Origin: a virus
Taxonomy: Duplodnaviria; Caudoviricetes
IMG/VR virus record: IMGVR_UViG_3300042922_000517
Location: 1-51,010 of that record
Length of the DNA: 51,010 nucleotides
Strand: one strand, 5' to 3'
In this document: piece after piece, positions 1-51,010 of the stretch
Layout of the letters: each line of letters opens with the position of its first letter
Numbering within the stretch: the stretch's first letter is position 1
Notes under the pieces: generated by a model
Database searches by the model: none
Told to the model about the DNA's origin: nothing
Seen by the model: the letters and a program-made list of their open reading frames with translations, nothing else
Program-made: the position numbers and the translations under genes

Positions 1-15
1 TCCGCCAACTGTTCA
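1..15. repeat. 15-bp terminal direct repeat, left copy (TCCGCCAACTGTTCA)
   Basis: Identical to 50996-51010; joining the ends restores a continuous reading frame. Confidence 0.95.
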
Positions 16-260
16 TTAACGGCAACCAATTCTGTAGTGTGCCCATCTACATCCGTCCGCAGCGTGTCAGCTGCAGCGCTGACCGCCTCTAAGCCGTTCT
101 CTAGCTTATTCAGGTTCAAGGCATTCACTGGTGTCCCCGCTTCAGTAATGGTCCCTTCAGAGGGCACGTGCGTTATGCTGCCGTCTGAGTTTGTGGTTTC
201 GATATACGTTCGCGGGCGCTGGACAAGACGATCTTTCCATGTTGTTTTGGTATACGCCAT
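1..260 (-). CDS. 5' part of the tail fibre/tailspike gene that continues at 50995-48835 (not in ORF track)
   Basis: ATG at 260 immediately after the stop of 261..692; reads MAYTKTTWKDRLVQRPRTY...GTPVNALNLNKLENGLE...VNEQLAD, in frame with 48835..51003 across the junction (806 aa total). Confidence 0.9.
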   Translation of the reverse strand, partial: MAYTKTTWKDRLVQRPRTYIETTNSDGSITHVPSEGTITEAGTPVNALNLNKLENGLEAVSAAADTLRTDVDGHTTELVAVNEQLA

Positions 261-692
261 TTATAGCACTCCTTCGCCGGCCGCAAATGTCCCGGCATAC
301 TTATAATTGTTAATTGCGTCCATCAGCAAAATATAAATCAGGTTTAGATTGTTTTCATATCGGTTGGCGTCATTGTAATCAAATGGCTGATTCGCTGACC
401 AAGTTGTTTTAACTTCTTTCCAGCCCACCGGTTTATAAAAATTGCTCGCAAGAATTGCAATATTGCCTTCAATGCGATTTAGTTGATCATTAAATTCAAT
501 CCGCGACATCGTTCTATTGGTTGTGACCCCGTTGAGAGAAATCACTCTCGAGAGATATTCCCCTAATTTATCAGCCAAAAAAACAGAGTTTGATTCAACT
601 CTGTTCAGGTCTTCAAAATTATAGTAGTCATTAGATGTCCAATTTGTTTTAGGTGTTTGCCATGCCAATATATTCACCTTCTTTATATACAA
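261..692 (-). CDS. Small tail/baseplate-associated protein
   Basis: Located between tail-fibre genes; internal duplication (WQTPKTNW..DLNRVESN / WKEVKTTW..DANRYENN). Confidence 0.65.
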   Translation of the reverse strand: MYIKKVNILAWQTPKTNWTSNDYYNFEDLNRVESNSVFLADKLGEYLSRVISLNGVTTNRTMSRIEFNDQLNRIEGNIAILASNFYKPVGWKEVKTTWSANQPFDYNDANRYENNLNLIYILLMDAINNYKYAGTFAAGEGVL

Positions 693-710
693 ATAACATC
701 TAAAAAGCTT

Positions 711-2108
711 CTAAGCGTAGAGTATATTACCTGCAAAGCAGCATCCATTGTAAGGGCTGCTTGAACCTGATGAAACGGACTGCCAACGCAGTGTAATGGC
801 TCCAGCAGCATTAAAACCACCAGGCAAACTATATGTGTTAGTAGCTCCTATTATATCTTCTGTACTTATTTTAACTGTTCGGGCCGCTGCATTGAAATAT
901 ACGTCTTTTATGCGTACAGTCATCTGTGTATTAGATATGCTGATTAAGTTTAAGCTAACCCCACCAGCATCGACAATCTGGAAATGCAGCAAAGGACTGC
1001 CTGTCGTGGCATACGTAAATATGGAAGAAACACCATTGCTACTTGGATAGTCTCCGAATATGAAATACTTACATGATGGGACCGTGACAATGTTGTATGT
1101 TCCCACAGCACCCGCACCTGGATAGCTATAATAATCTACGCCAATGACCCCAGAAGTATCAGGAACCAAAGAACCTTGTACTCCATAAATCCAAGTACCG
1201 TTTCGGATATTACTAGCTACAATGTTTCCGTCTGCTCTAGCTTGTGATGCCGTTACCTGAATTTCTGGATAACCAACACCAGTATTAGATAAATAAGCTC
1301 CGCGCGGTATTCTAATATAGAGTATACTGCCATCCCAACCACTTGAGACAGCTGCTGTATATGCCGCTTGGTTAGGCATTGTCCCTGCTGTTCCTGCTAT
1401 TGTGGTTCCGGACAATACATTCCCAGCAGGCACCGCAACTCCGCTCACAATGATATTGAAATCTCTTATACCGGGCGGCAACGTTTGGGCTGCTGGACCT
1501 GGAGTTACTGTAGTAACTCCAGAATCTCTTACAGGCAACTCCCCTACCAATTCGTCAGTGATATCATTGGTGAACTTTTTCCCAGCGCGGACATCCATTA
1601 CAACTGCATCACCATTGCCGCCCGCGCTATCGGCTAAAAAATCCGACCCAACTTTGCGAAATGTATAGGGTTTGCCTGCAATGAGCCTGCCGGCTGGGTA
1701 ATTAAGACCGTTTTGCTTCTTTAGTGGATATCCACCAAGTCCATTAATATTGAGCGTAGCATTTGCCCCATTAGTTACGTGAGGCACTATAGTAATACCA
1801 AACCCATCCAATAGTACAGACGGTGCCGGATTGAGTGTGACCGTATATGCCGTTGAGGTGCCCGCAGTGCCCGCGAACGCCGGCTGCCGGATATAGTCGT
1901 TCACCCCATTTCCAACAGCTTCGCTTACATCCTCAAGGCCTTGTTCGATTTGATTCATGTTTTCAGCTATCAATGGTGTTCCTGCTTCTATAATGATCCC
2001 TTCAGCAGGCAACAGTGTGACCGTACCATCGACATTTTCTTGTAAATTGTATGTTTTAGGCCGCTCGACTTGCCGGTCTACCCAAGTCCTAGGGGTATAT
2101 ACCATCAT
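711..2108 (-). CDS. Tail fibre / receptor-binding protein
   Basis: N-terminal anchor paralogous to the junction-spanning gene; Gly/Thr-rich fibre-like repeats (VLSGTTIAGTAGTM, NIRNGTWIYGVQG); beta-rich C-terminus. Confidence 0.75.
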   Translation of the reverse strand: MMVYTPRTWVDRQVERPKTYNLQENVDGTVTLLPAEGIIIEAGTPLIAENMNQIEQGLEDVSEAVGNGVNDYIRQPAFAGTAGTSTAYTVTLNPAPSVLLDGFGITIVPHVTNGANATLNINGLGGYPLKKQNGLNYPAGRLIAGKPYTFRKVGSDFLADSAGGNGDAVVMDVRAGKKFTNDITDELVGELPVRDSGVTTVTPGPAAQTLPPGIRDFNIIVSGVAVPAGNVLSGTTIAGTAGTMPNQAAYTAAVSSGWDGSILYIRIPRGAYLSNTGVGYPEIQVTASQARADGNIVASNIRNGTWIYGVQGSLVPDTSGVIGVDYYSYPGAGAVGTYNIVTVPSCKYFIFGDYPSSNGVSSIFTYATTGSPLLHFQIVDAGGVSLNLISISNTQMTVRIKDVYFNAAARTVKISTEDIIGATNTYSLPGGFNAAGAITLRWQSVSSGSSSPYNGCCFAGNILYA

Positions 2109-2126
2109 TTCACCGCCTTGTAGGTA

Positions 2127-3530
2127 TTAATATTTTTGCAAAATGATCTTAGCGGATACATAATCGCTTGTTCCGAGTCCTCCATATATTCCGTAAGGAG
2201 TGATAGTAACGTTCGTGCTCAGCTGCCGTCTGTTCCCATCCGATAATACTCCGATGACACCTAAAACCATCGTGTTTTCTTTGTTCCAGGAGGAATCCGG
2301 GTAATTAGCGTTAAAATCTGTTGTCCCGGAGATCATGTCGGCATCAATAACAAGCTTGTCCGGAGCTCCGTTGACGCTGACCCCTTTGCGGGGGTGAAAG
2401 GATCTCGTTGTCTTGAGCATTTTCTTAACCGTATAGCTAACTTTGCTATAGTAGTTAAATTCAATGTTTACCCGTAGTCCACCAGATTCCCAGGTATGCT
2501 GCTTATTTCTGAGCATGTCCTCATAATAGGCAGTGGTACCATTCAGATAGGATATGATCATATTATCCTTGTTCCAACTGGAATCAGGAAAAGGAATAAG
2601 TACTGTCGTTGCCCCTGCTGGGTTTATGTCTGCTGATACTGTGCCTACCGTCTCCCAGGAGGTAATCTTTAATTCTCCTTCAGCAGTGACTTCAAGCATG
2701 TCCTGCCAGTTTTCAACCTGTGGCCTCATGTAGCCACCCAAGCGCTTAATAACAAACTTGGTATCTTCCATAGTGGCCCGATTGGATCCGGGGTTAATGG
2801 TTTCCCCCTGATCATAGAAGTTAATAGCACTCTGCAATCCATAGTAATAACCGGCCAGCTGATCCTCGTCTTTATTCCATAGTCCGTGCTGTGTATTCCA
2901 CATTGTGCCGTTGTAGGCAAACGTGTAATCCGTAACCGGCCGCCCGGGCGTTGAACGTCCACCACTAAACTTTCCGATGGAGACTCGCTTAAATGGGGAT
3001 GTTCCAGAACCATCAATCTCAAACCCTGCACCACCTATTGTCATACCTCCATAGGCGTCCAGCATAAAGTGATTGTTCCATCCGAGCATAATTCCATACT
3101 CACGCCAAGAACCGTCCTCCTGGAGAGCTCCAATGTCCTCTCCGGTCAAGTCTCGCATGGGGTCACCTTCGGCATAGGCTTTCTTGCCGTTTGCCTTCCA
3201 CAAGTTAACCCCCTGGTTGATGAAATCCCCTATAGATTCTTCGCCTGGGTAAGTCCCGCCGCCCTGCATCTGCCACCCAAAGGAGAAGTTGTCCGGATCT
3301 GTCCGTTTAAACCGCTGAGTGTCGTAATCGTACCAAGCATTGATTAGTATCCAAACCTCTGTATACGGTACACCGCCGCGGACGCCCGTGATAACAGCAA
3401 AGTTATATGCGCTCTGAGGGTCTTGAGAGTTCTTCGGGAATAAAGATAAACTGCCTTCGGCTCGCACTGGCCCTTTAGTCGAACCTTCTCTAGCCGATGA
3501 CTTTACTCCCCAGTTATATGTCCCTCCCAT
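2127..3530 (-). CDS. Tail-tip/baseplate-associated protein of unknown family
   Basis: Directly after the Tal-like gene; Gly/aromatic rich; duplicated C-terminal motif (FPDSSWNKDN / YPDSSWNKEN). Confidence 0.55.
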   Translation of the reverse strand: MGGTYNWGVKSSAREGSTKGPVRAEGSLSLFPKNSQDPQSAYNFAVITGVRGGVPYTEVWILINAWYDYDTQRFKRTDPDNFSFGWQMQGGGTYPGEESIGDFINQGVNLWKANGKKAYAEGDPMRDLTGEDIGALQEDGSWREYGIMLGWNNHFMLDAYGGMTIGGAGFEIDGSGTSPFKRVSIGKFSGGRSTPGRPVTDYTFAYNGTMWNTQHGLWNKDEDQLAGYYYGLQSAINFYDQGETINPGSNRATMEDTKFVIKRLGGYMRPQVENWQDMLEVTAEGELKITSWETVGTVSADINPAGATTVLIPFPDSSWNKDNMIISYLNGTTAYYEDMLRNKQHTWESGGLRVNIEFNYYSKVSYTVKKMLKTTRSFHPRKGVSVNGAPDKLVIDADMISGTTDFNANYPDSSWNKENTMVLGVIGVLSDGNRRQLSTNVTITPYGIYGGLGTSDYVSAKIILQKY

Positions 3531-5393
3531 TTACATCCCTCCTTTGGTTGTCGTCTTGCCGCGTAGGGCTCCATCAAATTCATATTCCTGCTTGATAATT
3601 CGCGATTGTTTTTTTGCTCCGAAACTATCCTCGACCAGTACAATATCACCGCACTCTAAACATGGATTTTGCCGCCAATTCACATCATAAATAGCCCGCA
3701 GCGCTTTCTCCTGCAGTATCCATTTACCTATTTCATAAGCGTGCGCCGGGTCATTAATCAGCGGGTTGTCCAGCTTCAGAGGGGCTCCGTCAGAGATTGC
3801 CGGATCCGTCAAAGTATAGGTAGTTTTGACAGTCATGAGAGATGTTCCGGTCACACGAACCCCTACAGCGCCGTTTGCAGTAATTTGGATTCTCAGCCCC
3901 ACATCATATGATCCTAAAACTGTGTATGCTGAAGCTCCTGTTACTGTGATGCTGCTGCTACTGGCGATAATAGGGTCCTGATAATCGAAAAACACAGTGA
4001 GTGTGCCGTCAATGTCCACTGTCGTATTGAGCACTTCCTTGCCAACTTCATCAGCGGCATAGTTATTCACGACAACATCCAGGCTGTTTATCAGCTTATC
4101 AAGTTTGATCTGAGGCTCTTTATACACATTGTCAAAGGTGATTGACTTCATGCCATAATCATTATCAATCTCCATAAAGGTGCTAGGGCTTACATATAGG
4201 CCTGGCTCTCCAATATAGGTTAAGTAGGTTGTGCGGGCATCCAGAGCTTCAAACTGACGAACATTCAGATACCCCGCTCTATCCTTGAAGACAGCAGCCT
4301 TCCCTGCTAGGCCAATACACTGCAGCGCCTTTCTGGCCGATAACTTATCCTTAAATCCGCTTGTTGGTATGTCTGCGAGTGCGGGATCGATATAGTAAAA
4401 CTCCACTCCGGACCGGAGCATTATGTCTTCAGCCAGATCATAGAGATTAGTATCCGATATACTGACATAATCAATAGACTCCAAGTTATTAAGAATATCC
4501 CGGGCCGTAAATGTAGTGGTCAAGGAACCTTCATCGCTCTGCCAATCGGTAAGATAAAATTTACTTGCCCCGATATATTCAAATACGCCGGGGGCCACTT
4601 CTACCCCTAGGGACATGCTTACCTCTTGGTTTTTGTTTAAGTAACGGTAAAACCCATCTGGGTTGAGGATATTGAATTCCTTGTCGCTGTTATCAACCGT
4701 GAATTTCAACTCATTTGACGGCAGCGTGTCACCAACAACATTCATTTGCTCGATGAGATTAACCTTAATCAACTTCTCGCCGTCATACTGTTTAATAATA
4801 CCGAAGTCGATTTCAATCACTCGGGCTCGCCGATACGGCTTAGCCCATTTGGTAATCGTAAGTATGATTTTTTTATAAGCGTTCAGGCCTTCTTCAAATA
4901 CATAAAGCGGACTGTTATTGCCAATCACATTGTCATGGTTGATTATTTCGTTATCTTCGTCATAAACATCAATCACAAAATCAGCAGCGTATTCATTCGC
5001 CATCTGGTCAAATACGATGGACAGCCCTAAAGAACTATGGGGCTCAGCGAATGAACAGGTTATGATTTGCGGAGTGGCGAACACTCCTACAGCATTACAT
5101 ATTTCGGAGCTCCACCAACCTAACTCATCGTCAGCTACATCAGAGGACCGCGGCGGAATACAAAATGTGCCGTCCAGCTTGAAATAGTCTTTTTCGAAAG
5201 TGGCGTACCTGTTTGTTGTTTTCCTGATCTTATTATCCAGTTGCCAAGACCTCGATATAAGCGCCTCAGAGGGCGTGGTGAACGTATTGTCCTCATAGGC
5301 AGTGTTATCCAGGATATCAAACTGCACCGCCGCTGCCGTCTTGCGAGTGGGAGCATAGACGGCGTTTTTGAATGCCCTTGATACATTTATCAA
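3531..5393 (-). CDS. Baseplate hub / Tal-like tail protein
   Basis: Position after Dit; C-terminal WRQNPCLECGDIVLVED..IIKQEYEFDGALRG motif typical of hub proteins. Confidence 0.75.
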   Translation of the reverse strand: MINVSRAFKNAVYAPTRKTAAAVQFDILDNTAYEDNTFTTPSEALISRSWQLDNKIRKTTNRYATFEKDYFKLDGTFCIPPRSSDVADDELGWWSSEICNAVGVFATPQIITCSFAEPHSSLGLSIVFDQMANEYAADFVIDVYDEDNEIINHDNVIGNNSPLYVFEEGLNAYKKIILTITKWAKPYRRARVIEIDFGIIKQYDGEKLIKVNLIEQMNVVGDTLPSNELKFTVDNSDKEFNILNPDGFYRYLNKNQEVSMSLGVEVAPGVFEYIGASKFYLTDWQSDEGSLTTTFTARDILNNLESIDYVSISDTNLYDLAEDIMLRSGVEFYYIDPALADIPTSGFKDKLSARKALQCIGLAGKAAVFKDRAGYLNVRQFEALDARTTYLTYIGEPGLYVSPSTFMEIDNDYGMKSITFDNVYKEPQIKLDKLINSLDVVVNNYAADEVGKEVLNTTVDIDGTLTVFFDYQDPIIASSSSITVTGASAYTVLGSYDVGLRIQITANGAVGVRVTGTSLMTVKTTYTLTDPAISDGAPLKLDNPLINDPAHAYEIGKWILQEKALRAIYDVNWRQNPCLECGDIVLVEDSFGAKKQSRIIKQEYEFDGALRGKTTTKGGM

Positions 5394-5407
5394 TATCTCC
5401 CACTCCT

Positions 5408-5749
5408 TTATAGTTCGATCAGATTGAATTTAATATCTTTCCAGCGTATTACGCCGTTCAAAAAATCCATAGCCCCAATACTCTTATCGCCGGCATAGAA
5501 TGACGCCGACTGCCGGCCGCCAGTGGGATCCGGATATGTTACGGTAAAAGTAATCGGCGATATCGTGCTCAGTACAAGAGAAAGTTGGTTTTCGGTCAGG
5601 TATTTCCACGATAATTCTAATTTCCGCTTGGTGGTTATACGCTCAATGATCATGCGCCCCCGGGCATTTCGCTCGGCCTTAACGATATCATTTATACCCA
5701 CCCTAAAATCTGAGGGAGTGGGCAATTCCACTCCATTGACTGTGATCAT
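5408..5749 (-). CDS. Distal tail protein (Dit-like)
   Basis: Immediately after TMP; ERNARG..KRKLELSW..YAGD..WKDIKFNLIE pattern. Confidence 0.75.
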   Translation of the reverse strand: MITVNGVELPTPSDFRVGINDIVKAERNARGRMIIERITTKRKLELSWKYLTENQLSLVLSTISPITFTVTYPDPTGGRQSASFYAGDKSIGAMDFLNGVIRWKDIKFNLIEL

Positions 5750-5761
5750 GTTCCCACTCCC

Positions 5762-8700
5762 TTATGTTGTAGTGAGTATTGCGCCGCCAATACGTCCCTG
5801 CTCTTGTTCCAGATACGGATTCATTATGCGGGCTAGTGTAGTTCCGTCAATTTGCACGACAATATCCCCACCACCGGTAGGTGCTGAGCCGTTTCCGCCC
5901 ATTTGCATTGCTGCCATGACAGCGGACCCTAACGTACTTGCCAAAGTATTCACGAAGCTAGTGTTCTCCAGCGGAATAACAGCTTCCTTGCCCGCTTCGC
6001 CGATCATCGCCACTGTTGGGGAATCAACAATTCCGCCTCTAGCCAATCTAGGTATCCGCGGGATGTCGATACCGAATTTTTCTCCTCCAAATCCTGGCAC
6101 CCAATCAGGTATGTCGATCTTAATCGAATTCAGACCCAAAATCATTTGATTTACTCCATCGATGATCATATTTAAAGGATACTTGACAATTGACCATAGG
6201 CTGTCAAATACGCCTTTGAATATCGTTTTCACACCTTCCCAAGCCTTGCCCCAATCACCGGTAAATGCTCCTAAGAGGAATGTAATTAAACCGTTGAACA
6301 CTTCCATGATCCCCTTAATAACTCCACCAATAGATTTAATTACATCAGTCACAATGTTAAGAGCTATATTAAATCCCTTTACAAATGCTGGTGCAAGGCT
6401 ATCTATGATCATGTTAATCAAAGGGTCGATGAATTTGTTATAAATCATCGTTCCTAATTCAATCAGGTTCAGTACAAAGTCCATCATTTGTTTAGCAATA
6501 TCCTTGAATGTACCTTCCCAGAGCTCTTTGATTTTTGCCAGGAACGGCATGATTATAGGCTTTAGCACATCATCCCATAACCGCTGTACAGTTTTCATGA
6601 TTTTATCAAGCACTTCAGACAATCCGTCCAATATTGCCTGCCCATGTTCTTCCCAAGCACTTTGGATGATATCGAGTGTATCCAGTACAATTTCCTTTAT
6701 GATTTCAAAGATAGGTTTCAGTGTAGTCTCCCATACATCGTTAATCAGTTCTACAGCCCACTCAAACGCTTTAGCCGTTTCTTCAAATGCCCATGCTAAG
6801 GTTTCCGCAAAGATCGGAATGAAAGTTTCTTCCAATTGCTTCACAATCGGTAGGATAAAATCGTTAATTGCAAAATCGATAAATGGTTTAATCGTGTTAT
6901 CCATCAAGCTTTTAATGGAGAATCCGATCGTCTCCATGGCGTTAATGTAGGCATTCTTAACTAATTCAATAGCCGGCTGCCATGTACCGCTCCACAATTC
7001 GTTAACCATGTCTGTGGCATTCCGGAATACTTTAGAGAACTCTTCTATTGACCACACCAGCGTATCAGTAAATAACGGCACGAATACTTTCAAGAACTGA
7101 TTGACGATAGGCACGATAAAGTCATCCACCATGTAGACCACAAAAGGTTTGATGAACCCATTGAGCAGATTCTGCAGCGATCCGCCAATATCAGGTATTG
7201 CACTCATAAATGCATCCCTTAAGGACACCACGGCAGGCATAAGTGTTGATGTGAATAGCGCATTGACCGTGTCTACCACCAGCGTTGCAGTTTTCGAGAA
7301 CTCCGTCATAGCAAACACCAGGGTATCGGCGAAAATTGGGACAAGAGTTTCGTTAAGCTGTGCAGCTACTGGGATAAGGAACTGATTAAGCATGTAATCA
7401 ACAAATGGGTTGATCGTATTGTCCAACAAGCTTTGTATGGATGCTGCTATAGTCGGCATTGTCTCTAAAAATGCATTTTTAACATTCTCCAGAGCCGGCA
7501 GCCACGTCCCCGACCACAATCCCTCTACCACATCAGTTAAATTCCGAAATGTCTTTGCAAATGTTTCAAAAGCCCATGTGATTTCACTAGCAATAACCGG
7601 TGCAAAAGACTTAGTGAATCCAACCACGATGGAAGGAATGAAATCAAGTAAAATATATTTCCCAATAGGGATAAGTGTATTATCTCTCAACTGAGAAAAT
7701 GTCTTACCCATGTCATTTATAGCCGCCATAATGGGAGCCTTCATATCAACCAACGGCTGCAGCGCAGGGCGTAATCCTGACCACGCACCGGCAAACACAT
7801 TCCACAGATCGGCTAAGTCTGATCCCAATTGTTTAAGAATTCTTCTTGCTTCATCGGCCGCAGCTTGAATTGCCTCCGGTATTGGCGCTGCGGTGAAATC
7901 ATTGATTCCGGGCATAATGCCCAAATCACCAACGGCGCCGGCTCCCGCCCCGTCAGCATCGTCAGCCGCGGAGGTTCCTGATTTATCAGCCAACTGGTTA
8001 ATCTCATCAAATGAGGCGACAGCGCCTTTAGCCTCTTTGGCGGCCTTCTTTGCCTTTTTGCCAGCTGCTTCTGCGGCATCTCCTACATTTATTTGAGCTG
8101 CGGCCGCCTGATTAGCACTAGCAGCCTGCGCAGTCTGGCCTTTTGCCACTCCGAAGAGCGCCTGCATAAATGACGCGATGTACGCCGCCACTCTAGCTAC
8201 CGCATTAGCGAGCGTCTGCAGCAAGGGCAAGATAACATTGGCGATCGGCATAAACGCCTGCCCCATGCTCACCTGTATGTCTTTCATCGTCTTTGTGAGT
8301 GCTGCAATACGCCCGGCATAAGTATCCGTGTACTTTGCCGCATCACCGATCTGAAAGCGCGTCTCTTCAATGATACCGTTAACTTCAGCAGTAATTTTTT
8401 GCTGTTTGGTAAGCTCCGTGTAGCTTATGCCCTGTGCCTTTGCATAATCTAGCCACATCTTCGCGACATTTTTTGTGACCCCGGCATTATCTACCAGTAT
8501 CGAGTTTTCATTTTTCAGACCTTCTGTAGCAGACTCTACCGCTTTACCCAGCGTATAGGACGCCTGACGGCCAAATGCAGCGGAGTCCTTTAAGCGATTC
8601 ATTACGATTTGAATTTGATCCTCTGTATACCCTCTAGACGCCAAGTTCTTGTAAGCGGTCACGGCGCTAGTAAGAGGCACTAAACCGTCTTTAATATACT

Positions 8701-8998
8701 CCTGGATGTACTGATTCGCGTTCTTCATCGACATCCCATGGCCTACTACGATGCTTGTCAGCCCCGCCATAGCACTTTCCAGTTCACTCGCGGCGCCGAT
8801 AGCATCTTTGACCAGTTTGGCTATTCCCAGGGCTGCTATTGCAGCAGCGACCGCCTTAAAAGCTTTCGACATGCCGTCCGTAGCCTTCTTAACGCTGTTT
8901 TCCATCTGCCCAACCTGCCGCTGGGCATCCCGTATGCCGTCTCGCAATCCGCGAGTCTCGGCTGTAATCAGTATTCGCAGTTCATCAATTGTCGCCAT
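5762..8998 (-). CDS. Tape measure protein
   Basis: Long Ala-rich helical protein with W/F-P periodic repeats and C-terminal LARGGIV..GEAGKEAVIPL; likely start MATIDEL at 8998. Confidence 0.92.
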   Translation of the reverse strand: MATIDELRILITAETRGLRDGIRDAQRQVGQMENSVKKATDGMSKAFKAVAAAIAALGIAKLVKDAIGAASELESAMAGLTSIVVGHGMSMKNANQYIQEYIKDGLVPLTSAVTAYKNLASRGYTEDQIQIVMNRLKDSAAFGRQASYTLGKAVESATEGLKNENSILVDNAGVTKNVAKMWLDYAKAQGISYTELTKQQKITAEVNGIIEETRFQIGDAAKYTDTYAGRIAALTKTMKDIQVSMGQAFMPIANVILPLLQTLANAVARVAAYIASFMQALFGVAKGQTAQAASANQAAAAQINVGDAAEAAGKKAKKAAKEAKGAVASFDEINQLADKSGTSAADDADGAGAGAVGDLGIMPGINDFTAAPIPEAIQAAADEARRILKQLGSDLADLWNVFAGAWSGLRPALQPLVDMKAPIMAAINDMGKTFSQLRDNTLIPIGKYILLDFIPSIVVGFTKSFAPVIASEITWAFETFAKTFRNLTDVVEGLWSGTWLPALENVKNAFLETMPTIAASIQSLLDNTINPFVDYMLNQFLIPVAAQLNETLVPIFADTLVFAMTEFSKTATLVVDTVNALFTSTLMPAVVSLRDAFMSAIPDIGGSLQNLLNGFIKPFVVYMVDDFIVPIVNQFLKVFVPLFTDTLVWSIEEFSKVFRNATDMVNELWSGTWQPAIELVKNAYINAMETIGFSIKSLMDNTIKPFIDFAINDFILPIVKQLEETFIPIFAETLAWAFEETAKAFEWAVELINDVWETTLKPIFEIIKEIVLDTLDIIQSAWEEHGQAILDGLSEVLDKIMKTVQRLWDDVLKPIIMPFLAKIKELWEGTFKDIAKQMMDFVLNLIELGTMIYNKFIDPLINMIIDSLAPAFVKGFNIALNIVTDVIKSIGGVIKGIMEVFNGLITFLLGAFTGDWGKAWEGVKTIFKGVFDSLWSIVKYPLNMIIDGVNQMILGLNSIKIDIPDWVPGFGGEKFGIDIPRIPRLARGGIVDSPTVAMIGEAGKEAVIPLENTSFVNTLASTLGSAVMAAMQMGGNGSAPTGGGDIVVQIDGTTLARIMNPYLEQEQGRIGGAILTTT

Positions 8999-9419
8999 TC
9001 TTTTTAGCACCCCGCTTCCGGCGTTCAGCTTCAGCTGCGTATGCATTTACCCGGGCCTTCATGATTTCCCATGGTTGTTGTACTGGTTTTTGTTCTTTGG
9101 TATTTTCGTTTTCTTGAGGTTCACACAATTTCGGGAAGGCCTTTTCGAAAGGTGGGTACTTCTTAGGCGCATTGACGGCTATTCCCACCAGGGTTGCGAT
9201 AGAGTGCAATAACTCGGCCTGCTGCTTCAGCTCATTTTTGTTAATTTTCTGTTTTGCCTTAATTGCCGCCGCTATTTCCTTAAAAGTCATGTCCCAATAA
9301 AAAACTGCATCCACACCGCACTCAAGCGCGATAGGATACAGCTCGTCATATAACTCTGTTAATGTTTTGTGTCGGTCTGGCGGGTCGGAGTCTTCTACTC
9401 CGCCACTTTCTCCTTCGGA
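8985..9419 (-). CDS. Tail assembly chaperone, -1 frameshift extension (gpGT-like)
   Basis: The -1 frame is open from the T7 slippery run (9419-9425) through ORF 8985..9314. Confidence 0.8.
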   Translation of the reverse strand, partial: SEGESGGVEDSDPPDRHKTLTELYDELYPIALECGVDAVFYWDMTFKEIAAAIKAKQKINKNELKQQAELLHSIATLVGIAVNAPKKYPPFEKAFPKLCEPQENENTKEQKPVQQPWEIMKARVNAYAAEAERRKRGAKKNGDN

Positions 9420-9727
9420 AAAAAACCACTGACCTTAAATACCTCCATCAATACAGGGATAAGGTCCATATAGGATTGACCGGAGTCTACATATTCATCG
9501 TACATATTCAGTACGTCAGTAAATGAAACATTGGCTTGGAATTTTTGCATCGATGCATGCAGGATTGTTAATAGATCCGATACCAGCGGCATGTTGCTTT
9601 CGCTGAGTGATGTTACTACATCCATCGGATTCTTTCCACCCAGTTTTTTCTCCAGGCTCTGACTCGCAGCTGCCGTCAAGCGCAGTTTATATTCTTTACC
9701 AACAGCTTCAAAGGTCGTGTACAACAT
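9395..9727 (-). CDS. Tail assembly chaperone (gpG-like)
   Basis: Between tail tube and TMP genes; ends SGFFPKE at a slippery sequence. Confidence 0.85.
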   Translation of the reverse strand: MLYTTFEAVGKEYKLRLTAAASQSLEKKLGGKNPMDVVTSLSESNMPLVSDLLTILHASMQKFQANVSFTDVLNMYDEYVDSGQSYMDLIPVLMEVFKVSGFFPKEKVAE

Positions 9728-9756
9728 TAATGATCATCCTCTCAAATTTTCACACG

Positions 9757-9785
9757 AAAAAAGCACTCCCCGTAGAGAGTGCCTA
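9757..9785 (-). terminator. Intrinsic terminator after the Pmp3-like moron
   Basis: GGCACTCTC-TACG-GGGAGTGCT followed by a T run on the minus strand. Confidence 0.75.
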
Positions 9786-9803
9786 ATTAATGTGATACGT
9801 GTA

Positions 9804-10004
9804 TTAAAATCTTTGTCCGTGCTCTATAGCATGTACAATACGGTCAGTTCGTTTGTCGGCTTTATATGCATTTACAACCAGTATGGCATGAATAACTCCA
9901 GGGAAATAGGCACAGATCGTCAAAATGCAGCTCAACAAAAACTGGCCGGGCTTCTTACAGCTTAATACGGCTAATGGTGGCACGAAACAAAGCAGGTATC
10001 GCAT
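9804..10004 (-). CDS. YqaE/Pmp3-family small membrane protein
   Basis: MRYLLCFVPPLAV..PGVIHAILVV motif; GGAGGA RBS at 10011-10016 supports start at 10004. Confidence 0.85.
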   Translation of the reverse strand: MRYLLCFVPPLAVLSCKKPGQFLLSCILTICAYFPGVIHAILVVNAYKADKRTDRIVHAIEHGQRF

Positions 10005-10055
10005 TACTTTTCCTCCGTTTTGGTTAGATGCCACCATAATATCACAATAAACCAA

Positions 10056-10478
10056 TTATGTCGTTGGATTTGTAACAGTAATATCAGATTGCAATGAGAA
10101 TGTTGCCGTAAACATCAGAGCAGCGTTGACTGCAGCGGCGCCCATCTTCACAGATACATAGGCGTCAAATTCATGCGTTGTGCCATCTGGATACTCCAGC
10201 TGATAGGTAGCGAGGGTATTAGCTTCTGACAGCCCATTCAGCACACGATAGTTACTTGTCGCTGTGCTATTATCGTATAGGAAATTAAAGGCCAAATCCC
10301 CCAGGTCTTTGATCCCAGGAATGTACTTTTTGACGTTGTCCTTAAGAGTGGTTACTTCTACTTTTTCCGGGTCACCGCCGATTTCTGGAACTTCCATCAG
10401 CAACGGGATTTCGATAAACGAAGAGCCGCCGCTTGCCTTATAGGATAGTGTGGTCTCTTTACTCAATATACCTGCCAT
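10056..10478 (-). CDS. Major tail (tube) protein
   Basis: VPEIGGDPEKVEVTTL..YIPGIKDLG..YPDGT siphovirus tube motif. Confidence 0.9.
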   Translation of the reverse strand: MAGILSKETTLSYKASGGSSFIEIPLLMEVPEIGGDPEKVEVTTLKDNVKKYIPGIKDLGDLAFNFLYDNSTATSNYRVLNGLSEANTLATYQLEYPDGTTHEFDAYVSVKMGAAAVNAALMFTATFSLQSDITVTNPTT

Positions 10479-10493
10479 CTTGCCATTCCTCCT

Positions 10494-10847
10494 TTATTGA
10501 TAAACCAAATTATTGCGAGTATCCACTACTCCGCGGTACCGCATTGTTTTATGCTTAATCCCATCCGGATCCGGTACATCGGCCGCGAACTCTCTCCGCA
10601 GTCCGATACTACCTAACTGCTGTTCAACTGCAGCAGCTATTACACCGGTTGAACGGTCATGCCATATATCGACCTGGACAGCCACATCAGATAGCGGCGA
10701 CAACTTTATTTTCAGTGGATCTGTGTTAGCAATCTCGTAAAAGGATATGTGCGGCAGATCATTAAAGCTGGCTGGGTATGCATCGGATACTGTTACACCT
10801 GGGATAGCAGACAGTAATGCATTCACCTCTGGTTTTATATCGTACAT
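10494..10847 (-). CDS. Tail terminator/completion protein
   Basis: Position; YP..PHISFYE..VQVDIW..HKTMRY pattern. Confidence 0.8.
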   Translation of the reverse strand: MYDIKPEVNALLSAIPGVTVSDAYPASFNDLPHISFYEIANTDPLKIKLSPLSDVAVQVDIWHDRSTGVIAAAVEQQLGSIGLRREFAADVPDPDGIKHKTMRYRGVVDTRNNLVYQ

Positions 10848-11290
10848 TATGGAGTGCCTCCCATCAGTCTAATGACATCCTGCTTCACTTTGGCCTTAAC
10901 GATCTGCGGCACAATCTTTTTATTTTGAACGACAGCCGGATATAGAAATGGTTGAGCTCTGTTACCTTTCCAGTCCTGCCGGTATCGGAGCCTGCCTATC
11001 ATTGGAGGCGGGTTAACCGATGCCTCGCCGCGCTGGCCGGTCCCAAACTCTACGTAAGGGGCGTAATAGATGTTGGTTGATATAAACCCCTCTACCTTGC
11101 CGTCTCGCTCCCGGACGCCAGCCTGAATACTGTTACGGAGTATCCCCTCATCTACTGGGCACAGGTCTTTTGCATCTCCCTGGACTTTGTGAGCAGCTTG
11201 TAGCATGCCGATCTTCAGTGACTGATCTACTACGCCGCCAAGTCGATCCAGTTTCCGCAGCAAGCTAGGCAATCCCTCTATTATCGTCAT
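10847..11290 (-). CDS. HK97 gp10-like neck/tail-completion protein
   Basis: CPVDEGILRNSI..YAPYVEFGT..AQPFLYPA motif. Confidence 0.9.
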   Translation of the reverse strand: MTIIEGLPSLLRKLDRLGGVVDQSLKIGMLQAAHKVQGDAKDLCPVDEGILRNSIQAGVRERDGKVEGFISTNIYYAPYVEFGTGQRGEASVNPPPMIGRLRYRQDWKGNRAQPFLYPAVVQNKKIVPQIVKAKVKQDVIRLMGGTP

Positions 11291-11610
11291 TTCTTCACCT
11301 TCTCCAAGTCAATCACCTTATGGCCATTCCAGGGCCGTACAGCGACAACCTTGTAATCCGGATCAGCGGTGTACACACATGCAAAAGTAGACTCAGGAAT
11401 GATTGCCTGAGCCTCTACATACATCGTAAGCATATACGCCAGCCGCTCCCCGTACATTTCAGCCATTGTCCGGCCGCCTGCCGGCTGCACACTACCCCTG
11501 ATGGTTACTCCTACTGGGTCCCAGCCTTCATAGGTGGTCGCGTCAGGCTCTTTAATGGTTATCCTACCCTTAAATACTACCGAACGTTTGTCGCGCTCTC
11601 TAAGCCTCAC
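11287..11610 (-). CDS. Head closure / head-tail adaptor
   Basis: Position and size; VQPAGG..AEMYGER motif. Confidence 0.75.
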   Translation of the reverse strand: MRLRERDKRSVVFKGRITIKEPDATTYEGWDPVGVTIRGSVQPAGGRTMAEMYGERLAYMLTMYVEAQAIIPESTFACVYTADPDYKVVAVRPWNGHKVIDLEKVKK

Positions 11611-11932
11611 GAGAGCCCACCACCTTGATAATCACATGGCGGCTGACAGACTGCTTGATTGATGGCGGCAAGTCTTCAAACGAACGGCTCACTCCGCCTT
11701 CTCCGTGGCTTGTCTGACCTTCTATGCCCACCTTGTTATAGCGCATTATAGCGAGCTGCCTCAGAGCTGGTTCAAGCGTTGGAGGTAAGACAGACCTGTT
11801 AGTCCAGGCCAACAGGTCTGTCTCCGTATCCATAAGTAGCAGATTCAGTGCCGGGTCCTGTGTTTCATCGGATGTCGAAATTCCAAGCGCTATCTTAAGT
11901 TTCTCGAGAGTTGTCAAATCCTCCACCCCCAT
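11600..11932 (-). CDS. Head-tail connector (SPP1 gp15-like)
   Basis: LEKLKIALGI..RYNKVGIEGQTSHGEGGVSRSF motif. Confidence 0.85.
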   Translation of the reverse strand: MGVEDLTTLEKLKIALGISTSDETQDPALNLLLMDTETDLLAWTNRSVLPPTLEPALRQLAIMRYNKVGIEGQTSHGEGGVSRSFEDLPPSIKQSVSRHVIIKVVGSREA

Positions 11933-11946
11933 AAAATAAAGGGCGG

Positions 11947-12231
11947 TTACTCGCCGCCCTCGTTGCCTTGATTGGCTTCATGATCTTGAATGACCTTAAG
12001 CACTTCCTCTTTCCTAGTGGCCCCGGCGAGGTCAATGCCATTCTTCTTAGCATAAGACTTAAGCTCCGGAGCACTCATGTCCTCCAGTTCTTTCGCCTCT
12101 TCCGGGATTTCATCGCCGACTACACCCAGCTCCTGCAGCCGCAGAGCCTGCTTATCGTCCAGTTCGATCTCCCCGGAATCAACAATAACCCCGCCTTGAA
12201 GGACGGGGGTTAGCACTTTGTATTTAGTCAT
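11947..12231 (-). CDS. Small acidic head-associated protein with Rho-N/HeH-like C-terminal motif
   Basis: Follows the capsid gene; LEDMSAPELKSYAKKNGIDL..KEEVLKVI; likely start MTKYKVL at 12231. Confidence 0.65.
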   Translation of the reverse strand: MTKYKVLTPVLQGGVIVDSGEIELDDKQALRLQELGVVGDEIPEEAKELEDMSAPELKSYAKKNGIDLAGATRKEEVLKVIQDHEANQGNEGGE

Positions 12232-12250
12232 ATTTATGATAGCTCCTCTC

Positions 12251-13240
12251 TTAAACCGACAGGCGGTGGATTTGGGATGGTTGTTTAACGCCGACAAATG
12301 CAGACTCACCCACATATATTTCTTCTTGTGGCGGCGGCCCCATGTCGATTTTAGGCACTACATAGATACCAGGATTGAAGTCCTTCTCCACTGTAGGGCC
12401 TTGAACGGTGACGATAGGTTGCTCTCCCAGCAGGGCAACCGTTCTGGCTGGCAGCAACCGCGAAGCCGCAGCTCCATCAAGTGAAATTTTGTCGTCATTT
12501 ACCCGGATAGCTATTGGTGCATCAGCTACCGAAATAAAGAGACTTTCAATTTGTGCTCTTGTTGGAATCATTGCGCTGTTAACGCCGTAGATCGCACCGC
12601 GAATTTGTTGGTTTAGAGTAATATCCAGCAAAACACTGCCTGAAAGGTCGATGTATTTTGGGGCCTGCCCGGCGTTAGCATCTTTGAATGCTTGGACAGC
12701 AGCTCTGAAATCATCCAACGGATTAGAAGCAGCACGGTCACTCCATGCCGTTGCTGGTGTTACAATAGCGGGCAAACCGAAATTGACATTGATTTGAACG
12801 CCATTTGAATTGTAAACGATCGTTCCGATGTAGGCGGCTTGAGCGCGGATCCACTCTTCAGTGTCATTCACACCCTCAATCAGACGGTCGGTTTGATCAT
12901 ATACACGTTTGATTGCGCGCTCGCGTTCGTCATTAACCCGCGGATTCATAAATTTAAGCTGTTCCCGCTCATCGATACGGACACCATGCTGAATTTTGGC
13001 AATCTCTTGAGTCAAAGTCTTGAGCCCCTGCTTGTCCCTCAATGGAGCTCCTGCGTTCCAGCCAGTGATAGCCGCGCTCGGTGCGTATGTCTGAGTAAAT
13101 ACATCATAATCGAAAGTCAAATCATACGTTACGTCGAATTCGCTGATTGCCTTCAGCAGATATTGTTTCGGAAGGATACGATTCTCTACGTACCCCAAAA
13201 ATGTCGGCTTCTTAAATTGATCCAGTGAAAGAATTCCCAT
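12251..13240 (-). CDS. Major capsid protein (lambda gpE-like family)
   Basis: 329 aa, after scaffold and decoration genes; EEWIRAQA..VNFGLP..WSD..NPLDD pattern. Confidence 0.85.
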   Translation of the reverse strand: MGILSLDQFKKPTFLGYVENRILPKQYLLKAISEFDVTYDLTFDYDVFTQTYAPSAAITGWNAGAPLRDKQGLKTLTQEIAKIQHGVRIDEREQLKFMNPRVNDERERAIKRVYDQTDRLIEGVNDTEEWIRAQAAYIGTIVYNSNGVQINVNFGLPAIVTPATAWSDRAASNPLDDFRAAVQAFKDANAGQAPKYIDLSGSVLLDITLNQQIRGAIYGVNSAMIPTRAQIESLFISVADAPIAIRVNDDKISLDGAAASRLLPARTVALLGEQPIVTVQGPTVEKDFNPGIYVVPKIDMGPPPQEEIYVGESAFVGVKQPSQIHRLSV

Positions 13241-13266
13241 TCTTTATTCACCCTTCCTTTTGTTTT

Positions 13267-13623
13267 TTAGTAGTAACGGTACCGCCCGCCGGCAGCTGTC
13301 TTAAATGCTGCTGTAACGCCCGCAAGCTTACTTTCAACTACAAGCGCCTCTGCCCATGCCCCAACAACCACATTGACTGTCGTGGCCTCTCCGGTGAATA
13401 CATCATGATTAGTCAGATATGGAACGCCTGTGTCAGCATCAGCCCAGGGCTTAGCCAGACCGCTCACTTGGATGCTTACAGCCGTCCCTGCCGGAATGAG
13501 AGTATTAACAGCGAACTTTGTACCATCAAGCGTGATCCCTCCAACCTTTTCAATAGATCCTTTGACGGTATAGAGGATTTCCTTCTGTGATCCATATTCT
13601 TTAACCCGTGGATTCAAATTCAT
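13267..13623 (-). CDS. Head decoration protein
   Basis: 118 aa between scaffold and capsid; LIPAGT motif. Confidence 0.7.
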   Translation of the reverse strand: MNLNPRVKEYGSQKEILYTVKGSIEKVGGITLDGTKFAVNTLIPAGTAVSIQVSGLAKPWADADTGVPYLTNHDVFTGEATTVNVVVGAWAEALVVESKLAGVTAAFKTAAGGRYRYY

Positions 13624-14270
13624 TATTTGCCACTTCCTTTCTGGTTTCTTTGTTCAGCCATGGACTTACCTGCATCGTAGCCTTTCGGAGCCGCGCCGCC
13701 CCCGCCTCTTGGGGCTTCACCTTTCAGCCTCTCGTTAACAGCCGATTCTACCGCTGCTCTAAATGCGGTTTCTACGGCTGCAATGCTGCTGTTTGTGCTT
13801 TCGGCGTCCGTATATACGAGAATTTCAGCCAATTGAGAAGGCAGGCTCTTTTCGGCCAGTGATTCCAGAGCAGTAGCCCTCAACTCACGGCGATTGATAG
13901 CTGCTTCACGTTCAGCCAATTCATTCTCACGCTTAGTCCGCTCATGCTCTGCACGTTGATCCGCATTCATCTTCGCCAGTTTCTCAGCTTCTGATTTCTG
14001 AGCCTCAAGCTTTGTTTCAAAGTCCTTCTCCCACTTGGAACGCTCGCGGGCAATCGTTTTGTTTACAATTTTGTCGATATCCTCTTGCGTGAATGATTTT
14101 GAGCCTTGTTCCTTATCATCTTTTCCATCACCCTCGCCGCCGCCGTCTCCGCCCTGTCCGTCCCCACCTTCACCGCCGTCACCTTCGCCCTCGCCGCCCT
14201 CACCGGCAAACATTTGAAGCCAATTAGCAGGCAATCTATCACGAAATGATTTGATTTGTGGTTTTTCCAT
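13623..14270 (-). CDS. Capsid scaffolding protein (DUF4355-like)
   Basis: LQMFA (Prp-type cleavage motif), Gly/Glu linker, KSFTQEDIDKIV, coiled coil, VNERLKG. Confidence 0.9.
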   Translation of the reverse strand: MEKPQIKSFRDRLPANWLQMFAGEGGEGEGDGGEGGDGQGGDGGGEGDGKDDKEQGSKSFTQEDIDKIVNKTIARERSKWEKDFETKLEAQKSEAEKLAKMNADQRAEHERTKRENELAEREAAINRRELRATALESLAEKSLPSQLAEILVYTDAESTNSSIAAVETAFRAAVESAVNERLKGEAPRGGGGAAPKGYDAGKSMAEQRNQKGSGK

Positions 14271-14274
14271 TGTG

Positions 14275-14343
14275 AACCTCCGGTTTACGCCCCTCGGCTA
14301 GTCTCATGCAGCTTTTAACGTCCTCCGCACGTTCTGGACGTAA
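14275..14343 (-). promoter_or_regulatory. Structured scaffold-gene leader (H-type pseudoknot)
   Basis: Stem ACGUCC/GGACGU; loop UGCGG pairs with downstream CUGCA; lies just upstream of the GGAGG RBS. Confidence 0.6.
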
Positions 14344-14344
14344 C

Positions 14345-14367
14345 AAAAAAGCCGCCTATTTGGCGAC
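14345..14367 (-). terminator. Intrinsic terminator after the minor head gene
   Basis: GTCGCC-AAATA-GGCGGC-TTTTTT. Confidence 0.75.
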
Positions 14368-14368
14368 A

Positions 14369-15613
14369 TCACTTATTTTTTATGCGCTTTTCTCGATACG
14401 TTTTTCTGAGGTTCACCCACTCATCACCATTGCCATATTTAGCATCGATGAATTTTGCATATGAACTCGGCGCTTCCTTACCCAATACGTCCTTATAACG
14501 CTTGTATAAGCTTTTATCAGTGGTTTTATTCTGTAGCTGCTTCTCGATGGTATTAACACGATCCGTTCCGTGTTTGCCCGTAACGTATTGCTTATACCAT
14601 TGATCATAGTTCATGCTTGCCGGCACCAGTTCAGTTTCACCGGTTACTGGGTTGCGAGCCCGCCGTTGAACTCCCTCCAAGGTAGCCGGACCCAAGTAAG
14701 CACGTGTCGTACTACGGCAGAAGGCGTGTAGCGGAGGCATGTTCTTGCCCGGCATGGCGTCCTTCACATTGAATATCATCCTATCGGCTTTACGGCACTG
14801 CCTAGATGTGCGCTTATCCAGAGTGGCTACATAAATGTACTGATCAATCTCAGCGGCTTTATATGCTTCCATCTCCCCGGCATTCGCCATATAGGTGTAC
14901 TCGGTCCGGACGAGTCGGGATGCTGCGAATTTACCATTACCAGTGGCCTCTTGTATCTCCCTGACCATTTGCCTGCTGCCTGAACCACTCATGAACCCTG
15001 CGGTCATGATATTGGTTAAGCTGCTGGCAAGGATATCTGTATTGGCCCACACCCTAGCGGAGAACTGTTGTCCGCTCCATGGATTGGTTAAGATAGCCTG
15101 GATGGTATTGGTAGGCATCTGGGCAAAATCGAATCCAATACCTAGCCCACGCTGAATATCAAACATATGCTTGTAATAGCTATCATCAACTACCTTGATA
15201 TATGCCCTCTTACTGGCCCTCAGTTCAACGTCAGCCACTTCTTTCGAGCCGACATATATTTGCTGCTGCAACATCTGAAGTCGCGTAATACGAGCCCTGT
15301 AAGCTGGAGCGTTGAGCCTGGATAATACTTCGCGCCGTATATCCGGATCCTTGATCCCGGGGAGCCGCCGCTTTAAGGCCGCATATTCCCTTGGTGATAT
15401 CGGATCATTAAGCATTTTAGCCGCGACCTTCGGATCCAGCTTCCCGTTATTGGCGTATGTCTTGAATATCTTATCGATTTCGAGAGCTAAATCAGATGCC
15501 GCTTTATCATAGGCTGCATTGATAACCTTTATGGTGCTGTCTGCATCCTTGTGGTAACCGGCCATGCGCTGCCGGGACCTTAACGTCCAATAGGCGCTAT
15601 TCTGCTTCTTCAT
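14369..15613 (-). CDS. Minor head morphogenesis protein (SPP1 gp7/MuF)
   Basis: RLVRTE, ATLDKRTSRQC and PPLHAFCRS motifs. Confidence 0.92.
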   Translation of the reverse strand: MKKQNSAYWTLRSRQRMAGYHKDADSTIKVINAAYDKAASDLALEIDKIFKTYANNGKLDPKVAAKMLNDPISPREYAALKRRLPGIKDPDIRREVLSRLNAPAYRARITRLQMLQQQIYVGSKEVADVELRASKRAYIKVVDDSYYKHMFDIQRGLGIGFDFAQMPTNTIQAILTNPWSGQQFSARVWANTDILASSLTNIMTAGFMSGSGSRQMVREIQEATGNGKFAASRLVRTEYTYMANAGEMEAYKAAEIDQYIYVATLDKRTSRQCRKADRMIFNVKDAMPGKNMPPLHAFCRSTTRAYLGPATLEGVQRRARNPVTGETELVPASMNYDQWYKQYVTGKHGTDRVNTIEKQLQNKTTDKSLYKRYKDVLGKEAPSSYAKFIDAKYGNGDEWVNLRKTYREKRIKNK

Positions 15614-17000
15614 CGGCGATTACCGCCTCTTCGGATCCGTCTTCATCAGGGAATGGCATACTAAAAGCTTTCTGATTCCGTTTAACTTCAGTTTCCTTCT
15701 GCTCTTCTACCTTCGTGGTTTCCTCTACGGCATCCTTGACGAACGACAGCTGCGAGATCAAAGTTTCATTACTAACCATCCCGCTAAGAGTACCAATCAT
15801 GGTTGCTGTCTCGGCATCGTTACTCGGCAAACTGCGAGTCATGATGATTTCAGTATCGGATACATCCACTTCAGCTGCTTTAACAGCCAAGAAATTGGCA
15901 AAAAGCTTCAACCTCTCTCTAAGGCCTTGAACAAAATAGCGCTCTTTGGTCTTGGCTAACTGTTCCAGGCCAAAGAGCTTATATTTCATCGCTACCCCAG
16001 AGGCATTAGAAGCAAAGTTCTCGTCTGTAAGGTTAGGGACCATGCTGAATTCATGAATATCTGACTTAATCGAATCTTTGAGAACTTCGATTTGAGTTTC
16101 ATTCAGAGCTTTCGTTAGCCATTCTGCTTTACCTTCTAGCGGCAGCTCCATGATCTTGTGACGTTTAAGTAGCTTAACCGCTTCAGATTGATCGTCGAGG
16201 TTGTCGCCAAGAGATCCTCCCGTAAGCATCAGAATGGCATCAACGAATTGCTCCTTGTCGTTGATACGATCCGAAGCAAGCACGTTATAGGCATCAATCA
16301 AACTTAGTTGTTGTTCGAAGTCGCCTTGCCGTTCTTCGTTGTTCCAAAATTCCACGATGGGAACACCTTTGAAGTAATGCTCAACCGTTTCTATTAACTC
16401 AAAACCTTCTCCGGTGATCTCTTTCACCTTAAATCGAAACCATTTGTTATCAGTGCACACGTTGACCGCATAGCCTACAATTTTGTTATCCAAATCCTTC
16501 TTGGCATAGAAATGGACTCCAAACATAGGCTTGTACTCGACTGTGTCATCAACCACAAGGAAAATTTGCCTTGGGTCAATCACCGTTGCTTTTGGGATAG
16601 GTTCATCATCGTTAGAAGCAAAGTATAGCTCTCGTCCCTCACCAAACATTGAAAGATCCTTACCCATCTCCGAATCGTGGCTTACTATGTCTATTTTTTT
16701 GAACACTTCAAGCAGGCTCTGAATTTTGTCACCATTATATTTAACTGGATTGCCCATTACATAACCTACAGCAACATCGGTGATGTACTTGGCGTGGTTG
16801 GCAACCAACTTATTATTGGGCAGGCCCTTATCCTCTCCACCCAAGTCCCTCTGCAGGATGGCATGCTCTCCCTTATAATACTGCTCAAGCTTGTCCAGGC
16901 GGGCGATACCGTCCCTGTGTTCAGCGATGCAATTCTTTAGCAGCGCCGGTGGGATAACGTTCGGATCCTCCCATAGATCCCGGGCACGTATGATTGCCAT
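15597..17000 (-). CDS. Portal protein (SPP1 gp6-like)
   Basis: YYKGEH..NNKLVANHAKYI, GDFEQQLSLIDAYN and NASGVAMKYKLFGL motifs. Confidence 0.95.
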   Translation of the reverse strand: MAIIRARDLWEDPNVIPPALLKNCIAEHRDGIARLDKLEQYYKGEHAILQRDLGGEDKGLPNNKLVANHAKYITDVAVGYVMGNPVKYNGDKIQSLLEVFKKIDIVSHDSEMGKDLSMFGEGRELYFASNDDEPIPKATVIDPRQIFLVVDDTVEYKPMFGVHFYAKKDLDNKIVGYAVNVCTDNKWFRFKVKEITGEGFELIETVEHYFKGVPIVEFWNNEERQGDFEQQLSLIDAYNVLASDRINDKEQFVDAILMLTGGSLGDNLDDQSEAVKLLKRHKIMELPLEGKAEWLTKALNETQIEVLKDSIKSDIHEFSMVPNLTDENFASNASGVAMKYKLFGLEQLAKTKERYFVQGLRERLKLFANFLAVKAAEVDVSDTEIIMTRSLPSNDAETATMIGTLSGMVSNETLISQLSFVKDAVEETTKVEEQKETEVKRNQKAFSMPFPDEDGSEEAVIADEEAE

Positions 17001-17004
17001 TGGT

Positions 17005-17232
17005 TTATCTCACCCCCAGAACCCATAAGCAGCTGCATTTGATAATGAGTAGCAGCAAATAAGGGTATTGATACCACCTGATATCATACTCGTAACGCGC
17101 CGTTCTCCAAGCCAACAGCGGAAATCCATACCACCTAATAAAGAGCCTCATATCAAAGCTCAATCCCTTGCCTGGAGAGAGAGTATAGTAAACTCCGGGA
17201 CATATTTTTTGTTTGCCTGATGGCATTCTCAT
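17005..17232 (-). CDS. Small hydrophobic hypothetical protein inserted between terL and portal
   Basis: Start overlaps the terL stop; aromatic/hydrophobic 75 aa. Confidence 0.5.
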   Translation of the reverse strand: MRMPSGKQKICPGVYYTLSPGKGLSFDMRLFIRWYGFPLLAWRTARYEYDIRWYQYPYLLLLIIKCSCLWVLGVR

Positions 17233-18524
17233 TACCTCACCCCCAATGCTGATTTTTTGCCTACTCCGATGGTATAGCCCTTCATATCAGCTACTTCGTA
17301 ATCATCCAGGGCATACCAAATAGCCGAAAACGTATGCGGGTCAATGTTGAATTGATCCGTTATGATCTCTCCGGCTTTGTCTACTGCGTATGTTAATTCC
17401 TTTAGCTCTTCTATGGTATTCGGACAATTGGTAGAGCATATTATCCGCTTGAACCGCTTGATCTTCTTTGTATACTGATCCCGGGAGCCGCCGAACTTCT
17501 TGGCTGCCTGCATATTGAATTTCATCTGCCTGAAGTAAGTAATGGTCTTCGGTTCTGCGCTATCCGCTCTGATCAGTTCTTTCGACTCTCTGAATTCCTT
17601 GATCTCTTCGGCGGTACGATCATCCGTCATATTGTTCTTGTAATATTCCCAGTAGATATAGAGGATCTTCTCCTTATGATCTACAGCAAGCCTTACAAGC
17701 GCATTGTAGGAGTGCTCAAAACCAAAGTCCATGCCGGCGCGCTTCACTGGTGACCGGATACTCTGGATAGCTGCCATAACCTCTGCATGAGCCATTTCCT
17801 CGAACTGCGGCAGCACACGCTTACCGTTTACACCAAATCTCCCATTACGGGCAACCCGGTACAGATCTGGGTCATAGGTCTTCATGTCGTCCAGCTGGTC
17901 AATATAGCTCTGCGGCAAGAAAAAGTTATCATCGGCTGTAGAATGGTGATAGTAAACATTCTTAAGGATGATCACCCGATCACGGTACAATTCATCATCG
18001 TCAAGCGTGAACCGTTCCTTATCCTTGAAGAAGTATTTATAGCACCAGTTCGCCGTGCTAACTGGGTTGGTTGACAGGATCATGTGCAGCGGAAGCTTGG
18101 GGTGCCGCATACGGCCTAATAACTCCTTGAAGCCGGCATACTTCACTTCAGAACACTCTTCAATCCAGATAAGCGAGATATTGTTGATTGACTTCAGTTT
18201 GACCGGCTTGTCCATACCCTTGAATATGATTTTGCTGCCATTTGGAAACCTGATATGCATCGGGGAAGACATGGGCTTAACCTTACCCTCTAGCCCCAGG
18301 TCTACTATGATCTCCTCCAGCAGCGAGAATGTAGAATCTCGATGGGTGTCGTATACCTCGCGAACAACCAGGGCGGTACGCTTCTCTTTCAGCAGCTTAA
18401 GTATGATCTTCAGCCCGACATGGTAACTCTTTGACGATCCGTAGCCACCGACTAAAAAGTAAAACTTCTGTTCCCAGTCAAATAGGAAGTCTTCAAAGTG
18501 TGGGTTAACCTCTTTTTCTATCAT
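17232..18524 (-). CDS. terL: Terminase large subunit (PBSX XtmB type)
   Basis: Walker A GGYGSSKS, Walker B IWIEE, STNP, nuclease motifs GMDFG, ADSAEP and [11 protein letters not shown]. Confidence 0.96.
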
Positions 18525-19318
18525 GAGCGGTCACCCTTACGCTTGATGATGATTTCAATCGGTTTGTCCTCATCCTTGTTAACTTTCTGATCCAGGAGAG
18601 CAACTTCACCTTTAAGCTTAGCGACTCTCAGGCGCTGCTCTTCATCCGCATTGCCTTGCCGACACATTTCCTCATACTGCTTAATGAGGCTCTGTAGCGT
18701 TCCCATAGCCCGGCTCTGAGCGGTTAGCAACGTAGCTTGGCGGTCCCATGAAAACTGGAATTCAAACTCTTCCTCGATCACCACTTGTTCCAAGTTTGGC
18801 TTGTCTTCTCCAGTGTCATGCACTTCATACTTCCGTTTCTTTAGCTCTTTTATCATTTCGTCTTTACTTTCAACGTGCATGATTTTCTGAGCTCGGATTA
18901 TAGCTGCATACTGAATTGTGATGTTATCCCACATCATGTCTATTGGAGAACGGGTTTCAAGTTCCTCCATGATCTCTGCAGTGTCGTCCGGCAGGAACTT
19001 GCGGAAGAAGCCATGAGTAACAGCTTTATCGTTCCGGTACGGCCCGCCGTCACCGCCCGCATTTCCGACAGCATTTTTGTTTCCTTGTGGAGCTCCATGA
19101 CCAGCGGCATTCTTATTTCCCTTGGGAGGTCCGCGCCGTTTCATGGATGCATCTTTCGAGGTGGATGCATCTTTTTTCTTTCCGGATGCATCCTTGCTCC
19201 ATCCTTGCCGTTGCTTCCGACTTTTCATCGTAGGATATTTGATTCCGTGTTTTTCGGCTAAGTCCGATAAGGATATTTCACTGGATTCGTATTCTTCTCT
19301 GATCTCTTCCCAGTTCAT
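18521..19318 (-). CDS. terS: Terminase small subunit (PBSX XtmA type)
   Basis: N-terminal [12 protein letters not shown] repeats, AVTHGFF; overlaps the terL start. Confidence 0.92.
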
Positions 19319-19429
19319 CGCTACATTTCACCACCCCCGGCCCTTGTTTGAGTTGGTTTTGCAAGCCCATGTACCTTAATTCGCCGTCACCTCTGCAGCT
19401 TTTCAGGCATAAATTATGGGCTGAATCTA

Positions 19430-19630
19430 TTAGTTCCGAGCTATCCCTGCATTAGCCCACATAACGGCTTCTTCCAACTTTGTCATAGCCAGCGATTTCT
19501 CCCGGCTATTCGGAACCTGTTCATCGATCAGATAAGCCAATTTCTTCGCATTTTCACGGATTGCCTCGTGCTTGGCTGGTTCCTTCGGAAAGTGATATTT
19601 ATAGTTGTTCTCGATCTGTGGATTACTCAT
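19430..19630 (-). CDS. Acb2/Tad1-hairpin-like protein, candidate cyclic-nucleotide sponge
   Basis: SREKSLAMTKLEEAVMWANAGIAR resembles the Tad1/Acb2 helical hairpin; GGGAGG RBS supports start MSNPQ at 19630. Confidence 0.65.
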   Translation of the reverse strand: MSNPQIENNYKYHFPKEPAKHEAIRENAKKLAYLIDEQVPNSREKSLAMTKLEEAVMWANAGIARN

Positions 19631-19654
19631 TCGACTACCTCCCAATTTGGTTTA

Positions 19655-19728
19655 TACTCCCTGCTGGAATCGAACCAGCGACCAAACGCATATAAGACGT
19701 CTGCTCTACCTATCTGAGCTAAAGGAGC
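19655..19728 (-). tRNA. tRNA-Ile, anticodon UAU
   Basis: Acceptor GCTCCTT/AGGGAGT+A; D arm GCTC/GAGC; anticodon arm GACGT-CT-TAT-AT-GCGTT; T arm GCTGG-TTCGATT-CCAGC; no encoded CCA. Confidence 0.9.
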
Positions 19729-19993
19729 AAATAATAAAGAGCTGTAATAGATCCTCGCCCACCGAAGATCTGCTACAGCTCTTAATCAATTCCTACGGCG
19801 TCTCAGTTTTGGGTACCATTCCTCCGCAGGAATTATTTCGGCGTGTGACTCACTATCTTCCCGTTGTCTGCGCTGCGCGCTTACCACTCACAAGAGTGTC
19901 GGTCAGTTTTTACACACCTTTGACTATTAGAGTCGAACCGTTAATAGGTTCCTCCTATATATAGGTGGCAAGTGTAAGGAGTGAAATGCATTT

Positions 19994-20563
19994 TTAGCTG
20001 CTGATCTGAAATAAACTTACCTGGATAGGCTCTTTCAGCTTCCTTTCCGCATTCTCGATGTATTCTTGCGCCGTCCCCCTGGATATTTGCAACTCTTCCG
20101 CAATTTGTCGGAGAGATAAGCAAAGACCATGCTTAAGTGTGAAGCACTGCTTTTCTCGCGGTGAAAGCACTGCAAGGGCATCATCTATTTGTTTCCGCTC
20201 TGAATCGGTCAATGTTGTCGGGCTGCCGCAGGCTGCCGGCTGCGCATAGGACTGCATCCGCAATGGATCTACTGGAATGGTTAACTGGTCCATAGATAAC
20301 CGATGAATCCCCCGGCGTGGTCCCGGGTTGTGCCCCAGATGCAGCCACTCTATGGCTAATTGCACATCAGATAGCATACTATTCAGCTTTGATATGTGTG
20401 AATTGATTGCATCCAGTTCCGTTTCGACCTCTGAATAATCTTCCTTTCCCTTCCGCTTGGTCACAATGAGGGCTTCCAGCTTCCGTTTAATTACCATCGC
20501 CGAATTCTTGCATTCATTTAGGATCTTCCGGGTATTTCGGTAACTCAGCTCTAAATCCTCCAC
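19994..20563 (-). CDS. xpf: Xpf-like sigma-region-4 late transcription activator
   Basis: Resembles PBSX Xpf along its length (MEDL..Y..T, IEWL..G..PG.RR.I.R, LSPREKQCF..IAEELQISRGT); upstream of terminase. Confidence 0.8.
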   Translation of the reverse strand: MEDLELSYRNTRKILNECKNSAMVIKRKLEALIVTKRKGKEDYSEVETELDAINSHISKLNSMLSDVQLAIEWLHLGHNPGPRRGIHRLSMDQLTIPVDPLRMQSYAQPAACGSPTTLTDSERKQIDDALAVLSPREKQCFTLKHGLCLSLRQIAEELQISRGTAQEYIENAERKLKEPIQVSLFQISS

Positions 20564-20614
20564 AATGTATGCCTCCCTGGTTGTGTTATAATTTGTGAGG
20601 ATAAAAGTTGCTGC

Positions 20615-20851
20615 TTATTGCCCTGATGCTGATTCAGGGCTTTTTTCTGTGTCTTCAGGGACATGAATGCTCTCTATCGAAAATCCAAAGACCCGCATAT
20701 TAGTGCTCAAAAATAGTCTCATTGCTGGAGTCTTGTAACGGACCCAATTATCTCCGAACTTCAAAACCTCGGCCACGCTACCTCCGTGGAGATTAAACTG
20801 CCTGTGCCCAGCTTTCAGCGCCTCCCGTGCTTGATAGGCATACCATGTCAT
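20615..20851 (-). CDS. Hypothetical protein
   Basis: ORF with coupled start, in operon orientation. Confidence 0.55.
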   Translation of the reverse strand: MTWYAYQAREALKAGHRQFNLHGGSVAEVLKFGDNWVRYKTPAMRLFLSTNMRVFGFSIESIHVPEDTEKSPESASGQ

Positions 20852-21027
20852 TCTATTGTCCCCCTGATTACAAATGGTCTCTCAGCTGCTTTACCAGTAG
20901 GTGGCGGACATCTCAAATCCAATTCTGCACGTTCTTCCGGTGTTAGCTGCGATTTCTTAATAACTCCCTGACCGCCGCCGGCTTCCTCATTGGCTTTATT
21001 CGTTATTCCATATTTCCATTTACCCAC
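20848..21027 (-). CDS. Hypothetical protein, 59 aa (not in ORF track)
   Basis: GGAGG RBS, GTG start, reads (M)GKWKYGITNK..VIRGTIE; stop overlaps the next ATG. Confidence 0.55.
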   Translation of the reverse strand: MGKWKYGITNKANEEAGGGQGVIKKSQLTPEERAELDLRCPPPTGKAAERPFVIRGTIE

Positions 21028-21049
21028 CTGTTATAGCCTCCTGTTGATC

Positions 21050-21259
21050 TTAGTTGAGTTTCCAAACTTCGCGGGCGACCTCCATCGGGTCCCGGACCTT
21101 TTGGTATCCCGGACCGGTCAAGGTCACTTTACCGCGGGGATTTACTTTGACCGGCTTTGGATAACCTGTCTTTGTATTGTTGCGGCTGCTGAAGATCACT
21201 CCCTCACGGCTTACGCTGAATCCGGGATAGTTTGGGATTGGTTTAAGTGGAGGGATCAT
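21050..21259 (-). CDS. NUMOD4-like small protein
   Basis: KPIPNYPGFSVSREGVIFS resembles NUMOD4; no HNH motif follows. Confidence 0.55.
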   Translation of the reverse strand: MIPPLKPIPNYPGFSVSREGVIFSSRNNTKTGYPKPVKVNPRGKVTLTGPGYQKVRDPMEVAREVWKLN

Positions 21260-21560
21260 TGGGGATTACCTCCAGACTTTTTATATCCACGTATGAAGAC
21301 ATTGTTCCATCATGCCAACGTACCTTTGCTCTAAGGCCGCTTTTTGAAATTTTATCTACGATACCAGACGCCTTGAACTTTTGGTGATACACCTTATCCC
21401 CCGGCTTTGTGTCTGGCTGTACTGGTGGTGTGGGGTCACATTTTCCAGACTCAATTTCTTCTAAGATACTCCACAGTAAATTCTTCTCTAGTTTGCTGTC
21501 AGTTGCCTCGATCAAGTACCCTAGCAATCCAATCAGCTTATCTGCGTCTATCAGTTTCAT
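21243..21560 (-). CDS. Hypothetical protein (LIDAD N-terminus, SH3-like C-terminus)
   Basis: MKLIDADKL; PGDKVYHQKF..GIV. Confidence 0.6.
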   Translation of the reverse strand: MKLIDADKLIGLLGYLIEATDSKLEKNLLWSILEEIESGKCDPTPPVQPDTKPGDKVYHQKFKASGIVDKISKSGLRAKVRWHDGTMSSYVDIKSLEVIPNDPST

Positions 21561-21823
21561 GGTCTGTCTTCCTCCCCTGGTAGGTTGATATGGGCGTAAT
21601 GTGAAACGTAACTTACAGGTGAATCACTCCAAATTTGTTCTATTTCCCAATATGCTCCGGTTTCTAAAGGATCTACATATCCAGATATATCAACGTCATG
21701 TTTATCAGTTACAAGGTACTCTTTACCAACTTCCGGCGGATTCGCCGGGTCATACTTTATCCATTCGATCATCTGATTCATCCCCTTTTTGTCCGTCTCT
21801 GTATCCCATGTAATAACTGCCAA
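21557..21823 (-). CDS. DUF551-like hypothetical protein
   Basis: EWIK..PPEVGKEYLV..VSHYAHINLP; true start probably near 21772. Confidence 0.55.
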   Translation of the reverse strand: MAVITWDTETDKKGMNQMIEWIKYDPANPPEVGKEYLVTDKHDVDISGYVDPLETGAYWEIEQIWSDSPVSYVSHYAHINLPGEEDRP

Positions 21824-21860
21824 TGATTAAGATCATGAGAAATATGAGTACTGATATCAT
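21750..21860 (-). CDS. 36-aa single-TM peptide (not in ORF track)
   Basis: AAGGA RBS; MISVLIFLMILIIGSYYMGYRDGQKG... Confidence 0.45.
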   Translation of the reverse strand: MISVLIFLMILIIGSYYMGYRDGQKGDESDDRMDKV

Positions 21861-21922
21861 GTGGGTTGTTCCTTTCTTTATGGGGAGCCAGATAACCCTA
21901 TCCGGCACCCGCGGTGCTGGGT

Positions 21923-22456
21923 CTATTCGGTCTGCCTCGATGGCGCTACGCGCAATGAATCAAAATCAAATTCACTCAAGATCTTCAAGAGCCTTTCCAC
22001 CTTCGGCGCTCTCCAGGCTGTCATTGCATAGGTGTGAGCTTCATTAGTGTAGTGGTAGTGATTTGACTTGATATGTTGCTTGGCCTCAGCCTTGGTTAAG
22101 AACATGGTGTTCTGTCGAATGAAATGTTCCTTTTTCTCCGAATGAAGGCTTGCACCTTCGTCATAGTGTTCCTGAATCCAGTCAAAGGCGCTAACTTCGC
22201 AACTAATTTCCTTGAAAGCCTCTAAGGCATCCTCTGAAAGGTCCTCCTTATCCAGAGACTCAGTTAGAAAATAATTGATCTCGTGAGATTCTCCGGCATT
22301 AGGAAGATATACGGAATGCCTTTCCGCATTGTCATCGTTACACTCCACCCAGCGGTAATCCCCCACTGTCCAAAACCTCGGGGCTGCCTGGGAATCATTG
22401 TCCTGACTATTCAGTTCTGTCTGTAATTCCTTCAAAAACTCGATATCTGTGCTCAT
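21923..22456 (-). CDS. Conserved phage hypothetical protein
   Basis: QDNDSQAAPRFW..MFLTKAEAKQHIKSNHYHY..YAMTAWRAP; strong RBS. Confidence 0.75.
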   Translation of the reverse strand: MSTDIEFLKELQTELNSQDNDSQAAPRFWTVGDYRWVECNDDNAERHSVYLPNAGESHEINYFLTESLDKEDLSEDALEAFKEISCEVSAFDWIQEHYDEGASLHSEKKEHFIRQNTMFLTKAEAKQHIKSNHYHYTNEAHTYAMTAWRAPKVERLLKILSEFDFDSLRVAPSRQTE

Positions 22457-22471
22457 ATCCTCTTCTCCCCC

Positions 22472-22897
22472 TTATACCTCTAGTAGTTCTGGATTATCTA
22501 TTGCATTCCCAATTACCGCCGTTCGGCTCAGTTGTCCATCTGATTCAAGTCTATGGTATTGGCTAGGGTTGCGAGTGAACACCAGGTAAGAGCAGTGTTC
22601 CTGCACCCATTCAACTTCCCCGATTCCGTTTTCGTCTTCTACCAAATCGCGGCCGTAAATCTCTCGTCCATTCTTGTCTGTAAATCCGATGAATTGACCA
22701 ATTGTTTTCGGATCAACCTCATTTACGAACGGTGCTTCTGTGTTCAAAAAGTCCCCATTCTCGTCAATGCAAGCACCAAAACGATTGTCTACGATGAATT
22801 TCCTGCCGCCGCCCTGTTCTCCAAGTAGTTGTATCAGGTCGCCGTATGTCCACTTTCCGTTATCCTTGCGCTTGCCACGGAACTTATTCTCTCTCAC
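22472..22897 (-). CDS. YopX-family protein
   Basis: KFRGK..W.YG, GQFIGFTDKNGREIY, VIGN..DNPELLE. Confidence 0.9.
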   Translation of the reverse strand: MRENKFRGKRKDNGKWTYGDLIQLLGEQGGGRKFIVDNRFGACIDENGDFLNTEAPFVNEVDPKTIGQFIGFTDKNGREIYGRDLVEDENGIGEVEWVQEHCSYLVFTRNPSQYHRLESDGQLSRTAVIGNAIDNPELLEV

Positions 22898-23016
22898 GTG
22901 TATCCTCTCCCTTTGGGGTCTCTGCCCCCTAAAATGCTCTTCGCAACTAAACTATTAAATTCCGCTGTTTTTGCAACCAGAGGTGTGTCTCTGCCCCCTT
23001 ATAAGTTAAGTACCGC

Positions 23017-23232
23017 CTATCCTGCATACATAATGTCACTGTGTCCGTCATTTCCGGTTGCTGTTAGGTCCGTGCATCCGCTGCATAACTTCAATTCTCT
23101 GAGTGGTTCAAAAGAGTGCGCTGATCCGAACAGCCTACGGTATTTTATTCCCGGCCCAATGCTTCCGCCGCAACCATCGCACTCATGGAACTTCCTTGCC
23201 GTATGAATCTTATTTTTGATTACCGTACTCAA
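23017..23232 (-). CDS. Small Cys-rich (zinc-finger-like) protein
   Basis: ARKFHECDGC..I.PG.KY..LCSGC. Confidence 0.65.
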   Translation of the reverse strand: MSTVIKNKIHTARKFHECDGCGGSIGPGIKYRRLFGSAHSFEPLRELKLCSGCTDLTATGNDGHSDIMYAG

Positions 23233-23259
23233 TTTGCCTCACCTCTTCCCTTGTGAGTG

Positions 23260-23472
23260 TCATTGGTTATCTCCTTCCTCAATCCTGGGATTTTTGGGCA
23301 ACCGCCCTCCAAATACGATGGTCGGCATTTCATGATCTTTTGTCACTAAGCGCCGGAGGATCTCTTTTTTGTACTCTTCAGCAAATTCATAATCTCCGGC
23401 ACGGCAGGCAATCTCAAACTCGGACACCAACTCGTCATTTTCGCATACTTCCGGTTCTCTTCCTGGTCCCAT
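23260..23472 (-). CDS. Hypothetical protein
   Basis: GAGGAGG RBS; operon orientation. Confidence 0.6.
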   Translation of the reverse strand: MGPGREPEVCENDELVSEFEIACRAGDYEFAEEYKKEILRRLVTKDHEMPTIVFGGRLPKNPRIEEGDNQ

Positions 23473-23475
23473 AAT

Positions 23476-23760
23476 TTAAACCTCCTCGTTTGTGGGTGCA
23501 GGGGTATCTGGGTATAGGGTGGAGACCATGGCCCTCAGTTCCCTTGCGTGGTTCTCAGCGCCTCGTAGGTCCGCCAGATCCGCCTCATACTCGATGATCT
23601 CTACCAGTTCTTTCAGCTTGTCCTGTAGTGTCTTGGCTTCTTGGAGCCAGTGCAGCCCAATACTTAGAGCGTGCTTTTCATTTTCATCTGCTGCTGTTCT
23701 TTGACAGAGCTGTAAGAGTGCTTCATCCTTTTGCCAGTCCCTCGATGGTGTTTGTGTCAT
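23476..23760 (-). CDS. Hypothetical protein
   Basis: Likely start MTQTPSRDWQKD overlapping the MTase stop. Confidence 0.6.
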   Translation of the reverse strand: MTQTPSRDWQKDEALLQLCQRTAADENEKHALSIGLHWLQEAKTLQDKLKELVEIIEYEADLADLRGAENHARELRAMVSTLYPDTPAPTNEEV

Positions 23761-24266
23761 TGGGCTTCCTCCCCTACCTCTCTCAAATCTATGAATTTTC
23801 CCCACTGCTTCACGTGGTAAAGTGCTTCTACATTTTTAGATCCGTATGCGATAAGTACTGAAGGTGCACCTGCATTAGCTCCAGCGCGTTTACCTGTAAC
23901 GTGATGGAAGTACAATCGACCCCGGAAGAACAGCAGCGCGTCCGCCTTATCCCATACCTGAGTGAAAAACATATCTGTTTCTGTCCGGGCGAATATGAGC
24001 GCAATACCGTTGCCATGACCCCCCAATTTATCCAGCCACTCTGTAGCCTCTCTCCCGTAGGGAGGATTAAGCCATACACGCCCTGACCACGGTTGTAGCA
24101 ATCCATCATCCTCTATCGTGTAATGTCGATCTGCGGTGTCCCATGGCCTGTTGATGGGGCTGCATGGGTCAAGGTCGAAATGTCCCAGACCTTTGATGAT
24201 ATCAGGCGGTGTGAGCCATTCGTCCTTAAGCATCCGCGCTGATTGATGGCTGCCCATGCCATTCAT
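23757..24266 (-). CDS. Phage N6-adenine DNA methyltransferase (T1 Dam-like family)
   Basis: DEWLTP, FDLDPC, VWLNPPY, ARTET and GRLYF motifs. Confidence 0.88.
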   Translation of the reverse strand: MNGMGSHQSARMLKDEWLTPPDIIKGLGHFDLDPCSPINRPWDTADRHYTIEDDGLLQPWSGRVWLNPPYGREATEWLDKLGGHGNGIALIFARTETDMFFTQVWDKADALLFFRGRLYFHHVTGKRAGANAGAPSVLIAYGSKNVEALYHVKQWGKFIDLREVGEEAQ

Positions 24267-24334
24267 GCGTTATATCCTCCCTTAGTGGGAGAGGAGGGCT
24301 GTATACCCTCTCTGTCCCGGTATCCTCGTACTGT

Positions 24335-25066
24335 TCAGCAGAGCTGCGTCTGAATGCACTTGAGCCTTTCTTCGGCGATGCAGACATACTCCATTTCCTT
24401 CTCAATTCCGACAAAGTTGCGATTCAGGGCTGCTGCAGCTACGGCCATTGTTCCACTTCCGATGCAGTTGTCCAGAATCGTATCGCCCTCATTCGTATAA
24501 GTGCGGATCAAGTATTCAAACAGCGCAACCGGCTTTTGCGTCGGGTGGTACCGTTCGTTGTCTCGCGGGAAGTGTAGTACATCGACCGGGTACCGATCTG
24601 TCTGCCCGCCGCCTTCGGTACCGATAATTGTCTTACCGTAATTGCTGCCATCGCTGGAATGTTTCTTGTATTTATTGACCGGCTTATGCCCCTGTGTCTT
24701 CTGGGCGTTATATGTCGGCAGATTCTTGTAAAAGACGAGAATGTTCTCGTGGGCCTTCAACGGCATTCTGTTCGCATTCAGGAATCCGGTACCGTTGCTC
24801 TTAATCCATATCCATTCATACCTGAGCAACCGCAAGTTGCTGGCCCCCAGCACTTTATCGAATGGTGTCTGAGCAGTTAGGACAATCGCGCCGCCATCCT
24901 TAATTAGCCGTTCATACTGCTGCCATAGCTGGTCCAGAGGAATAATTGAATCCCATCCGTTTTCTGTGGTACCGTAAGGCAAATCACAGAGGATCATGTC
25001 AAAACTCTTGTCCGGCAACCTTGGCATGACCTCTAAGCAGTCACCGTGAATGATTTGATTCTTCAC
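24335..25066 (-). CDS. N4-C/N6-A DNA methyltransferase, beta class
   Basis: GDCL, DLPY, HPTQKP and LDNCIGSGT (catalytic motif precedes SAM motif). Confidence 0.93.
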   Translation of the reverse strand: MKNQIIHGDCLEVMPRLPDKSFDMILCDLPYGTTENGWDSIIPLDQLWQQYERLIKDGGAIVLTAQTPFDKVLGASNLRLLRYEWIWIKSNGTGFLNANRMPLKAHENILVFYKNLPTYNAQKTQGHKPVNKYKKHSSDGSNYGKTIIGTEGGGQTDRYPVDVLHFPRDNERYHPTQKPVALFEYLIRTYTNEGDTILDNCIGSGTMAVAAAALNRNFVGIEKEMEYVCIAEERLKCIQTQLC

Positions 25067-25099
25067 CGCGGCATCTCCCTTCTGGTGAACCGTATGCGT

Positions 25100-25513
25100 C
25101 TACTGCTTACTACTAAGCGTGATATATGCCGCCTCTGCCCTCTCTCGGGGGCTGGCGGAAAGTAATATTGCTATGATGCTAATGCTCATATTAGGCCAAT
25201 GCTTGATGTCATTTGGGTTTATGTTCATGCCTGTTTTGGCCCTTGCCTGGACTGTGTAGAGAGTGCGTACATAACCTTCGTCATCTTTGGCTATCGCTGC
25301 TGTCTGTACCTCTAGAGAGGTAGCAGGGTCTCCAGCATAATCAGGAGCATAGGACCATATCAGTTCCACCGGTACGCTAGATGTCGCTTGTATCTTCCCG
25401 CCTTTTATCAGGCGGTAGACTCCATTTTGCACGCTAGGTTCTACCGTGTACCCCATCAACTCAGCGATCTTACGGTTAAGCTGCTGATTCGTCATTGTCT
25501 GTACCTGTGTCAT
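25100..25513 (-). CDS. Phage ABA-sandwich (BC1872-like) protein
   Basis: LNRKIAELMG..PDYAGD..A..V..ASPRERAEAA. Confidence 0.6.
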   Translation of the reverse strand: MTQVQTMTNQQLNRKIAELMGYTVEPSVQNGVYRLIKGGKIQATSSVPVELIWSYAPDYAGDPATSLEVQTAAIAKDDEGYVRTLYTVQARAKTGMNINPNDIKHWPNMSISIIAILLSASPRERAEAAYITLSSKQ

Positions 25514-25941
25514 GGCTGTGTCTCCCCTTCCTCAACTCTTTCCCCAAGTGCTGACTGGATACCGCAATATACTCCCCAGAGCCGCGCATCTATCATTTTC
25601 ATCCTGCCAAGCACTTTCATGGTGTCGTTCAGGATTCGTGTTTGCTGGGCTATGGTCTGTTGTGCCTCACGATGCGTTCTAGCTAGTACGCTATGTTTGT
25701 TAAGCAAAGAATCGTACTCTCCACGGCTTACGCAGAATCCTTGAAGTCCTTCATATGCCGCATACGCCAACTCTGCTTGTTGTTGTGCCTCTTCTAGAGC
25801 AGCCAGCAACCCCAAAAGTTCAATATTCGATATGTTTGAAGTGCAATTTCTGTATATTGTTTCAGCTTCTTCTTGAGCGTCACGTTTGATCTCTTCTATC
25901 CGTTCAGGTGTGGGTAAGGAAACTTTTCCTGCTTCACTCAT
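25510..25941 (-). CDS. Hypothetical coiled-coil protein (Ead/Ea22-like)
   Basis: TPERIEEIK..LLAALEEAQQQ; likely start MSEAG overlapping the ASCH stop. Confidence 0.55.
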   Translation of the reverse strand: MSEAGKVSLPTPERIEEIKRDAQEEAETIYRNCTSNISNIELLGLLAALEEAQQQAELAYAAYEGLQGFCVSRGEYDSLLNKHSVLARTHREAQQTIAQQTRILNDTMKVLGRMKMIDARLWGVYCGIQSALGERVEEGETQP

Positions 25942-26393
25942 GGCTGCTGTACTCCTTCCCAATTCCAAAGACTGAGTTTCCCCTTGGCCGGGATCGGCTC
26001 CGGCAGCTGCTTCACATCCCCCAACTCCCAGGCGTACCGTCCACTCTCGTAAAATCCGAAAGCAAATTCTTTATTGCTTCGGCCGATCCAGAACACCGGA
26101 ACAAGTCTATGAAGGAGAACTGCATCTCCTGTATGGTCAATGTGGATCTCTTGGCAGGCTGACAGTTCGGAGACGGCAATCACCACCCCGGTGGGAAGTG
26201 TGTCCGCCGTGTATCCATGCCGGGCTAATGCTGCTTTAATCTCCGGTTCCTCGCATGCGGCCTTGTCTAACTTCTTGCCGGCGTGTATCGCCAGTTCGCC
26301 CCGGTACTTCGCGGCCCAGCCGCGCGTTTCAAACCGCTTCTCCCTGGTAGCGATCAGTGTCGCATAGGGCTGTATAATGGTTATAGCCTTCAT
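25938..26393 (-). CDS. ASCH-domain protein
   Basis: MKAITIIQPYATLI..KRFETRGW..YRGELAIHAG..PIPAKGKLSLW. Confidence 0.9.
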   Translation of the reverse strand: MKAITIIQPYATLIATREKRFETRGWAAKYRGELAIHAGKKLDKAACEEPEIKAALARHGYTADTLPTGVVIAVSELSACQEIHIDHTGDAVLLHRLVPVFWIGRSNKEFAFGFYESGRYAWELGDVKQLPEPIPAKGKLSLWNWEGVQQP

Positions 26394-26647
26394 GACTCAT
26401 CCTCACTTTCATATTTCCCGCATGCCTGCCAGCGGACCCGGTGGTCTGTAGCTCGGCCGTGAGAATTCGCCCGAAGGCCACACTTATAATAGGTTTTTGC
26501 GTACCTCCAAGCCTCTAAATGCTGGCAAGTCTTGCAGATTGCATCTATAGGTCCCACTCCATGCAAACCAACCATTGGATTTATAGGTGGTTCCGGTAGG
26601 GGATCGGGCTCAGGTTCGGGCGGGAAGAACTCCAGTTGTTCACTCAC
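26390..26647 (-). CDS. Small Cys-rich hypothetical protein
   Basis: Likely GTG start (VSEQLEFF); CKTCQH..YYKC..WQACGKY. Confidence 0.6.
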   Translation of the reverse strand: MSEQLEFFPPEPEPDPLPEPPINPMVGLHGVGPIDAICKTCQHLEAWRYAKTYYKCGLRANSHGRATDHRVRWQACGKYESEDES

Positions 26648-27288
26648 GCCTTCGCCGCCTCTCTTGGTTTCAGATATCCCAGCTCTACCGCTATCTGCCG
26701 GATGGCCTGCATATCCTCTTCCGGATAACCCCAGTGCGGGCAATATAGGCCGCCGTATCCGTTGTTGTGGTTGGCGTCTTCATCCCCGAAGATATAATCC
26801 CGGAAATCGTTTATCAGCCCCCACATAGTGCCACCGTTGCTGAAGCGATGTTTCTGCTCATTGGTTTTGCCTTCAGCTCCCGGCACAAGAATCATAGGCA
26901 TGTCGGAATAATGATCTGTGTACCAGAGCCTCCCGCCAGCCCAGTGAAATTCTGAATATCGATTCTCTTTATCGTGATATAGAAACTTGCGTCCGCGGCT
27001 GCCGATCTCACGAATCAGCCGGTTTGCCGTTTCAATCCGTTTCTCAAGCCATGGCAAGCCTGGCGGCAGGACCTCTCCTGGCCTTGGCTGAGACTGCCCT
27101 ATCTTCCGGCAGCGAATCATCTTGAGAAATTCAATATAAGTCGTATCGGGCCAAGGATCTGAGTATTCAAGATACTCGGCATATTTCACTTTTCCTGCAG
27201 TTAACCCGCTCCGGATAACAGAATACGACTCATATTCGCCTGCTTCCCCCGGGTAAGTGACCTCATATACATTCAAGGCTATGCTCAT
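26644..27288 (-). CDS. Conserved phage hypothetical protein
   Basis: IGSRGRKFLY..FSNGGTMWGLINDFRDYI..HWGYPEEDM; AGGAG RBS. Confidence 0.7.
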   Translation of the reverse strand: MSIALNVYEVTYPGEAGEYESYSVIRSGLTAGKVKYAEYLEYSDPWPDTTYIEFLKMIRCRKIGQSQPRPGEVLPPGLPWLEKRIETANRLIREIGSRGRKFLYHDKENRYSEFHWAGGRLWYTDHYSDMPMILVPGAEGKTNEQKHRFSNGGTMWGLINDFRDYIFGDEDANHNNGYGGLYCPHWGYPEEDMQAIRQIAVELGYLKPREAAKA

Positions 27289-27332
27289 TGCTTATCAGCT
27301 CCTTTATAGGGGAGAGGATGGTTAACCCTCCC

Positions 27333-27575
27333 TCAGATCAGTTCTCTTGGATCGCGTTCACCGGCATCGCGCAAATCCTCGCCGCGCTCTTCTTCCTCAT
27401 AGTCGCTATAGCAGGTATGGCATACAGATGAGGGTAATTCCTCTGCGTCTCTCCAAAGGCTTTGCAATTCCGGTTTAGGAACCAAATTGCCGCATGCTTC
27501 ACATTGTCCCATGCCTTGACTCCGTTGCCTGTCCTCTTCCCGCCATTCCTCGCTGTGATTCTCGTACTTGTCCAT
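27333..27575 (-). CDS. Small acidic Cys-containing protein
   Basis: CEACG..CHTC. Confidence 0.55.
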   Translation of the reverse strand: MDKYENHSEEWREEDRQRSQGMGQCEACGNLVPKPELQSLWRDAEELPSSVCHTCYSDYEEEERGEDLRDAGERDPRELI

Positions 27576-27607
27576 AGCGCGCGTTCTCTCCTTATGGGCC
27601 TATGCCC

Positions 27608-28069
27608 TCATAGTTTGTATTGCAGCAGCACTAGCCCGCGCCGTTTGCTCCTGCCGATCTGCCGCCAGCCCGCCGCCTTGAAGCAGCAGCCGGGGTTTAC
27701 GCTGCGGATCTTCGCGGCATCCACGTAGGTGATAATGCCGTCCGGCGGTGGGTGGCCCCATAGACTGAGCGTAGCAGCTACCGCTGACCGGATCATGTCA
27801 CTACTGAGCAGGTCAGATTCGTTGCGGAAGTGGGTACACTCCCAAGCCTGAAGCCCATCATCCCGGATGCCCCGCCATGTGACCCACAAGGCATCCCCCA
27901 GTGCGGTCCGCATTACAATGTTCTCGCCTGGGCGGGTAAACTGGTCAGCTCCCACCGTCTGGCGGCTATAATGCCGGTCCGCCAGCTGTCGGCAGGAGTC
28001 GTCCGTTTTCTTTACCTTCATCCACGGGCCGTACTGGGGTATGTCGAGCATGATCTGATTCGGCTCCAT
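27608..28069 (-). CDS. Mom-like GNAT-fold protein, candidate DNA modification enzyme
   Basis: DRHYS, RNES..LSSDMI, ITYVD and PGCCFKAAGW motifs parallel those of Mu Mom. Confidence 0.55.
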   Translation of the reverse strand: MEPNQIMLDIPQYGPWMKVKKTDDSCRQLADRHYSRQTVGADQFTRPGENIVMRTALGDALWVTWRGIRDDGLQAWECTHFRNESDLLSSDMIRSAVAATLSLWGHPPPDGIITYVDAAKIRSVNPGCCFKAAGWRQIGRSKRRGLVLLQYKL

Positions 28070-28167
28070 GTCTGTTCCCTCCTTGGGCCTATAACAGCCC
28101 GATAAAAATCACTGTTTTCATTTCTGTAATCTAGTAAAGTAAAAAAATAAATTATAGGGGGAAGATT

Positions 28168-28368
28168 ATGGAATATGTGATTAACTTATTACTCATTGCA
28201 TTGTTGGTTTTTTCTTTAGTGAAAGTGCAGCAATATTGTAGGAATCCTGAAGTTCGAAAGCGCTCGTCCAAAGCAAGGCTATTATTCCTTAACATCGCTT
28301 CATATGGCATGTTTTTTATCTTCGCTTTATTGATTATTGTTGGAATAATTCAACAATTCTCATCATAA
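28168..28368 (+). CDS. Small two-TM membrane protein (moron)
   Basis: Opposite strand, AT-rich, own GGGGG RBS and terminator. Confidence 0.7.
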   Translation: MEYVINLLLIALLVFSLVKVQQYCRNPEVRKRSSKARLLFLNIASYGMFFIFALLIIVGIIQQFSS

Positions 28369-28390
28369 GGGGCGGCTTACCGCCCTCTTT
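28367..28390 (+). terminator. Intrinsic terminator
   Basis: AAGGGGCGG-CTTA-CCGCCCTCTTT. Confidence 0.6.
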
Positions 28391-28535
28391 AAAATGAAAC
28401 CACTTCGTTCTACAACTCCGCGCCTTCCACTTCATCCATCGTAATTGTGGCTCATTCTTCTTGTTTCTTCCGACTCCTACTGCAGCAAGTTGTGTTATAG
28501 GCTAAACTCCATCCAAACTAACTGACTTGATGCAT

Positions 28536-28712
28536 TTACAACCATAAAAGCACCAACCAATTAAACAGCTCCGCAGCCTCTACGGCTATCCAGACCAGCA
28601 CAGCAGCTATTGATATGTCACCAATGATTTCCTGCAGCGTCTTGTCTGACTCCCGGCGGGCCGTGCCGATGATCCGCCCGTTGTCGTCCCGCAATTTAAT
28701 GGATGTTCTCAT
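28536..28712 (-). CDS. 58-aa protein with C-terminal TM segment (not in ORF track)
   Basis: MRTSIKLRDDNGRIIG..IAAVLVWIAVEAAELFNWLVLLWL; GGAG RBS. Confidence 0.5.
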   Translation of the reverse strand: MRTSIKLRDDNGRIIGTARRESDKTLQEIIGDISIAAVLVWIAVEAAELFNWLVLLWL

Positions 28713-28743
28713 ATGCGCTCATCTCCGTTGTTATATGATTTAA

Positions 28744-29421
28744 TCAATCCTCAAATCGGTCATGCGGGTGAAAAGCTCCCTGCGCAGCGTAACCGTTAAG
28801 GGCATCCGTGAAGAGTCCGGTAAATATCTGCAGATCATTCGGCGGAAGCATTTCAATCAGCCGAATCTCATTGGCCCTCAACCCCCGGCCGGCTGCCGTG
28901 GATATCAGATCCACAACCGGTGCAAGCTTCTGCCGCTGCTCTGCTCGCTCCCTTTCCGCCCGTTCAATGCCGGCCAGCTTCTGATTGTGCTCTTCCCAGT
29001 CCTGGGCATCAAACCAAAAGTATTCGCCGTATTTGTCATAATGGACTGAAATCCAGAACTGCAGTTGTTCTTCGTCCGTTTGGATAATGTCGTGACACAC
29101 TCCACACAGCCGGAGCCCGTTTGCTTTGACTCCCCGGCCCCGCCGCCCCCGCGGCATAACATGGTGGGTAGTGGTTGCCGGAGCCGTCTTGCAGCATTGA
29201 CAGGCACCTTCCGACTCTCTTATAAGCTCCTGGACAACTGATGCTGGAAACTCTGCCCGGCTGGCTGAACTCTTTCCCGGTTTGTGATGTTCAAAAAGCT
29301 TTTGCTTATATTCGGGAATAGGCTTCTTGTCTTTCTTGCCCCGACCGAGGCTGCTGGCCTTCTTAACCTTTTCTTGCTTCTGTGGCTTGGGGAAAGTGCG
29401 GTGTGGCTCCACTATTCCCAC
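28744..29421 (-). CDS. HNH endonuclease-domain protein
   Basis: CQCC..HHVMPRG..NGLRLCGVCH. Confidence 0.85.
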   Translation of the reverse strand: MGIVEPHRTFPKPQKQEKVKKASSLGRGKKDKKPIPEYKQKLFEHHKPGKSSASRAEFPASVVQELIRESEGACQCCKTAPATTTHHVMPRGRRGRGVKANGLRLCGVCHDIIQTDEEQLQFWISVHYDKYGEYFWFDAQDWEEHNQKLAGIERAERERAEQRQKLAPVVDLISTAAGRGLRANEIRLIEMLPPNDLQIFTGLFTDALNGYAAQGAFHPHDRFED

Positions 29422-29434
29422 CTCCTGATGTAAG

Positions 29435-29599
29435 TTAATATTTAGGCTTTATTTTGAAATTGACGATTGCATAACGCCGCCCGGTGCGCCGGCTTATTTC
29501 TTCGGCAGCCTGCCTGCGGTAAATGATATTGGCTCCTTCATCGTGTAGCACAGCGTATAATTCTAGCACCGTGGCTAACCTCCAGCTGAAATCCTTCAT
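29435..29599 (-). CDS. Hypothetical protein
   Basis: MKDFSWRLATVLELY; resembles the N-terminus of 31897..32211 (NWRTNEELLQII). Confidence 0.5.
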   Translation of the reverse strand: MKDFSWRLATVLELYAVLHDEGANIIYRRQAAEEISRRTGRRYAIVNFKIKPKY

Positions 29600-29928
29600 G
29601 TTGTCATCACCGGCCTTTGCCGTTTTAACCATCTGTCTTCATAATGTGTAGTCTTTTTCAGATCCAATTTTTCAGGCTGTCTATGATAAAAGGGTACGTA
29701 CCTGTAATCGTCTTTGATTTCAATTCGGTATATAAAAGCTACGGGATACTCGCGGTCCTGCACTGGGGATCCCAGCGCGGCGCAGCGTCTTCTTGTCAGG
29801 ATGATTCCATCCAATGGTGGCTCACCGAACCACCTTCCATTTAAAGCGCCCGGCGCGTCCGGAATAAAACAGGCAGCTCCGGTATCCATCATTTCGTTCC
29901 TGGTGTATCTCCCTTTTTGGTCGGGCAT
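29596..29928 (-). CDS. Hypothetical protein
   Basis: GGGGAG RBS; operon orientation. Confidence 0.65.
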   Translation of the reverse strand: MPDQKGRYTRNEMMDTGAACFIPDAPGALNGRWFGEPPLDGIILTRRRCAALGSPVQDREYPVAFIYRIEIKDDYRYVPFYHRQPEKLDLKKTTHYEDRWLKRQRPVMTT

Positions 29929-29978
29929 GACGTTCTCCCCTTTAAGGGTGGGGCAGCTGTAGCCGCCCCGGTATGATA

Positions 29979-30686
29979 TTAAGCGATGATTACGAAGTCA
30001 CCGGTGCCAATTTCATCTTTCAATTCTTTTTCCAAGTACGCTTTGATTGTGTCCATGGCTTCAACCTTCCAAGCTCCGCCGTCTGCTTCGATTAGGGCTG
30101 CAGTCGGGCCGCTCCGCATCCGGAAGACGAAGAGTGATTGCGGCTGGTTAATTTCAACAAATGTACGATACGGGAACAAGTTGACCGGATTCGGAATGGT
30201 TACGTTCGCCACGGTAGCAACTCCCGTTTTTGCTGTAATCTGCTGGGCAACTCCATCATCGCCGGTGTTCTGTACATTCTCCTCTTTGATGTTTCCTACA
30301 ATTTTAAGCAGTTCGGCCCGGGTGTCGGATGGAACAAAGAGAGACTGCAGCATGATATTAAAAGATTCTGCATCCATAAAGCTGTCAAAGCGGATGGAAG
30401 GAAGCAGGGCGTCTGCAACAGCGAACGTGGAACGGACGGAATCGTCATTGAATGAACTGAATGCAGAAACTTTGGTCGGGCTCTCAACATGAATCATGAG
30501 TTTTCCCGGAGCATCGTATTGAGATTTGAGATATTCCACAAATCCGGAAAGGCTGCGGATCACCAGAGGTGCCGGAGTTGGATGCTTTAATAGTGTCAAG
30601 GAGTGATTGGAGTATTGCTGGCCGTTAATTTCGAGTGTCTTTTGACTTGCCAACCCGGCGATGTATTGCAGTGCTTCTTTGATCAT
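29979..30686 (-). CDS. Conserved phage protein (partner of 30689..31102)
   Basis: DDGVAQQ..PNPVNLFPYRTFVEINQP..FVFRMR..EADGGAWK. Confidence 0.8.
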   Translation of the reverse strand: MIKEALQYIAGLASQKTLEINGQQYSNHSLTLLKHPTPAPLVIRSLSGFVEYLKSQYDAPGKLMIHVESPTKVSAFSSFNDDSVRSTFAVADALLPSIRFDSFMDAESFNIMLQSLFVPSDTRAELLKIVGNIKEENVQNTGDDGVAQQITAKTGVATVANVTIPNPVNLFPYRTFVEINQPQSLFVFRMRSGPTAALIEADGGAWKVEAMDTIKAYLEKELKDEIGTGDFVIIA

Positions 30687-30688
30687 TG

Positions 30689-31102
30689 TTATTTAGCCTC
30701 CTGTGATTTACGTTGTAAGTATGAAACATTGCTTTCTGCTTCCTGCTCTTTTACCTTGACCCCTTTGTCGTCCGCGATGTCGCCGTCATTATCGATCATC
30801 ATTTGATTTTTCATGCCGGAAACGAGCTCCGCTGCAACCGGAGTACCGTCATTTTCGACACCGAAGATGATTTTTGTAGCAATGCCGTGCGCCGGTGCCA
30901 GCGTGGTCTTAACATCTGCGGACACAAGGGCAATTTCCCTTTCCTCGTCCGGCTTCAGTGTGATTGTAACTACTACCTTGCGGGCCTTCTTCCAGTCGGT
31001 ATTCGGGTCCTGGACGTTCTCAGCGATCTTCTGCAGCTCAATGTTAATCCGCTCCCCTACAGCTCCACCTGCTAATGTACTGAGATTGATGTTTGTCTTC
31101 AT
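30689..31102 (-). CDS. Conserved phage protein often annotated 'replication terminator'
   Basis: LAGGAVGERINIEL..NVQDPNTD.KKARK; GGAGG RBS supports start at 31102. Confidence 0.7.
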   Translation of the reverse strand: MKTNINLSTLAGGAVGERINIELQKIAENVQDPNTDWKKARKVVVTITLKPDEEREIALVSADVKTTLAPAHGIATKIIFGVENDGTPVAAELVSGMKNQMMIDNDGDIADDKGVKVKEQEAESNVSYLQRKSQEAK

Positions 31103-31197
31103 GCTGTCTGACCTCCGTATGGTTGTTTTTGGTTTTATAGGCACACCAGTTCGATTAATAGCTGCGGCGGTGCGCGGTCCCGGGTCATATCCGGCCC

Positions 31198-31797
31198 CTA
31201 CGCTTTAGCTGGAAACCAAATTCTATCAACGGCTGCCAGGAAGTCCACCGGCACCCTGCCGTTACGAATCTCGTAACCTTCAATCTCAAAATCGTCTATT
31301 GATATGCTCTTGCGTCCGCCCGGCACCTCCGAAGCCTGTTTGAAGACTCTTAATGCGACAAAAGGCAGGAGATACATTTTCCGGTTACGTCCAAAACTGA
31401 CAAGGATGAAAGCCATTGATCCGTGTCTGTGCGATTTCTCCAGGTGATCATATTGGTGTTTCTCGATCCTGTTCAGATTAAGGCGCATAAGGTCGGCTAC
31501 TTCTTTCGCTTCAAAATCAATCCGGCGGTCCCGGTAGATGCCATCATAGTCTACGGTGGAAGGCTTCTCGAATACCGCCTTGGTAATCATGCCGCCGCGC
31601 TGCTCCAGCACCTTAACCGGGGTTGGACGTTTATTAATAATGGCCCTGTTCATGGATTCGTACATTTCGTTGCTCAAGTCAATGTGGCTTTCAAAAATCA
31701 TCCCCCTATTCGCGTGACTGATGGGGCCCTGCTTCTTTCTTGTTCTTACGCCCATAAATACCACCCTTCCCATCTGGCCGCGGCGGATCAAGAACAT
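31198..31797 (-). CDS. recU: Holliday junction resolvase RecU
   Basis: NRGM.FE, KRPTP, STVDYDGIY, DFEAKE and HQ..HL motifs. Confidence 0.93.
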   Translation of the reverse strand: MFLIRRGQMGRVVFMGVRTRKKQGPISHANRGMIFESHIDLSNEMYESMNRAIINKRPTPVKVLEQRGGMITKAVFEKPSTVDYDGIYRDRRIDFEAKEVADLMRLNLNRIEKHQYDHLEKSHRHGSMAFILVSFGRNRKMYLLPFVALRVFKQASEVPGGRKSISIDDFEIEGYEIRNGRVPVDFLAAVDRIWFPAKA

Positions 31798-31900
31798 ATC
31801 TCATGTCATCGATCATTAGCACGCTCGGCACTTCATCGTGGAGTTTAATAACCGTTGCGATTTTCTTGTATTTCTTACCGATTTCATATTTTGTTGTCAT
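31706..31900 (-). CDS. Hypothetical protein
   Basis: Coupled start; operon orientation. Confidence 0.55.
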   Translation of the reverse strand: MTTKYEIGKKYKKIATVIKLHDEVPSVLMIDDMRYVLDPPRPDGKGGIYGRKNKKEAGPHQSRE

Positions 31901-32211
31901 CCTGCAGCCTCGGCATCATCTTTCCAAGGGAACAACGGCTTAATTTGATTTAGTAGAGTGCGCTCCGCTGCATTCATCCGCTCCAGATAGTAATCTTGCT
32001 GTTCAAGCTTCAACCGATCCTTACAGCCAGCACACACCGGCACAGTCGCCCAGGTGGTTCCAGCGTGATTCTTACAGCCGGGGACCAAGCAAGGCTTATT
32101 TACGCGCTTTATCCGTTCAATCGCCGCCTTCATTCTAAACTCAGGGGCAATACTGTCAGTGTTGATGATCTGCAGTAATTCCTCATTTGTTCTCCAGTTC
32201 AGAAAGTTCAC
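31897..32211 (-). CDS. Cys-containing hypothetical protein
   Basis: CLVPGC..VCAGC; coupled to the rep stop. Confidence 0.6.
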   Translation of the reverse strand: MNFLNWRTNEELLQIINTDSIAPEFRMKAAIERIKRVNKPCLVPGCKNHAGTTWATVPVCAGCKDRLKLEQQDYYLERMNAAERTLLNQIKPLFPWKDDAEAAG

Positions 32212-33194
32212 CGTTTTATCCCCTCCTGTTGTCTCCGTTCCCGTTCCGCTTTTAAATCTCTTGCCTTTTGCATCATTTTTTCATGTTCTTCTGGGGTCAA
32301 GCTGCCCTCCTTGCCGTCATCCTGAACAATTGGGATTTCCGTTTTCCCTGAATAACCGCCAGCGCTGTAACTGTTCTTCTTAGGTTTTTGCTGGACTCTC
32401 ATATCGGTCAGTATCTTCGGGTACTGTTCCCTCAAGTTATCCGGGCTGAAAATGATTGTCCGGTAAAAGTTATGTGATAATGCGTATTTTATTGTTTCTC
32501 CTAATTCAATCTCTGGAATCTTATCCTTTTCGAGGATCAGCCGAAAAGTATTTGCCCATTTTTGAAAATTAGGATTATTGATTAAATGGCTTGTTCCGAG
32601 CTCTAAAGCATTCTCGTAAGCAATATCATGAAATCGCTTAGCCAACCTATACACCCGATCATCCTCGGAATAAACGCGCTTAGCGTTTTTCTGAGAGGGA
32701 GGTTTTGGGGTCTCTATCTTTTTATTATCTTTGTTCTCTTTATTATCTTTATTATTATTGTTCCATCCCTGTTCCAACTGCGTTCCATCCCCGTTCTCAG
32801 TGCGTTCCAAGTCCGTTCCAACGCTGTTCCAAGTTGTCTTTTTATAGTGTTCAAAACCTTGATACATCGCGTAATTAACGACTGTAAAGAGCGTTCCAAG
32901 TTCGGTATCTTCAATTTTCAATCGTTCTTCCTTAACGAGTTGATCAATTTTTCTCGAAATAACGGATAATGAGTACTTTTTAACGGAACGGTTCTCAATA
33001 TATTCCAAATCATTCGCTAGATTTCGGTATGCCCGGAGAAATTGACCGCGCTTCACATGAACACCGGAGATCACTTTTCCATCCTCCGCATACACTGCAT
33101 TCCCAACGATGTAGAAGAAGATTCGGAATTTCGGAATGTCCTGCCATATTGGATTCTCAAAGATATCCCGGCTCGTTTGAAACGCGCCACTCAT
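32208..33194 (-). CDS. Replication initiator protein
   Basis: RDIFENPIW, KRGQFLRAYRNLA, TLFTVVNYAMYQ N-terminal wHTH; internal iterons; C-terminal IFSPDNLREQYPKI. Confidence 0.88.
   Translation of the reverse strand: MSGAFQTSRDIFENPIWQDIPKFRIFFYIVGNAVYAEDGKVISGVHVKRGQFLRAYRNLANDLEYIENRSVKKYSLSVISRKIDQLVKEERLKIEDTELGTLFTVVNYAMYQGFEHYKKTTWNSVGTDLERTENGDGTQLEQGWNNNNKDNKENKDNKKIETPKPPSQKNAKRVYSEDDRVYRLAKRFHDIAYENALELGTSHLINNPNFQKWANTFRLILEKDKIPEIELGETIKYALSHNFYRTIIFSPDNLREQYPKILTDMRVQQKPKKNSYSAGGYSGKTEIPIVQDDGKEGSLTPEEHEKMMQKARDLKAERERRQQEGIKR
32712..32836. promoter_or_regulatory. Replication origin: seven 11-bp iterons plus AT-rich tract
   Basis: GTTCCA (one GTTCTC) at 32760, 32771, 32782, 32793, 32804, 32815 and 32826, next to the AT-rich 32712-32759. 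Confidence 0.85.
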
Positions 33195-33211
33195 GAAACC
33201 ACCTGCTTACC

Positions 33212-33589
33212 TTATGTCTTGGCTGTCTTTTTCTTTTGAGGCTCCACAGCGTCCGCGTGAGCGCACTTCTCGCTGCAGTAATGCCGTTTCCTATATTTCA
33301 GTGATTTAGTTTTGGCAGGCAAGGTATTCGTACACTCGGGATATGCGCAGGGCCTGGAGAACTTCAAAGGCATTTGAGATCGTTTCGGCCCCTTCGTCCG
33401 GTCGTCATCTTTACCAATAGACATTTTATCCACCTTTGCAAGTTCCTTACGAAGAAGCATGATTTCATCTTTCTTCTCGGCTGATGGTACGCCGTATAAG
33501 CGCACTATGTCGGCCTGCTCCCGATACTTAACCGTAAGCCCCTGGCGCAGCCTCTGCCGCTCTGACAGGTCTTCTGACGTCTTGTTCAC
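33212..33589 (-). CDS. Hypothetical protein with C-terminal zinc finger
   Basis: CAYPEC..YCSEKC. Confidence 0.65.
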   Translation of the reverse strand: MNKTSEDLSERQRLRQGLTVKYREQADIVRLYGVPSAEKKDEIMLLRKELAKVDKMSIGKDDDRTKGPKRSQMPLKFSRPCAYPECTNTLPAKTKSLKYRKRHYCSEKCAHADAVEPQKKKTAKT

Positions 33590-33990
33590 TAACCCCCACC
33601 TCCGTAGGACATTTTGTTTTCCCGGTTCGCCTTAAGGTGCAACGTAAAGAGTTGTTGATAGACTGATTCTCGTTCATGCTTCCATAACATCCATTCTTCT
33701 TTAGCTGTTGCTTCTAGCATTCTCAATTCCATAATAGAGAGCTCAGCTCGCGTTTCCTTATCATTTGGACCTGTTGATGCCTTAGCCTGAGCGTGAGTAG
33801 ACTTTCTGAGGGCGTATACGCGCATGTATTCGCCTTCTCTAACGGCCTCTACACGCCCCATGTACATGTAGGCATCATTGAGCAGGTCCAGTTTAAGAAA
33901 GTCAGCTCCAGGCGCATCCCCGTCAATTTTCGCTGCTTTGGCACGGAGAATCTTCGACTCCTTAATGCAGTGCTTAACATCAATGTCCAT
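33589..33990 (-). CDS. Hypothetical helical protein
   Basis: Coupled ORF. Confidence 0.65.
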   Translation of the reverse strand: MDIDVKHCIKESKILRAKAAKIDGDAPGADFLKLDLLNDAYMYMGRVEAVREGEYMRVYALRKSTHAQAKASTGPNDKETRAELSIMELRMLEATAKEEWMLWKHERESVYQQLFTLHLKANRENKMSYGGGG

Positions 33991-34498
33991 CGGGCTGTCC
34001 GGCTGCCAGCATCAGGCCATAGCAGTTATAACCGCAGCACAATGCGTTCTTATTATCAGCCCTCACTCGCATAGCTCTTGCTCCAGCCGGAATAACATCA
34101 CCGCAGCCGGCACAGAATCGGGGGCTCAAAAGAGGTATCCGATTTGGTTCCTCCATTTTCAGCAGCAGTTTTAGTTGCTTATAACGGTGACGCTCTGGTG
34201 TCATTTGGAAATATCCCATACCTGCAACATGATGAATAAAGAGGTAGTCGATTTTATTTCGAATTCTTACCAACAAATCCTCATGCTCTAATACAAGCCG
34301 TTCTTCGAGCGTAAGCTCCATCTTTTCCCGAAGCACAGTTTGATTCGGTTCGTACCTCATTTTGTAGATTACTGACCAAAGCAGATTATCCCTATGACAC
34401 TGGGTAACTAACTCCTCACCAGTTTCATACTCCCGATATGGTATATTGATAAGCGCATCTTCGGTGTTAAGAGACATATTCATTGCGCATGCCTCCAA
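33980..34498 (-). CDS. Hypothetical protein with C-terminal zinc finger
   Basis: FCAGCG..CCGYNC. Confidence 0.65.
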   Translation of the reverse strand: MEACAMNMSLNTEDALINIPYREYETGEELVTQCHRDNLLWSVIYKMRYEPNQTVLREKMELTLEERLVLEHEDLLVRIRNKIDYLFIHHVAGMGYFQMTPERHRYKQLKLLLKMEEPNRIPLLSPRFCAGCGDVIPAGARAMRVRADNKNALCCGYNCYGLMLAAGQPDGH

Positions 34499-34790
34499 AC
34501 TGTGTTAAACTGTCCGTAATTGAATTTGTTATGTTCGTGTTCAGCTCTCCGGCTCCTACCCCGGTGGGCTGTTTTTCATTTGAGAAGAATAATGCATGGG
34601 TTTCAAACATTCTCCGTGTGGGGCCATCCCAGAGATTCAGCAACTCATCCTGCAGCCGGCGGCGCTGCTTTGCAGCATACTCAGCGATCTTCAGGTCTAC
34701 TTCCCCGCCGCGCCAGTGCGCATCCTGCTGTACCTGGAGCCAGAAGGCTATTTCCTCTCTTAAATCACGCTCAATGAGTTTTTTGTCCAA
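34467..34790 (-). CDS. Hypothetical protein
   Basis: Coupled ORF with RBS. Confidence 0.55.
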   Translation of the reverse strand: MDKKLIERDLREEIAFWLQVQQDAHWRGGEVDLKIAEYAAKQRRRLQDELLNLWDGPTRRMFETHALFFSNEKQPTGVGAGELNTNITNSITDSLTQFGGMRNEYVS

Positions 34791-35053
34791 GATTCCTCAC
34801 CCTCCCATGATTTCGGCTGTTCTGCAATTGCTTCATTCAGAAGAAATTTGCCAAACTTATTCAAAATTACAATGGCCTGCGGATCTCCGAATTCATCAGT
34901 GCCTTCAAGCCAGATACCGCGGAAATCCTCTTTAAAAGTCAATTGAAGATTACGTTCAATCACTTCCCCGGTTGTTGGGTCCGCTGCAATAATCTTTACT
35001 TCATTTGCCCGAAACCCTTTCTTAGTCACATCTGGGACCAGTTCGATTGCCAA
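34760..35053 (-). CDS. Hypothetical protein
   Basis: GGAGG RBS, TTG start. Confidence 0.6.
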   Translation of the reverse strand: MAIELVPDVTKKGFRANEVKIIAADPTTGEVIERNLQLTFKEDFRGIWLEGTDEFGDPQAIVILNKFGKFLLNEAIAEQPKSWEGEESWTKNSLSVI

Positions 35054-35064
35054 GTTAATCCCTC

Positions 35065-35808
35065 CTATGATTCGAATCCCATAAATTTATTGATAAAATA
35101 GCCAATTCCCTTGCCGGTAATCTTCGGTGTCCGTGTTACCTTCATTCTTTCACTGGCACTCCCGCGCTGCCCGATTTTGATTTCCATGATCTGCAGCTCC
35201 ATTGAGCGTTGAGTCGGCATGTTGTATTCTGAGCCGGATTTGATTAGGTAGCCCTGCTGCCGGAGCTCCCGGAACAGCCTTATCTCTCCGATATCAATTC
35301 CTTTCTGCCGAAGCAGTTTTGCCAAATCTCCAATCAGTATCGAATCCTTGGATACCTCCAGAGCCTCTGCGAACACGACCTTGTGCCGATCCTCGTCAAT
35401 CTTTGCCTCTAACGCCTTCCGGGCTGCCCGTTCCTCCTTGAGCCTCGTAGCTGCCTGAATTAAGAGGTCCGGATTATCTAACAGTTCATCCGTTGCATAC
35501 ATTCCTGTCTTCCGTATAGCCGGCAGCACTGCGTGAGTGATCCACCGTTTGAAGCTTTTGGCCTCTGGTTTTCGGCTGCCGAGTATGAGCGCATATAGCC
35601 CGGGTTCATTTACGGCAAGCATTTCCTGATATCCACCAAGGGTCTGTATTAAACGCAACCCCTTTTCGTCTTCATCGAGTCTCCTGGTTTGTGATTGATC
35701 TATATCGATTGCTTGGCATACATCCCTTGCAATCCACCAAGGTTGACCCTCATGTACGACCACTCGCACTTCCTGGCCCGCGAAATTGAATACTTGTAGT
35801 TGATTCAT
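35065..35808 (-). CDS. Antirepressor (BRO-N + KilA-C/ANT)
   Basis: VRVV..GQPWWIARDVC, NEPGLYALILGSRKPEAKSFKRW, IGDLAKLL and TPKITGKG motifs. Confidence 0.93.
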   Translation of the reverse strand: MNQLQVFNFAGQEVRVVVHEGQPWWIARDVCQAIDIDQSQTRRLDEDEKGLRLIQTLGGYQEMLAVNEPGLYALILGSRKPEAKSFKRWITHAVLPAIRKTGMYATDELLDNPDLLIQAATRLKEERAARKALEAKIDEDRHKVVFAEALEVSKDSILIGDLAKLLRQKGIDIGEIRLFRELRQQGYLIKSGSEYNMPTQRSMELQIMEIKIGQRGSASERMKVTRTPKITGKGIGYFINKFMGFES

Positions 35809-35822
35809 GTTGTCACTTCCTT

Positions 35823-36005
35823 TCAGGTAGCCACAGAGGTTAAATTAATAATCTCCAATTCATCTATAATCCGGATCATTTCCGGGTTATCCATATGCTG
35901 CCGGCGTGCCCGGTCCAGGAAATCCTGCAGCTGCTCTGGTGTGCATCCACGTTCTAAACAGTTTTGGAATATCGCTGTAAGACTGGGGCGCTTTCTTTGT
36001 TTCAT
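35823..36005 (-). CDS. Hypothetical protein
   Basis: AAGGAGG RBS before MKQRKRP. Confidence 0.6.
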   Translation of the reverse strand: MKQRKRPSLTAIFQNCLERGCTPEQLQDFLDRARRQHMDNPEMIRIIDELEIINLTSVAT

Positions 36006-36070
36006 ACCCAACCTCCTTAAAATCAAATGCTTGTCCAACTGGTAGGGAGCTTGTCCATCACGGGAGGCTC

Positions 36071-36199
36071 TCACGAGCCCGCTTGCACCTCCTCAGAGGT
36101 TTCAACTGCAGCCTGTTTCGCCCGTTCCATTGCTTTGACACACAAGTCATAGATGAAGTCCTGTACGTCCTGTGGAAATTGTTCGATATGCATCTTCAT
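36071..36199 (-). CDS. 42-aa hypothetical protein (not in ORF track)
   Basis: GGGAGG RBS; MKMHIEQFPQDVQDFIYDLCVKAMERAKQ.. Confidence 0.55.
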   Translation of the reverse strand: MKMHIEQFPQDVQDFIYDLCVKAMERAKQAAVETSEEVQAGS

Positions 36200-36243
36200 C
36201 CCTCCCTGTTACATGTGTATGAAATTAATGGAATAGGACGACC

Positions 36244-36507
36244 CTAATTTCTACCTGGAATAGCTTGCTGCTGAAGAATTTCGCTAAAAGCGGATTCAGG
36301 CCCAAAAAAAATATTGTCTTGCTTGGTATAATAGACACGCTCGATTTCCCAAACTTTTTCTTGGGAGATTCTTGCTGAGTCTTCTTCCCACAACCTCAGA
36401 GTAGCGTCACTAACATTCAATAACTTTGCCGCTTCTTTCTGAGATAAACCTAGTCTTACCCTCAGTGATCTGAGCGTATTTTTGAGGTATGCAGGTGTGG
36501 TTGCCAT
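36244..36507 (-). CDS. cro: Cro-like XRE HTH regulator
   Basis: TLRSLRVRLGLSQKEAAKLLNVSDATLRLWE; divergent from cI. Confidence 0.88.
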   Translation of the reverse strand: MATTPAYLKNTLRSLRVRLGLSQKEAAKLLNVSDATLRLWEEDSARISQEKVWEIERVYYTKQDNIFFGPESAFSEILQQQAIPGRN

Positions 36508-36535
36508 ATGCGCTTCACCTCCTTGAGAACATAAT

Positions 36536-36630
36536 AATCCGCTTTAAGCGAAATGTAAATACCTAAATTTCGTTTTAAGCGGATTTATTTTCGTGAAATA
36601 CGTTGTTTTTTTCGTTTAAAGCGATATAAT
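36536..36630. promoter_or_regulatory. Genetic switch: three operators (CGYTTWAAGCG) and divergent promoters
   Basis: Cores at 36540-36550, 36571-36581 and 36613-36623; TATAAT at 36625-36630. Confidence 0.8.
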
Positions 36631-36652
36631 AATAAGTAAATATATTAAGGGA

Positions 36653-37300
36653 GTGCGGATTGTGGAAGAGAAGAATCTGAAAGAAATATTCTCAGTAAAT
36701 ATACTCTTATTAAGAAAAAGTAAGAATATGACTCAAGGTGATCTTGCCGATGTTTTAGGGGTCGGTATTTCCACTGTATCGGATTGGGAAAAGGGAAAAA
36801 AGTATCCTAGATCTGGCGCCACCGAAAAAATATCGGAATACTTCAATGTTTCTAAGAGCAGGTTGTTCGAAGAAGCTAAGAGTGTTAGTGATTTGTATGA
36901 AGATGCTAACGAGATTTCTGCACTTCCGATCGTAGGGGGAATATCATGCGGGAATGGAACGATTGCGTACGAGAACATTGATGGATATGAAGACACGCCT
37001 AAGTCATGGGTCCGTGGTGGAGAATTCTTTTATCTTAGAGCTTCTGGTGATAGTATGATCAATGCGAGAATATTTGACGGAGATCTCCTATTAATTCGTA
37101 AACAAGAATATGTAGAAGATGGCGAAATTGCTGCCGTTCTTATTGATGATGAGGTATTTCTAAAAAGAGTATACAAGAATGATGATACTTTAATTCTACA
37201 GTCAGAAAACCCTACATATCCTCAAATTACAAAAACCGCTTCTGATCATCAAAACATAAGAGTGATTGGAAAATTGAAAAGAATTATCATCAAACTTTAA
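36653..37300 (+). CDS. cI: CI-like repressor (XRE HTH + S24 autopeptidase)
   Basis: HTH; ISCG cleavage-site region; GDSM catalytic Ser; LKR catalytic Lys. Confidence 0.93.
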   Translation: MRIVEEKNLKEIFSVNILLLRKSKNMTQGDLADVLGVGISTVSDWEKGKKYPRSGATEKISEYFNVSKSRLFEEAKSVSDLYEDANEISALPIVGGISCGNGTIAYENIDGYEDTPKSWVRGGEFFYLRASGDSMINARIFDGDLLLIRKQEYVEDGEIAAVLIDDEVFLKRVYKNDDTLILQSENPTYPQITKTASDHQNIRVIGKLKRIIIKL

Positions 37301-37306
37301 ATAGAG

Positions 37307-38740
37307 GTGAGCATTTTGACTGTCGCCATATACATTAGGGTTTCGACAGATGAACAAGCAGAACAAGGCTATTCAATCGATTTTCAAAAAGAAAAGCTAA
37401 TCCATTATTGCAAATCGCAGGACTGGGACGACTACAAATTATACATAGACGATGGATATACAGGAACTAACATGGAAAGACCAGCTTTAAAACGTATGCT
37501 CCGGCATATAAAAGAAAAAAGGGTAACAGCCGTATTGGTCTACAAGTTAGATAGATTGAGTCGGAGGCAACGTGACATTTTAGAGCTTATTGAAGACGAA
37601 TTCGAAAAAAACGGAGCTTCTTTCACTTCTTCTGTTGAAAAAATCGACACTTCTACTGCTTTCGGCAAAGCTATGCTTGGTGTTTTAGCGGTTTTCGCAC
37701 AATTGGATAGGGATATGATTATCGAACGGACTACTGCCGGCAGGCGGCAAAGGGTTAGCCAGGGTAAATGGTATGGAGGGCGTATACCTTTTGGATATAG
37801 TTGGAACAGGGAATTACAGCAATTAGAAATAATACCAGAAGAAGCTCGCATAATTCGAGAATCATATAGATTATATCTAAATGGTCACTCGCGGTTGTCT
37901 ATTGCCGAATGGGCTGCTCCTCGCTGTCTTAGCAGGACAATAGATCATTCTGTAATCAGGGACATTCTTTCAAGACAAATTTATACTGGGAATCTTGGGT
38001 ATGTCGGGAATATCTATGAAGGAAAACATGAAGCCATCATTGATCAGGCTACATGGGATGCGGTTCAGATTGAGTTAGAAAAAAGAAAGGATGGAGCCAC
38101 CCCGATAGGAGTATACTTGTTAACTGGATTACTCCAATGCGGAGTATGTGGCGGAAATGTAGTCCATGTAAGAAGGAAATCAAAACATAAAAATAAGGAA
38201 TATGTCTATGAATTCTATGGATGTAAAGATCAACATGTAAGGCCAAAAGATAGAAGAGCCGGAAAAGCCTGTACAATGGGTTATATTAGGAGAGACGAAG
38301 TTGAAAAGTTTGTGATTTCAAAAATAAAGGATATCTCCTTAGACCCTACAAAAATAACTAATATGTTGAAAAACAAAAAAGGCGAAGTTTCTGATTTAAA
38401 TGAACAAGTCATGCAATTGAACGATTCACTTAAAAAAGTAAATACAAATCTCGAAAATCTATATGATGCAATTCAGAATGGAGACATTAAGGCTTCAGCT
38501 GTAAGTGATAGAATTAAAAACCTCGAATTACAAAGAGATAGACTCGAAGAAGATCTGGATGATATTTTAGACATTAACCCCAAAGCAATTGACGAAAAGA
38601 AAACACAAAAACTATTCCACGATATAGGAACTGCATGGGAATTTTTCACTGAGGACGAACAAAAGATAGCTGTCCGGAAGTTGGTAAAATCCATTTCTCT
38701 TATCAAAGGTACCCCACCAGAAATTGAATGGTTCTTCTAA
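37307..38740 (+). CDS. int: Large serine integrase
   Basis: YIRVST catalytic Ser, DRLSR, recombinase domain, CGVCG zinc ribbon, coiled coil. Confidence 0.96.
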   Translation: MSILTVAIYIRVSTDEQAEQGYSIDFQKEKLIHYCKSQDWDDYKLYIDDGYTGTNMERPALKRMLRHIKEKRVTAVLVYKLDRLSRRQRDILELIEDEFEKNGASFTSSVEKIDTSTAFGKAMLGVLAVFAQLDRDMIIERTTAGRRQRVSQGKWYGGRIPFGYSWNRELQQLEIIPEEARIIRESYRLYLNGHSRLSIAEWAAPRCLSRTIDHSVIRDILSRQIYTGNLGYVGNIYEGKHEAIIDQATWDAVQIELEKRKDGATPIGVYLLTGLLQCGVCGGNVVHVRRKSKHKNKEYVYEFYGCKDQHVRPKDRRAGKACTMGYIRRDEVEKFVISKIKDISLDPTKITNMLKNKKGEVSDLNEQVMQLNDSLKKVNTNLENLYDAIQNGDIKASAVSDRIKNLELQRDRLEEDLDDILDINPKAIDEKKTQKLFHDIGTAWEFFTEDEQKIAVRKLVKSISLIKGTPPEIEWFF

Positions 38741-38745
38741 AACGT

Positions 38746-38797
38746 TTCTTCATTCTTATTATGTTTAGACAAGACAATACATAATAAGAATGAAGAA
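38746..38797. other. Putative intact attP of the serine integrase
   Basis: Perfect 19-bp inverted arms TTCTTCATTCTTATTATGT / ACATAATAAGAATGAAGAA around a 14-bp spacer (central AA at 38771-38772), 5 bp after the int stop. Confidence 0.8.
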
Positions 38798-38810
38798 TAG
38801 TGCAGTGTCA

Positions 38811-38856
38811 TAAATACAGCTCAGTTCCCTATTATTAGAGAACCGAGCTGTATTTA
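38811..38856. terminator. Bidirectional hairpin between convergent genes
   Basis: TAAATACAGCTCAGTTC ... GAACCGAGCTGTATTTA. Confidence 0.7.
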
Positions 38857-38859
38857 TTG

Positions 38860-39102
38860 TTATGACTTAATGCTGAGAATTTCTTTAACCCCAGTTATGT
38901 AACTCTCTTCTACCGTATGTTGAGTATGGGATATAAATAAATCTCCTAACTCCATAATTATTTCTGGACTTAACGCCTCTTGACCTCTTAATATATCCAT
39001 AAATGATTTATACCCATCAGGTTTTGAATTAGCCAGTATATCGTCACTTATTTCTGAAATTCTCTTTTCTATACTTGGATTTAACCATTCCAACATATCC
39101 AT
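38860..39102 (-). CDS. Small acidic protein, candidate recombination directionality factor
   Basis: 80 aa, convergent with int across attP; function inferred from position only. Confidence 0.55.
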   Translation of the reverse strand: MDMLEWLNPSIEKRISEISDDILANSKPDGYKSFMDILRGQEALSPEIIMELGDLFISHTQHTVEESYITGVKEILSIKS

Positions 39103-39213
39103 AAATTTTCCCCCAGGTGTATTTTTGTCAATAGCTTTCTACGCGCTGAAAGCACTTATTTTTTTAATAGATATGTGTTACATTTGAATTGTATTTTTTA
39201 GAAATCATTTCAC

Positions 39214-39627
39214 TTAAGGGCTTGTCGGCCAGGACAGGCCCTTAAACAATTTTATTCCATTGCTATTTACTGTTGGAATAGCAGGGTTACCTTCACGGAA
39301 TGATCTATACCCAGAGCTAGACATAGTACAACTCTTTGTCTCTTTTTCAATATTTTCATCAAAATACGCTAGTTTGAATTCCTTATCTACAACTTTTATT
39401 TTATCTACGTTTGCCAACACTCCTCTATCTACCCTCATAAAATTCAATCCGGCCTTTTCAAATGCAGCCTCCCAAAATCTTAAGGGTCCAACGGCAACAT
39501 ATTGTTTTTCTTCGGTGTGAACTGCAATTGATAGTCTATTGTCAAATTGCATATATAAGATATCCTCGACTTTTATTTGCTGAATACCCTTGCCTTCTTC
39601 ATTTTCAGTAACTGTTAAATAGATCAT
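39214..39627 (-). CDS. Stand-alone LytTR DNA-binding protein (no receiver domain)
   Basis: EDILYMQ..VHT..FMRVDRGVLANVDKI; GGGGAG RBS supports start at 39627. Confidence 0.85.
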   Translation of the reverse strand: MIYLTVTENEEGKGIQQIKVEDILYMQFDNRLSIAVHTEEKQYVAVGPLRFWEAAFEKAGLNFMRVDRGVLANVDKIKVVDKEFKLAYFDENIEKETKSCTMSSSGYRSFREGNPAIPTVNSNGIKLFKGLSWPTSP

Positions 39628-39744
39628 ATAACCACTCCCCATCACTTTTCTTCTGTTCCCCCTTATTAATGCCGGCAATATAATCGTGTGTTATAATTCT
39701 ATCGAGATCACCTTCTTAACTTAATTTTAATAATTGGAGGTATT

Positions 39745-39972
39745 ATGGCGCTATCCTACGGATCGTGCCTGATGCGGTCCATTCGCCTCTCGAAAGGGTT
39801 GACGCAAAGCCAGTTGTCTGACCGTATATTCGATAAAACAGGGATTAGAATATCTGTCACAACGATCTCTTATTTCGAAACGAACGAGAGACAAATGTCG
39901 GCATTGCAACTGCGAGCTGCAGCAATCGCGTTAAAAACCACCGAGAAAAAGCTTTACGAATGGACAATGTAA
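39745..39972 (+). CDS. XRE-family HTH regulator
   Basis: IRLSKGLTQSQLS..TISYFETNER; GGAGG RBS. Confidence 0.85.
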   Translation: MALSYGSCLMRSIRLSKGLTQSQLSDRIFDKTGIRISVTTISYFETNERQMSALQLRAAAIALKTTEKKLYEWTM

Positions 39973-40186
39973 TGCACAGGCCGGAGTAAGTTTTTTTACT
40001 CCTCCGATAAGGACAAGTTAACAAAGCCCATAAATAAACATTTGTCAACACCGTTTCGCCCGTTGGCTTAATTCTATTAAATCCCATATCAAGATTTAAG
40101 TAAACTTAATTTCATCGCGCTGAATATTATTGAGTTACACGCGCGTTTCGACAACATATTACAAAACAATTGTGCTATAATATTCG

Positions 40187-40216
40187 CAAAAAAAGAGCCC
40201 CCTTAGGAACTCTTTT
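40187..40216 (-). terminator. Terminator of the agr-like operon
   Basis: AAAAGAG-TTCCTAAGGGGG-CTCTTTTTTT on the minus strand. Confidence 0.65.
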
Positions 40217-40221
40217 CTCGC

Positions 40222-40602
40222 CTATGCCAAACTTGTTTTTTTCTGAATTACACTGTACTTTTCCTTCGCTTTTTCAAAGTTAATATTTGTGAAGGTGCAC
40301 CGCTTCGAAGTGTGAGTTATATTTTCTTCGAAATACGCTATATGATACATTTCATCCAAAACAACTATCCTATCTAAATTAACGACATTTGTTCGATCAA
40401 CAGCAACAAAATTATATCCATTACTGTCTAACCCATTTTGCCAGTATTTTAGAGTGCCTGTTAAGAAAAATGAGGAATCAACCGTATGAACTATAACCCT
40501 ATCAATTCTACGTTCAAATTCCATGAAAGCAACCTCTTTTATAGGTAAAGAGATGAGACCGCTCTCAGCGTTAATATCTTTACTTACCACTAAGCTGTCC
40601 AC
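40222..40602 (-). CDS. Stand-alone LytTR DNA-binding protein (no receiver domain)
   Basis: KEVAFME..VIVHT..GTLKYW..FVAVDRTNVVNLDRI; paralog of 39214..39627. Confidence 0.85.
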   Translation of the reverse strand: MDSLVVSKDINAESGLISLPIKEVAFMEFERRIDRVIVHTVDSSFFLTGTLKYWQNGLDSNGYNFVAVDRTNVVNLDRIVVLDEMYHIAYFEENITHTSKRCTFTNINFEKAKEKYSVIQKKTSLA

Positions 40603-40617
40603 TTATACCATCTCCAT

Positions 40618-40734
40618 CTATTTCAGAAGTTCTTTAGGAGCATCTCCGCCATAAATGAACAATGCGCTCGCTGGAGTAACGGTCAGTAGGGCTACGAATG
40701 CCAGAGCAGAAGAAATCATATTCCATTTTTTCAT
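40618..40734 (-). CDS. agrD: AgrD-like cyclic lactone autoinducer precursor, 38 aa (not in ORF track)
   Basis: MKKWNMISSALAFVALLTVTPASALFIYGGDAPKELLK; AGGAGG RBS inside the agrB 3' end; amphipathic leader, Ser-led core and PKELLK tail. Confidence 0.88.
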   Translation of the reverse strand: MKKWNMISSALAFVALLTVTPASALFIYGGDAPKELLK

Positions 40735-40735
40735 A

Positions 40736-41260
40736 TTAGTCTTTCACCTCCTTTCGTGGAATTAAAGTCAGGGACTGTACCAGGAAGCAAGCAGCTATTA
40801 CTGCCGATCCAACTATGAGGTTCAGCGATATCAGCATTACCGAGGCTACTTTTAAATGTGGGTAATACTTCTTCGGTATTCGTGACTGATTAGCAATTCC
40901 GGACGGTGCGAACAACAATGCCAATAAGATACTGATTATAGTGAATATAGAAGTTAACAAGTGATTCACATTTACATATGAAAGGCCCACAAATAATGTA
41001 GTTGTAACGACCACACACATATCTCCCGTTTTCAAATGAAATCCACCCGATATCATTCGAAGTAATGCAAATGACGCCATAATAATTATTACTTCTTTCG
41101 TGTGTCCGGTTAACACGCCCCCGATAACCGTAAGAACAATAATGGACACCGTATTTATCAAAACAGCTAATGCATGCTTAAGCACAGCCAATGAGGCAGG
41201 GTGCTCCGGGGCTCTATTCTTCACAGCAACCGCCATTTTAAGCGATATCTGATCTATCAC
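40736..41260 (-). CDS. agrB: AgrB-family peptide-processing membrane protein
   Basis: LRMISGGFH..C catalytic motif, FAP, multiple TM helices, QSLTL end. Confidence 0.93.
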   Translation of the reverse strand: MIDQISLKMAVAVKNRAPEHPASLAVLKHALAVLINTVSIIVLTVIGGVLTGHTKEVIIIMASFALLRMISGGFHLKTGDMCVVVTTTLFVGLSYVNVNHLLTSIFTIISILLALLFAPSGIANQSRIPKKYYPHLKVASVMLISLNLIVGSAVIAACFLVQSLTLIPRKEVKD

Positions 41261-41880
41261 ATATCTCTCTCCTTTTTTATAGCATATCTAAGGAAAATTA
41301 ATAATGAAGCTACAAAGAAGATAAGAGCTATCCAAATTTCATTCACATAAAGAATAAACGTAATGGCAATTAAAAATAGAATGATAGTCGCAAGTATTAT
41401 GATAAGCTCATATTTCAATCTGAATTTTTCTAAATCAAATGAAAAACCATAGCCGAATTTATACAAAATCATTGAAATAGGTACAACAAAAACCGTAGTA
41501 GATGTTTGAAGTATGTACCCGTATGTAATATTAGACTGGGCAACATCAATAGATCCGAAGAGCAGAATAGCCAACATTGCCTGGACCATACCAAAACCAA
41601 CTAACCCCACGATTGACATCATAAATGAGCCTATCAACGATATCTTTACTACAGCTGCATACAACAGGGTGAAAAAGAGTACGTTAATTAATGGAGCTAG
41701 GTATGCAAGAGACAACTCATTCCGCAAAATGAAACTTTGTAAATTCATGAGCAAAATTACAAATAGCGCTTCCCAAAAGTAGTCCATTATTTTAAATCTG
41801 AAAACACTCATACTTAACGCATACCAGGCGAAAACTTCTAATGTTGAAAAAAATACAAACCCAATCGGCTCTAACGACAC
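41257..41880 (-). CDS. Polytopic membrane protein resembling an AgrC sensor domain, with no kinase domain
   Basis: About 7 TM segments; ends right after the last TM with its stop overlapping the agrB start; likely GTG start at 41880 after AGGCGG. Confidence 0.7.
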   Translation of the reverse strand: MSLEPIGFVFFSTLEVFAWYALSMSVFRFKIMDYFWEALFVILLMNLQSFILRNELSLAYLAPLINVLFFTLLYAAVVKISLIGSFMMSIVGLVGFGMVQAMLAILLFGSIDVAQSNITYGYILQTSTTVFVVPISMILYKFGYGFSFDLEKFRLKYELIIILATIILFLIAITFILYVNEIWIALIFFVASLLIFLRYAIKKERDM

Positions 41881-42000
41881 AAAACAACACCGCCTGACAT
41901 AATTTTCATTCAATAGATTAATTATAGTTGTTTATACCTATCTGAGTATACTAAAATATGCATTTATAGAGTACGGTCAGGCGGCTTGTTACGCGATCAT

Positions 42001-42246
42001 TCACACATCGATTTCTTCCCATCCGGGAGGCAGTTCATCTTCGGCAACCGGCTCCAGAGATTCTGCCTCAATCATGACCAGTAAGATATTCCCGATGTCT
42101 ACCGATGCCCCTTTGATGACCTTCTTATTATCCAGTGACTTTGTCTCCCCGACAGCAACGACATTACCCACCCGGCCGCCGTAGCCGCTGGGATGACCCT
42201 CGCTGATCCGGACCGGCAGCCCCACATGTAAATCCTCTAATCTCAT
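42001..42246 (-). CDS. Hypothetical protein (KOW/SH3-like)
   Basis: Likely start MRLEDLHVG overlapping the previous stop. Confidence 0.6.
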   Translation of the reverse strand: MRLEDLHVGLPVRISEGHPSGYGGRVGNVVAVGETKSLDNKKVIKGASVDIGNILLVMIEAESLEPVAEDELPPGWEEIDV

Positions 42247-42485
42247 TGCATGACCACCTTTCCGGTGCGCCGCAGCCAATCCATTTTTGCGGTAATATCT
42301 GCCTCCCACTTCACATCTTTTGTTTTTCTCGCTTCAATTAATTGGTTGTTGAAGAAATTCATGTCCAGGCAGTAATCGGCATTCACTTTCATACAATGCT
42401 GCAGTTCCATACCCAAGTCATCCGATAATGGACCTTTCAAATGCTCTTGAAAGATTTCGGCAAGTCTATTGTGTACTGGCAACAT
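42243..42485 (-). CDS. Hypothetical protein
   Basis: AGGAGTG RBS before MLPVHNRLAE. Confidence 0.65.
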   Translation of the reverse strand: MLPVHNRLAEIFQEHLKGPLSDDLGMELQHCMKVNADYCLDMNFFNNQLIEARKTKDVKWEADITAKMDWLRRTGKVVMQ

Positions 42486-42536
42486 ATCTATCACTCCTAT
42501 ACATGCGAGGGCGCGCGCTGCCCTCTAATGGCGGTT

Positions 42537-42621
42537 TCCGCGACCATCCCGGCATAATTGTCCGGTAGGTTTCGACCAGGCCCGCAGCCGGTCCAAGGCG
42601 CTTATGCGCTCATCAGGCGGA
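42537..42621 (-). ncRNA. Type I hammerhead ribozyme with core insertion
   Basis: UCCGC-CUGAUGA-[GCGC AUAA GCGC CUUG]-GACC..GGUC-GAAA-CC..GG-UC^GCGGA; all core nucleotides and stems I-III present; intergenic, on the sense strand. Confidence 0.8.
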
Positions 42622-42626
42622 TTAAG

Positions 42627-42842
42627 TTACCCTGCTATCAGGTCCTTCACGGACATTGTTTTAGCTTTCCCGTATTCGCATTTTTCGAGAATGTGGATAG
42701 CATTCACAAGGGCTTTACACGTTCCGTATGACGGGCAAACGGACAGTTTCTTGTAGCCACCCTTGCCGTTCTTCCATTCCCTCCGAAGCATATCCAGTTC
42801 CGGAGAGAGAAATTGACTCAGGGCATTGATTGCGTGATCCAT
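42627..42842 (-). CDS. Hypothetical protein
   Basis: Coupled ORF; CPSYGTC. Confidence 0.6.
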   Translation of the reverse strand: MDHAINALSQFLSPELDMLRREWKNGKGGYKKLSVCPSYGTCKALVNAIHILEKCEYGKAKTMSVKDLIAG

Positions 42843-42843
42843 G

Positions 42844-43038
42844 TCATTCCCCCGTTTCTTTAAACGTTTCTAGTGCCCCTAAAATGATTTCAATATCTCG
42901 GAGCTTCTTGAAAGGTGATCCGTCACCAGTGACGACTGCTTTGATTAGCCCGACTGCCGCAGGATAACGATACCGTTCGCCTTCCACGGCTATTTGTGCT
43001 GCTCTGCGCCTAACTTCTTCACGATCCATTTTCCGCAT
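42844..43038 (-). CDS. Hypothetical protein
   Basis: AAGGAGG RBS. Confidence 0.65.
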   Translation of the reverse strand: MRKMDREEVRRRAAQIAVEGERYRYPAAVGLIKAVVTGDGSPFKKLRDIEIILGALETFKETGE

Positions 43039-43068
43039 TTCCTCCTTTAGAGGGGCCGTAGCCCCGTG

Positions 43069-43248
43069 TTATTTAACGATAAGAGCATCGCAGCAACGAA
43101 TCTGATGATTCACTCCATTCCGTTCAAGCTGAAAGTATGTTCTTGGACGATCTTTGTCGCGTTCAACTTCAAACACTTCCCCGAGGTATTGTCCGTACCA
43201 CCAAACCATTGCTTCCTTCGGCAACTCGTTCTTAATTTTCACTTTCAT
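43069..43248 (-). CDS. 59-aa hypothetical protein (not in ORF track)
   Basis: GGGAGG RBS; MKVKIKNELPKEAMVWWYGQYLGEVFEVE..DALIVK. Confidence 0.6.
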   Translation of the reverse strand: MKVKIKNELPKEAMVWWYGQYLGEVFEVERDKDRPRTYFQLERNGVNHQIRCCDALIVK

Positions 43249-43278
43249 CCCTTATCCCTCCCGCGTATGCCCGCCGGA

Positions 43279-43461
43279 TTAGATTTTTTGTGGATCTATT
43301 GAGATTACTGCAGAGTATCCGATCTCATCTTCATAGTCGCTCTCTGCGATAGCCAATGCTTCCGGCTGTGTTTTAGCGCGCCGTTTTATTTCCCGATATG
43401 GCTGATTGATGAAATGAACTTCAAAATCGTATTCGTTATCTTTATCCAAAAACATCACCAC
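43279..43461 (-). CDS. Hypothetical protein
   Basis: First gene of the leftward accessory operon; AAGGTGG RBS. Confidence 0.55.
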   Translation of the reverse strand: MVMFLDKDNEYDFEVHFINQPYREIKRRAKTQPEALAIAESDYEDEIGYSAVISIDPQKI

Positions 43462-43531
43462 CTTATTAAATATCGTTATTTGGTTATTTCGTTATTTACA
43501 ATATACTCCTGCCTTCCATGATTGTCAACAC

Positions 43532-43553
43532 ATATAACGATATTGCGTTATAT
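43532..43553. promoter_or_regulatory. Palindromic operator between divergent genes
   Basis: ATATAACG-N6-CGTTATAT; further CGTTAT-like half sites at 43474-43496. Confidence 0.55.
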
Positions 43554-43593
43554 CTATAAAGGTGGTAAATTTACATAAAGGGGGCTTGTCCAA

Positions 43594-43800
43594 ATGATTC
43601 GGATTAAATTACAGGAGATACTTGGCGAGAGAGGAATAACACAGAAGCAACTTTCGGAACTTTGCAAGTTGAGGCCTACAACTATAAGTGAGTTATGCAA
43701 TAACATCCGTTCTACCATTAACCGCGAACATCTTGAAAAGGTCATGGTAGCTCTTGAGATTAAGGATATATCTGAAATAATCGAATATAAGGAGGAATAG
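43594..43800 (+). CDS. Cro/C1-type (YozG-like) HTH regulator
   Basis: IRIKLQEIL.ERGITQKQLS..TISELCNN..ISEIIEY; paralog of 48554..48766. Confidence 0.88.
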   Translation: MIRIKLQEILGERGITQKQLSELCKLRPTTISELCNNIRSTINREHLEKVMVALEIKDISEIIEYKEE

Positions 43801-43804
43801 TGGG

Positions 43805-43996
43805 ATGGACAAAGAAACGTGGGAGATACTTAATAAGTACTCAGACATTTTGTCGTACCTAATAAAGAAAGTGGAGCAACTGGAGTTGCAAAGCAATAAT
43901 CCAGACTACCATTACACAAAATTGCAGAAACAGATCGGAGAAATCCAGGCCACCCTTGTAAACATCGAAAAAGAGCAACAATCCCCGCCAGTATAA
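43805..43996 (+). CDS. Small coiled-coil protein
   Basis: AGGAGG RBS; followed by a terminator. Confidence 0.6.
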   Translation: MDKETWEILNKYSDILSYLIKKVEQLELQSNNPDYHYTKLQKQIGEIQATLVNIEKEQQSPPV

Positions 43997-44016
43997 TCAC
44001 TGACGGGGTTTCTTTT
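43983..44016 (+). terminator. Intrinsic terminator
   Basis: CCCCGCCAGT-ATAATC-ACTGACGGGG-TTTCTTTT. Confidence 0.7.
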
Positions 44017-44083
44017 GCTTAATACATAGAAATATTTACCTCCATCTGATAAACTGTCCGTATTAATCCATATGGAGGTATTT

Positions 44084-44827
44084 ATGAATAAGAAAAAGTT
44101 AATAGTATCTGCTATTGCTGCGTTGATGTTGGTATCATCTTTCACTGCCGGCGCTTATGCTGCCACTAAGTTCAAATTGATTGTAAATGGCAAAGCATCC
44201 TCTGCAGATATCCGCGAAATCAATGGATCTACTTATGTTCCTTTAAAGGATGTCGCTGAATTGCTTGGAGCAAAGGTCGGATTTGACAACAACACAAAGA
44301 CAGTAACCATTACCAGCCAAGGGCAGAGCTCTCCATCTCAAACAAGCACACCTGCTGCAGCTGCTCAAAATAGCCGCACGAAGCCTGCAGCAATCGGATC
44401 TACTATTCCTTTTGCCGTTGATTCTGTAGTAAATAAATACAGTGGGCAGGTAACTATATCTCAGATTATCCGCGGGGACGAAGCGTGGAGCATGATTCAA
44501 AGCACTAATCAATTCAATGAAGCACCAAAGGATGGATTCGAATATTTACTTGCTAAAGCTAAAGTTAGTATTACAGCAAATAATAAGGCAGCTGACGGCG
44601 CTGTAGATATCTGGAGTGGTGACTTCACCTTAGTTTCAGCAGCCGGCACTGATTATGATCGGCTGAGTGTAGTCTTACCTGATCCCGGAATAGATGCTAA
44701 TATTTATGCTGGATCCTCGAAAGAGGGCTGGGTAGCATTCCAAGTTAAAAAGGATGATTTATCTCCGGTTATCAGCTATGCACGTAAGTATGACGGTACC
44801 GGCGGCGCTTGGTTTAAAACAAACTAA
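44084..44827 (+). CDS. Secreted surface protein: signal peptide, copper-amine-oxidase-N (stalk) domain, DUF4352-like domain
   Basis: MNKKKLIVSAIAALML..AYA; STYVPLKDVAELLGAKV; S/T/Q linker; C-terminal Ig-like domain (IYAGSSKEGWVAFQV). Confidence 0.8.
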   Translation: MNKKKLIVSAIAALMLVSSFTAGAYAATKFKLIVNGKASSADIREINGSTYVPLKDVAELLGAKVGFDNNTKTVTITSQGQSSPSQTSTPAAAAQNSRTKPAAIGSTIPFAVDSVVNKYSGQVTISQIIRGDEAWSMIQSTNQFNEAPKDGFEYLLAKAKVSITANNKAADGAVDIWSGDFTLVSAAGTDYDRLSVVLPDPGIDANIYAGSSKEGWVAFQVKKDDLSPVISYARKYDGTGGAWFKTN

Positions 44828-44833
44828 ATTATT

Positions 44834-44867
44834 AAAAGGCCTCGGGGAATTCCTCGGGCCTTTTTTT
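44834..44867. terminator. Bidirectional intrinsic terminator
   Basis: AAAAGGCCTCGGGG-AATT-CCTCGGGCCTTTTTTT between convergent genes. Confidence 0.8.
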
Positions 44868-44874
44868 GTGGCGT

Positions 44875-45276
44875 CTATTTAATATGATCTTTTAACGCCT
44901 CCCCTACCTCAGTTGTATACCGAGTAAGTCGTAGGCTGATTTCTGTCCGCATCACGTCCCGAGTCATTCCAAAGCGCTCCTGATATCCCCGGAAGAAGAT
45001 AGTATTATACGTGATGAAATCGTCCTGCGTATCCTCAACCACTTTGATATCTCGCTTCTTGAGCTCCTGACGCAACTGGTAGACATCTTTCACAATCTGC
45101 TTTTGGATATAACGGCCGGCAGTTACATAGGCTCTTCGGAGTACGTTTCCAGAGAGCTCTATTTCCTTTATGCTCTTGGCGACCATTGTATCTATGTATG
45201 GCAGCAGGATAAGATCCCGGATCATTGTTCTTTCTTCAACTGTCAGCATTTTATGTCCAGAGTTCACATTGCTCAT
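44875..45276 (-). CDS. YhjD-like protein
   Basis: EERTMIRDLILLP..DVYQLRQELKKRDIKV..FRGYQERF resembles Bacillus YhjD; SOS box upstream. Confidence 0.6.
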   Translation of the reverse strand: MSNVNSGHKMLTVEERTMIRDLILLPYIDTMVAKSIKEIELSGNVLRRAYVTAGRYIQKQIVKDVYQLRQELKKRDIKVVEDTQDDFITYNTIFFRGYQERFGMTRDVMRTEISLRLTRYTTEVGEALKDHIK

Positions 45277-45304
45277 GAATTCGCCCCCATGAACCTATTA
45301 TATG

Positions 45305-45318
45305 CGAACTTATGTTCT
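45305..45318. promoter_or_regulatory. Firmicute LexA (SOS) box
   Basis: CGAAC-TTAT-GTTCT, about 30 bp upstream of 44875..45276. Confidence 0.75.
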
Positions 45319-45330
45319 TTTATCCACAAG

Positions 45331-45358
45331 AAAAAAGCCCCTGCGTTGGCAGAGGCTT
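45331..45358 (-). terminator. Terminator after the lysis genes
   Basis: AAGCCTCTGC-CAAC-GCAGGGGCTTTTTT on the minus strand. Confidence 0.75.
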
Positions 45359-45420
45359 ACCGGTGCTTCCGGATTTGGTTGCCTTCATATTAGCATTTTC
45401 AGAATGACTTGTCTACTCCT

Positions 45421-45774
45421 TTATTGTACTGGATTTTGTGACTTAAGATAGGCTGCCTCAATGGCTGCCCGGATCTCCGCAGGCGTGACCTTGATTCCCT
45501 TGCGCCCTAACTGCTGAGTGGCATACTCCAAGGCTTGCGCAAGTTTGATCTGACTTTCGGAGCTTTTATAAACCGTCTCTGCATAGGCATAAGCCTCACC
45601 GGCCACCTTGTGCAGCAGCTCCCGCTGTGTCGCGTCCAACTTACTATCCAGATAATTAACAGCCTTTGCCTTGACAACGCCTACAGCAGACAACAGGACG
45701 GCAACCAGGGCACCTACGAGGGCCGTTACAACAGTCGTCACATACGGCTGAGCCGCTTCTACAATCGGTTGCAT
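45421..45774 (-). CDS. Holin (LL-H type)
   Basis: One N-terminal TM; AYAYAE..KLAQAL..IRAAIEAA; follows the endolysin. Confidence 0.8.
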   Translation of the reverse strand: MQPIVEAAQPYVTTVVTALVGALVAVLLSAVGVVKAKAVNYLDSKLDATQRELLHKVAGEAYAYAETVYKSSESQIKLAQALEYATQQLGRKGIKVTPAEIRAAIEAAYLKSQNPVQ

Positions 45775-46523
45775 TATTTAGTCTCCTTTGTCGTCAATGT
45801 AGCTGTCTTACTGATATTGTTCCATTCAACTTGCGCGCCAATTGCTTCGCCAATCGCAGCCAGCGGCACATATACCCGTCCTTCAATGAGCACACTCTCT
45901 GCTGCCAGCCGGTTACCGTTTACTACTGTGCCTGCTTTATCTACTCTCACGTCATTTGCCTCCTTCAGATACCGTTCGATTTGTGCCAGAACCTTTGCCG
46001 TCTGTGTCTCTGTGGGCTGCGCTCCCGCCTGCAACTGCTTAATCGATAGGCCAAATGTCATTTCAAAGTGCGGGCCGTCAAAGATGCTCTCAAAGTCACC
46101 ACCCCAGAAGAACCCCAGCGCCTTTGCTTCCTCCACCACTTCATTCCAATCCTTCACCTTGTCGCCGTCACCGTCCCGGAGCATGTCCCAGGACACACTT
46201 GAACCGTTTGGTAGCAGCAGCGCAAAATCGATGGCAAGTCCGTAATTATGATTGCTCGAGCCGCCGATTGCATTCGTAACCCATTTTTCCTTTGGTTGCG
46301 CCTTAACATGTGAGAGACCAACAGCATTTAGTTGTTCCTGCGTCCGGCTTTTTGCGTATAAGGCGTTCTGTTCGGCCTTGGTGCGTAGCCCCTGCGTGAT
46401 TACAATCGGCACGCCCCGGGAATAAGACCGTTCAATAAGCGCATTCGTAGCTGCCAGTACTGCCGGTTGTAATCCGACTAGTCGGGACTTTGATTTGAGT
46501 TTCACCTGATCAAGCGTTAGCAT
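45774..46523 (-). CDS. Endolysin: M15 L-Ala-D-Glu peptidase with C-terminal copper-amine-oxidase-N-like domain
   Basis: ITQGLRT, SNHNYGLAIDF, WGGDF and DGPHFE motifs; C-terminal GRVYVPL..IGAQVEWNN. Confidence 0.92.
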   Translation of the reverse strand: MLTLDQVKLKSKSRLVGLQPAVLAATNALIERSYSRGVPIVITQGLRTKAEQNALYAKSRTQEQLNAVGLSHVKAQPKEKWVTNAIGGSSNHNYGLAIDFALLLPNGSSVSWDMLRDGDGDKVKDWNEVVEEAKALGFFWGGDFESIFDGPHFEMTFGLSIKQLQAGAQPTETQTAKVLAQIERYLKEANDVRVDKAGTVVNGNRLAAESVLIEGRVYVPLAAIGEAIGAQVEWNNISKTATLTTKETK

Positions 46524-46887
46524 CTTGTTCCCCCTCTCTCTTTACCGGTTGGAAGGACATAAACAGATCCTGCCTCCGGGTATACATGAGTACGGTCAGG
46601 ATCAGCAGCCCCAATGTTGTGCCGGTCTGCGCAATAGCCCAGCCTTGCGACTTCAGCGCAGCATAGACGGCGGAATCTCCGGAGGCGCTTGAGAAACGAA
46701 TCCAGAAGGCCACGGCCATCTTCACCGTATACGCCCCCAGAAAGAAGAACACTGCCAACATGAACAGACTTACCACCCGGGCGCGGAATCTCTTCCGGAA
46801 GTACAAAAAAAGCGCGGCCATAAGCAGCAGCGCACAAACGAATGAAATACCATATGCAATCAATAACAAAATATCAATGCCCCCCAT
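46510..46887 (-). CDS. Three-TM membrane protein, holin-like
   Basis: Three hydrophobic helices; overlaps the endolysin start. Confidence 0.7.
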   Translation of the reverse strand: MGGIDILLLIAYGISFVCALLLMAALFLYFRKRFRARVVSLFMLAVFFFLGAYTVKMAVAFWIRFSSASGDSAVYAALKSQGWAIAQTGTTLGLLILTVLMYTRRQDLFMSFQPVKREGEQDANA

Positions 46888-47074
46888 ACTGATGATCCCC
46901 CTTATCGTAAATCAAAAATGGCGCAAATCCGTTGTTAAGGATCTCCTCCTGTATCTCTTTGGAGGTATCTTTATATCTGGCAATAGAAAAAGCTACCCGG
47001 CGTGATGCTTGGCTGATTTCTTTATCTAACTCGCCGTGCCGGGGGAATAAACGGTGAATCCACTTTATAAACAC
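46874..47074 (-). CDS. Small lysis-module protein
   Basis: Coupled ORF with amphipathic N-terminus. Confidence 0.6.
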   Translation of the reverse strand: MFIKWIHRLFPRHGELDKEISQASRRVAFSIARYKDTSKEIQEEILNNGFAPFLIYDKGDHQYGGH

Positions 47075-47076
47075 GG

Positions 47077-47379
47077 TTATCCACCCCTGTCCTCATTATT
47101 TTCGGGATTTACGGCATTATGATCAATCTTTAGCCGCTGCAGCACTTCCAGTGTCGGCTGCATAAACGCCTTGCGCTCGCTATCCAGGATCTCCTGAAGG
47201 TGGTCATTATCTTGCAAGGCCCTGTCCAGCATTTCGCGCGGTACCAACTTACCAGTTGCCACGGCCCTCCACTGTGCATAAGCGAAGATCAGAAACAAGA
47301 AAAGTAGCACGACAGAAAGTCCATACTTTTCTACCAACGGCAATATTCTCTCTAAATCGGAAATTCGTTCTGCTTCCAT
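47077..47379 (-). CDS. Single-TM plus coiled-coil protein, holin/antiholin-like
   Basis: EKYGLSVVLLFLFLIFAYAQW then coiled coil; first gene of the lysis module. Confidence 0.65.
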   Translation of the reverse strand: MEAERISDLERILPLVEKYGLSVVLLFLFLIFAYAQWRAVATGKLVPREMLDRALQDNDHLQEILDSERKAFMQPTLEVLQRLKIDHNAVNPENNEDRGG

Positions 47380-47412
47380 TCCCCCGCTCCCTTCTCTCTC
47401 TGTAATGTATAT

Positions 47413-47440
47413 AAAAAGACACGCCCCTGAGGGCGTGTCT
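47413..47440 (-). terminator. Terminator after the tyrosine recombinase
   Basis: AGACACGCCC-TCAG-GGGCGTGTCT-TTTT. Confidence 0.8.
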
Positions 47441-47445
47441 GAATT

Positions 47446-48438
47446 TTATTGTACTAAATACCGTTTGTGTTGTTCCCGCTTACGTTCTTCGGTAATTCTG
47501 GCATACCGGAGTGTGGTCTGCGGATCCGAATGGCCCATAAGTTCCTGCACAGCGACCAACTCCGCGCCATTATTAAGCGTGAGCGTTGCAAAGGTGTGCC
47601 GCAGCACATGCGGGCTCACCTTGTCCTGAAGCCCAGCTGTACGGGCAATAACGGCTATCTCCCGCTGTATGCCCCGTTTGGTCAGGCGGCGATACTCCTT
47701 GCGCTCTGTCACCATCAGAGCCCCGCAGTTATCATTCCGGCTCTTCAGATATTTGTTGAGGTGGTACATTGCTTTGAACGAAAAGTAAACCTCCCGCTCC
47801 TTATTCCCCTTACCGATCACTCGACAACTCATAGATTGTTGATTGATTGCGTCCCGGTCCATCCCGTAGACCTCAGACAGCCGGCAGCCTGTTGCATACA
47901 TGATTTCGATAAAGGCCCGCTGCCGGACCGTCTTGCAGGATTCCCGCAGCATCTCCAACTCAGGGATTGTCAGAGCTTTCGGCAGCCGCTTCTCCAGCTT
48001 CGGCGTTTTTAGCTTGGCGGATGGGTCACGGGGAATAATCTCCTCCCCTGAAAGCCAGCCGAAGAAGCTTTTAAGTACGGACAACTTCTTGCCGATCGTA
48101 CTCATCTTGAGGTGATTGAATTGTCCAAGGTATGCCCGTATATCGGCGGCTGTGACGTTGTCTGTCCGCTTGCGAACGTGACGGAAGAATATGTGTAGGT
48201 CCAAGGCATATCCGTCCAGCGTCAACGGACTGAGCCCTTCCAGGCGCTTTGATGATAGAAACATCTTGAGCTTCTCTTCGCCATCCGGGTGCGGTTCATC
48301 TTCTTTGATACGCTGAATATGGTAATCAGACACAATGATAGATAGTATAGACTTTGTTCGTTCAACTTCTAAATCAGGGAAAACGTTATAAATCACGGCC
48401 ACGACATCGGACAATAGCTGCTCACTTGCATTATTCAT
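47446..48438 (-). CDS. XerC/D-like tyrosine recombinase
   Basis: SAM-like N-terminal domain; complete catalytic set TGCRLSE, GKGNKER, HVLRH, GHS, TLRY. Confidence 0.95.
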   Translation of the reverse strand: MNNASEQLLSDVVAVIYNVFPDLEVERTKSILSIIVSDYHIQRIKEDEPHPDGEEKLKMFLSSKRLEGLSPLTLDGYALDLHIFFRHVRKRTDNVTAADIRAYLGQFNHLKMSTIGKKLSVLKSFFGWLSGEEIIPRDPSAKLKTPKLEKRLPKALTIPELEMLRESCKTVRQRAFIEIMYATGCRLSEVYGMDRDAINQQSMSCRVIGKGNKEREVYFSFKAMYHLNKYLKSRNDNCGALMVTERKEYRRLTKRGIQREIAVIARTAGLQDKVSPHVLRHTFATLTLNNGAELVAVQELMGHSDPQTTLRYARITEERKREQHKRYLVQ

Positions 48439-48451
48439 GATGTCCTCCTAG

Positions 48452-48535
48452 TGATACGTTTATCGTAGTTATAGCATCAATATTATACTGATACTATTTA
48501 CGAATCAATAGGCAAATGGTACTATATTCGTATCA
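48452..48535. promoter_or_regulatory. Three 16-bp operators (TGATWCGWWWATMGTA) between recombinase and HTH
   Basis: 48452-48467 (+), 48492-48507 (-), 48520-48535 (-). Confidence 0.75.
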
Positions 48536-48553
48536 CGTAAGGAGGTAACATCC

Positions 48554-48766
48554 ATGATTATAATTAAGCTATCTACTGTATTGAACGAAGCAAACATTTC
48601 TCAACGTGAACTGTCCAGGAGAACAGGAATAAGGCAGCCAACGATTAGTGAAATGTGCTTGAACAAAGCTAAGTCACTACCGGTAGAGAACCTGGACAAG
48701 ATTTGCAGCGAATTGGACTGTGAACTATCCGATATCATTGAATACAGAAAAGAGCCGCTGGAGTGA
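48554..48766 (+). CDS. Cro/C1-type (YozG-like) HTH regulator, divergent from the recombinase
   Basis: ISQRELSRRTGIRQPTISEMC..LDCELSDIIEY; AAGGAGG RBS. Confidence 0.9.
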   Translation: MIIIKLSTVLNEANISQRELSRRTGIRQPTISEMCLNKAKSLPVENLDKICSELDCELSDIIEYRKEPLE

Positions 48767-48784
48767 TCCGGCCGCTCTTTTTTT
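48747..48784. terminator. Hairpin terminator between HTH and tail gene
   Basis: AAAAGAG...CTCTTTTTTT. Confidence 0.6.
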
Positions 48785-48797
48785 AACGTCCATTTTC

Positions 48798-48838
48798 GGT
48801 TTTCCGGTATTGCGCAGTATGGTCCGTTTGTCCATTAA
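48798..48838. repeat. Distal copy of a 41-bp imperfect direct repeat (candidate recombination site)
   Basis: 27/41 ungapped identity to 50974-51010 joined to 16-19; identical core CGCAGTAT at 48813-48820; overlaps the tail-gene stop codon. Confidence 0.65.
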
Positions 48839-51010
48839 GCAACGCCCACTCCGAAGAACGTTAGGTTGTTGCCGGCAGTGTTGATAATCTCAATTTTGAT
48901 TAAGCCCATCCCGCTGATCGAAACGGTGTGATTTGCCGTATTGAGCGTGTAGTCAACTCCGTTAATCCGCGCCGTTACATCGCCAGCAGAAGTGAACGTG
49001 AAATCGAGAGTGACGCCGTATTTAAAGTGGTTGTACAGATTAACCTTAAACACTTTGCCTGCTGCAGCTGTGGTCAGGCTGCTATTATAGCCACCTGTCC
49101 GTGCAGTGAGCTTTGCACAGTTGCCGATCTCTGACCGAACCTCTGGATTGTTGAACCCAATTTTACAGGGTTCCGTTACCTTTATGGTCTCCTTGTTAAA
49201 CTCCGAAAATAAGAACTCCGCTTGATAGATGTGACCCTCTTGCCTGTAGTGTAGACCGTCCGGCACCAACGACTGAATATTATCCACCTTTAGCTGCAGC
49301 ATCTTGGTATAAGTATAATTGTCAACCAATTCGAGGTTGTATTCTTCCGCCAATTCCCGGATGACACTTAAAGATATGCTAGTAGTCTCGGCTGACGTAT
49401 ACCCTGGGCTATACATCGGATATGCAATCATTGTAGCCTGCGGCGTCACCAAGAATGGCTGGATGTTATTCTCAAAACACCATTCAATAATACCTCGCAT
49501 GGCCGCACGGAATGATCCGATGTATTCCGCTGTTGAACTGTTTTCCATCGGATCATTCAACCCGTGTCGGATGCCGATCATCTTCACGTCAGCATAGTGT
49601 GTGTTGGTCTTAATGATTCCGTTTATATTCGCAAGGGCCCAGGTTGCGTCCTTACCGCCGAATCCCGCGTTATAAATCCGCGCAACCGTACTGCCAGTCT
49701 CAGCCCGGATCAGCTCCTGCAGTAGCGTACAGTACGCGTCCGCTGGAGTATGGTCAGTACCGATTGTGTTGGCGCTGGTCGGATTCGTTGTACTTTCCGT
49801 AGTGCTGTCGCCTAAAAAAGCAACCGGAAACTTCTCGCCCTTTTTCCATGCAGAACAAGCATCAGCAAGCGTATAAAGTCTCTTCCGCGTTACAGTGAAA
49901 TTCAGCTTATCTGCGCTTATTGACTTGTCTGGTAACTCAAAATCCGCATTGGCACCTGTTGGTTTCAGCCCGTCTACCATGATTTGCTTGTAACCGAAAG
50001 GGGAATATACTTTACCACCAATGATCCGGCATAGCACGAAGGCATACCCGGTAGTGGATGCAAATATTGTCTGCGAAAACAGATCTCCGGTTGATCTGTC
50101 TACACAGATATAAGTAGCCTGGGTATCGTTATAAGTTATTGATCCGGTTTTAGCCAGAACAAAACCATCATCATTACTTACATAGACATTGTTTGTAAAT
50201 GCGGCTGTCTTGTTGGTTGTATTAATCGATAACTTAGTAGCGCCATCAATGATTTCTGCCCATTTTTTCGTGAGCAACTTTCCGATTCCCACAAAATTAT
50301 CCGGAATGTCAAAAATGGCATTAGCCGATTTTATTGCGGCTCCATTGACTGTTATGTTTTGAAATCCGAATGGACAAGAGACTTTTCCAGATATAACAGA
50401 CGCCAAAACATATGCGTAGGTTAACGTACCCTCTACGATGGGTTTAACAAATAAGTTTTTCGTCGTTCGATCCACGCAAATGTATGAAACTACGCTGTCA
50501 TCATATGTTATCGAGGATGCGTTAGCTAATACTGTCCCGTCATCATTATAGACATATGTGCTGGGCAACGAAGCTGTTTTGGTTGTCGTATTAAAGTTCA
50601 ACTTAGCGTTGCCAAGGATTTCTGCCCACTTCATTGTTTTGAGTGCCGCGACACCGACTGAATTATCGGCAACGCCTGTAGACTGATATACCGTTCCTGC
50701 CGTCCAGCCCGAGCCATTCCAGTAATACCATTTACCATCTGCAGTAACTACATAAGTATTTGTGTTGCCTGTCGGGAAAGCAGCCTGCAATGCGCTCACT
50801 GTAGCATAAGTGCCCTTCGGAGATCCACTTGCTAGACTTGCGACCAGTGTATCAACATATACCTTTTCTGCTTTTGCGGAAACTGCATTATTAGTCGCGT
50901 CTAGGCTGGTTTGTTCAGCTTTGCTTGTGGCAAGAGCATTAACCTCCGTCTTATTGGCTTTAACCTCATCCAAGGTTAATAGTTCTTCCGCAGTATCCGC
51001 CAACTGTTCA
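48835..51010 (-). CDS. 3' part of tailspike gene: two approx. 120-aa repeats plus SGNH/GDSL esterase domain
   Basis: SGNH blocks FLGDSTT, NAGFGG, HGLND, DGLHY; duplicated KWAEI..NDDG..YICVDR..PFG unit; continues from 260..1. Confidence 0.88.
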   Translation of the reverse strand, partial: EQLADTAEELLTLDEVKANKTEVNALATSKAEQTSLDATNNAVSAKAEKVYVDTLVASLASGSPKGTYATVSALQAAFPTGNTNTYVVTADGKWYYWNGSGWTAGTVYQSTGVADNSVGVAALKTMKWAEILGNAKLNFNTTTKTASLPSTYVYNDDGTVLANASSITYDDSVVSYICVDRTTKNLFVKPIVEGTLTYAYVLASVISGKVSCPFGFQNITVNGAAIKSANAIFDIPDNFVGIGKLLTKKWAEIIDGATKLSINTTNKTAAFTNNVYVSNDDGFVLAKTGSITYNDTQATYICVDRSTGDLFSQTIFASTTGYAFVLCRIIGGKVYSPFGYKQIMVDGLKPTGANADFELPDKSISADKLNFTVTRKRLYTLADACSAWKKGEKFPVAFLGDSTTESTTNPTSANTIGTDHTPADAYCTLLQELIRAETGSTVARIYNAGFGGKDATWALANINGIIKTNTHYADVKMIGIRHGLNDPMENSSTAEYIGSFRAAMRGIIEWCFENNIQPFLVTPQATMIAYPMYSPGYTSAETTSISLSVIRELAEEYNLELVDNYTYTKMLQLKVDNIQSLVPDGLHYRQEGHIYQAEFLFSEFNKETIKVTEPCKIGFNNPEVRSEIGNCAKLTARTGGYNSSLTTAAAGKVFKVNLYNHFKYGVTLDFTFTSAGDVTARINGVDYTLNTANHTVSISGMGLIKIEIINTAGNNLTFFGVGVA
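50996..51010. repeat. 15-bp terminal direct repeat, right copy; part of the proximal 41-bp site
   Basis: Identical to 1-15; overlaps by one base the core CGCAGTAT at 50989-50996. Confidence 0.95.

Follow-up and report, generated by a model that had tools for sequence, protein, structure and literature searches.

The window analysed here, a 51,010-nt stretch that is the entire virus record (class 'linear', CheckV 90%), begins and ends with the same 15 letters, and these letters lie within a tail-fibre gene. Why should a phage record break at this position, and with an overlap of this length? The identity of positions 1-15 and 50996-51010 is exact (TCCGCCAACTGTTCA, which reads TGAACAGTTGGCGGA on the minus strand, the strand of the gene). 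When up to three mismatches were allowed, the only further copies in the window were three matches with three mismatches elsewhere, and none of 100 shuffles gave five or more matches at that stringency. Removal of one repeat copy and joining of the ends yields a single ORF of 806 aa (260 to 1 and then 50995 to 48835, minus strand). Both the repeat and the joined ORF had been reported in the initial annotation, and both were reproduced by our direct comparison.

We consider the best explanation overall, with a probability of roughly 0.6, to be that the window is a closed circular or circularly permuted phage genome whose ends fall at one site (site A) of a two-site fibre-tip cassette system, the tips of which are swapped between genomes. 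The record would then be complete: a 50,995-bp genome, circularly closed or permuted, of a temperate Bacillota siphophage, broken at a site in its last tail-fibre gene.

Scans with PHROG and Pfam profiles reveal a standard temperate siphophage with genes mostly on the minus strand. They identify small and large terminase, portal, scaffold, capsid and connector genes, as well as a major tail protein, a tape measure protein and further tail proteins. A 143-aa ORF is listed beside a tail protein of 465 aa, and two small ORFs, an endolysin and a holin follow the recombinase gene described below. In its large terminase the phage shares 71% identity with Clostridium phage phiCp-D and 60-70% with phages of Bacillus and Anoxybacillus, and therefore the host is probably a member of Bacillota. 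A blastn search of GenBank phages with positions 47400-51010 gave no match. The elements of the window on which the argument depends are the following:

1..15, minus strand: end repeat copy 1, which reads TGAACAGTT and then GGCGGA, i.e. the left arm and 6-nt centre of site A
16..260, minus strand: 5' part of the tail-fibre gene, with its start codon at 260; the constant N-terminal part
711-2108: 465-aa tail protein
37307-38740: large serine integrase, mid-genome, accompanied by a CI-like repressor
47446..48438, minus strand: 330-aa Xer-like tyrosine recombinase, with a Phage_integrase domain and a SAM-like N-terminal domain
48554..48766, plus strand: 70-aa Cro/C1-type HTH protein (HTH_26), divergent from the recombinase gene and followed by a hairpin and T-run
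48808..48834, minus strand: candidate site B, which begins 9 nt past the fibre stop codon and where homology to related loci starts
48834 to 48826, minus strand: left arm of site B, weak
48825 to 48820, minus strand: central region of site B, GGACCA
48819 to 48808, minus strand: right arm of site B, TACTGCGCAATA, strong
48826..50995, minus strand: putative exchangeable cassette of 2170 nt, comprising the fibre body, the stop codon of the joined ORF (48835-48837) and 9 nt more
50987..51010, minus strand: candidate site A, which contains repeat copy 2 (50996-51010); an alternative allele in metagenome run X2 branches at 50995
51010 to 51002, minus strand: left arm of site A, TGAACAGTT
51001 to 50996, minus strand: central region of site A, GGCGGA
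50995 to 50987, minus strand: right arm of site A, TACTGCGGA

Repeat copy 1 encodes (N)EQLA(D), residues 82-87 of the joined fibre, and the body carried by the cassette corresponds to residues 88-806, which include a GDSL/SGNH esterase-like domain. Both residues 1-67 of the fibre and the N-terminus of the 465-aa tail protein match phrog_17334; thus a domain of about 67 aa is common to the two proteins, and the QLAD site is present in the fibre only. In a tblastn search with the joined protein, all 22 IMG/VR loci gave matches. The alignments span the joint (residues 82-87) in seven of these loci (L003, L004, L006, L008, L009, L012 and L022) and begin downstream of it in the other 15.

The repeat does not resemble a direct terminal repeat or a customary assembler overlap, being 15 nt long, inside an ORF and at the ends of a record classed as linear. 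Nor is there host DNA outside the two copies, as attL and attR would have, since the record stops at the repeats. The last A of the repeat (50996) is, as annotated, the first base of an 8-mer, ATACTGCG (50996 to 50989, minus strand), which had been proposed as a recombination core. This 8-mer (plus strand CGCAGTAT) occurs exactly twice in the window, at 50989-50996 and 48813-48820, but the count alone is not significant because 27 of 100 shuffles contain at least two copies. We therefore dropped the 8-bp core as the crossover in favour of arms surrounding a 6-nt centre.

Three soil-metagenome runs (X1, X2 and X3) contain this stretch, and two of them may be its source. We compared their Logan contigs (k=31) over positions 31011-51010, and X2 was the most informative with respect to the two sites. 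One unbroken contig covers 31011-47671 in this run, which indicates that the serine-integrase region is intact and fits the earlier remark that the mid-window attP looks unrecombined. The following contig stops at 48825. From a single 30-mer (48796-48825), two contigs then depart: record 12 (2230 nt, depth 39.1) is the window allele and runs to 51010, and record 13 (2718 nt, depth 22.9) shares with the window only positions 48796-48825 and 50987-51010. Between 48825 and 50987, record 13 holds 2649 different letters where the window has 2161. The two depths add up to roughly that of the backbone, about 55.

Both records begin 15 nt beyond 51010. Given that k is 31, the shared 30-mer must end at 50996, with the first difference at 50995, and this branch base stands directly after ..CAGTTGGCGGA. 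The segment that is swapped thus extends from the first base after the centre of site A to the last base before the centre of site B, and one platform carries different cassettes between the same pair of sites, with both boundaries evident in one sample. The initial annotation had suggested looking for alternatives after the 15-mer, and they are found where it expected them. Within the 9 nt after the branch, where the alleles rejoin (50987-51010), the alternative allele has two mismatches, and it therefore lacks the exact 8-mer. Thirty letters of the end of this alternative filling are known.

The contigs of X1 break at the same two places. A fibre-body contig (record 8, depth 57.7) stops exactly at 51010, the last base of the 15-mer, and a loose end lies behind 48825. 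On the gene strand this loose end reads ..CAGTA before GGACCA TACTG, which is a better inverted repeat than the window's own left arm of site B. The summed depth is 50-60 over 47019-51010 and 39-44 across most of the remaining backbone. From the contig end and these depths, we infer a second X1 genome that shares the recombinase, the HTH gene and the fibre body, and that differs N-terminal of the 15-mer. Run X3, in which depth is low and contigs are short, shows nothing at site A or B. Among the Logan contigs over 31011-51010 there was no recombination product, be it an excised circle, an empty platform or a hybrid junction, and the two coexisting alleles could be old strains and not the result of ongoing exchange. 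Exact scans of the metagenome_contigs and viral_contigs collections, which may omit the window's own record, returned nothing for the last 26 nt of the window or for the 30-mer at 48796-48825.

The length of the overlap can be explained by the same polymorphism. As the initial annotation pointed out, 15 bp is shorter than usual assembler k-mer overlaps, and we could reproduce an overlap of this kind with a toy de Bruijn graph built from random sequences. When only the body varies, the graph produces a 15-letter overhang as in X2. When both flanks vary, unitigs begin and end on the shared word, at k=31 as well as at k=55. If a short word S is the sole sequence shared and both of its flanks are variable, every k-mer that spans it would be specific to one combination of flanks; the backbone unitig would open with the first letter of S, and the unitig of the body would close with its final letter. 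Any contig that leads round the circle from backbone into body would consequently start and end with S at any k. Thus, if both flanks of the 15-nt word are polymorphic in the source community, graphs branch at both of its edges, the ends carry exactly that word, and the overlap is shorter than any usual k. On this account the source sample should contain three or all of the four possible combinations of flanks. An end overlap that falls short of the assembler's k can therefore mark a site that is polymorphic on both sides and need not be noise, and genomes with such overlaps would be wrongly classed as linear fragments.

The gene nearest to site B, apart from the small HTH gene, encodes the 330-aa recombinase. 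Its match to PF00589 scores 116.6 bits against a cut-off of 27.1, which places the protein in the tyrosine recombinase superfamily. Residues R186, H277, R280, H303 and Y312, which we take to be the catalytic residues, are invariant in 12 homologues, and the protein looks intact as judged from its sequence. The best relative of solved structure is XerD (1a0p, E=1.9e-38). The scores nevertheless fall below the curated cut-offs for XerC (215 vs 335), XerD (209 vs 330) and XerA (212.8 vs 220), as well as below those for integron integrases (TIGR02249, 86.4 vs 265; NF011946, 53 vs 435), and on the basis of these profiles we classify the protein as Xer-like and not as an equivalog of XerC, XerD or XerA. 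PF02899 and PF13495 match residues 58-134 and 1a0p aligns from residue 57; the first approximately 55 residues match nothing.

No close relative of the recombinase was found in a cultured phage, the best being that of Clostridium phage phiCp-D with 37.9% identity. The recombinases of phiCp-D and Terrisporobacter phage TPELB_ph1, which are 36-38% identical to that of the window, occupy the same position in a fibre, recombinase, holin order. In the records of these two phages (MW478291.1 and PP197244.1, our L063 and L064), a Xer-like 'integrase' follows the last tail gene and precedes the holin; a further integrase of larger size is present in TPELB_ph1, and ParM in phiCp-D. A search of both for words shared between the fibre gene and the fibre-recombinase spacer uncovered AT-rich noise only.

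Closer homologues of the recombinase (60-93% identity) are present in 12 IMG/VR loci (L039-L050), all of which lie in tail or lysis regions, and six of the 12 have a homologue of the divergent HTH gene beside the recombinase. Sites resembling site B have the form ..GTA, GGAnnA, TACTGCGCAnTA. They are located upstream of the HTH/recombinase pair in eight of the 12 loci, in 1-4 copies and a single orientation; in L045 and L047-L049 no B-type site was found within four mismatches. The first copy of the site lies 0-13 nt past the stop codon of a large tail ORF in all nine cases, the window included. DNA homology between the window and L039, L040 or L041 starts 0-7 nt from site B and stops at the stop codon of the recombinase gene, and homology between loci starts 0-3 nt before the centre of B in general and 2-3 nt before it among the relatives. 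In L039, L041 and L050 the sites form arrays of 2-4 with small inserts, and relative to L039 and L050 an extra 867 nt are inserted between two sites of L041. We also considered whether the site might be an operator of the HTH protein, as site B includes a 12-nt near-palindrome; this was rejected because it leaves the in-frame A site and the borders of the module unexplained.

Some of these loci have peculiarities of their own. Immediately after one class of B-type site comes a tandem GTGTGTATTGAT-like repeat (L039:4940-4965, L041:4126-4150 and L050:4789-4812), which opens a unit of 350-640 nt that is common to the three loci (78-87% identity) and may hold accessory binding sites. In L041, Dit- and Tal-type tail genes are found downstream of the recombinase, after the fibre (7074-9719), an unusual order that may reflect two adjacent prophages or a rearrangement. 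In L040, on a contig shared with L065, the segment from A to B includes, besides the fibre body, a 410-aa membrane protein (4355-5587) whose weak match to Wzy_C (O-antigen ligase-like) stays under the Pfam cut-off; a gene that modifies the cell surface may be carried along with the receptor-binding tip there.

Conservation at site A is apparent at the level of individual codons. In all ten fibre genes that stand beside the module (the window, L039-L044, L046, L047 and L050), the Q-L-A-D/E motif is spelled by an identical 11-nt sequence, CAGTTGGCGGA, even though the N-termini of these fibres are unrelated and the motif falls anywhere from residue 61 to residue 168. Eight distinct fibre homologues lack the module but encode QLA(D/E), and two of them use these 11 nt. 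Site A forms an island of 26-36 nt between genes that otherwise cannot be aligned, and words from CAGTTGGCGGA top an unbiased count of shared 12-mers. Where proviruses of isolate genomes have this site, it is within fibre ORFs that are intact.

When 80 recombinase loci were searched, the exact 11-mer was present in 12, including all seven whose recombinase is at least 74% identical, as well as L090, L091, L127 and L108. Every copy lies 1.4-4.4 kb upstream and on the recombinase strand; the opposite strand has none. Ten of the 12 loci have one exact copy, L108 has two, and none is inverted. The 11-mer was absent from all 23 loci of the clade with recombinases of 62-71% identity, and a search for a common A word in that clade was likewise negative. 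The two copies in L108 (positions 4015 and 6096 of the locus) lie in two fibres on one 121-kb viral contig, whose genes are alike over approximately 170 nt up to the site, continue alike until 12 nt into it, and then diverge. A prophage of Sporolactobacillus nakayamae (L033) has the 11-mer in a fibre (10052), with no recombinase within 10 kb, and a perfect right arm of B directly after the stop codon of the next, separate GDSL esterase gene (12785); this locus looks like a site pair that lacks its enzyme.

A relationship between the two sites becomes evident in loci whose arms differ from those of the window. In four specificity groups, the 9 nt before the centre of A are an inverted copy of the right arm of B:

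B right arm TACTGCGCA, A left arm TGCGCAGTT: L066, L067 and L069
B right arm AATTGCGCA, A left arm TGCGCAATT: L078 (9/9 match) and L077
B right arm TTATGCGCA, A left arm TGCGCATAA: L087 (9/9 match; the encoded motif becomes AHKAD)
B right arm TAATGCGCA, A left arm TGCGCATTC: L073

The search behind this list examined 18 loci for the inverted B arm, with one mismatch allowed, followed by GG, and gave seven matches on the expected strand compared with none on the opposite strand, which served as the control. All seven lie 1.85-3.2 kb upstream of B; six are in ORFs of 483-864 aa and one (L073) is in an ORF of 248 aa. The other 11 loci gave no match at that stringency, and they include the window, in which the left arm of A (TGAACAGTT) agrees with the inverted B arm at six of nine positions and the left arm of B matches poorly. 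Outside the CAGT group, an A-like partner was found in only four of nine tested loci. The centres, in contrast to the arms, are not alike: those of A are GGCGGA or GGCTGA, those of B are GGACCA, GGAGAA, GGACAA, GGACGA, GGAGAC and others, and the A centre differs from the B centre in all 13 paired loci listed. The loci therefore keep, as a pair, two sites with shared arms and unlike centres. The candidate recombination site of the initial annotation accordingly corresponds to a conserved, co-varying pair of sites beside a Xer-like recombinase in relatives of the phage.

These characteristics suggest a mechanism by which fibre tips could be traded. Site A would lie in frame at the junction between the constant N-terminal part of 87 residues and the receptor-binding body. 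The platform would retain the strong arms (A-left and B-right, which are mutually inverted copies), and the cassette would carry the weak ones. Recombination of A with A and of B with B between two co-resident genomes would then swap the fibre tip, as in recombinase-mediated cassette exchange, and crossovers within both centres would leave exactly the swapped segment that is observed in X2. The centres of A and B are unlike, and hence a deletion by A x B, which would destroy the fibre, should be disfavoured. Several isolate genomes contain two module-bearing prophages, which would offer an opportunity for exchange. We infer that the neighbouring recombinase makes the exchanges at the predicted crossover positions and that exchange is still going on. 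The earlier claim of an active recombination site is supported to this extent by population structure and comparative data, and not by activity that was observed. A shufflon (inversion) was also considered and was rejected, as no inverted copies of the 15-mer (up to three mismatches) or the 11-mer (up to one mismatch) occur near the locus.

Several other explanations for the end repeat and the sites deserve consideration. Circular contigs get cut anywhere, such that the break might be an arbitrary linearisation artefact and the 15-nt overlap meaningless. We judge this to be very improbable, because the ends match to the base independent branch points in two Logan assemblies, the overlap consists of the conserved arm and centre of site A, and the k-independent graph argument predicts exactly this overlap. 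Even harder to credit is the second reading offered by the initial annotation, in which integration occurred through the tail-gene site, the window is bounded by attL/attR-like ends and the fibre gene would be restored on excision. Duplication of an att site would indeed give a direct end repeat and an ORF that is restored by joining. However, the record has no host flanks, the X2 contigs continue beyond 51010 at phage depth, and proviruses of isolate genomes have the site inside intact fibre ORFs; moreover, the phage itself encodes a serine integrase, together with a CI-like repressor, in a region that is unbroken in X2. The first reading of that annotation, namely circularity with an assembly break caused by alternative sequences beyond the site, is instead borne out by the alternative fillings on one backbone in X2.

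Ordinary mosaicism, which we regard as unlikely but by no means negligible, would have coexisting strains exchange receptor-binding modules by homologous or microhomology recombination at the QLAD linker and the conserved downstream DNA, and would leave another job to the recombinase, such as cyclisation or multimer resolution, as for Cre/loxP. The tips of fibres are well-known mosaic modules, the protein motif QLA(D/E) is widespread among these fibres, and no recombination product was seen in contigs; in addition, phiCp-D, with its fibre, recombinase, holin order, has ParM and may therefore be a plasmid prophage. What mosaicism leaves unexplained is the codon-level identity of the 11-mer (10/10 fibres with the module vs 2/8 without), the covariation of A-left with B-right, including the case in which the encoded motif changes, the repeated sites of the same orientation around small inserts, and the A and B pair that is kept in L033 without a recombinase. 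Alternatively, the site pair might excise and reinsert the fibre-tip cassette as a circle, in the manner of integron attI x attC capture, and not by double exchange. The sites are direct repeats, L039, L041 and L050 have arrays of 2-4 sites with small inserts, the extra insert of L041 is situated exactly at a site, and the strong arms of A and B together would make one complete inverted-repeat site. We nonetheless find capture of this type improbable, given that the A and B centres (GGCGGA or GGCTGA vs GGAnnA) differ in 13 of 13 paired loci listed, which should hinder A x B, that excision would destroy the fibre, and that the protein falls far under the cut-off of the integron-integrase model (86 vs 265 bits).

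A full-text literature search uncovered no description of a two-site fibre cassette system with direct sites. The closest system found in print is the Rin shufflon of Bifidobacterium prophages, wherein a XerD-like recombinase adjoins the receptor-binding-protein gene and inverts DNA among several tips (Mavrich et al. 2018, PMC6109161). The two systems share a XerD-like tyrosine recombinase (in Rin one without an arm-binding domain) next to the receptor-binding-protein gene, a short site (11 bp in Rin) at the joint of constant N-terminal and variable C-terminal parts, and a separate integrase elsewhere in the phage (PMC6109161). Rin stores alternative tips in the same genome and inverts them (PMC6109161), whereas here a single tip is present and the other tip is in another genome of the population. 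Unlike the Rin sites, the sites in the window are direct and mutually unlike, with no inverted copy. The serine-invertase tail-fibre switches Gin, Cin and Min of Mu, P1 and p15B, as described in the same paper, also alter host range by site-specific recombination at the constant/variable joint of the fibre; they rely on serine recombinases, inverted sites and stored tips (PMC6109161), whereas our locus has a tyrosine recombinase, direct sites and nothing stored. Another Xer-like gene within a structural module is gp50 of Tyrovirus, whose site has 11-bp inverted repeats around a 6-bp core and whose location the authors call 'especially curious' (PMC9703825).

Integrons (IntI, attI and attC) resemble the present system in having a primary site beside the recombinase gene, cassettes on one side of it and gene-sized units that end at sites, with small arrays in relatives; in L039, L041 and L050, the primary site lies by the recombinase gene and one-sided cassettes end in sites. 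They differ in that our protein scores 86 bits with the IntI model against a cut-off of 265, that the cassette is an in-frame part of a structural gene, and that the sites are predicted to be 24-nt double-stranded sites with inverted arms and not folded attC sites. The single-recombinase Xer/dif systems (XerA, XerH and XerS) are similar with regard to the protein, which is nearest to XerD and XerA, and to the short inverted arms around a 6-nt centre; here, unlike in those systems, the protein is under the XerC, XerD and XerA cut-offs and two unlike sites bracket a gene segment in place of one resolution site. In engineered recombinase-mediated cassette exchange, heterospecific lox or FRT sites that are mutually inert flank a replaceable segment. 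That arrangement is a laboratory design, and our literature search found no natural phage counterpart. The locus would thus represent a site-specific form of fibre diversification that differs from the published ones, and it adds population evidence in the form of two fillings that share one backbone and the same two sites within a single sample.

What a phage can infect is limited mainly by its host range, and fibre tips are known to move between phages, a movement that is usually attributed to chance homologous recombination. We give even odds to a broader proposal, namely that temperate phages of Bacillota possess a natural equivalent of cassette exchange, wherein a dedicated Xer-like recombinase and two heterospecific sites, one in frame in the fibre gene and one behind its stop codon, allow whole receptor-binding tips, sometimes with a linked receptor-modifying gene, to be traded between co-resident phages and prophages. 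Exchange in this soil community would then be recent enough for three or more of the four possible pairings of flanks to be present together, breaking the assembly at the site. If this proposal is correct, a dedicated enzyme and two docking sites would make tip exchange programmed, fast and precise, which would explain the clean module borders in Bacillota prophages and give a role to the 'curious' Xer-like genes inside phage structural modules. The sites would also provide a ready-made docking system for studying fibre swaps.

The soil contigs depart from the window at several other positions. Contigs of X1 skip 553 and 181 nt at 41926-42480 and 43066-43248, respectively, which suggests strain-level indels in an early or moron region. 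At 38090, inside the serine-integrase gene, a contig with an identical loose end in X2 and X3 leaves the reference, and it may derive from a related element that shares part of the integrase. A contig of depth 80-94 in all three runs matches the window over 18-25 nt only (34196-34220 and 39586-39603) and probably belongs to another organism.

What the first reader, a model, noticed from the sequence alone, without database searches (positions are those of the whole stretch)
39214..41880. Phage-encoded agr-like signalling cassette with no kinase and no receiver domain, beside attP
Seen: a tightly coupled operon of an approx. 7-TM protein, agrB, a 38-aa agrD missed by the ORF track (candidate Ser-lactone core around S-A-L-F-I/Y) and a LytTR-only protein, followed by a second LytTR-only paralog divergent from an XRE gene. 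The membrane protein ends cleanly after its last TM with its stop overlapping agrB, so it does not look like a decayed kinase. Known: canonical agr signals through AgrC His-kinase to AgrA (REC+LytTR); C. difficile phage phiCDHM1 carries agrB/D/C homologs; streptococcal LytTR regulatory systems (HdrRM, BrsRM) pair a membrane inhibitor with a LytTR factor without phosphorylation. Inference: this may be a phosphorylation-independent cyclic-peptide communication circuit. It could inform lysis/lysogeny or excision (functionally analogous to, but unrelated to, arbitrium) or interfere with host agr.
Basis: partly seen in the sequence, partly recalled or inferred. Interest (0 to 1): 0.85.

Follow-up and report, generated by a model that had tools for sequence, protein, structure and literature searches.

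The report
Kinase-free agr peptide cassette in phage
A temperate Paenibacillus-type phage carries a peptide-signalling operon of the agr kind in which the usual sensor kinase is reduced to its membrane sensor part and the usual regulator to its bare DNA-binding part, so the signal is probably read without phosphate transfer, which nobody has tested.

Summary
On the minus strand lie a 207-aa seven-helix membrane protein (TM7), AgrB, a 38-aa AgrD and a 126-aa LytTR-only protein. A convergent XRE gene and a second LytTR-only paralog follow. The record is a circular temperate siphophage genome, and the cassette sits between the lysis genes and the serine integrase/CI genes.

It is not a decayed copy. 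Among 66 distinct TM7 relatives, AgrB follows in 66. A LytTR gene follows in 53 of the 62 with enough sequence, and 50 of those are short. No adjacent kinase appeared in the neighbouring frames I checked, which was not every locus. The loci are Paenibacillus chromosomes, plasmids, 12 IMG/VR viral contigs, and phages Abouo and Harrison.

The TM7 family profile aligns end to end with the sensor region of AgrC-type kinases that occupy the same position before agrB-agrD. Shuffled controls never reach those scores. TM7 therefore looks like a sensor-only AgrC relative.

How the signal reaches the LytTR protein is inferred, not shown. So is any effect on lysogeny.

A 2014 paper mentioned such phage cassettes in passing. 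This scan has also noted the cassette before on other DNA (41 notes, at least 33 genomes). Verdict: a new variant of a known kind, interest 0.7.

The parts
41921..41953 (-). Operon promoter region: conserved element TAGTATAC-N5-TAGGT where a -35 box would lie, and a TATAAT -10 box (41926-41921). A conserved leader ...ATGAAAATTATGTCAGGCGGTG (ribosome site) follows.
   Evidence: Alignment of 15 upstream regions, all but L022 sharing the TATAC...TATAAT...CAGGCGGTG elements. The element occurs once in the window. Which protein binds it is unknown.
41257..41880 (-). TM7: 207-aa seven-helix membrane protein, N-terminus outside and C-terminus inside by the positive-inside rule. Probable sensor-only relative of AgrC.
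   Evidence: No Pfam or NCBIfam family. No fold match in PDB or BFVD.
40736..41260 (-). AgrB, the AgrD-processing membrane peptidase. Its start overlaps the TM7 stop. It has the GGFH-x6-C motif.
   Evidence: Pfam AgrB E 1.8e-17. H-x6-C is present in 64 of 66 cassette AgrBs. That these are the catalytic His and Cys of S. aureus AgrB is recalled, not tested.
40618..40734 (-). AgrD precursor, 38 aa. Predicted ring S-A-L-F-I (Ser lactone), C-terminal recognition tail YGGDAPKELLK.
   Evidence: The mature region is identical in locus L001 (Paenibacillus pseudetheri).
40222..40602 (-). LytTR1: 126-aa LytTR-only DNA-binding protein with an extra C-terminal helix (residues 106-125).
   Evidence: Pfam E 6.8e-8. 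AF2 pLDDT 93.9. Foldseek hits 4g4k/3bs1 at E about 1e-6, TM 0.83.
40186..40221 (-). Stem-loop followed by a T run after LytTR1: likely end of the operon.
   Evidence: Inverted repeat I7 and the sequence read. The consensus terminator scan did not list it.
39745..39972 (+). XRE-type helix-turn-helix gene, 75 aa. Convergent with the operon and divergent from LytTR2.
   Evidence: HTH_3 E 9.7e-6. A convergent XRE gene is present in 15 of 38 distinct cassettes with at least 2.4 kb of sequence after TM7.
39214..39627 (-). LytTR2: second LytTR-only paralog, 137 aa from the ATG, 28% identical to LytTR1.
   Evidence: Pfam E 5.3e-9, alignment A2. Relatives were seen only in L004 (65%) and L087 (57%).
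36653..38797 (+). Neighbouring lysogeny genes: CI-like S24 repressor (36653-37300), large serine recombinase (37307-38740), inverted repeat after it (38746-38797).
45421..46523 (-). Holin and endolysin: the phage module on the other side of the accessory region that holds the cassette.

Best explanation
This is a kinase-free variant of agr peptide quorum sensing, carried as an accessory operon by a temperate phage.

Proposed mechanism:
- AgrB cuts the 38-aa AgrD and closes a five-residue ring through Ser (S-A-L-F-I). The ring peptide leaves the cell.
- TM7 is a relative of the membrane sensor part of AgrC-type kinases and has no kinase part. It binds the peptide on its outer face.
- TM7 passes the information to the bare LytTR protein by direct contact, holding or releasing it. 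The conserved, positively charged loop between helices 5 and 6 and the C-terminal tail are the likely contact sites.
- The freed (or captured) LytTR protein acts on the operon's own activator-type promoter and on further targets.
- In the phage, the convergent XRE gene and the second LytTR paralog may couple this to the neighbouring lysogeny genes.

Shown here: gene content, conservation of the layout, the Ser/Cys position in AgrD, the LytTR fold, and the likeness of the TM7 family to kinase sensors.

Inferred: peptide binding by TM7, contact between TM7 and LytTR, autoinduction, and any effect on the phage life cycle.
For: Layout conservation:
- AgrB follows TM7 in 66 of 66 distinct cassettes. 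AgrD is detected in 61 of 66.
- LytTR follows in 53 of the 62 cassettes with enough sequence, and 50 of those are short.
- No kinase turned up next to a TM7 cassette in the neighbouring frames I scanned with Pfam. This was a sample, not every locus.

TM7 as a sensor relative:
- The TM7 profile aligns over positions 5-197 of 209 with the N-terminal sensor region of kinases that stand directly before agrB-agrD.
- For 4 of 7 such kinases the scores are 11-14.5 bits. Versions shuffled within 20-residue windows score a mean of -17 to -19 (sd about 4), and 0 of 300 reach the real score.
- Three staphylococcal-type AgrC controls fall within their shuffles.
- Those kinase loci encode the same AgrD type (T-A-S, Ser at -10) without any TM7-like gene in 10 kb. 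TM7 and the kinase therefore replace each other.
- hhalign of TM7 against these sensors gives E 9e-4 over 146 collinear columns. Two undoubted AgrC sensor groups compared with each other give only E 0.016.

Other support:
- AF2 shows seven helices. Charges place the conserved 5-6 loop and the tail inside (read from alignment A1).
- LytTR divergence follows TM7 divergence beyond AgrB (partial r 0.50).
- The promoter has a conserved element in place of a -35 box.

Phage context:
- The genome is circular.
- Of 12 IMG/VR loci, 8 have relatives of this phage's lysis-region genes upstream, 3 of them with CI, cro or int downstream as well. L079 has int, CI and Ant downstream, and L089 has CI and cro downstream.
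- Phages Abouo and Harrison have the cassette beside their integrases.
Against: - The peptide ring co-varies with AgrB given TM7 (partial r 0.21, p 0.0005) but not with TM7 given AgrB (r 0.015, p 0.40).
- 9 of 62 cassettes keep TM7-AgrB-AgrD without an adjacent LytTR gene. TM7 is therefore tied more tightly to peptide making than to the regulator.
- TM7 and AgrB are translationally coupled, as subunits of one complex often are.
- Two cassettes (L058, L059) have a receiver plus LytTR protein with Asp58, Thr87 and Lys109 in place. This hints at a kinase elsewhere.
- The reverse test is weaker. Real TM7 proteins score a mean of -2.8 against the kinase-sensor profile, against -11.6 (sd 4.0) for shuffles. 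Only 3 of 29 exceed every shuffle, and the window's own protein scores -6.9.
- No LytTR-style pair of direct repeats was found.
- The promoter element occurs only once in the phage, so no phage target is known.
Confidence: 0.5

Rival explanations
1. Phosphorylation still happens, in trans. TM7 is a sensor-only subunit that pairs with an unlinked host kinase, or the bare LytTR protein pairs with a full-length host regulator. The cassette would then plug into a host phosphorelay.
For: Two related cassettes carry a receiver plus LytTR protein with intact phospho-site residues and no adjacent kinase. Kinase-agrB-agrD loci without an adjacent regulator also exist, so unlinked partners are normal in this family.
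Against: Within the 10-kb stretches examined, both agrB loci of genomes G001 and G002 are of the kinase-free type. Fifty of 53 adjacent LytTR proteins have no receiver. I did not search those genomes for orphan AgrC-type kinases.
Confidence: 0.2
2. TM7 is a helper of peptide maturation or export, playing the role of MroQ or signal peptidase in S. aureus. The LytTR proteins are controlled in some other way.
For: TM7 is linked to AgrB in 66 of 66 cassettes, with overlapping stop and start codons. Nine cassettes have no LytTR. The ring co-varies with AgrB and not with TM7. Polar residues in the helices are invariant: S12, E15, R28, S49, R53, E158. MroQ's role is known from PMC9388083 (search listing and abstract only).
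Against: The TM7 family resembles kinase sensor regions. Kinase-type loci make the same AgrD type without TM7. There is no CPBP or other protease family hit and no conserved His.
Confidence: 0.12
3. It is an interference module. The phage makes a peptide, a signal-binding decoy and a DNA-site competitor in order to jam or mimic the host's own agr-type system. It does not run a circuit of its own.
For: The mature peptide region is identical to that of a cassette in P. pseudetheri whose proteins are only 60-70% identical. There is a second LytTR paralog. The cassette has 36-37% G+C against 45-50% in the rest of the phage.
Against: The same four-gene layout is conserved in ordinary chromosomal settings, where there is nothing to jam. 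The four parts diverge together (r about 0.9).
Confidence: 0.1

Closest known systems
agr-like cassettes of Brevibacillus phages Abouo, Davies and Emery and Paenibacillus larvae phages Harrison and Paisley (mentioned in Hargreaves et al. 2014, PMC3901668)
   Same: For Abouo and Harrison I checked the same four genes in the same order beside the integrase: a 222-aa membrane protein (my TM7 profile E 9e-44 and 3e-37), AgrB, a 42-aa peptide, and a 118-122-aa protein that matches my LytTR profile (E 1e-21 and 1.5e-13). [quoted passage not shown]
   Different: Identity is low: AgrB 29-34%, and TM7 is not found by tblastn. The fourth gene is annotated 'peptidase' in both records. The 2014 passages on these three phages list no regulator among their cassette genes. 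No bench work on these cassettes turned up in my searches. Abouo's peptide has Lys near the ring position instead of Ser.
Canonical agr quorum sensing (agrBDCA of Staphylococcus aureus)
   Same: AgrB, and AgrD with the ring residue 10 positions before the conserved Pro. There is a membrane sensor and a LytTR DNA-binding domain with the AgrA fold.
   Different: No DHp/ATPase part on the sensor and no receiver domain on the regulator. The gene order is sensor first. The ring residue is Ser rather than Cys.
agrC-agrB-agrD loci without a regulator (agr3 of Clostridioides difficile and phage phiCDHM1, PMC3901668; like-ordered loci L122-L125 here)
   Same: The sensor gene lies directly before agrB-agrD, and in phiCDHM1 the locus is phage-borne. 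The sensors of L122, L124, L125 and L102 match the TM7 profile.
   Different: Those sensors are full kinases of 441-469 aa with no LytTR gene beside them.
LytTR regulatory systems HdrRM and BrsRM of Streptococcus mutans (PMC6193735)
   Same: A receiver-less LytTR regulator is encoded with a membrane protein, and signalling is thought to work without phosphorylation.
   Different: There the regulator gene comes first and the membrane inhibitor directly after. No peptide-making genes are described in the passages I read. TM7 matches no Pfam family at threshold (its only match, DUF5099, is at E 0.075, below the cut-off). HdrM carries DUF2154.
Arbitrium (AimR-AimP-AimX) of SPbeta-like phages
   Same: A phage-borne peptide signal encoded next to the lysogeny genes. 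This is a likeness of placement and possible use only.
   Different: The proteins are unrelated. Arbitrium uses a linear peptide taken up and read by a cytoplasmic receptor (recalled). Here there is a ring peptide and a membrane sensor.

Membership tests
agr quorum sensing (agrBDCA) | AgrB peptidase | tested here: met
   PF04647 E 1.8e-17. H-x6-C motif present.
agr quorum sensing (agrBDCA) | AgrD precursor with Cys/Ser ring residue and conserved C-terminal tail | tested here: met
   Ser lies 10 residues before the Pro of PKEL. Ser or Cys holds this position in 41 of 49 cassettes. TIGR04223 alone is below its cut-off.
agr quorum sensing (agrBDCA) | AgrC sensor histidine kinase (HATPase_c_5) | tested here: not met
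   TM7 is 207 aa with no kinase domain. All 150 best profile hits are at most 248 aa.
agr quorum sensing (agrBDCA) | AgrA with receiver plus LytTR domains | tested here: not met
   LytTR1 and LytTR2 hold the LytTR domain only.
AgrC sensor (membrane) module | Sequence likeness to the N-terminal membrane region of AgrC-type kinases | tested here: inconclusive
   The family profile matches 4 of 7 kinases that stand before agrB, far above shuffles. The reverse test is weak, the window's own protein is not significant alone, and hhalign probability is 23%.
LytTR regulatory systems (HdrRM/BrsRM type) | Receiver-less LytTR regulator | tested here: met
LytTR regulatory systems (HdrRM/BrsRM type) | Regulator gene first, membrane inhibitor gene directly after it | tested here: not met
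   Here the membrane gene is first and agrB and agrD lie between. The family's order is described in PMC6193735.
LytTR regulatory systems (HdrRM/BrsRM type) | Membrane protein holds the regulator inactive | not testable with these tools
   Needs two-hybrid or reporter work.
CPBP/MroQ-type membrane protease | Family match and conserved Glu/His motifs | tested here: not met
   No Pfam hit. No conserved His in alignment A1.
Arbitrium | AimR-type receptor and AimP peptide | not tested
   None of the cassette proteins matches such a family in Pfam. I made no dedicated search for AimR elsewhere in the window.

The most novel reading that the evidence does not exclude
A ring-peptide signal is read with no phosphate transfer at all. 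A sensor-only AgrC relative directly holds or frees a bare LytTR factor. Temperate phages of Paenibacillus and Brevibacillus use this as their own communication channel, an arbitrium-like function built from unrelated parts. In the phage it is wired through the convergent XRE gene and the second LytTR paralog to the choice between lysogeny and induction.
Probability: 0.2. Interest if true: 0.9.

Novelty: new variant of a known kind. Interest (0 to 1): 0.7.

Why it matters
All studied agr systems pass the signal by a kinase and a phosphorylated regulator. Here a whole family, in at least 66 distinct cassettes, has neither. One group of related loci still has the full kinase in the same position. 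This gives a natural before-and-after pair for asking how a membrane sensor can control a DNA-binding protein without phosphorylation.

The cassette recurs in temperate phages next to their lysogeny genes, including phages that are in culture (Abouo, Harrison). The question of whether phages of this group talk by ring peptides can therefore be tested directly.

It would also correct database names. The fourth gene is annotated 'peptidase' in both the Abouo and the Harrison record.

Tried and rejected
Co-folding. I co-folded TM7 with LytTR1, each with its alignment. The three runs scored 0.27, 0.31 and 0.27 against a mark of 0.32, so the tool gave no verdict and ran no controls. I count this neither for nor against binding.

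Fold searches of the TM7 model. No match at E <= 0.001 in PDB (0 of 85 listed) or BFVD (0 of 35).

Protein Atlas. Only unnamed clusters.

Longer fused forms of TM7. None among 8000 scored candidates, which is weak evidence.

hhalign of TM7 against other sensors. Staphylococcal AgrC sensors and three AgrC-like sensors from large genomes gave nothing. Two true AgrC groups do not find each other either.

Direct repeats of the LytTR kind in 39100-42100. None.

Second copies of the promoter element in the phage. None.

Consensus promoter and terminator scan. Not above shuffles.

Whether TM7 might be the 'AgrE' acetyl transferase of P. polymyxa (PMC12180512, passages read). The text does not say what kind of protein AgrE is. 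Its table S3 is a supplement that I could not see, so this stays open. That peptide (ICFGLF) and locus are of the canonical type according to PMC13700820 (passages). A pattern search for that peptide in G003 hit only inside an unrelated gene.

Rejected readings. A decayed kinase is rejected on the lengths of relatives. Host DNA wrongly joined to a provirus is rejected because the genome is circular, with phage modules on both sides.

Literature. Five searches gave no paper describing the four-gene unit or testing it. The only mention found is in PMC3901668.

Not done. I made no search for orphan kinases in the host genomes, no expression data, and no last word-index search for receiver-fused relatives of LytTR1.
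Full report
WHAT IS THERE. On the minus strand of the window lie, in order:
- TM7 (41880..41257, 207 aa)
- AgrB (41260..40736)
- a 38-aa AgrD (40734..40618)
- a 126-aa LytTR-only protein (40602..40222)
- a stem-loop with a T run

An XRE-type gene on the plus strand (39745..39972) converges on this operon. It diverges from a second LytTR-only gene (39627..39214).

The TM7 stop and the AgrB start overlap (GTGA). Pfam finds AgrB (E 1.8e-17) and LytTR in both small proteins (6.8e-8 and 5.3e-9). It finds no kinase, ATPase or receiver domain. TM7 matches no Pfam or NCBIfam family. G+C is 36-37% over the cassette, against 45-50% in most of the record.

THE RECORD IS A PHAGE AND THE CASSETTE IS INSIDE IT. 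PHROGs and Pfam name the following genes:
- tape measure, large terminase, portal and major head protein
- Ant and a DnaD-like loader
- holin (45421-45774) and endolysin (45774-46523)
- a tail fibre protein that runs off the right end
- a CI-like S24 repressor and a large serine recombinase

Reading the minus strand, the order is tail, tail fibre, lysis, small accessory genes, the cassette, then an inverted repeat, then int and CI on the other strand. The cassette therefore lies in the usual accessory region between the lysis genes and the integration site. It is not in host DNA.

THE LAYOUT IS A CONSERVED FAMILY, NOT A WRECK.
- The word-index search gave 31 relatives of TM7. Most are 204-212 aa (range 131-319), and every one that carries a name is from Paenibacillus.
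- A profile search of 1.84 billion representatives gave 451 hits at E <= 0.001. The 150 listed are 58-248 aa.
- The named members of ten distant clusters are all Paenibacillus or Paenibacillaceae 'hypothetical proteins'.
- A search among proteins of 372-2000 aa found nothing, which is weak evidence.
- TM7 occurs in 23 of 401 sampled genomes of the class. AgrB occurs in 114 of 401.

I then pooled the loci from genome contigs, genome searches, IMG/VR and two cultured phages. Counts from this pool:
- 66 distinct TM7 sequences
- AgrB directly downstream in 66 of 66
- AgrD detected in 61 of 66
- a LytTR gene after AgrD in 53 of the 62 that have at least 1.4 kb of sequence after TM7
- of those 53, 50 are short frames, 2 (L058, L059) are receiver plus LytTR, and 1 (L057) is a 244-aa LytTR protein without receiver
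- 9 have no adjacent LytTR

No kinase gene turned up next to a TM7 cassette in the neighbouring frames I scanned with Pfam. I did not scan every neighbour of every locus.

In genomes G001 and G002 the second agrB locus is a more distant version of the same layout. It has a 247-aa membrane protein (hhalign 96% to TM7), AgrB, and a 110-aa LytTR-only protein.

WHERE THE CASSETTES LIVE. Many are in ordinary chromosomal settings, next to GGDEF, lysA/scpA, ABC permease/TetR, adhE and an esterase (ten neighbours of six loci). Locus L001 lies among mobile-element genes: FtsK, Replic_Relax, Rha, and relatives of this phage's genes. Three Paenibacillus plasmids carry TM7 relatives.

In the 12 IMG/VR contigs the neighbours were matched to this phage's proteins:
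- 8 have relatives of its lysis-region genes (endolysin, or the 133-aa protein at 44875-45276) upstream of the cassette.
- 3 of those 8 (L082, L088, L079) also have CI, cro or int downstream.
- L079 has a serine recombinase, CI and Ant downstream.
- L089 has CI and cro downstream.

INPHARED has no tblastn match to TM7. AgrB, however, finds Brevibacillus phages Abouo, Davies and Emery and P. larvae phages Harrison and Paisley. In Abouo (gp44-47) and Harrison (genes 38-41) the four genes are the same by my profiles, and the fourth is annotated 'peptidase'.

THE PEPTIDE. In 41 of 49 distinct cassettes a Ser (39) or Cys (2) lies exactly ten residues before the conserved Pro of the P-x-E-L tail. 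By my recollection of the S. aureus precursor this is the spacing of the ring Cys in staphylococcal AgrD, and the staphylococcal-type loci L095-L119 show it. The Ser/Cys exchange between close relatives (L014 and L017) marks it as the ring residue.

The window's ring would be S-A-L-F-I. The four ring residues vary between cassettes while the flanks are kept, as in known agr pherotypes. The mature region is identical in L001 (P. pseudetheri), although the proteins there are only 60-70% identical. Eight divergent cassettes, and phage Abouo, have Lys one position later and no Ser or Cys. Earlier notes of this scan saw the same.

WHAT TM7 IS. AF2 gives seven helices at pLDDT 85.5. The charges put the N-terminus outside. 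They put the conserved loop between helices 5 and 6 (GYGFSFD-EK-R-K-E) and the tail (KKE) inside (read from alignment A1).

Some genomes of the class have an AgrC-type kinase of 441-469 aa (HATPase_c_5 and SPOB_a) directly before agrB-agrD. Their AgrD is of the same T-A-S/Ser type, and there is no TM7-like gene or LytTR gene within 10 kb.

Forward test. My TM7 profile aligns over positions 5-197 of 209 with the first 200-220 residues of these kinases. Against versions shuffled within 20-residue windows, which keep the helix and loop layout, four of seven kinases score 11-14.5 bits. The shuffles average -17 to -19 (sd about 4), and 0 of 300 reach the real score. Of the other three kinases, one (L110) also has 0 of 300, at 0.8 bits, and two are weak (3 of 300 and 8 of 300). 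Three staphylococcal-type AgrC proteins lie within their shuffles.

Reverse test. This is weaker. Real TM7 proteins average -2.8, against -11.6 (sd 4.0) for shuffles. Only 3 of 29 exceed every shuffle, and the window's own protein scores -6.9.

hhalign gives E 9e-4 (probability 23%) over 146 collinear columns. Two undoubted AgrC sensor groups do not recognise each other (E 0.016).

I read this as probable distant kinship of the family with one group of AgrC sensors. Together with the same gene position and the either-or distribution of TM7 and kinase, it points to TM7 as a sensor without a kinase.

THE REGULATORS. The LytTR1 model (pLDDT 93.9) matches the AgrA LytTR domain (4g4k, 3bs1; E about 1e-6, TM 0.83) and ComE. 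It has an added 20-residue C-terminal helix. LytTR2 is 28% identical to LytTR1 and has relatives only in L004 and L087. A convergent XRE gene is found in 15 of 38 distinct cassettes with at least 2.4 kb of sequence after TM7.

THE PROMOTER. Fourteen of the 15 aligned upstream regions share TAGTATAC-N5-TAGGT where a -35 box would be, then TATAAT, then a conserved leader with the ribosome site. The fifteenth, L022, does not share them. The absence of a TTGACA-like box fits an activator-dependent promoter. The element occurs once in the window, and I found no LytTR-style direct repeats.

RESULTS THAT CUT THE OTHER WAY.
- The ring varies with AgrB given TM7 (partial r 0.21, p 0.0005) but not with TM7 given AgrB (r 0.015, p 0.40). 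LytTR follows TM7 given AgrB (r 0.50) and AgrB given TM7 (r 0.40). All these are confounded by common descent (41 and 27 cassettes).
- TM7 stays with AgrB and AgrD where LytTR is missing.
- The receiver in L058 has Asp58, Thr87 and Lys109, so a kinase acting in trans is possible in at least that branch.

WHAT IS KNOWN.
- Hargreaves et al. [quoted passage not shown] Those passages list no regulator among the genes of the three cassettes.
- A 2025 review repeats the agr point for phages of Bacillus and C. difficile (PMC11945551, passages).
- The LytTR regulatory systems paper (PMC6193735, passages) describes receiver-less LytTR factors held by membrane inhibitors, with the regulator gene first and no peptide genes.
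- The P. polymyxa agr papers concern a canonical agrABCD locus (PMC13700820 and PMC12180512, passages).
- My five literature searches found no description or test of the four-gene unit.
- This scan has met the cassette before on other DNA: 41 notes in at least 33 genomes. Their readings agree with mine and are not independent evidence.

VERDICT. The thing is a kinase-free, receiver-free variant of agr peptide signalling. It is conserved in Paenibacillaceae chromosomes and repeatedly carried by their temperate phages next to the lysogeny genes.

The best-supported mechanism is peptide sensing by a sensor-only AgrC relative that controls a bare LytTR factor by contact (confidence 0.5). A trans-acting kinase (0.2), a maturation role for TM7 (0.12) and signal interference (0.1) remain open.

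It is a new variant of a known kind. It has been noticed in passing in print but not characterised, and it is testable in culturable phages.

Noticed in passing
L045, L047, L053, L055, L056, L064, L065 (and L120, phage Abouo gp46): A divergent branch of these cassettes has AgrD peptides with no Ser or Cys at the ring position. Instead a conserved Lys lies one residue later (for example ..MKPMYH-SPEAPKEL, ..FKFGLG-SPEIPEEL). This may be a different ring chemistry, such as a lactam, or a different cut.
   Followed up: partly
L058:3243-4004 and L059 (same layout): TM7-AgrB-AgrD is followed by a full receiver plus LytTR regulator with Asp58, Thr87 and Lys109 intact, but no kinase within 10 kb. This may be an intermediate form between kinase-type and kinase-free cassettes.
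   Followed up: partly
G003 (P. ottowii; L012/L013, L025/L026, L024, L029): One genome holds six TM7-AgrB cassettes. These include two pairs of identical copies about 60 kb and 38 kb apart, which may be duplicated mobile elements.
   Followed up: no
window 44072-44827 (+): A secreted protein with a copper amine oxidase N-terminal domain and DUF4352 lies upstream of the cassette. A DUF4352 protein also sits just before the cassette in phage Harrison (gene 37), and relatives occur in L080 and L088.
   Followed up: no
window 47446-48438 (-): A tyrosine recombinase gene lies between the tail fibre gene and the lysis genes, in addition to the serine integrase at 37307-38740. The assembly break (15-base end repeat) falls inside the tail fibre gene nearby.
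   Followed up: no
window 39214-39245: A 13-nt-arm inverted repeat overlaps the last codons of LytTR2. The last 25 or so residues of LytTR2 are not shared with its relative in L004.
   Followed up: no
window 38746-38797: A near-perfect inverted repeat (19-nt arms) lies directly after the serine recombinase gene, followed by a convergent 80-aa gene with no family match. This is the candidate attP noted by another first-stage finding.
   Followed up: partly
L120 (Abouo gp47) and L121 (Harrison gene 41): The genes annotated 'peptidase' in these phage records match the LytTR-only profile (E 1e-21 and 1.5e-13), so the database name is probably wrong.
   Followed up: yes
alignment A2, column of 'SK-R-C': A Cys is kept in nearly all cassette LytTR proteins, in the motif S-K-x-C shortly before the C-terminal helix. 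Its meaning is unknown.
   Followed up: no

Follow-up and report, generated by a model that had tools for sequence, protein, structure and literature searches.

The hammerhead is the best-studied small ribozyme, and the A9/G10.1 step of its core is a textbook metal-binding and stacking element, the region of the A9 phosphate and the N7 of G10.1 being a known metal site. Can this step be interrupted by an entire hairpin in a natural ribozyme? The question is raised by a locus in the viral DNA analysed here (the window, that is the whole stretch of 51,010 nt, to which all coordinates given without a locus name refer), where a first-pass annotation had proposed a minus-strand hammerhead with an extra hairpin in its core. 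As an empirical rule of the known alignments (Eckert et al. 2023), CUGANGA directly adjoins stem II, with 1-2 extra nucleotides at most; here 16 nt intervene, and it is because these nucleotides separate CUGAUGA from stem II that the element is set apart from ordinary hammerheads.

Architecture of the element

Read base for base on the minus strand, 42621..42537 gives stem I, CUGAUGA, a 12-nt hairpin followed by CUUG, stem II, GAAA, stem III, GUC and the closing strand of stem I. The coordinates and the list of helices in the first-pass annotation, cleavage site included, all prove correct on this reading. The features are as follows (A1 is the alignment of type I sequences described below).

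42617..42621, minus strand: stem I 5' strand, UCCGC, which pairs with 42541-42537; 3 of 5 pairs are double-changed in A1, with 98.5% of cells paired (a percentage inflated by the way the set was picked, see below)
42610..42616, minus strand: core C3-A9, CUGAUGA; invariant in A1, U7 being C in the relative L167
42598..42609, minus strand: extra hairpin (hp1), GCGC-AUAA-GCGC, between A9 and G10.1; without counterpart in canonical siblings
42594..42597, minus strand: linker CUUG, which joins hp1 to stem II; CUUG in 31 of 39 variants
42574..42593, minus strand: stem II (hp2), GACCGGC-UGCGG-GCCUGGUC, with loop UGCGG; aligns with stem II of the canonical siblings
42570..42573, minus strand: core G12 A13 A14 A15.1, GAAA; invariant in A1
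42543..42570, minus strand: stem III hairpin, ACC/GGU plus a CCGG/CCGG extension, ending in U16.1 (42543); ACC/GGU invariant in 13 of 13 type I sequences
42541..42542, minus strand: predicted cleavage site between C17 (42542) and G1.1 (42541), placed from the hammerhead consensus
42537..42541, minus strand: stem I 3' strand, GCGGA, from the reading and the A1 pairs
42531..42534, minus strand: 3' tail CCGC, preceded by AA; candidate partner of the loop II GCGG (42585-42582) and also complementary to the stem I 3' strand

All positions of the conserved hammerhead core are present, namely C3 U4 G5 A6 N7 G8 A9 (42616-42610), G12 A13 A14 (within 42573-42570), the A15.1-U16.1 pair (42570/42543) and a non-G at H17 (42542). 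Around this core lie the three helices I, II and III, with covariation support from A1, from the type III alignment A2 and from RNAalifold. After GAAA, stem III reads CC-UA-CCGG-ACAAUUAUG-CCGG-GAU-GG-U to 42543, and its inner part varies in length among the 13 type I members. Pistol, twister-sister and hatchet identities were considered and rejected, since a full hammerhead core and direct hammerhead homologs are present.

The MFE fold of 42537-42621 alone is the hammerhead secondary structure, and this fold is recovered by both RNAalifold and single-sequence MFE prediction without the structure being given. The energy is ordinary for the composition (z = -1.32; 21 of 200 shuffles of 42537-42621 fold as well), and with flanks included a GCGG/CCGC hairpin replaces stem I. 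Since the single-sequence energy is ordinary, one sequence proves nothing and the case for a hammerhead rests on the relatives.

Recurrence of the hairpin and linker

An upstream ORF of 93% identity led to one relative (L001), in which the ribozyme is kept while the downstream protein has diverged; it differs from the window in the hp1 loop, in the stem III loop and by a register shift in stem II. A search of viral contigs for related loci with the downstream protein found none, and blastn against phage records matched nothing in the ribozyme, the only match being the 40 nt at 43036-43075. These are 95% identical to 28 Paenibacillus larvae phage records, where they lie under a hypothetical protein, and in the window they overlap a hairpin, GGGGCCGTAGCCCC, at 43052-43065.

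The first pattern scan gave three loci, two of which (L002 and L004) are chance matches inside coding sequence. An earlier scan with GCGC..GCGC fixed gave 8 real loci of 46, the other 38 being chance matches such as one conserved coding stretch found in L009, L012, L024, L025, L028, L032 and L043. The loci L003/L005, from an unrelated 102-kb phage, were the first sign of the insert in a type III hammerhead. In the pattern scans CUGAUGA, GAAA, the first 4 bp of stem II and part of the linker were fixed and nothing else; since the patterns imposed them, the invariance of CUGAUGA, GAAA and these four pairs within the pattern-derived set carries no weight as evidence. The module of hp1 and linker was found in 11 of 11 viral loci, 9 of them with a complete hammerhead, in 10 of 40 genome loci (six in Desulfosporosinus, one in Gracilibacter, one each in Paenibacillus typhae and Paenibacillus sp. 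P25 and one in a Cytophagales MAG) and in 22 of 54 metagenome loci. The remaining 30 loci of the genome scan are chance, and 32 of the metagenome scan are not complete variants.

To count as complete, a hammerhead needed U16.1, any base but G at position 17 and a minimum of 4 bp in stem I and 3 bp in stem III; hp1 was scored as present with at least 3 bp directly after A9. The 86 distinct pattern matches divide into 44 with hp1 and a complete hammerhead, 10 with hp1 only, 2 complete only and 30 with neither, so that the two features, neither of which is part of the patterns, co-occur (Fisher p = 2.8e-12). By eye, two of the 44 (L062 and L090) are marginal chance completions; L075 and L081 are likewise treated as chance, and L119 is cut by the contig start and not completable. 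Once chance and identical copies are removed, there are 39 distinct complete insert-bearing variants, 13 of type I and 26 of type III, from Paenibacillus, Desulfosporosinus, Gracilibacter, the Cytophagales MAG, viral contigs and metagenomes. The module is found, then, in two circular permutations, in Bacillota, a Bacteroidota MAG and many uncultured phages.

Among these 39 variants hp1 measures 10-15 nt, contains 3-6 bp and falls into 15 different stem types, for example GCGC/GCGC, GCCC/GGGC, GUCC/GGAC, GCCGCA/UGCGGC, GGGC/GCCC, GAGC/GCUC, GUGC/GCAC and GCGU/ACGC. The linker consensus is Y..G, mostly CUUG, with its U and final G partly set by the search patterns; the eight variants with other linkers have CUCG, UUCG, CUUUG, CUUCG or CAUCG, and CAUG and CUAUG occur in members found by model and not by pattern. 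H17 is C in 34 variants, U in 4 and A in 1. Two pattern-found relatives, L038 and L053, have a poor or broken stem I. From these sequence comparisons, the insert-bearing hammerhead looks like an overlooked natural form of the classic ribozyme.

Covariation of the helices

Two alignments were examined, A1 with the 13 type I sequences and A2 with the 26 type III sequences (MAFFT; mean column identity 62%). In A2 85.5% of cells are paired, versus 63.7 ± 1.2% in shuffled alignments and 30-49% with partners slid, and in A1 93.2%, versus 86.4 ± 0.9% and 29-41%, respectively, the paired fractions of both sets being inflated because the script that picked the sequences required pairing. The covariation score is 0.515 versus 0.163 in A2 and 0.257 versus 0.136 in A1, each reached by none of 500 shuffles, counts that are not probabilities since the sequences of each alignment are related. 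Three A2 sequences, L003, L076 and L112, are in part misaligned, and they weigh against the structure. Double-changed pairs amount to 6 of 6 in stem I, 5 of 6 in hp1 and 4 of 6 in stem III in A2, and to ten pairs in A1, where the stem II pairs beyond the first four covary as well. The three core pairs of stem III are invariant in type I and variable in type III. The first-pass annotation had named a lack of stem covariation in homologs among the findings that would count against it; stems I and III and hp1 do covary across A1 and A2.

In one of the type III contigs (L112, with its insert-bearing hammerhead at 232-308), the F. prausnitzii HDV-like ribozyme model (RF02682) scores 31.1 bits about 300 nt away, at 606-671 on the minus strand. 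This score is below the gathering value of 44, and the match may represent another ribozyme on that contig.

Detection by covariance models

Model R2 was built from A4, six type I sequences outside the lineage of the window, with the window and six close relatives excluded. Against both strands of the window's 51,010 nt it gives a single hit, at 42525-42623 on the minus strand (88.7 bits, E = 3.1e-28). Judged by this homology, the window hammerhead is not a product of chance.

The hammerhead models of Rfam 15, which the first-pass annotation had pointed to as a check, find no match in the window at gathering score, nor at E ≤ 10 in 42400-42760. The same models also miss the canonical insert-free siblings L153, L154 and L156-L159 at E ≤ 1. 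Because canonical siblings are missed too, the failure is not due to the insert alone and says little, the search being uninformative for this lineage; the canonical type I lineage of Paenibacillaceae as a whole is unannotated by standard models. For three type III variants, Rfam Hammerhead_3 aligns the core at 19-21.5 bits, below its gathering score of 48.5, and these alignments place the insert in a long loop of stem II.

Canonical siblings and the indel at A9/G10.1

Within the genus to which Paenibacillus sp. P25 belongs, model R1, built from A1, matches 13 of 28 genomes; across the family the figure is 26 of 136. The ten alignments among the matches listed are ordinary type I hammerheads, none with hp1, which share all three stems, the GCGG loop and the CCGC tail with the insert-bearing form; the lengths of the lower-scoring matches (72-87 nt) suggest that these are also without hp1. 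The layout of the siblings is CUGAYGA, sometimes one U, GGCCCG..GCGG..CGGGCC, GAAA, CCUACCGG..CCGGGAUGGUC, GCGGA and a tail with UCCGC. These accepted hammerheads align with the insert-bearing element over the whole length except the insert. L167 and the canonical L153 are near-identical except for an indel of 15-16 nt between A9 and G10.1. Because the siblings differ by an indel at this very step, hp2 is the homolog of stem II, and hp1 with the linker is a discrete module. The insert-free siblings, together with the covarying hp1 and stems I and III, support the original proposal of a type I hammerhead with an extra core hairpin between A9 and stem II. On these grounds of homology the window element is a real hammerhead, confirmed as a member of the family, and it belongs to a group of prophage hammerheads common in Paenibacillaceae.

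Five insert-bearing members were newly found by model. Two are clean, L167 (CUGACGA, linker CAUG) and L169 (linker CUAUG), and the remaining L168, L170 and L182 are imperfect or degenerate. Canonical copies also decay (L154, L155 and L165). In L155 (1501-1610), a canonical sibling, an apparent insert at A9/G10.1 was rejected, as it is a tandem triplication of CUGACGAUGGC that forms no hairpin; the same copy has a duplicated GGUC before stem I, and the repeats look like replication slippage inside the ribozyme. In L156 (1-86, 1501-1580 and 2153-2182) CRISPR-DR2 repeats about 2 kb apart flank a canonical sibling hammerhead, a layout that may reflect a mobile element inserted into or beside a CRISPR array. 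Additionally, contig 25 of genome G017 has two sibling hammerheads (L153 and L165) about 1.1 kb apart, one of them with the core variant CCGACGA, an arrangement that by analogy recalls the hammerhead clusters flanking prophage genes.

Candidate pseudoknot and alternative pairings

The type III variants pair loop I (..AUGCU) with loop II (AGCAU), and the two covary, AGCA/UGCU being replaced by AGUA/UACU or GGCA/UGCC; 70% of the pseudoknot cells in A2 are paired and 4 of 5 pairs are double-changed. In type I, the loop II and tail sequences are GCGG/CCGC in the Paenibacillus members and UGGG/CCCA in Desulfosporosinus and Gracilibacter, with 81% of cells paired and zero double changes in A1 (MAFFT). 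The 4-bp complementarity of loop II and tail is not above chance when compared with shuffles, 714 of 1000 tail shuffles giving a run of at least 4, and shuffled tails yield runs of 4-5 bp as a matter of course. In the cited part of Perreault et al. 2011 (PMC3088659), mutation and rescue show a stem I-II pseudoknot to be required for fast cleavage at 0.5 mM Mg2+, and about 40% of hammerheads are estimated to use one. The loop II pseudoknot of the first-pass annotation is consistent with the relatives and with these published pseudoknots, but the type I sequences offer it neither a compensatory change nor significant complementarity; for type I the loop II/tail pseudoknot is a candidate that we regard as likely. 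Judged by eye, the tail of most type I members, L072 excepted, also shows complementarity to the 3' strand of stem I.

Both MFE and RNAalifold pair the two U's of the linker CUUG (42594-42597) with A13 and A14 (42571-42572). This predicted pairing would compete with the active core, and covariation is silent on it, A13 and A14 being invariant. In its predicted fold, the 3' product opens with GCGG-AAA-CCGC as a 5' hairpin, and AGGAG is left free downstream. The earlier suggestion that the tail forms such a hairpin after cleavage agrees with this predicted fold and stands as a possibility.

Phage and gene context

The window is a temperate phage, with an endolysin at 45774-46523 and a CI-like repressor at 36653-37300, and its host is soil Paenibacillus-like. 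The record holds two integrases, a serine integrase at 37307-38740 (plus strand) and a tyrosine integrase at 47446-48438 (minus strand), as well as a tRNA gene at 19655-19728 (minus strand, 62 bits), which is the sole Rfam match of the window at gathering score. Among the sequencing runs listed as containing the stretch there is no RNA run; four are DNA runs, three from soil metagenomes and one, with a small share, from a food metagenome. The ribozyme sits in a leftward block of small ORFs, among these features:

43500..43528, minus strand: promoter-like TTGACA-17-TATATT, by consensus match only (11 of 12 positions)
42627..42842, minus strand: upstream ORF of 71 aa; stop codon TAA at 42629-42627, 5 nt before the ribozyme
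42507..42525, minus strand: conserved hairpin GAGGGC-AGCGCGC-GCCCUC in the 5' UTR of the downstream gene (RNAalifold, 7 relatives)
42243..42485, minus strand: downstream gene DUF7667 (PF24704; phrog_13817); ATG at 42485, RBS AGGAG at 42498-42494

The promoter-like site, a strong one by consensus, could start the ribozyme-bearing transcript, and a consensus scan found no terminator-like sites on the minus strand down to 39000. No Pfam or PHROG family matched the 71-aa upstream ORF. The 5' UTR hairpin shows one compensatory pair among the 7 relatives (GAGAGC/GCUCUC in L051; RNAalifold). The distance of about 55 nt from the cleavage site to the ATG at 42485 had been given correctly, the gene in question being DUF7667, and the agr-like genes placed further downstream on the same strand are there as well, with AgrB and LytTR proteins. 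The minus-strand order is DUF7667, an 81-aa ORF, a membrane protein, AgrB, a 38-aa peptide gene and two LytTR proteins. This agr-like set (40222-41913 and 39214-39678, minus strand) includes the 218-aa membrane protein (phrog_15604), AgrB (PF04647), the peptide gene, which is AgrD-like, and the two LytTR-only proteins, which lack a receiver domain; the stretch showed no histidine kinase.

In 7 of 7 members of the window lineage, a DUF7667-homologous ORF starts 50-53 nt after stem I, and in a PHROGs scan of four of them, the window included, all match phrog_13817. The upstream gene differs among these members. Since the ribozyme and the DUF7667 gene are always adjacent in the lineage while the upstream gene differs, the two move as a unit. 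Type III variants lie 13-29 nt before diverse phage genes.

Proposed mechanism and alternatives

Taken together, the sequence evidence makes it probable that the window element is a functional type I hammerhead with a discrete 16-nt module, a 4-bp hairpin plus CUUG, between A9 and G10.1. As the module sits at this step, its junction with stem II is a second three-way junction. During leftward transcription, the 2'-OH of C17 (42542) would attack the phosphate to G42541, G12 (42573) serving as general base and G8 (42611), through its 2'-OH, as general acid, roles assigned from established hammerhead chemistry. The products would be an upstream RNA with a 2',3'-cyclic phosphate end and a downstream RNA with a 5'-OH. 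The hairpin hp2 would keep the role of stem II, the GCGG/CCGC contact with the 3' tail would hold stems I and II parallel, and hp1 would project from the junction, whose linkers measure 0, 4 and 0 nt and in which the Y..G ends of the linker could close a small turn. Cleavage would leave the upstream ORFs and the DUF7667/agr-like region on separate RNAs. The tail would afterwards fold back on GCGG, with the 5'-OH inside a terminal hairpin, and the DUF7667 mRNA would start with this hairpin and the second conserved hairpin before the RBS; together they may set the 5' end of the mRNA and probably its stability. From glmS work in Bacillus, 5'-OH ends are reportedly attacked by RNase J1, and terminal hairpins protect RNA 5' ends.

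An arrangement with the helices swapped, in which hp1 stacks on the core as the working stem II, preserving the A9/G10.1 step, and hp2 is an accessory pseudoknot arm, has some appeal. The two hairpins both open with G and close with C, A9 runs straight into hp1 and hp2 straight into G12, and junction linkers of 0, 4 and 0 nt would allow either hairpin on the G.A pairs. However, it is hp2 and not hp1 that matches the sibling stem II in sequence, length, loop GCGG and pseudoknot partner, and the loops of hp1 are not conserved; we consider the swap unlikely, if worth keeping in view. The module might alternatively be a control device, either through binding of a phage or host factor by hp1 and linker or through pairing of the linker with A13/A14, so that cleavage is switched and not constitutive. 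The predicted pairing of the two linker U's with A13 and A14, the alternative pairing of the tail with loop II or the stem I 3' strand, and the retention of the module in two circular permutations would all suit such a device. Nevertheless, the hp1 loops vary freely in sequence and length and thus offer no conserved pocket, and the U-A pairs are broken in several members, which have C next to the G of the linker or A at its position 2, so that control by the module appears decidedly improbable.

A bleaker reading starts from the site itself: because this region is a known metal site, an insert there might cripple the ribozyme, and the element would persist as an inert structured UTR element or a decaying relic. 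Besides the sensitive position of the insert, the degenerate model-found copies and the broken stem I of L038 and L053 would be in keeping with lost catalysis. Stems I and III and H17, on the other hand, lie outside all search patterns and serve the hammerhead fold only, yet they are kept, and covary, across 39 sequences; decay, moreover, also affects canonical copies. A dead ribozyme is hardly to be expected on this balance, and an active type I hammerhead that accommodates the module is the reading we carry forward.

Implications and comparison with known hammerheads

If insert-bearing hammerheads are active as a class, the most conserved strand of the hammerhead core is interruptible in nature, and the module either rebuilds or replaces the A9/G10.1 environment or makes cleavage conditional. 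A recurrent covarying hairpin at this step would mean that the core tolerates, or exploits, a second junction, contradicting the working assumption behind the enumeration of possible hammerhead permutations. An entire group of phage ribozymes would be escaping Rfam models and descriptor searches. Siblings that are near-identical except for the insert, L167 and L153 for example, are natural controls for the effect of the module on rate, Mg2+ dependence and folding. For phage biology, the element would be a predicted processing site ahead of the conserved accessory gene DUF7667 and upstream of a phage-borne agr-like module.

How does the element relate to hammerheads already described? The first-pass remark that insertions between A9 and G10.1 are tolerated holds, in the cited part of PMC4209133, only for single nucleotides, and in the cited part of Eckert et al. 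2023 (PMC10085705) no insertions of more than 1-2 nt are known at the position. Some canonical siblings also bear a single U there. Hammerheads with a single-nucleotide insertion, in the part of that literature cited, have the insertion point in common with the present set, but one unpaired nucleotide is a different matter from a module of 15-20 nt with its own covarying helix. We found no published description of a hairpin insert at A9/G10.1 in the open-access literature; subscription journals and the supplementary alignments of Perreault 2011 and Weinberg 2015 may differ. In this context, the evidence from sequence leaves us evenly poised on the broader proposal that hammerheads with an A9/G10.1 hairpin and a Y..G linker form an undescribed, widespread and catalytically active "four-helix" subclass in phages of several phyla, spanning types I and III.

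The prophage type I hammerheads of Perreault et al. 2011 (PMC3088659) are, in the part of the paper cited, similar to the window element in the core, the three stems, the intergenic prophage setting and the pairing of the stem II loop with the stem I side. The core variants described in that part (A6a, U13a, 2a/2b) and the weak stems include no hairpin at A9/G10.1, unlike the 16-nt insert of the window. The pseudoknot hammerhead of PDB 8YDC (Zhan et al. 2024, PMC11300833), which that paper credits to Weinberg et al. 2015, likewise adds a further stem-loop (helix IV) and a pseudoknot to the core. As presented in the cited part of that paper, however, the pseudoknot replaces helix II and the extra stem-loop is on helix I, whereas the window element keeps stem II and has its hairpin between A9 and stem II. 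Finally, the non-circularly permuted types SGC and CSG, in the part of Eckert et al. 2023 (PMC10085705) cited here, also break the connectivity rules and are also missed by standard models, but they rearrange intact blocks, unlike the elements described here, in which a hairpin is inserted.

What the first reader, a model, noticed from the sequence alone, without database searches (positions are those of the whole stretch)
47446..51010. Candidate integron-like tail-cassette system: tyrosine recombinase plus direct-repeat sites around the tailspike C-terminus
Seen: on the minus strand the tail gene contains TTAATGAACAGTTGGCGG-ATACTGCG-GAAGAACTATTAACC just after its N-terminal anchor (codons ..NEQLADTAEE.., across the window junction). 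Over its stop codon it contains TTAATGGACAAACGGACC-ATACTGCG-CAATACCGGAAAACC. The two align without gaps at 27/41, share an identical 8-bp core, are in direct orientation and lie 2176 bp apart. An HTH gene and an intact tyrosine recombinase follow immediately, although the phage already has a serine integrase with its own attP. Crossover in the core would delete the esterase module cleanly, leaving ..QLADTAQYRKTENGR-stop, and any cassette inserted at the core would fuse to the anchor. Known: tyrosine recombinases exchange strands across 6-8-bp cores; described tail switches (Mu Gin, P1 Cin) and the R64 Rci shufflon invert DNA between inverted sites. Inference: here receptor-binding modules may be excised, captured or swapped as promoterless cassettes, diversifying host range.
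Basis: partly seen in the sequence, partly recalled or inferred. Interest (0 to 1): 0.9.

Follow-up and report, generated by a model that had tools for sequence, protein, structure and literature searches.

The report
Swappable phage tail-fibre tip cassette
In this soil phage the enzyme-bearing end of a tail fibre lies between two short DNA sequences that related phages keep while swapping everything between them, and a recombinase gene sits beside the outer one, so the phage may trade host-recognition parts as cassettes.

Summary

Each 41-mer holds a real conserved element, but the shared 8-bp core is not it.
- S is a 20-bp site just after the tail-gene stop. It scores 26.9 bits on a matrix built from relatives only. 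It is where homology with relatives starts. In 4 of 12 rec loci, direct S copies bracket small gene cassettes.
- J1 is a 17-nt in-frame block coding EQLAD. It uses the same codons in 4 of 4 otherwise unrelated tail genes.

In four phage pairs homology stops at the last base (one pair: one base past it) of J1. In one pair it resumes at S around unrelated 2.3 and 2.8 kb interiors.

rec is found in only 3 of 116 related genomes, whereas J1 and S are common, so its role is inferred.

Verdict: a tail-fibre tip cassette locus. Clean core-to-core excision is not supported. Unchecked scan notes report the same theme in at least 31 other genomes. In print I found only the Rin inversion shufflon.

The parts
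3..260 (-). 5' part of the tail-fibre gene: the N-terminal anchor, 86 aa, ending ...VAVNEQLA. It continues across the window junction into 51009-48835.
   Evidence: ORF listing. The joined ORF is 806 aa. It matches phrog_17334 over residues 1-67, the same N-terminal family as the neighbouring 465-aa tail protein.
50994..51010 (-). J1: a 17-nt in-frame junction block (TGAACAGTTGGCGGATA, codons EQLAD). Its first 15 nt are the window's terminal repeat and occur again at 1-15.
   Evidence: Exact 17-mer in 20 viral contigs, every one in frame as EQLAD. Same codons in 4 of 4 EQLAD genes found without using J1 as the query. Homology of 4 phage pairs ends at its last base, or one base past it in one pair. 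A Logan unitig of run X1 ends at 51010.
48835..50993 (-). Tail-fibre tip cassette: the C-terminal about 720 aa, with a conserved linker domain and a GDSL/SGNH esterase.
   Evidence: Pfam Lipase_GDSL at residues 396-598 of the 724-aa fragment. There is no full-length relative: the best non-self hit is 34% identical over 46% of the query, and the other hits are mosaics carrying other enzymes. In run X1 it forms a unitig of its own, 48796-51010.
48806..48827 (-). S: the conserved 20-bp site (consensus T-n-GGAC-n-ATACTG-n-GCA-n-TA). It starts 7 nt after the tail-gene stop.
   Evidence: 26.9 bits on a matrix built from 14 sites of relatives. Homology with L002, L003 and L004 begins at 48827, 48820 and 48824. 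Aligned in 9 loci. The consensus comes from 32 distinct sites. It is a unitig branch point in runs X1 and X2.
48757..48778 (+). Terminator-like hairpin between the convergent HTH and tail genes.
   Evidence: Terminator scan. The hairpin is kept in the aligned relatives.
48554..48766 (+). Cro/C1-type HTH gene (70 aa), divergent from the recombinase gene.
   Evidence: Pfam HTH_26, E = 1.6e-17. An HTH_26 gene holds the same place in L002, L003, L004, L005, L006, L008, L010, L013 and L296.
48439..48553 (.). Divergent control region between the HTH and recombinase genes, with short inverted repeats that could be operators.
   Evidence: Read directly from the sequence. The scan found no strong sigma-70-type promoter match inside this stretch. 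Its function is inferred.
47446..48438 (-). Xer-like tyrosine recombinase ('rec', 330 aa).
   Evidence: Pfam Phage_integrase plus the SAM-like N-terminal domain. XerC, XerA and XerD models score 209-215 bits, all below their equivalog cut-offs. The closest solved structure is E. coli XerD, E = 1.9e-38. The catalytic positions are invariant in 10 of 10 sequences.
47417..47440 (-). Terminator after the recombinase gene. There is no S copy here.
   Evidence: Terminator scan. The sequences after the rec stop codon in 13 loci share no S-like motif.

Best explanation
SHOWN BY COMPARISON.
- The tail-fibre gene has a constant N-terminal anchor and an exchangeable tip cassette.
- The cassette starts at an in-frame 17-nt junction block (J1, codons EQLAD). 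It ends at a 20-bp site (S) a few bases after the stop codon.
- Both sequences are kept at the DNA level across otherwise unrelated phages. Homology between relatives breaks at them.
- Further direct S copies bracket small accessory-gene cassettes between the tail gene and the recombinase.

INFERRED.
- The Xer-like recombinase, controlled by the divergent HTH protein, recombines S with S. This could happen between co-resident phage genomes, or between a phage and an excised circle. The result is that cassettes are inserted, lost or exchanged at S.
- Exchange of the fibre tip needs a second crossover at J1. That crossover is made either by the same enzyme on a different, non-compatible site (as in engineered recombinase-mediated cassette exchange) or by short-homology recombination.
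- Because J1 and S are unlike, the tip is not simply deleted. In most arrays neighbouring S copies have different central 6-mers, which would also hinder deletion.
For: S is a real site.
- It scores 26.9 bits, against a best of 20.6 in 50 shuffles.
- 34 pattern matches in 25 of 116 related genomes, against 0 for the reversed control.

S is a module boundary.
- Homology of the window with L002, L003 and L004 starts inside S.
- Two prophages of one record set (L011, L012) become identical from S onward.
- BLAST segment ends fall near S 65 times, against 5.3 expected.

Cassettes exist.
- One cassette, with an Arc-like 69-aa gene, sits between or after S copies in five different left contexts: L002, L004, L013, L113 and G011:C136.
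- A sixth locus (L296) has the gene (82% identical) right after an S copy; I did not compare its left flank.
- Its genes are small accessory genes.

J1 is a real junction.
- The exact 17-mer occurs in 20 viral contigs, all in frame.
- It uses the same codons in 4 of 4 genes found without J1 as query. The chance estimate is about 3e-7.
- Segment ends fall near J1 22 times, against 2.9 expected.
- In 4 pairs homology ends at its last base (one pair: one base beyond it). In L002 versus L113 it resumes at S after unrelated 2319-nt and 2837-nt interiors.
- An anchor-less J1-to-S unit lies between lonB and lonA in a bacterial chromosome.

Links between rec and S.
- S lies 230-640 nt upstream of rec, in the same orientation, in 11 of 12 viral loci.
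- In the genome loci an S-like site of at least 10 bits lies upstream of rec in 12 of 70 loci, against 3 of 124 control stretches (P = 4e-4).
- Arrays of two or more S occur in 4 of 12 rec loci, against 1 of about 30 loci without rec (P = 0.018, rough counts).

In the community the window seems to come from, Logan unitigs break at S and at J1.
Against: - No recombination event was observed. Contigs cannot show rare junctions.
- rec is dispensable for the layout. Four complete or near-complete phages with J1, two of which also have S, have no homologue.
- rec at E <= 1e-90 is in 3 of 116 related genomes. The J1 13-mer is in 50 of them (63 matches, 12 for the control) and S is in 25.
- Of 8 genomes with a J1-to-S locus, 2 have rec.
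- J1 and S share little. The best likeness is a 9-mer in inverted orientation, with shuffle P = 0.027.
- There is no S after the rec gene, so rec does not itself sit in a two-site cassette.
- S could have another primary role. In Geobacillus phage phiOH2, whose 8-kb tail-to-lysis stretch I fetched holds no recombinase gene, S lies between an xkdX-like gene and the holin gene.
- The array counts are small and partly made by eye.
Confidence: 0.45

Rival explanations
1. Linker model. J1 and S are conserved module-junction sequences at which general or phage-encoded homologous recombination joins modules. The Xer-like recombinase has nothing to do with them; for example it has another, unknown late function.
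For: - J1 and S are far more common than rec: 50 and 25 of 116 genomes, against 3.
- Complete phages with J1 have no rec, and two of them also carry S.
- Pairs that swap tips share kilobases of homology upstream, so only the junction itself needs explaining.
- Tail-fibre proteins of this kind are broadly mosaic.
Against: - 17-20 bp is very short for RecA-type exchange (from general knowledge).
- S keeps 20 bp across genera while its flanks are unrelated.
- S lies next to rec in 11 of 12 viral loci, and arrays are enriched next to rec.
- Direct S copies bracket promoterless mini-cassettes, which is the pattern site-specific systems leave.
Confidence: 0.3
2. Resolution model. rec and S form a single-recombinase Xer/dif-like or Cre/lox-like pair that resolves or circularises phage genome multimers. 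The cassette arrays are by-products.
For: - The enzyme is Xer-type with no arm-binding domain, and its gene lies next to one site.
- Homologues sit at the same place, between the last tail gene and the holin gene, in Clostridium phage phiCp-D and Terrisporobacter phage TPELB_ph1. phiCp-D also has a ParM gene.
- Xer-like genes inside structural modules of Bacillus phages have been noted, with their function left open (PMC9703825, passages read).
Against: - It does not explain S in phages without rec, S at module boundaries, or S-bounded cassettes found in five left contexts.
- The window phage has a serine integrase, so it presumably integrates rather than living as a plasmid.
Confidence: 0.12
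3. The two 41-mers are direct copies of one site, and strand exchange in the shared 8-bp core excises the 2176-bp esterase module as a circle and captures others (integron-like).
For: - 27 of 41 with an identical octamer, reached by 1 of 40 shuffles in a restricted search.
- The window's J1 region scores higher on the S matrix (8.0 bits) than the J1 regions of L002, L003 and L013, which score -10.4, -9.4 and -3.0.
- One X2 contig joins the S side to the J1 side.
Against: - The octamer is not kept after J1 in the three other genes examined.
- 8.0 bits is at chance level genome-wide.
- The X2 joint runs from 48825 to 50987 with no shared letters, so it keeps both octamers. That is not the core-to-core product, and the letters between are 'not known'.
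- The enzyme fails the integron-integrase model.
Confidence: 0.07
4. Selfish-module model. The HTH-rec pair is itself a mobile insertion that targets S, a site the phages keep for another reason.
For: - Its left edge is exactly S and its right edge is exactly the rec stop codon.
- It is rare, in 3 of 116 genomes.
- Loci without rec have S followed directly by the next gene, where rec loci have S, HTH, rec and then that gene.
Against: - There is no second site on its right side, although site-specific insertion would leave one.
- No circular or empty-versus-filled pair of otherwise identical phages was found.
Confidence: 0.1

Closest known systems
Rin shufflon of Bifidobacterium prophages (Mavrich et al. 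2018, PMC6109161; abstract and passages read)
   Same: An Xer-like tyrosine recombinase without an arm-binding domain lies at the end of the receptor-binding-protein genes, downstream of Dit. It is separate from the phage integrase. The fibre has a constant N-terminal part and variable C-terminal parts joined at short crossover sites.
   Different: Rin stores several tips in both orientations and switches between them by inversion at an 11-bp site. This window has one tip and no stored alternative or inverted repeat. The two boundary sequences differ from each other. The variation seen is replacement between phages, not inversion.
Integrons (IntI, attI, attC-ended cassettes); features recalled from general knowledge
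   Same: A tyrosine recombinase gene lies next to a primary site. Some relatives carry arrays of promoterless small genes separated by direct copies of a site. Site arrays also occur without the enzyme.
   Different: The enzyme is not IntI: 86 bits against a cut-off of 265. S is a plain 20-bp site with no conserved flanks or long hairpin. The array lies behind the tail operon, not behind a platform promoter. One boundary lies inside a coding sequence.
Single-recombinase Xer/dif modules (XerS/difSL, XerH/difH, archaeal XerA); recalled, with model scores
   Same: The best family and structure matches are XerC, XerD and XerA. The recombinase gene lies next to its presumed site.
   Different: All scores are below the equivalog cut-offs. 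The setting is a phage tail module. The site occurs several times per locus and at module boundaries. No link to chromosome segregation is seen.
Xer-like recombinase gp50 in the structural module of Bacillus 'Tyroviruses' (PMC9703825; passages read)
   Same: An Xer-type gene is embedded among late structural genes of a Bacillales phage, with a candidate site beside it. The authors leave its function open.
   Different: gp50 lies between the neck and tape-measure genes. Its proposed site has 11-bp inverted repeats around a 6-bp core, after the stop codon. No cassettes or fibre junctions were reported in the passages I read.
Mu Gin and P1 Cin tail-fibre switches (recalled)
   Same: The crossover site lies inside the fibre gene, at the joint between the constant and variable parts.
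   Different: These use serine invertases and invert between two stored tips. Neither is the case here.

Membership tests
Integron | Integron-type integrase (IntI family with its extra domain) | tested here: not met
   NCBIfam integron integrase TIGR02249 scores 86.4 bits against a cut-off of 265, and NF011946 scores 53 against 435. The PDB match to IntI4 covers only residues 252-317.
Integron | Primary site next to the integrase gene, with an adjacent array of cassettes that each end in a site | tested here: inconclusive
   S lies about 380 nt upstream of rec in the window, which has only one S. Arrays of 2-4 S with cassettes occur in 4 of 12 rec loci: L002, L004, L013 and L296.
Integron | attC-type sites: imperfect inverted repeats of 55-140 bp that fold as hairpins | tested here: not met
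   In 32 distinct S sites, conservation is limited to about 20 bp, with no conserved flanks. One cassette has an inverted partial S about 75 nt before its end, but this is not general.
Xer/dif (single-recombinase type) | Xer-type two-domain recombinase reaching a family equivalog threshold | tested here: not met
   XerC 215 bits against 335, XerD 209 against 330, XerA 212.8 against 220, XerS 100 against 267. The fold family is Xer-like.
Xer/dif (single-recombinase type) | One dif-like site (two inverted arms around a 6-8 bp spacer) beside the gene, used for dimer resolution | tested here: inconclusive
   S has a well conserved left arm, a 6-bp centre (TGCGCA in 14 of 32 sites, TGTTCA in 5 of 32) and a weak right arm. 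Dimer resolution cannot be tested with these tools.
Rin-type tail-fibre shufflon | Xer-like recombinase flanking the receptor-binding-protein genes, distinct from the integrase | tested here: met
   rec follows the fibre gene, and the integrase is a serine recombinase 9 kb away. In siphovirus relatives the order is Dit, J1 gene, S, HTH, rec, Tal.
Rin-type tail-fibre shufflon | Several stored tip segments in both orientations, separated by inverted crossover sites | tested here: not met
   There is one tip and no reverse-strand tip ORF. No inverted repeat of note was found in 44000-51010. No strand-changing joint was seen in the contigs.
Rin-type tail-fibre shufflon | Relatives caught in different inversion states | tested here: not met
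   Relatives differ by replacement of the interior, not by inversion.

The most novel reading that the evidence does not exclude
This is a natural recombinase-mediated cassette-exchange system. One Xer-like enzyme recognises two non-compatible sites: J1, in frame at the anchor-tip joint, and S, behind the gene. Fibre tips are then swapped between phages without being lost. Small accessory genes are captured at S. The enzyme works in trans on the many prophages that carry only the sites. Anchor-less tips can be parked in the host chromosome as a reservoir, as between lonB and lonA in G011.
Probability: 0.25. Interest if true: 0.85.

Novelty: new variant of a known kind. Interest (0 to 1): 0.62.

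Why it matters
Host range in tailed phages is set largely by fibre tips. How those tips move between unrelated phages is usually put down to undefined mosaicism.

This locus gives two defined, short and testable DNA junctions. It also gives a candidate enzyme for that traffic in soil Bacillales phages. The same site appears to collect small accessory genes.

If the recombinase proves active on these sites, the result would be a simple natural tool for exchanging fibre tips. It would also suggest a job for the Xer-like 'second integrases' found between tail and lysis genes in two isolated Firmicutes phages and in many prophages. If it proves inactive, the sharply conserved 17-nt and 20-nt junctions still need a mechanism.

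Tried and rejected
- Shufflon or inversion. No inverted repeats of note and no reverse-strand tip were found. Rejected for this window.
- Known RNA element at S. The Rfam scan of 48400-49000 gave only sub-threshold, terminator-like matches.
- GC shift of the cassette. None is clear: 0.40-0.51 inside against 0.38-0.50 outside.
- Close relatives among isolated phages. There is no DNA match, and the best protein match of rec is 37.9% identical.
- Relatives of the window's own anchor. Only matches of 56% identity or less were found. Ten of these 11 loci have no J1-like sequence (one has a 2-mismatch 13-mer), and none has S or rec.
- Exact searches for the window's S with its flank and for its anchor DNA found nothing.
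- The metagenome scan for rec gave only about 6 close relatives, all short or already known.
- A chromosomal target for S. In 5 genomes, hits with 2 mismatches were about as many as in the control. Good copies in G011 were all at S loci.
- Run X3 holds 85% of the sampled words, but only in short low-depth contigs, so I drew nothing from it.
- The X2 joint (48825 to 50987) could not be resolved because the letters between are 'not known' and read laying is capped at one call.
- Of the 72 matches to the S pattern in viral contigs, about 50 lie inside long ORFs of unrelated phages, and 19 of those are one conserved gene. I set them aside as unrelated, judging by eye.
- The 414-aa and 453-aa proteins of the chromosomal unit have no relative in my loci and no Pfam family.
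- Supplementary files of the papers were not opened.

Full report
THE OBSERVATION.

The window is an IMG/VR virus record of 51,010 bp whose first and last 15 bases are identical, so it closes to a circle of 50,995 bp.

Gene order on the minus strand:
- a tail-fibre gene that runs from 260 to 3 and on from 51009 to 48835 (806 aa);
- a convergent HTH gene at 48554-48766, on the plus strand;
- a tyrosine recombinase gene at 48438-47446;
- holin-like genes and an M15 endolysin gene.

They match at 27 of 41, share ATACTGCG and lie 2176 bp apart.

Family assignments:
- The fibre carries a GDSL/SGNH esterase domain.
- The HTH is Cro/C1-type, Pfam HTH_26.
- The recombinase has the catalytic and SAM-like domains of the Xer type. 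Its XerC, XerA and XerD scores of 209-215 bits are all under the equivalog cut-offs. The integron-integrase model scores only 86 bits against 265. Its nearest solved structure is E. coli XerD.
- A large serine recombinase (37307-38740) and a LexA-like repressor form the lysogeny module.

THE DISTAL SITE IS REAL.

A search of viral contigs with the recombinase gave 24 loci. Twelve of them (L002-L013) are 60-93% identical to it.

In the loci whose match reaches that end (L002, L003, L004, L006, L007, L013) it ends within a base of the recombinase stop codon; in L005, L009 and L010 it runs further.

An alignment of nine loci shows a conserved block there, in front of a terminator hairpin, while the DNA to its left is unrelated.

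I built a weight matrix from 14 sites of relatives, leaving out the window's own site. On it the distal site ('S') scores 26.9 bits. The best score in 50 shuffled genomes was 20.6, and the mean of the best scores was 11.9.

From 32 distinct sites the consensus is T-n-GGAC-n-ATACTG-n-GCA-n-TA. Nothing is conserved outside about 20 bp.

S lies 230-640 nt upstream of rec, in the same orientation, in 11 of 12 viral loci. L008 has none.

The recombinase family is widespread in Bacillales and Clostridia. 454 stretches in the species genomes encode a relative, and 79 loci were kept. An S-like site of at least 10 bits lies upstream of rec in 12 of 70 loci, against 3 of 124 control stretches. That gives P = 4e-4.

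S BRACKETS CASSETTES.

In L002, L004 and L013, and in L296 from genome G124, two to four direct S copies lie between the tail gene and the HTH-rec pair.

One cassette carries an Arc-like 69-aa gene, sometimes with a second small gene. It starts right after an S copy in five different left contexts:
- after a 118-aa ORF (L002);
- after a 78-aa ORF (L004);
- after a 703-aa tail gene (L013);
- after a 1008-aa tail gene (L113);
- in a bacterial chromosome (G011:C136).

In those five, the left flanks are unrelated up to S and the right side is homologous from S on. The same gene (82% identical) also follows an S copy in G124, where I did not compare the left flank.

The cassette genes are small accessory genes: Arc-like, the Phage_gp49_66 family, and unknowns.

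No S follows the rec stop codon in any of 13 loci.

Arrays are more frequent next to rec: 4 of 12 loci, against 1 of about 30 S loci without rec (P = 0.018). These counts are mine and approximate, and L113 is too short to classify.

THE PROXIMAL SITE.

That is rank 5 of 101,990 positions, and shuffled genomes hold 3.8 such sites on average. By this measure it is at chance level.

The pairwise 27 of 41 was reached in 1 of 40 shuffles, under a search space I restricted after the fact.

The left part of the 41-mer is nevertheless something real.
- The 15 bases that code EQLAD are identical in the window, L002, L003 and L013. The proteins on both sides are unrelated in these genes.
- Among all loci not fetched with this block as the query, every EQLAD in a long ORF uses these codons: 3 of 3, or 4 of 4 with the window.
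- With the window's own codon usage, the chance of this is about 3e-7.
- The octamer that follows is not kept.

I call the 17-mer TGAACAGTTGGCGGATA 'J1'. An exact search of viral contigs found it in 20 stretches. In all 20 it is in frame as EQLAD, and I judged 18 of the host ORFs to be tail-like.

Variants with up to two mismatches number 34 across my loci, against 0.39 expected.

The window's 15-bp terminal repeat is the first 15 bases of J1.

J1 AND S ARE CASSETTE BOUNDARIES.

Four pairs of phages share 78-92% identical DNA in the 120 nt upstream of J1 (up to 2.97 kb by BLAST) and lose all likeness at its last base, or one base beyond it in L109/L115. The pairs are L002/L113, L106/L110, L109/L115 and L111/L116.

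In L002 versus L113, homology at 91.6% over 2601 nt ends at the last base of J1. It is absent over 2319 nt and 2837 nt respectively. It resumes at the first bases of S, at 88% to the end of the short contig. That is a replaced cassette with both flanks kept.

Across 43 loci, the ends of BLAST segments fall near S 65 times (5.3 expected) and near J1 22 times (2.9 expected). Gene ends in general were not used as a control.

S of at least 13 bits follows the J1-bearing gene in 10 of 19 J1 loci. Most of the rest end before the gene does.

In siphovirus-type relatives the order is tape measure, Dit, J1 gene, S, optional cassettes, HTH, rec, Tal.

In one genome (G011, Paenibacillus sp. DMB5 by the record title of L026) a J1 copy with one mismatch lies between lonB and lonA. 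Only three sense codons precede it. It opens a 414-aa ORF followed by a 453-aa ORF, S, the Arc cassette and a degenerate S. This is an anchor-less J1-to-S unit outside a prophage.

THE SOURCE COMMUNITY.

Three soil-metagenome runs hold the stretch as Logan contigs. Two of them may be the source of the window, so they are not independent.

In X1 and X2 the contigs break with a 30-base overlap at 48796-48825, which is at S. In X1 one contig spans exactly 48796-51010, from S to J1. Another X1 contig follows the window up to 48825 and then continues with other sequence.

In X2 one contig of depth 22.9 joins 48825 to 50987. The tool notes 'skips 2161, between: not known', with 24 letters on the short side and no shared letters. 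Whether it is an empty allele or another cassette cannot be told from this output.

Contigs cannot show rare variants, so no ongoing recombination has been shown.

AGAINST A NECESSARY ROLE OF THE RECOMBINASE.

Of ten virus records with J1 that I searched, four complete or near-complete ones (95-100%) have no match at all. Two of those four also have S. Three records have only distant tyrosine recombinases, with E-values from 4.5e-5 to 4.2e-21. The remaining three are 20-67% complete and also have no match.

In 116 genomes of the genus of G011:
- the J1 13-mer is in 50 genomes (63 matches, 12 for the reversed control);
- the S pattern is in 25 genomes (34 matches, 0 for the control);
- rec at E <= 1e-90 is in 3 genomes.

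Ten loci in eight of these genomes have J1 followed by S on the same strand, 1.8-4.0 kb apart. Nine of the ten are in prophage tail modules. Only two of the eight genomes have rec.

S also lies between an xkdX-like gene and the holin gene in Geobacillus phage phiOH2. The 8-kb tail-to-lysis stretch I fetched there holds no recombinase gene, and homology with another phage starts at S.

J1 AND S COMPARED.

In direct orientation they share little beyond GG...ATA. In inverted orientation J1 shares the 9-mer AACTGTTCA with the S copies whose centre is TGTTCA. The shuffle P is 0.027.

In three of five arrays (L004, L109, G124) an S with centre TGTTCA stands upstream of the last one, whose centre is TGCGCA in L109 and G124 and TATTCA in L004. 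In L004 and L109 the TGTTCA copy is the first in the array.

I tested the inverted likeness after reading an earlier scan note about an inverted in-frame site in another phage (e1-5866634). I treat it as a lead only.

WHAT IT MOST LIKELY IS.

Shown:
- two conserved short sequences delimit an exchangeable fibre-tip cassette;
- S also delimits small accessory cassettes.

Inferred:
- the Xer-like enzyme next to S recombines S sites, under control of the HTH protein;
- tip exchange needs a second crossover at J1, made by the same enzyme on a non-compatible site or by short-homology recombination.

The linker-only model, with no role for the enzyme, is a serious rival because the sites are far more common than the enzyme.

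COMPARISON WITH WHAT IS KNOWN.

- Rin shufflon of Bifidobacterium prophages. This is the closest system in print. It has an Xer-like recombinase beside the receptor-binding-protein genes, but it acts by inversion among stored tips (PMC6109161, passages read).
- Xer-like genes in structural modules of Bacillus phages. These are noted with their function left open (PMC9703825, passages read).
- Homologues of rec. They sit between the last tail gene and the holin gene in Clostridium phage phiCp-D (37.9% identical) and Terrisporobacter phage TPELB_ph1 (36.2%). Both are annotated only as integrase.
- Integrons. The array logic is shared, but the enzyme and the site type are not.
- Literature searches. 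Three full-text searches found no paper that describes cassette exchange of fibre tips by such an enzyme. I did not open supplements.
- Earlier scan notes. These unchecked AI notes report the same theme in at least 31 other genomes, including sites without a recombinase. They are leads, not support.

VERDICT.

The locus is a new variant of recombinase-associated tail-fibre variation. The cassette boundaries are well supported. The enzyme's role and any ongoing activity are unproven.

Noticed in passing
L278 (G011:C136) 7310-10630: An anchor-less J1-to-S unit lies between lonB and lonA of a Paenibacillus chromosome. A J1 copy with one mismatch is preceded by only three sense codons. It is followed by 414-aa and 453-aa ORFs, S, the Arc-like cassette, a 64-aa membrane ORF and a degenerate S.
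   Followed up: partly
window 1-15 and 50996-51010: The record's 15-bp terminal repeat equals the first 15 bases of J1. A Logan unitig of run X1 ends at the same base. This suggests that the assembly broke at a junction shared by several sequences in the sample.
   Followed up: partly
L195 (Geobacillus phage phiOH2) 6008-6025: An S-type site lies right after an xkdX-like 44-aa gene and before the holin terminator and promoter. The 8-kb stretch fetched holds no recombinase gene. Homology with contig L171 starts at this site.
   Followed up: partly
L276 (Clostridium phage phiCp-D) 4950-5927; L277 (Terrisporobacter phage TPELB_ph1) 3911-4906: Homologues of the recombinase (36-38% identical) sit between the last tail gene and the holin gene in two isolated phages. 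Both are annotated only as 'integrase'. TPELB_ph1 also has a second, larger integrase, and phiCp-D has a ParM gene.
   Followed up: no
window 43594-43800: A second HTH_26-type small gene is about 38% identical to the homologues of the one beside the recombinase (the L002 and L010 HTH proteins). It lies in the accessory region between the lysis genes and the integrase.
   Followed up: no
window 48821-48838, compared with L013 5330-5362: The bases just left of the window's S (...GGACAAAC) resemble the 3' end of the Arc-like cassette in L013 and L002 (...GGGCAAAC, ...GGTACAC). It looks as if the fibre gene's last bases came from a cassette end.
   Followed up: no
L002 5192-5205 and L013 5280-5293 (minus strand): Inside the Arc-like cassette an inverted partial S copy lies about 75 nt before the terminal S, at the point where the optional second gene is inserted. 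It could form a hairpin with the terminal S.
   Followed up: no
L003 4355-5587; L290-L295: The J1-to-S interval often holds a second gene after the tip. Examples are a Wzy_C-like membrane protein of 410 aa and ORFs of 353-448 aa. The cassette may therefore carry a partner gene along with the tip.
   Followed up: no
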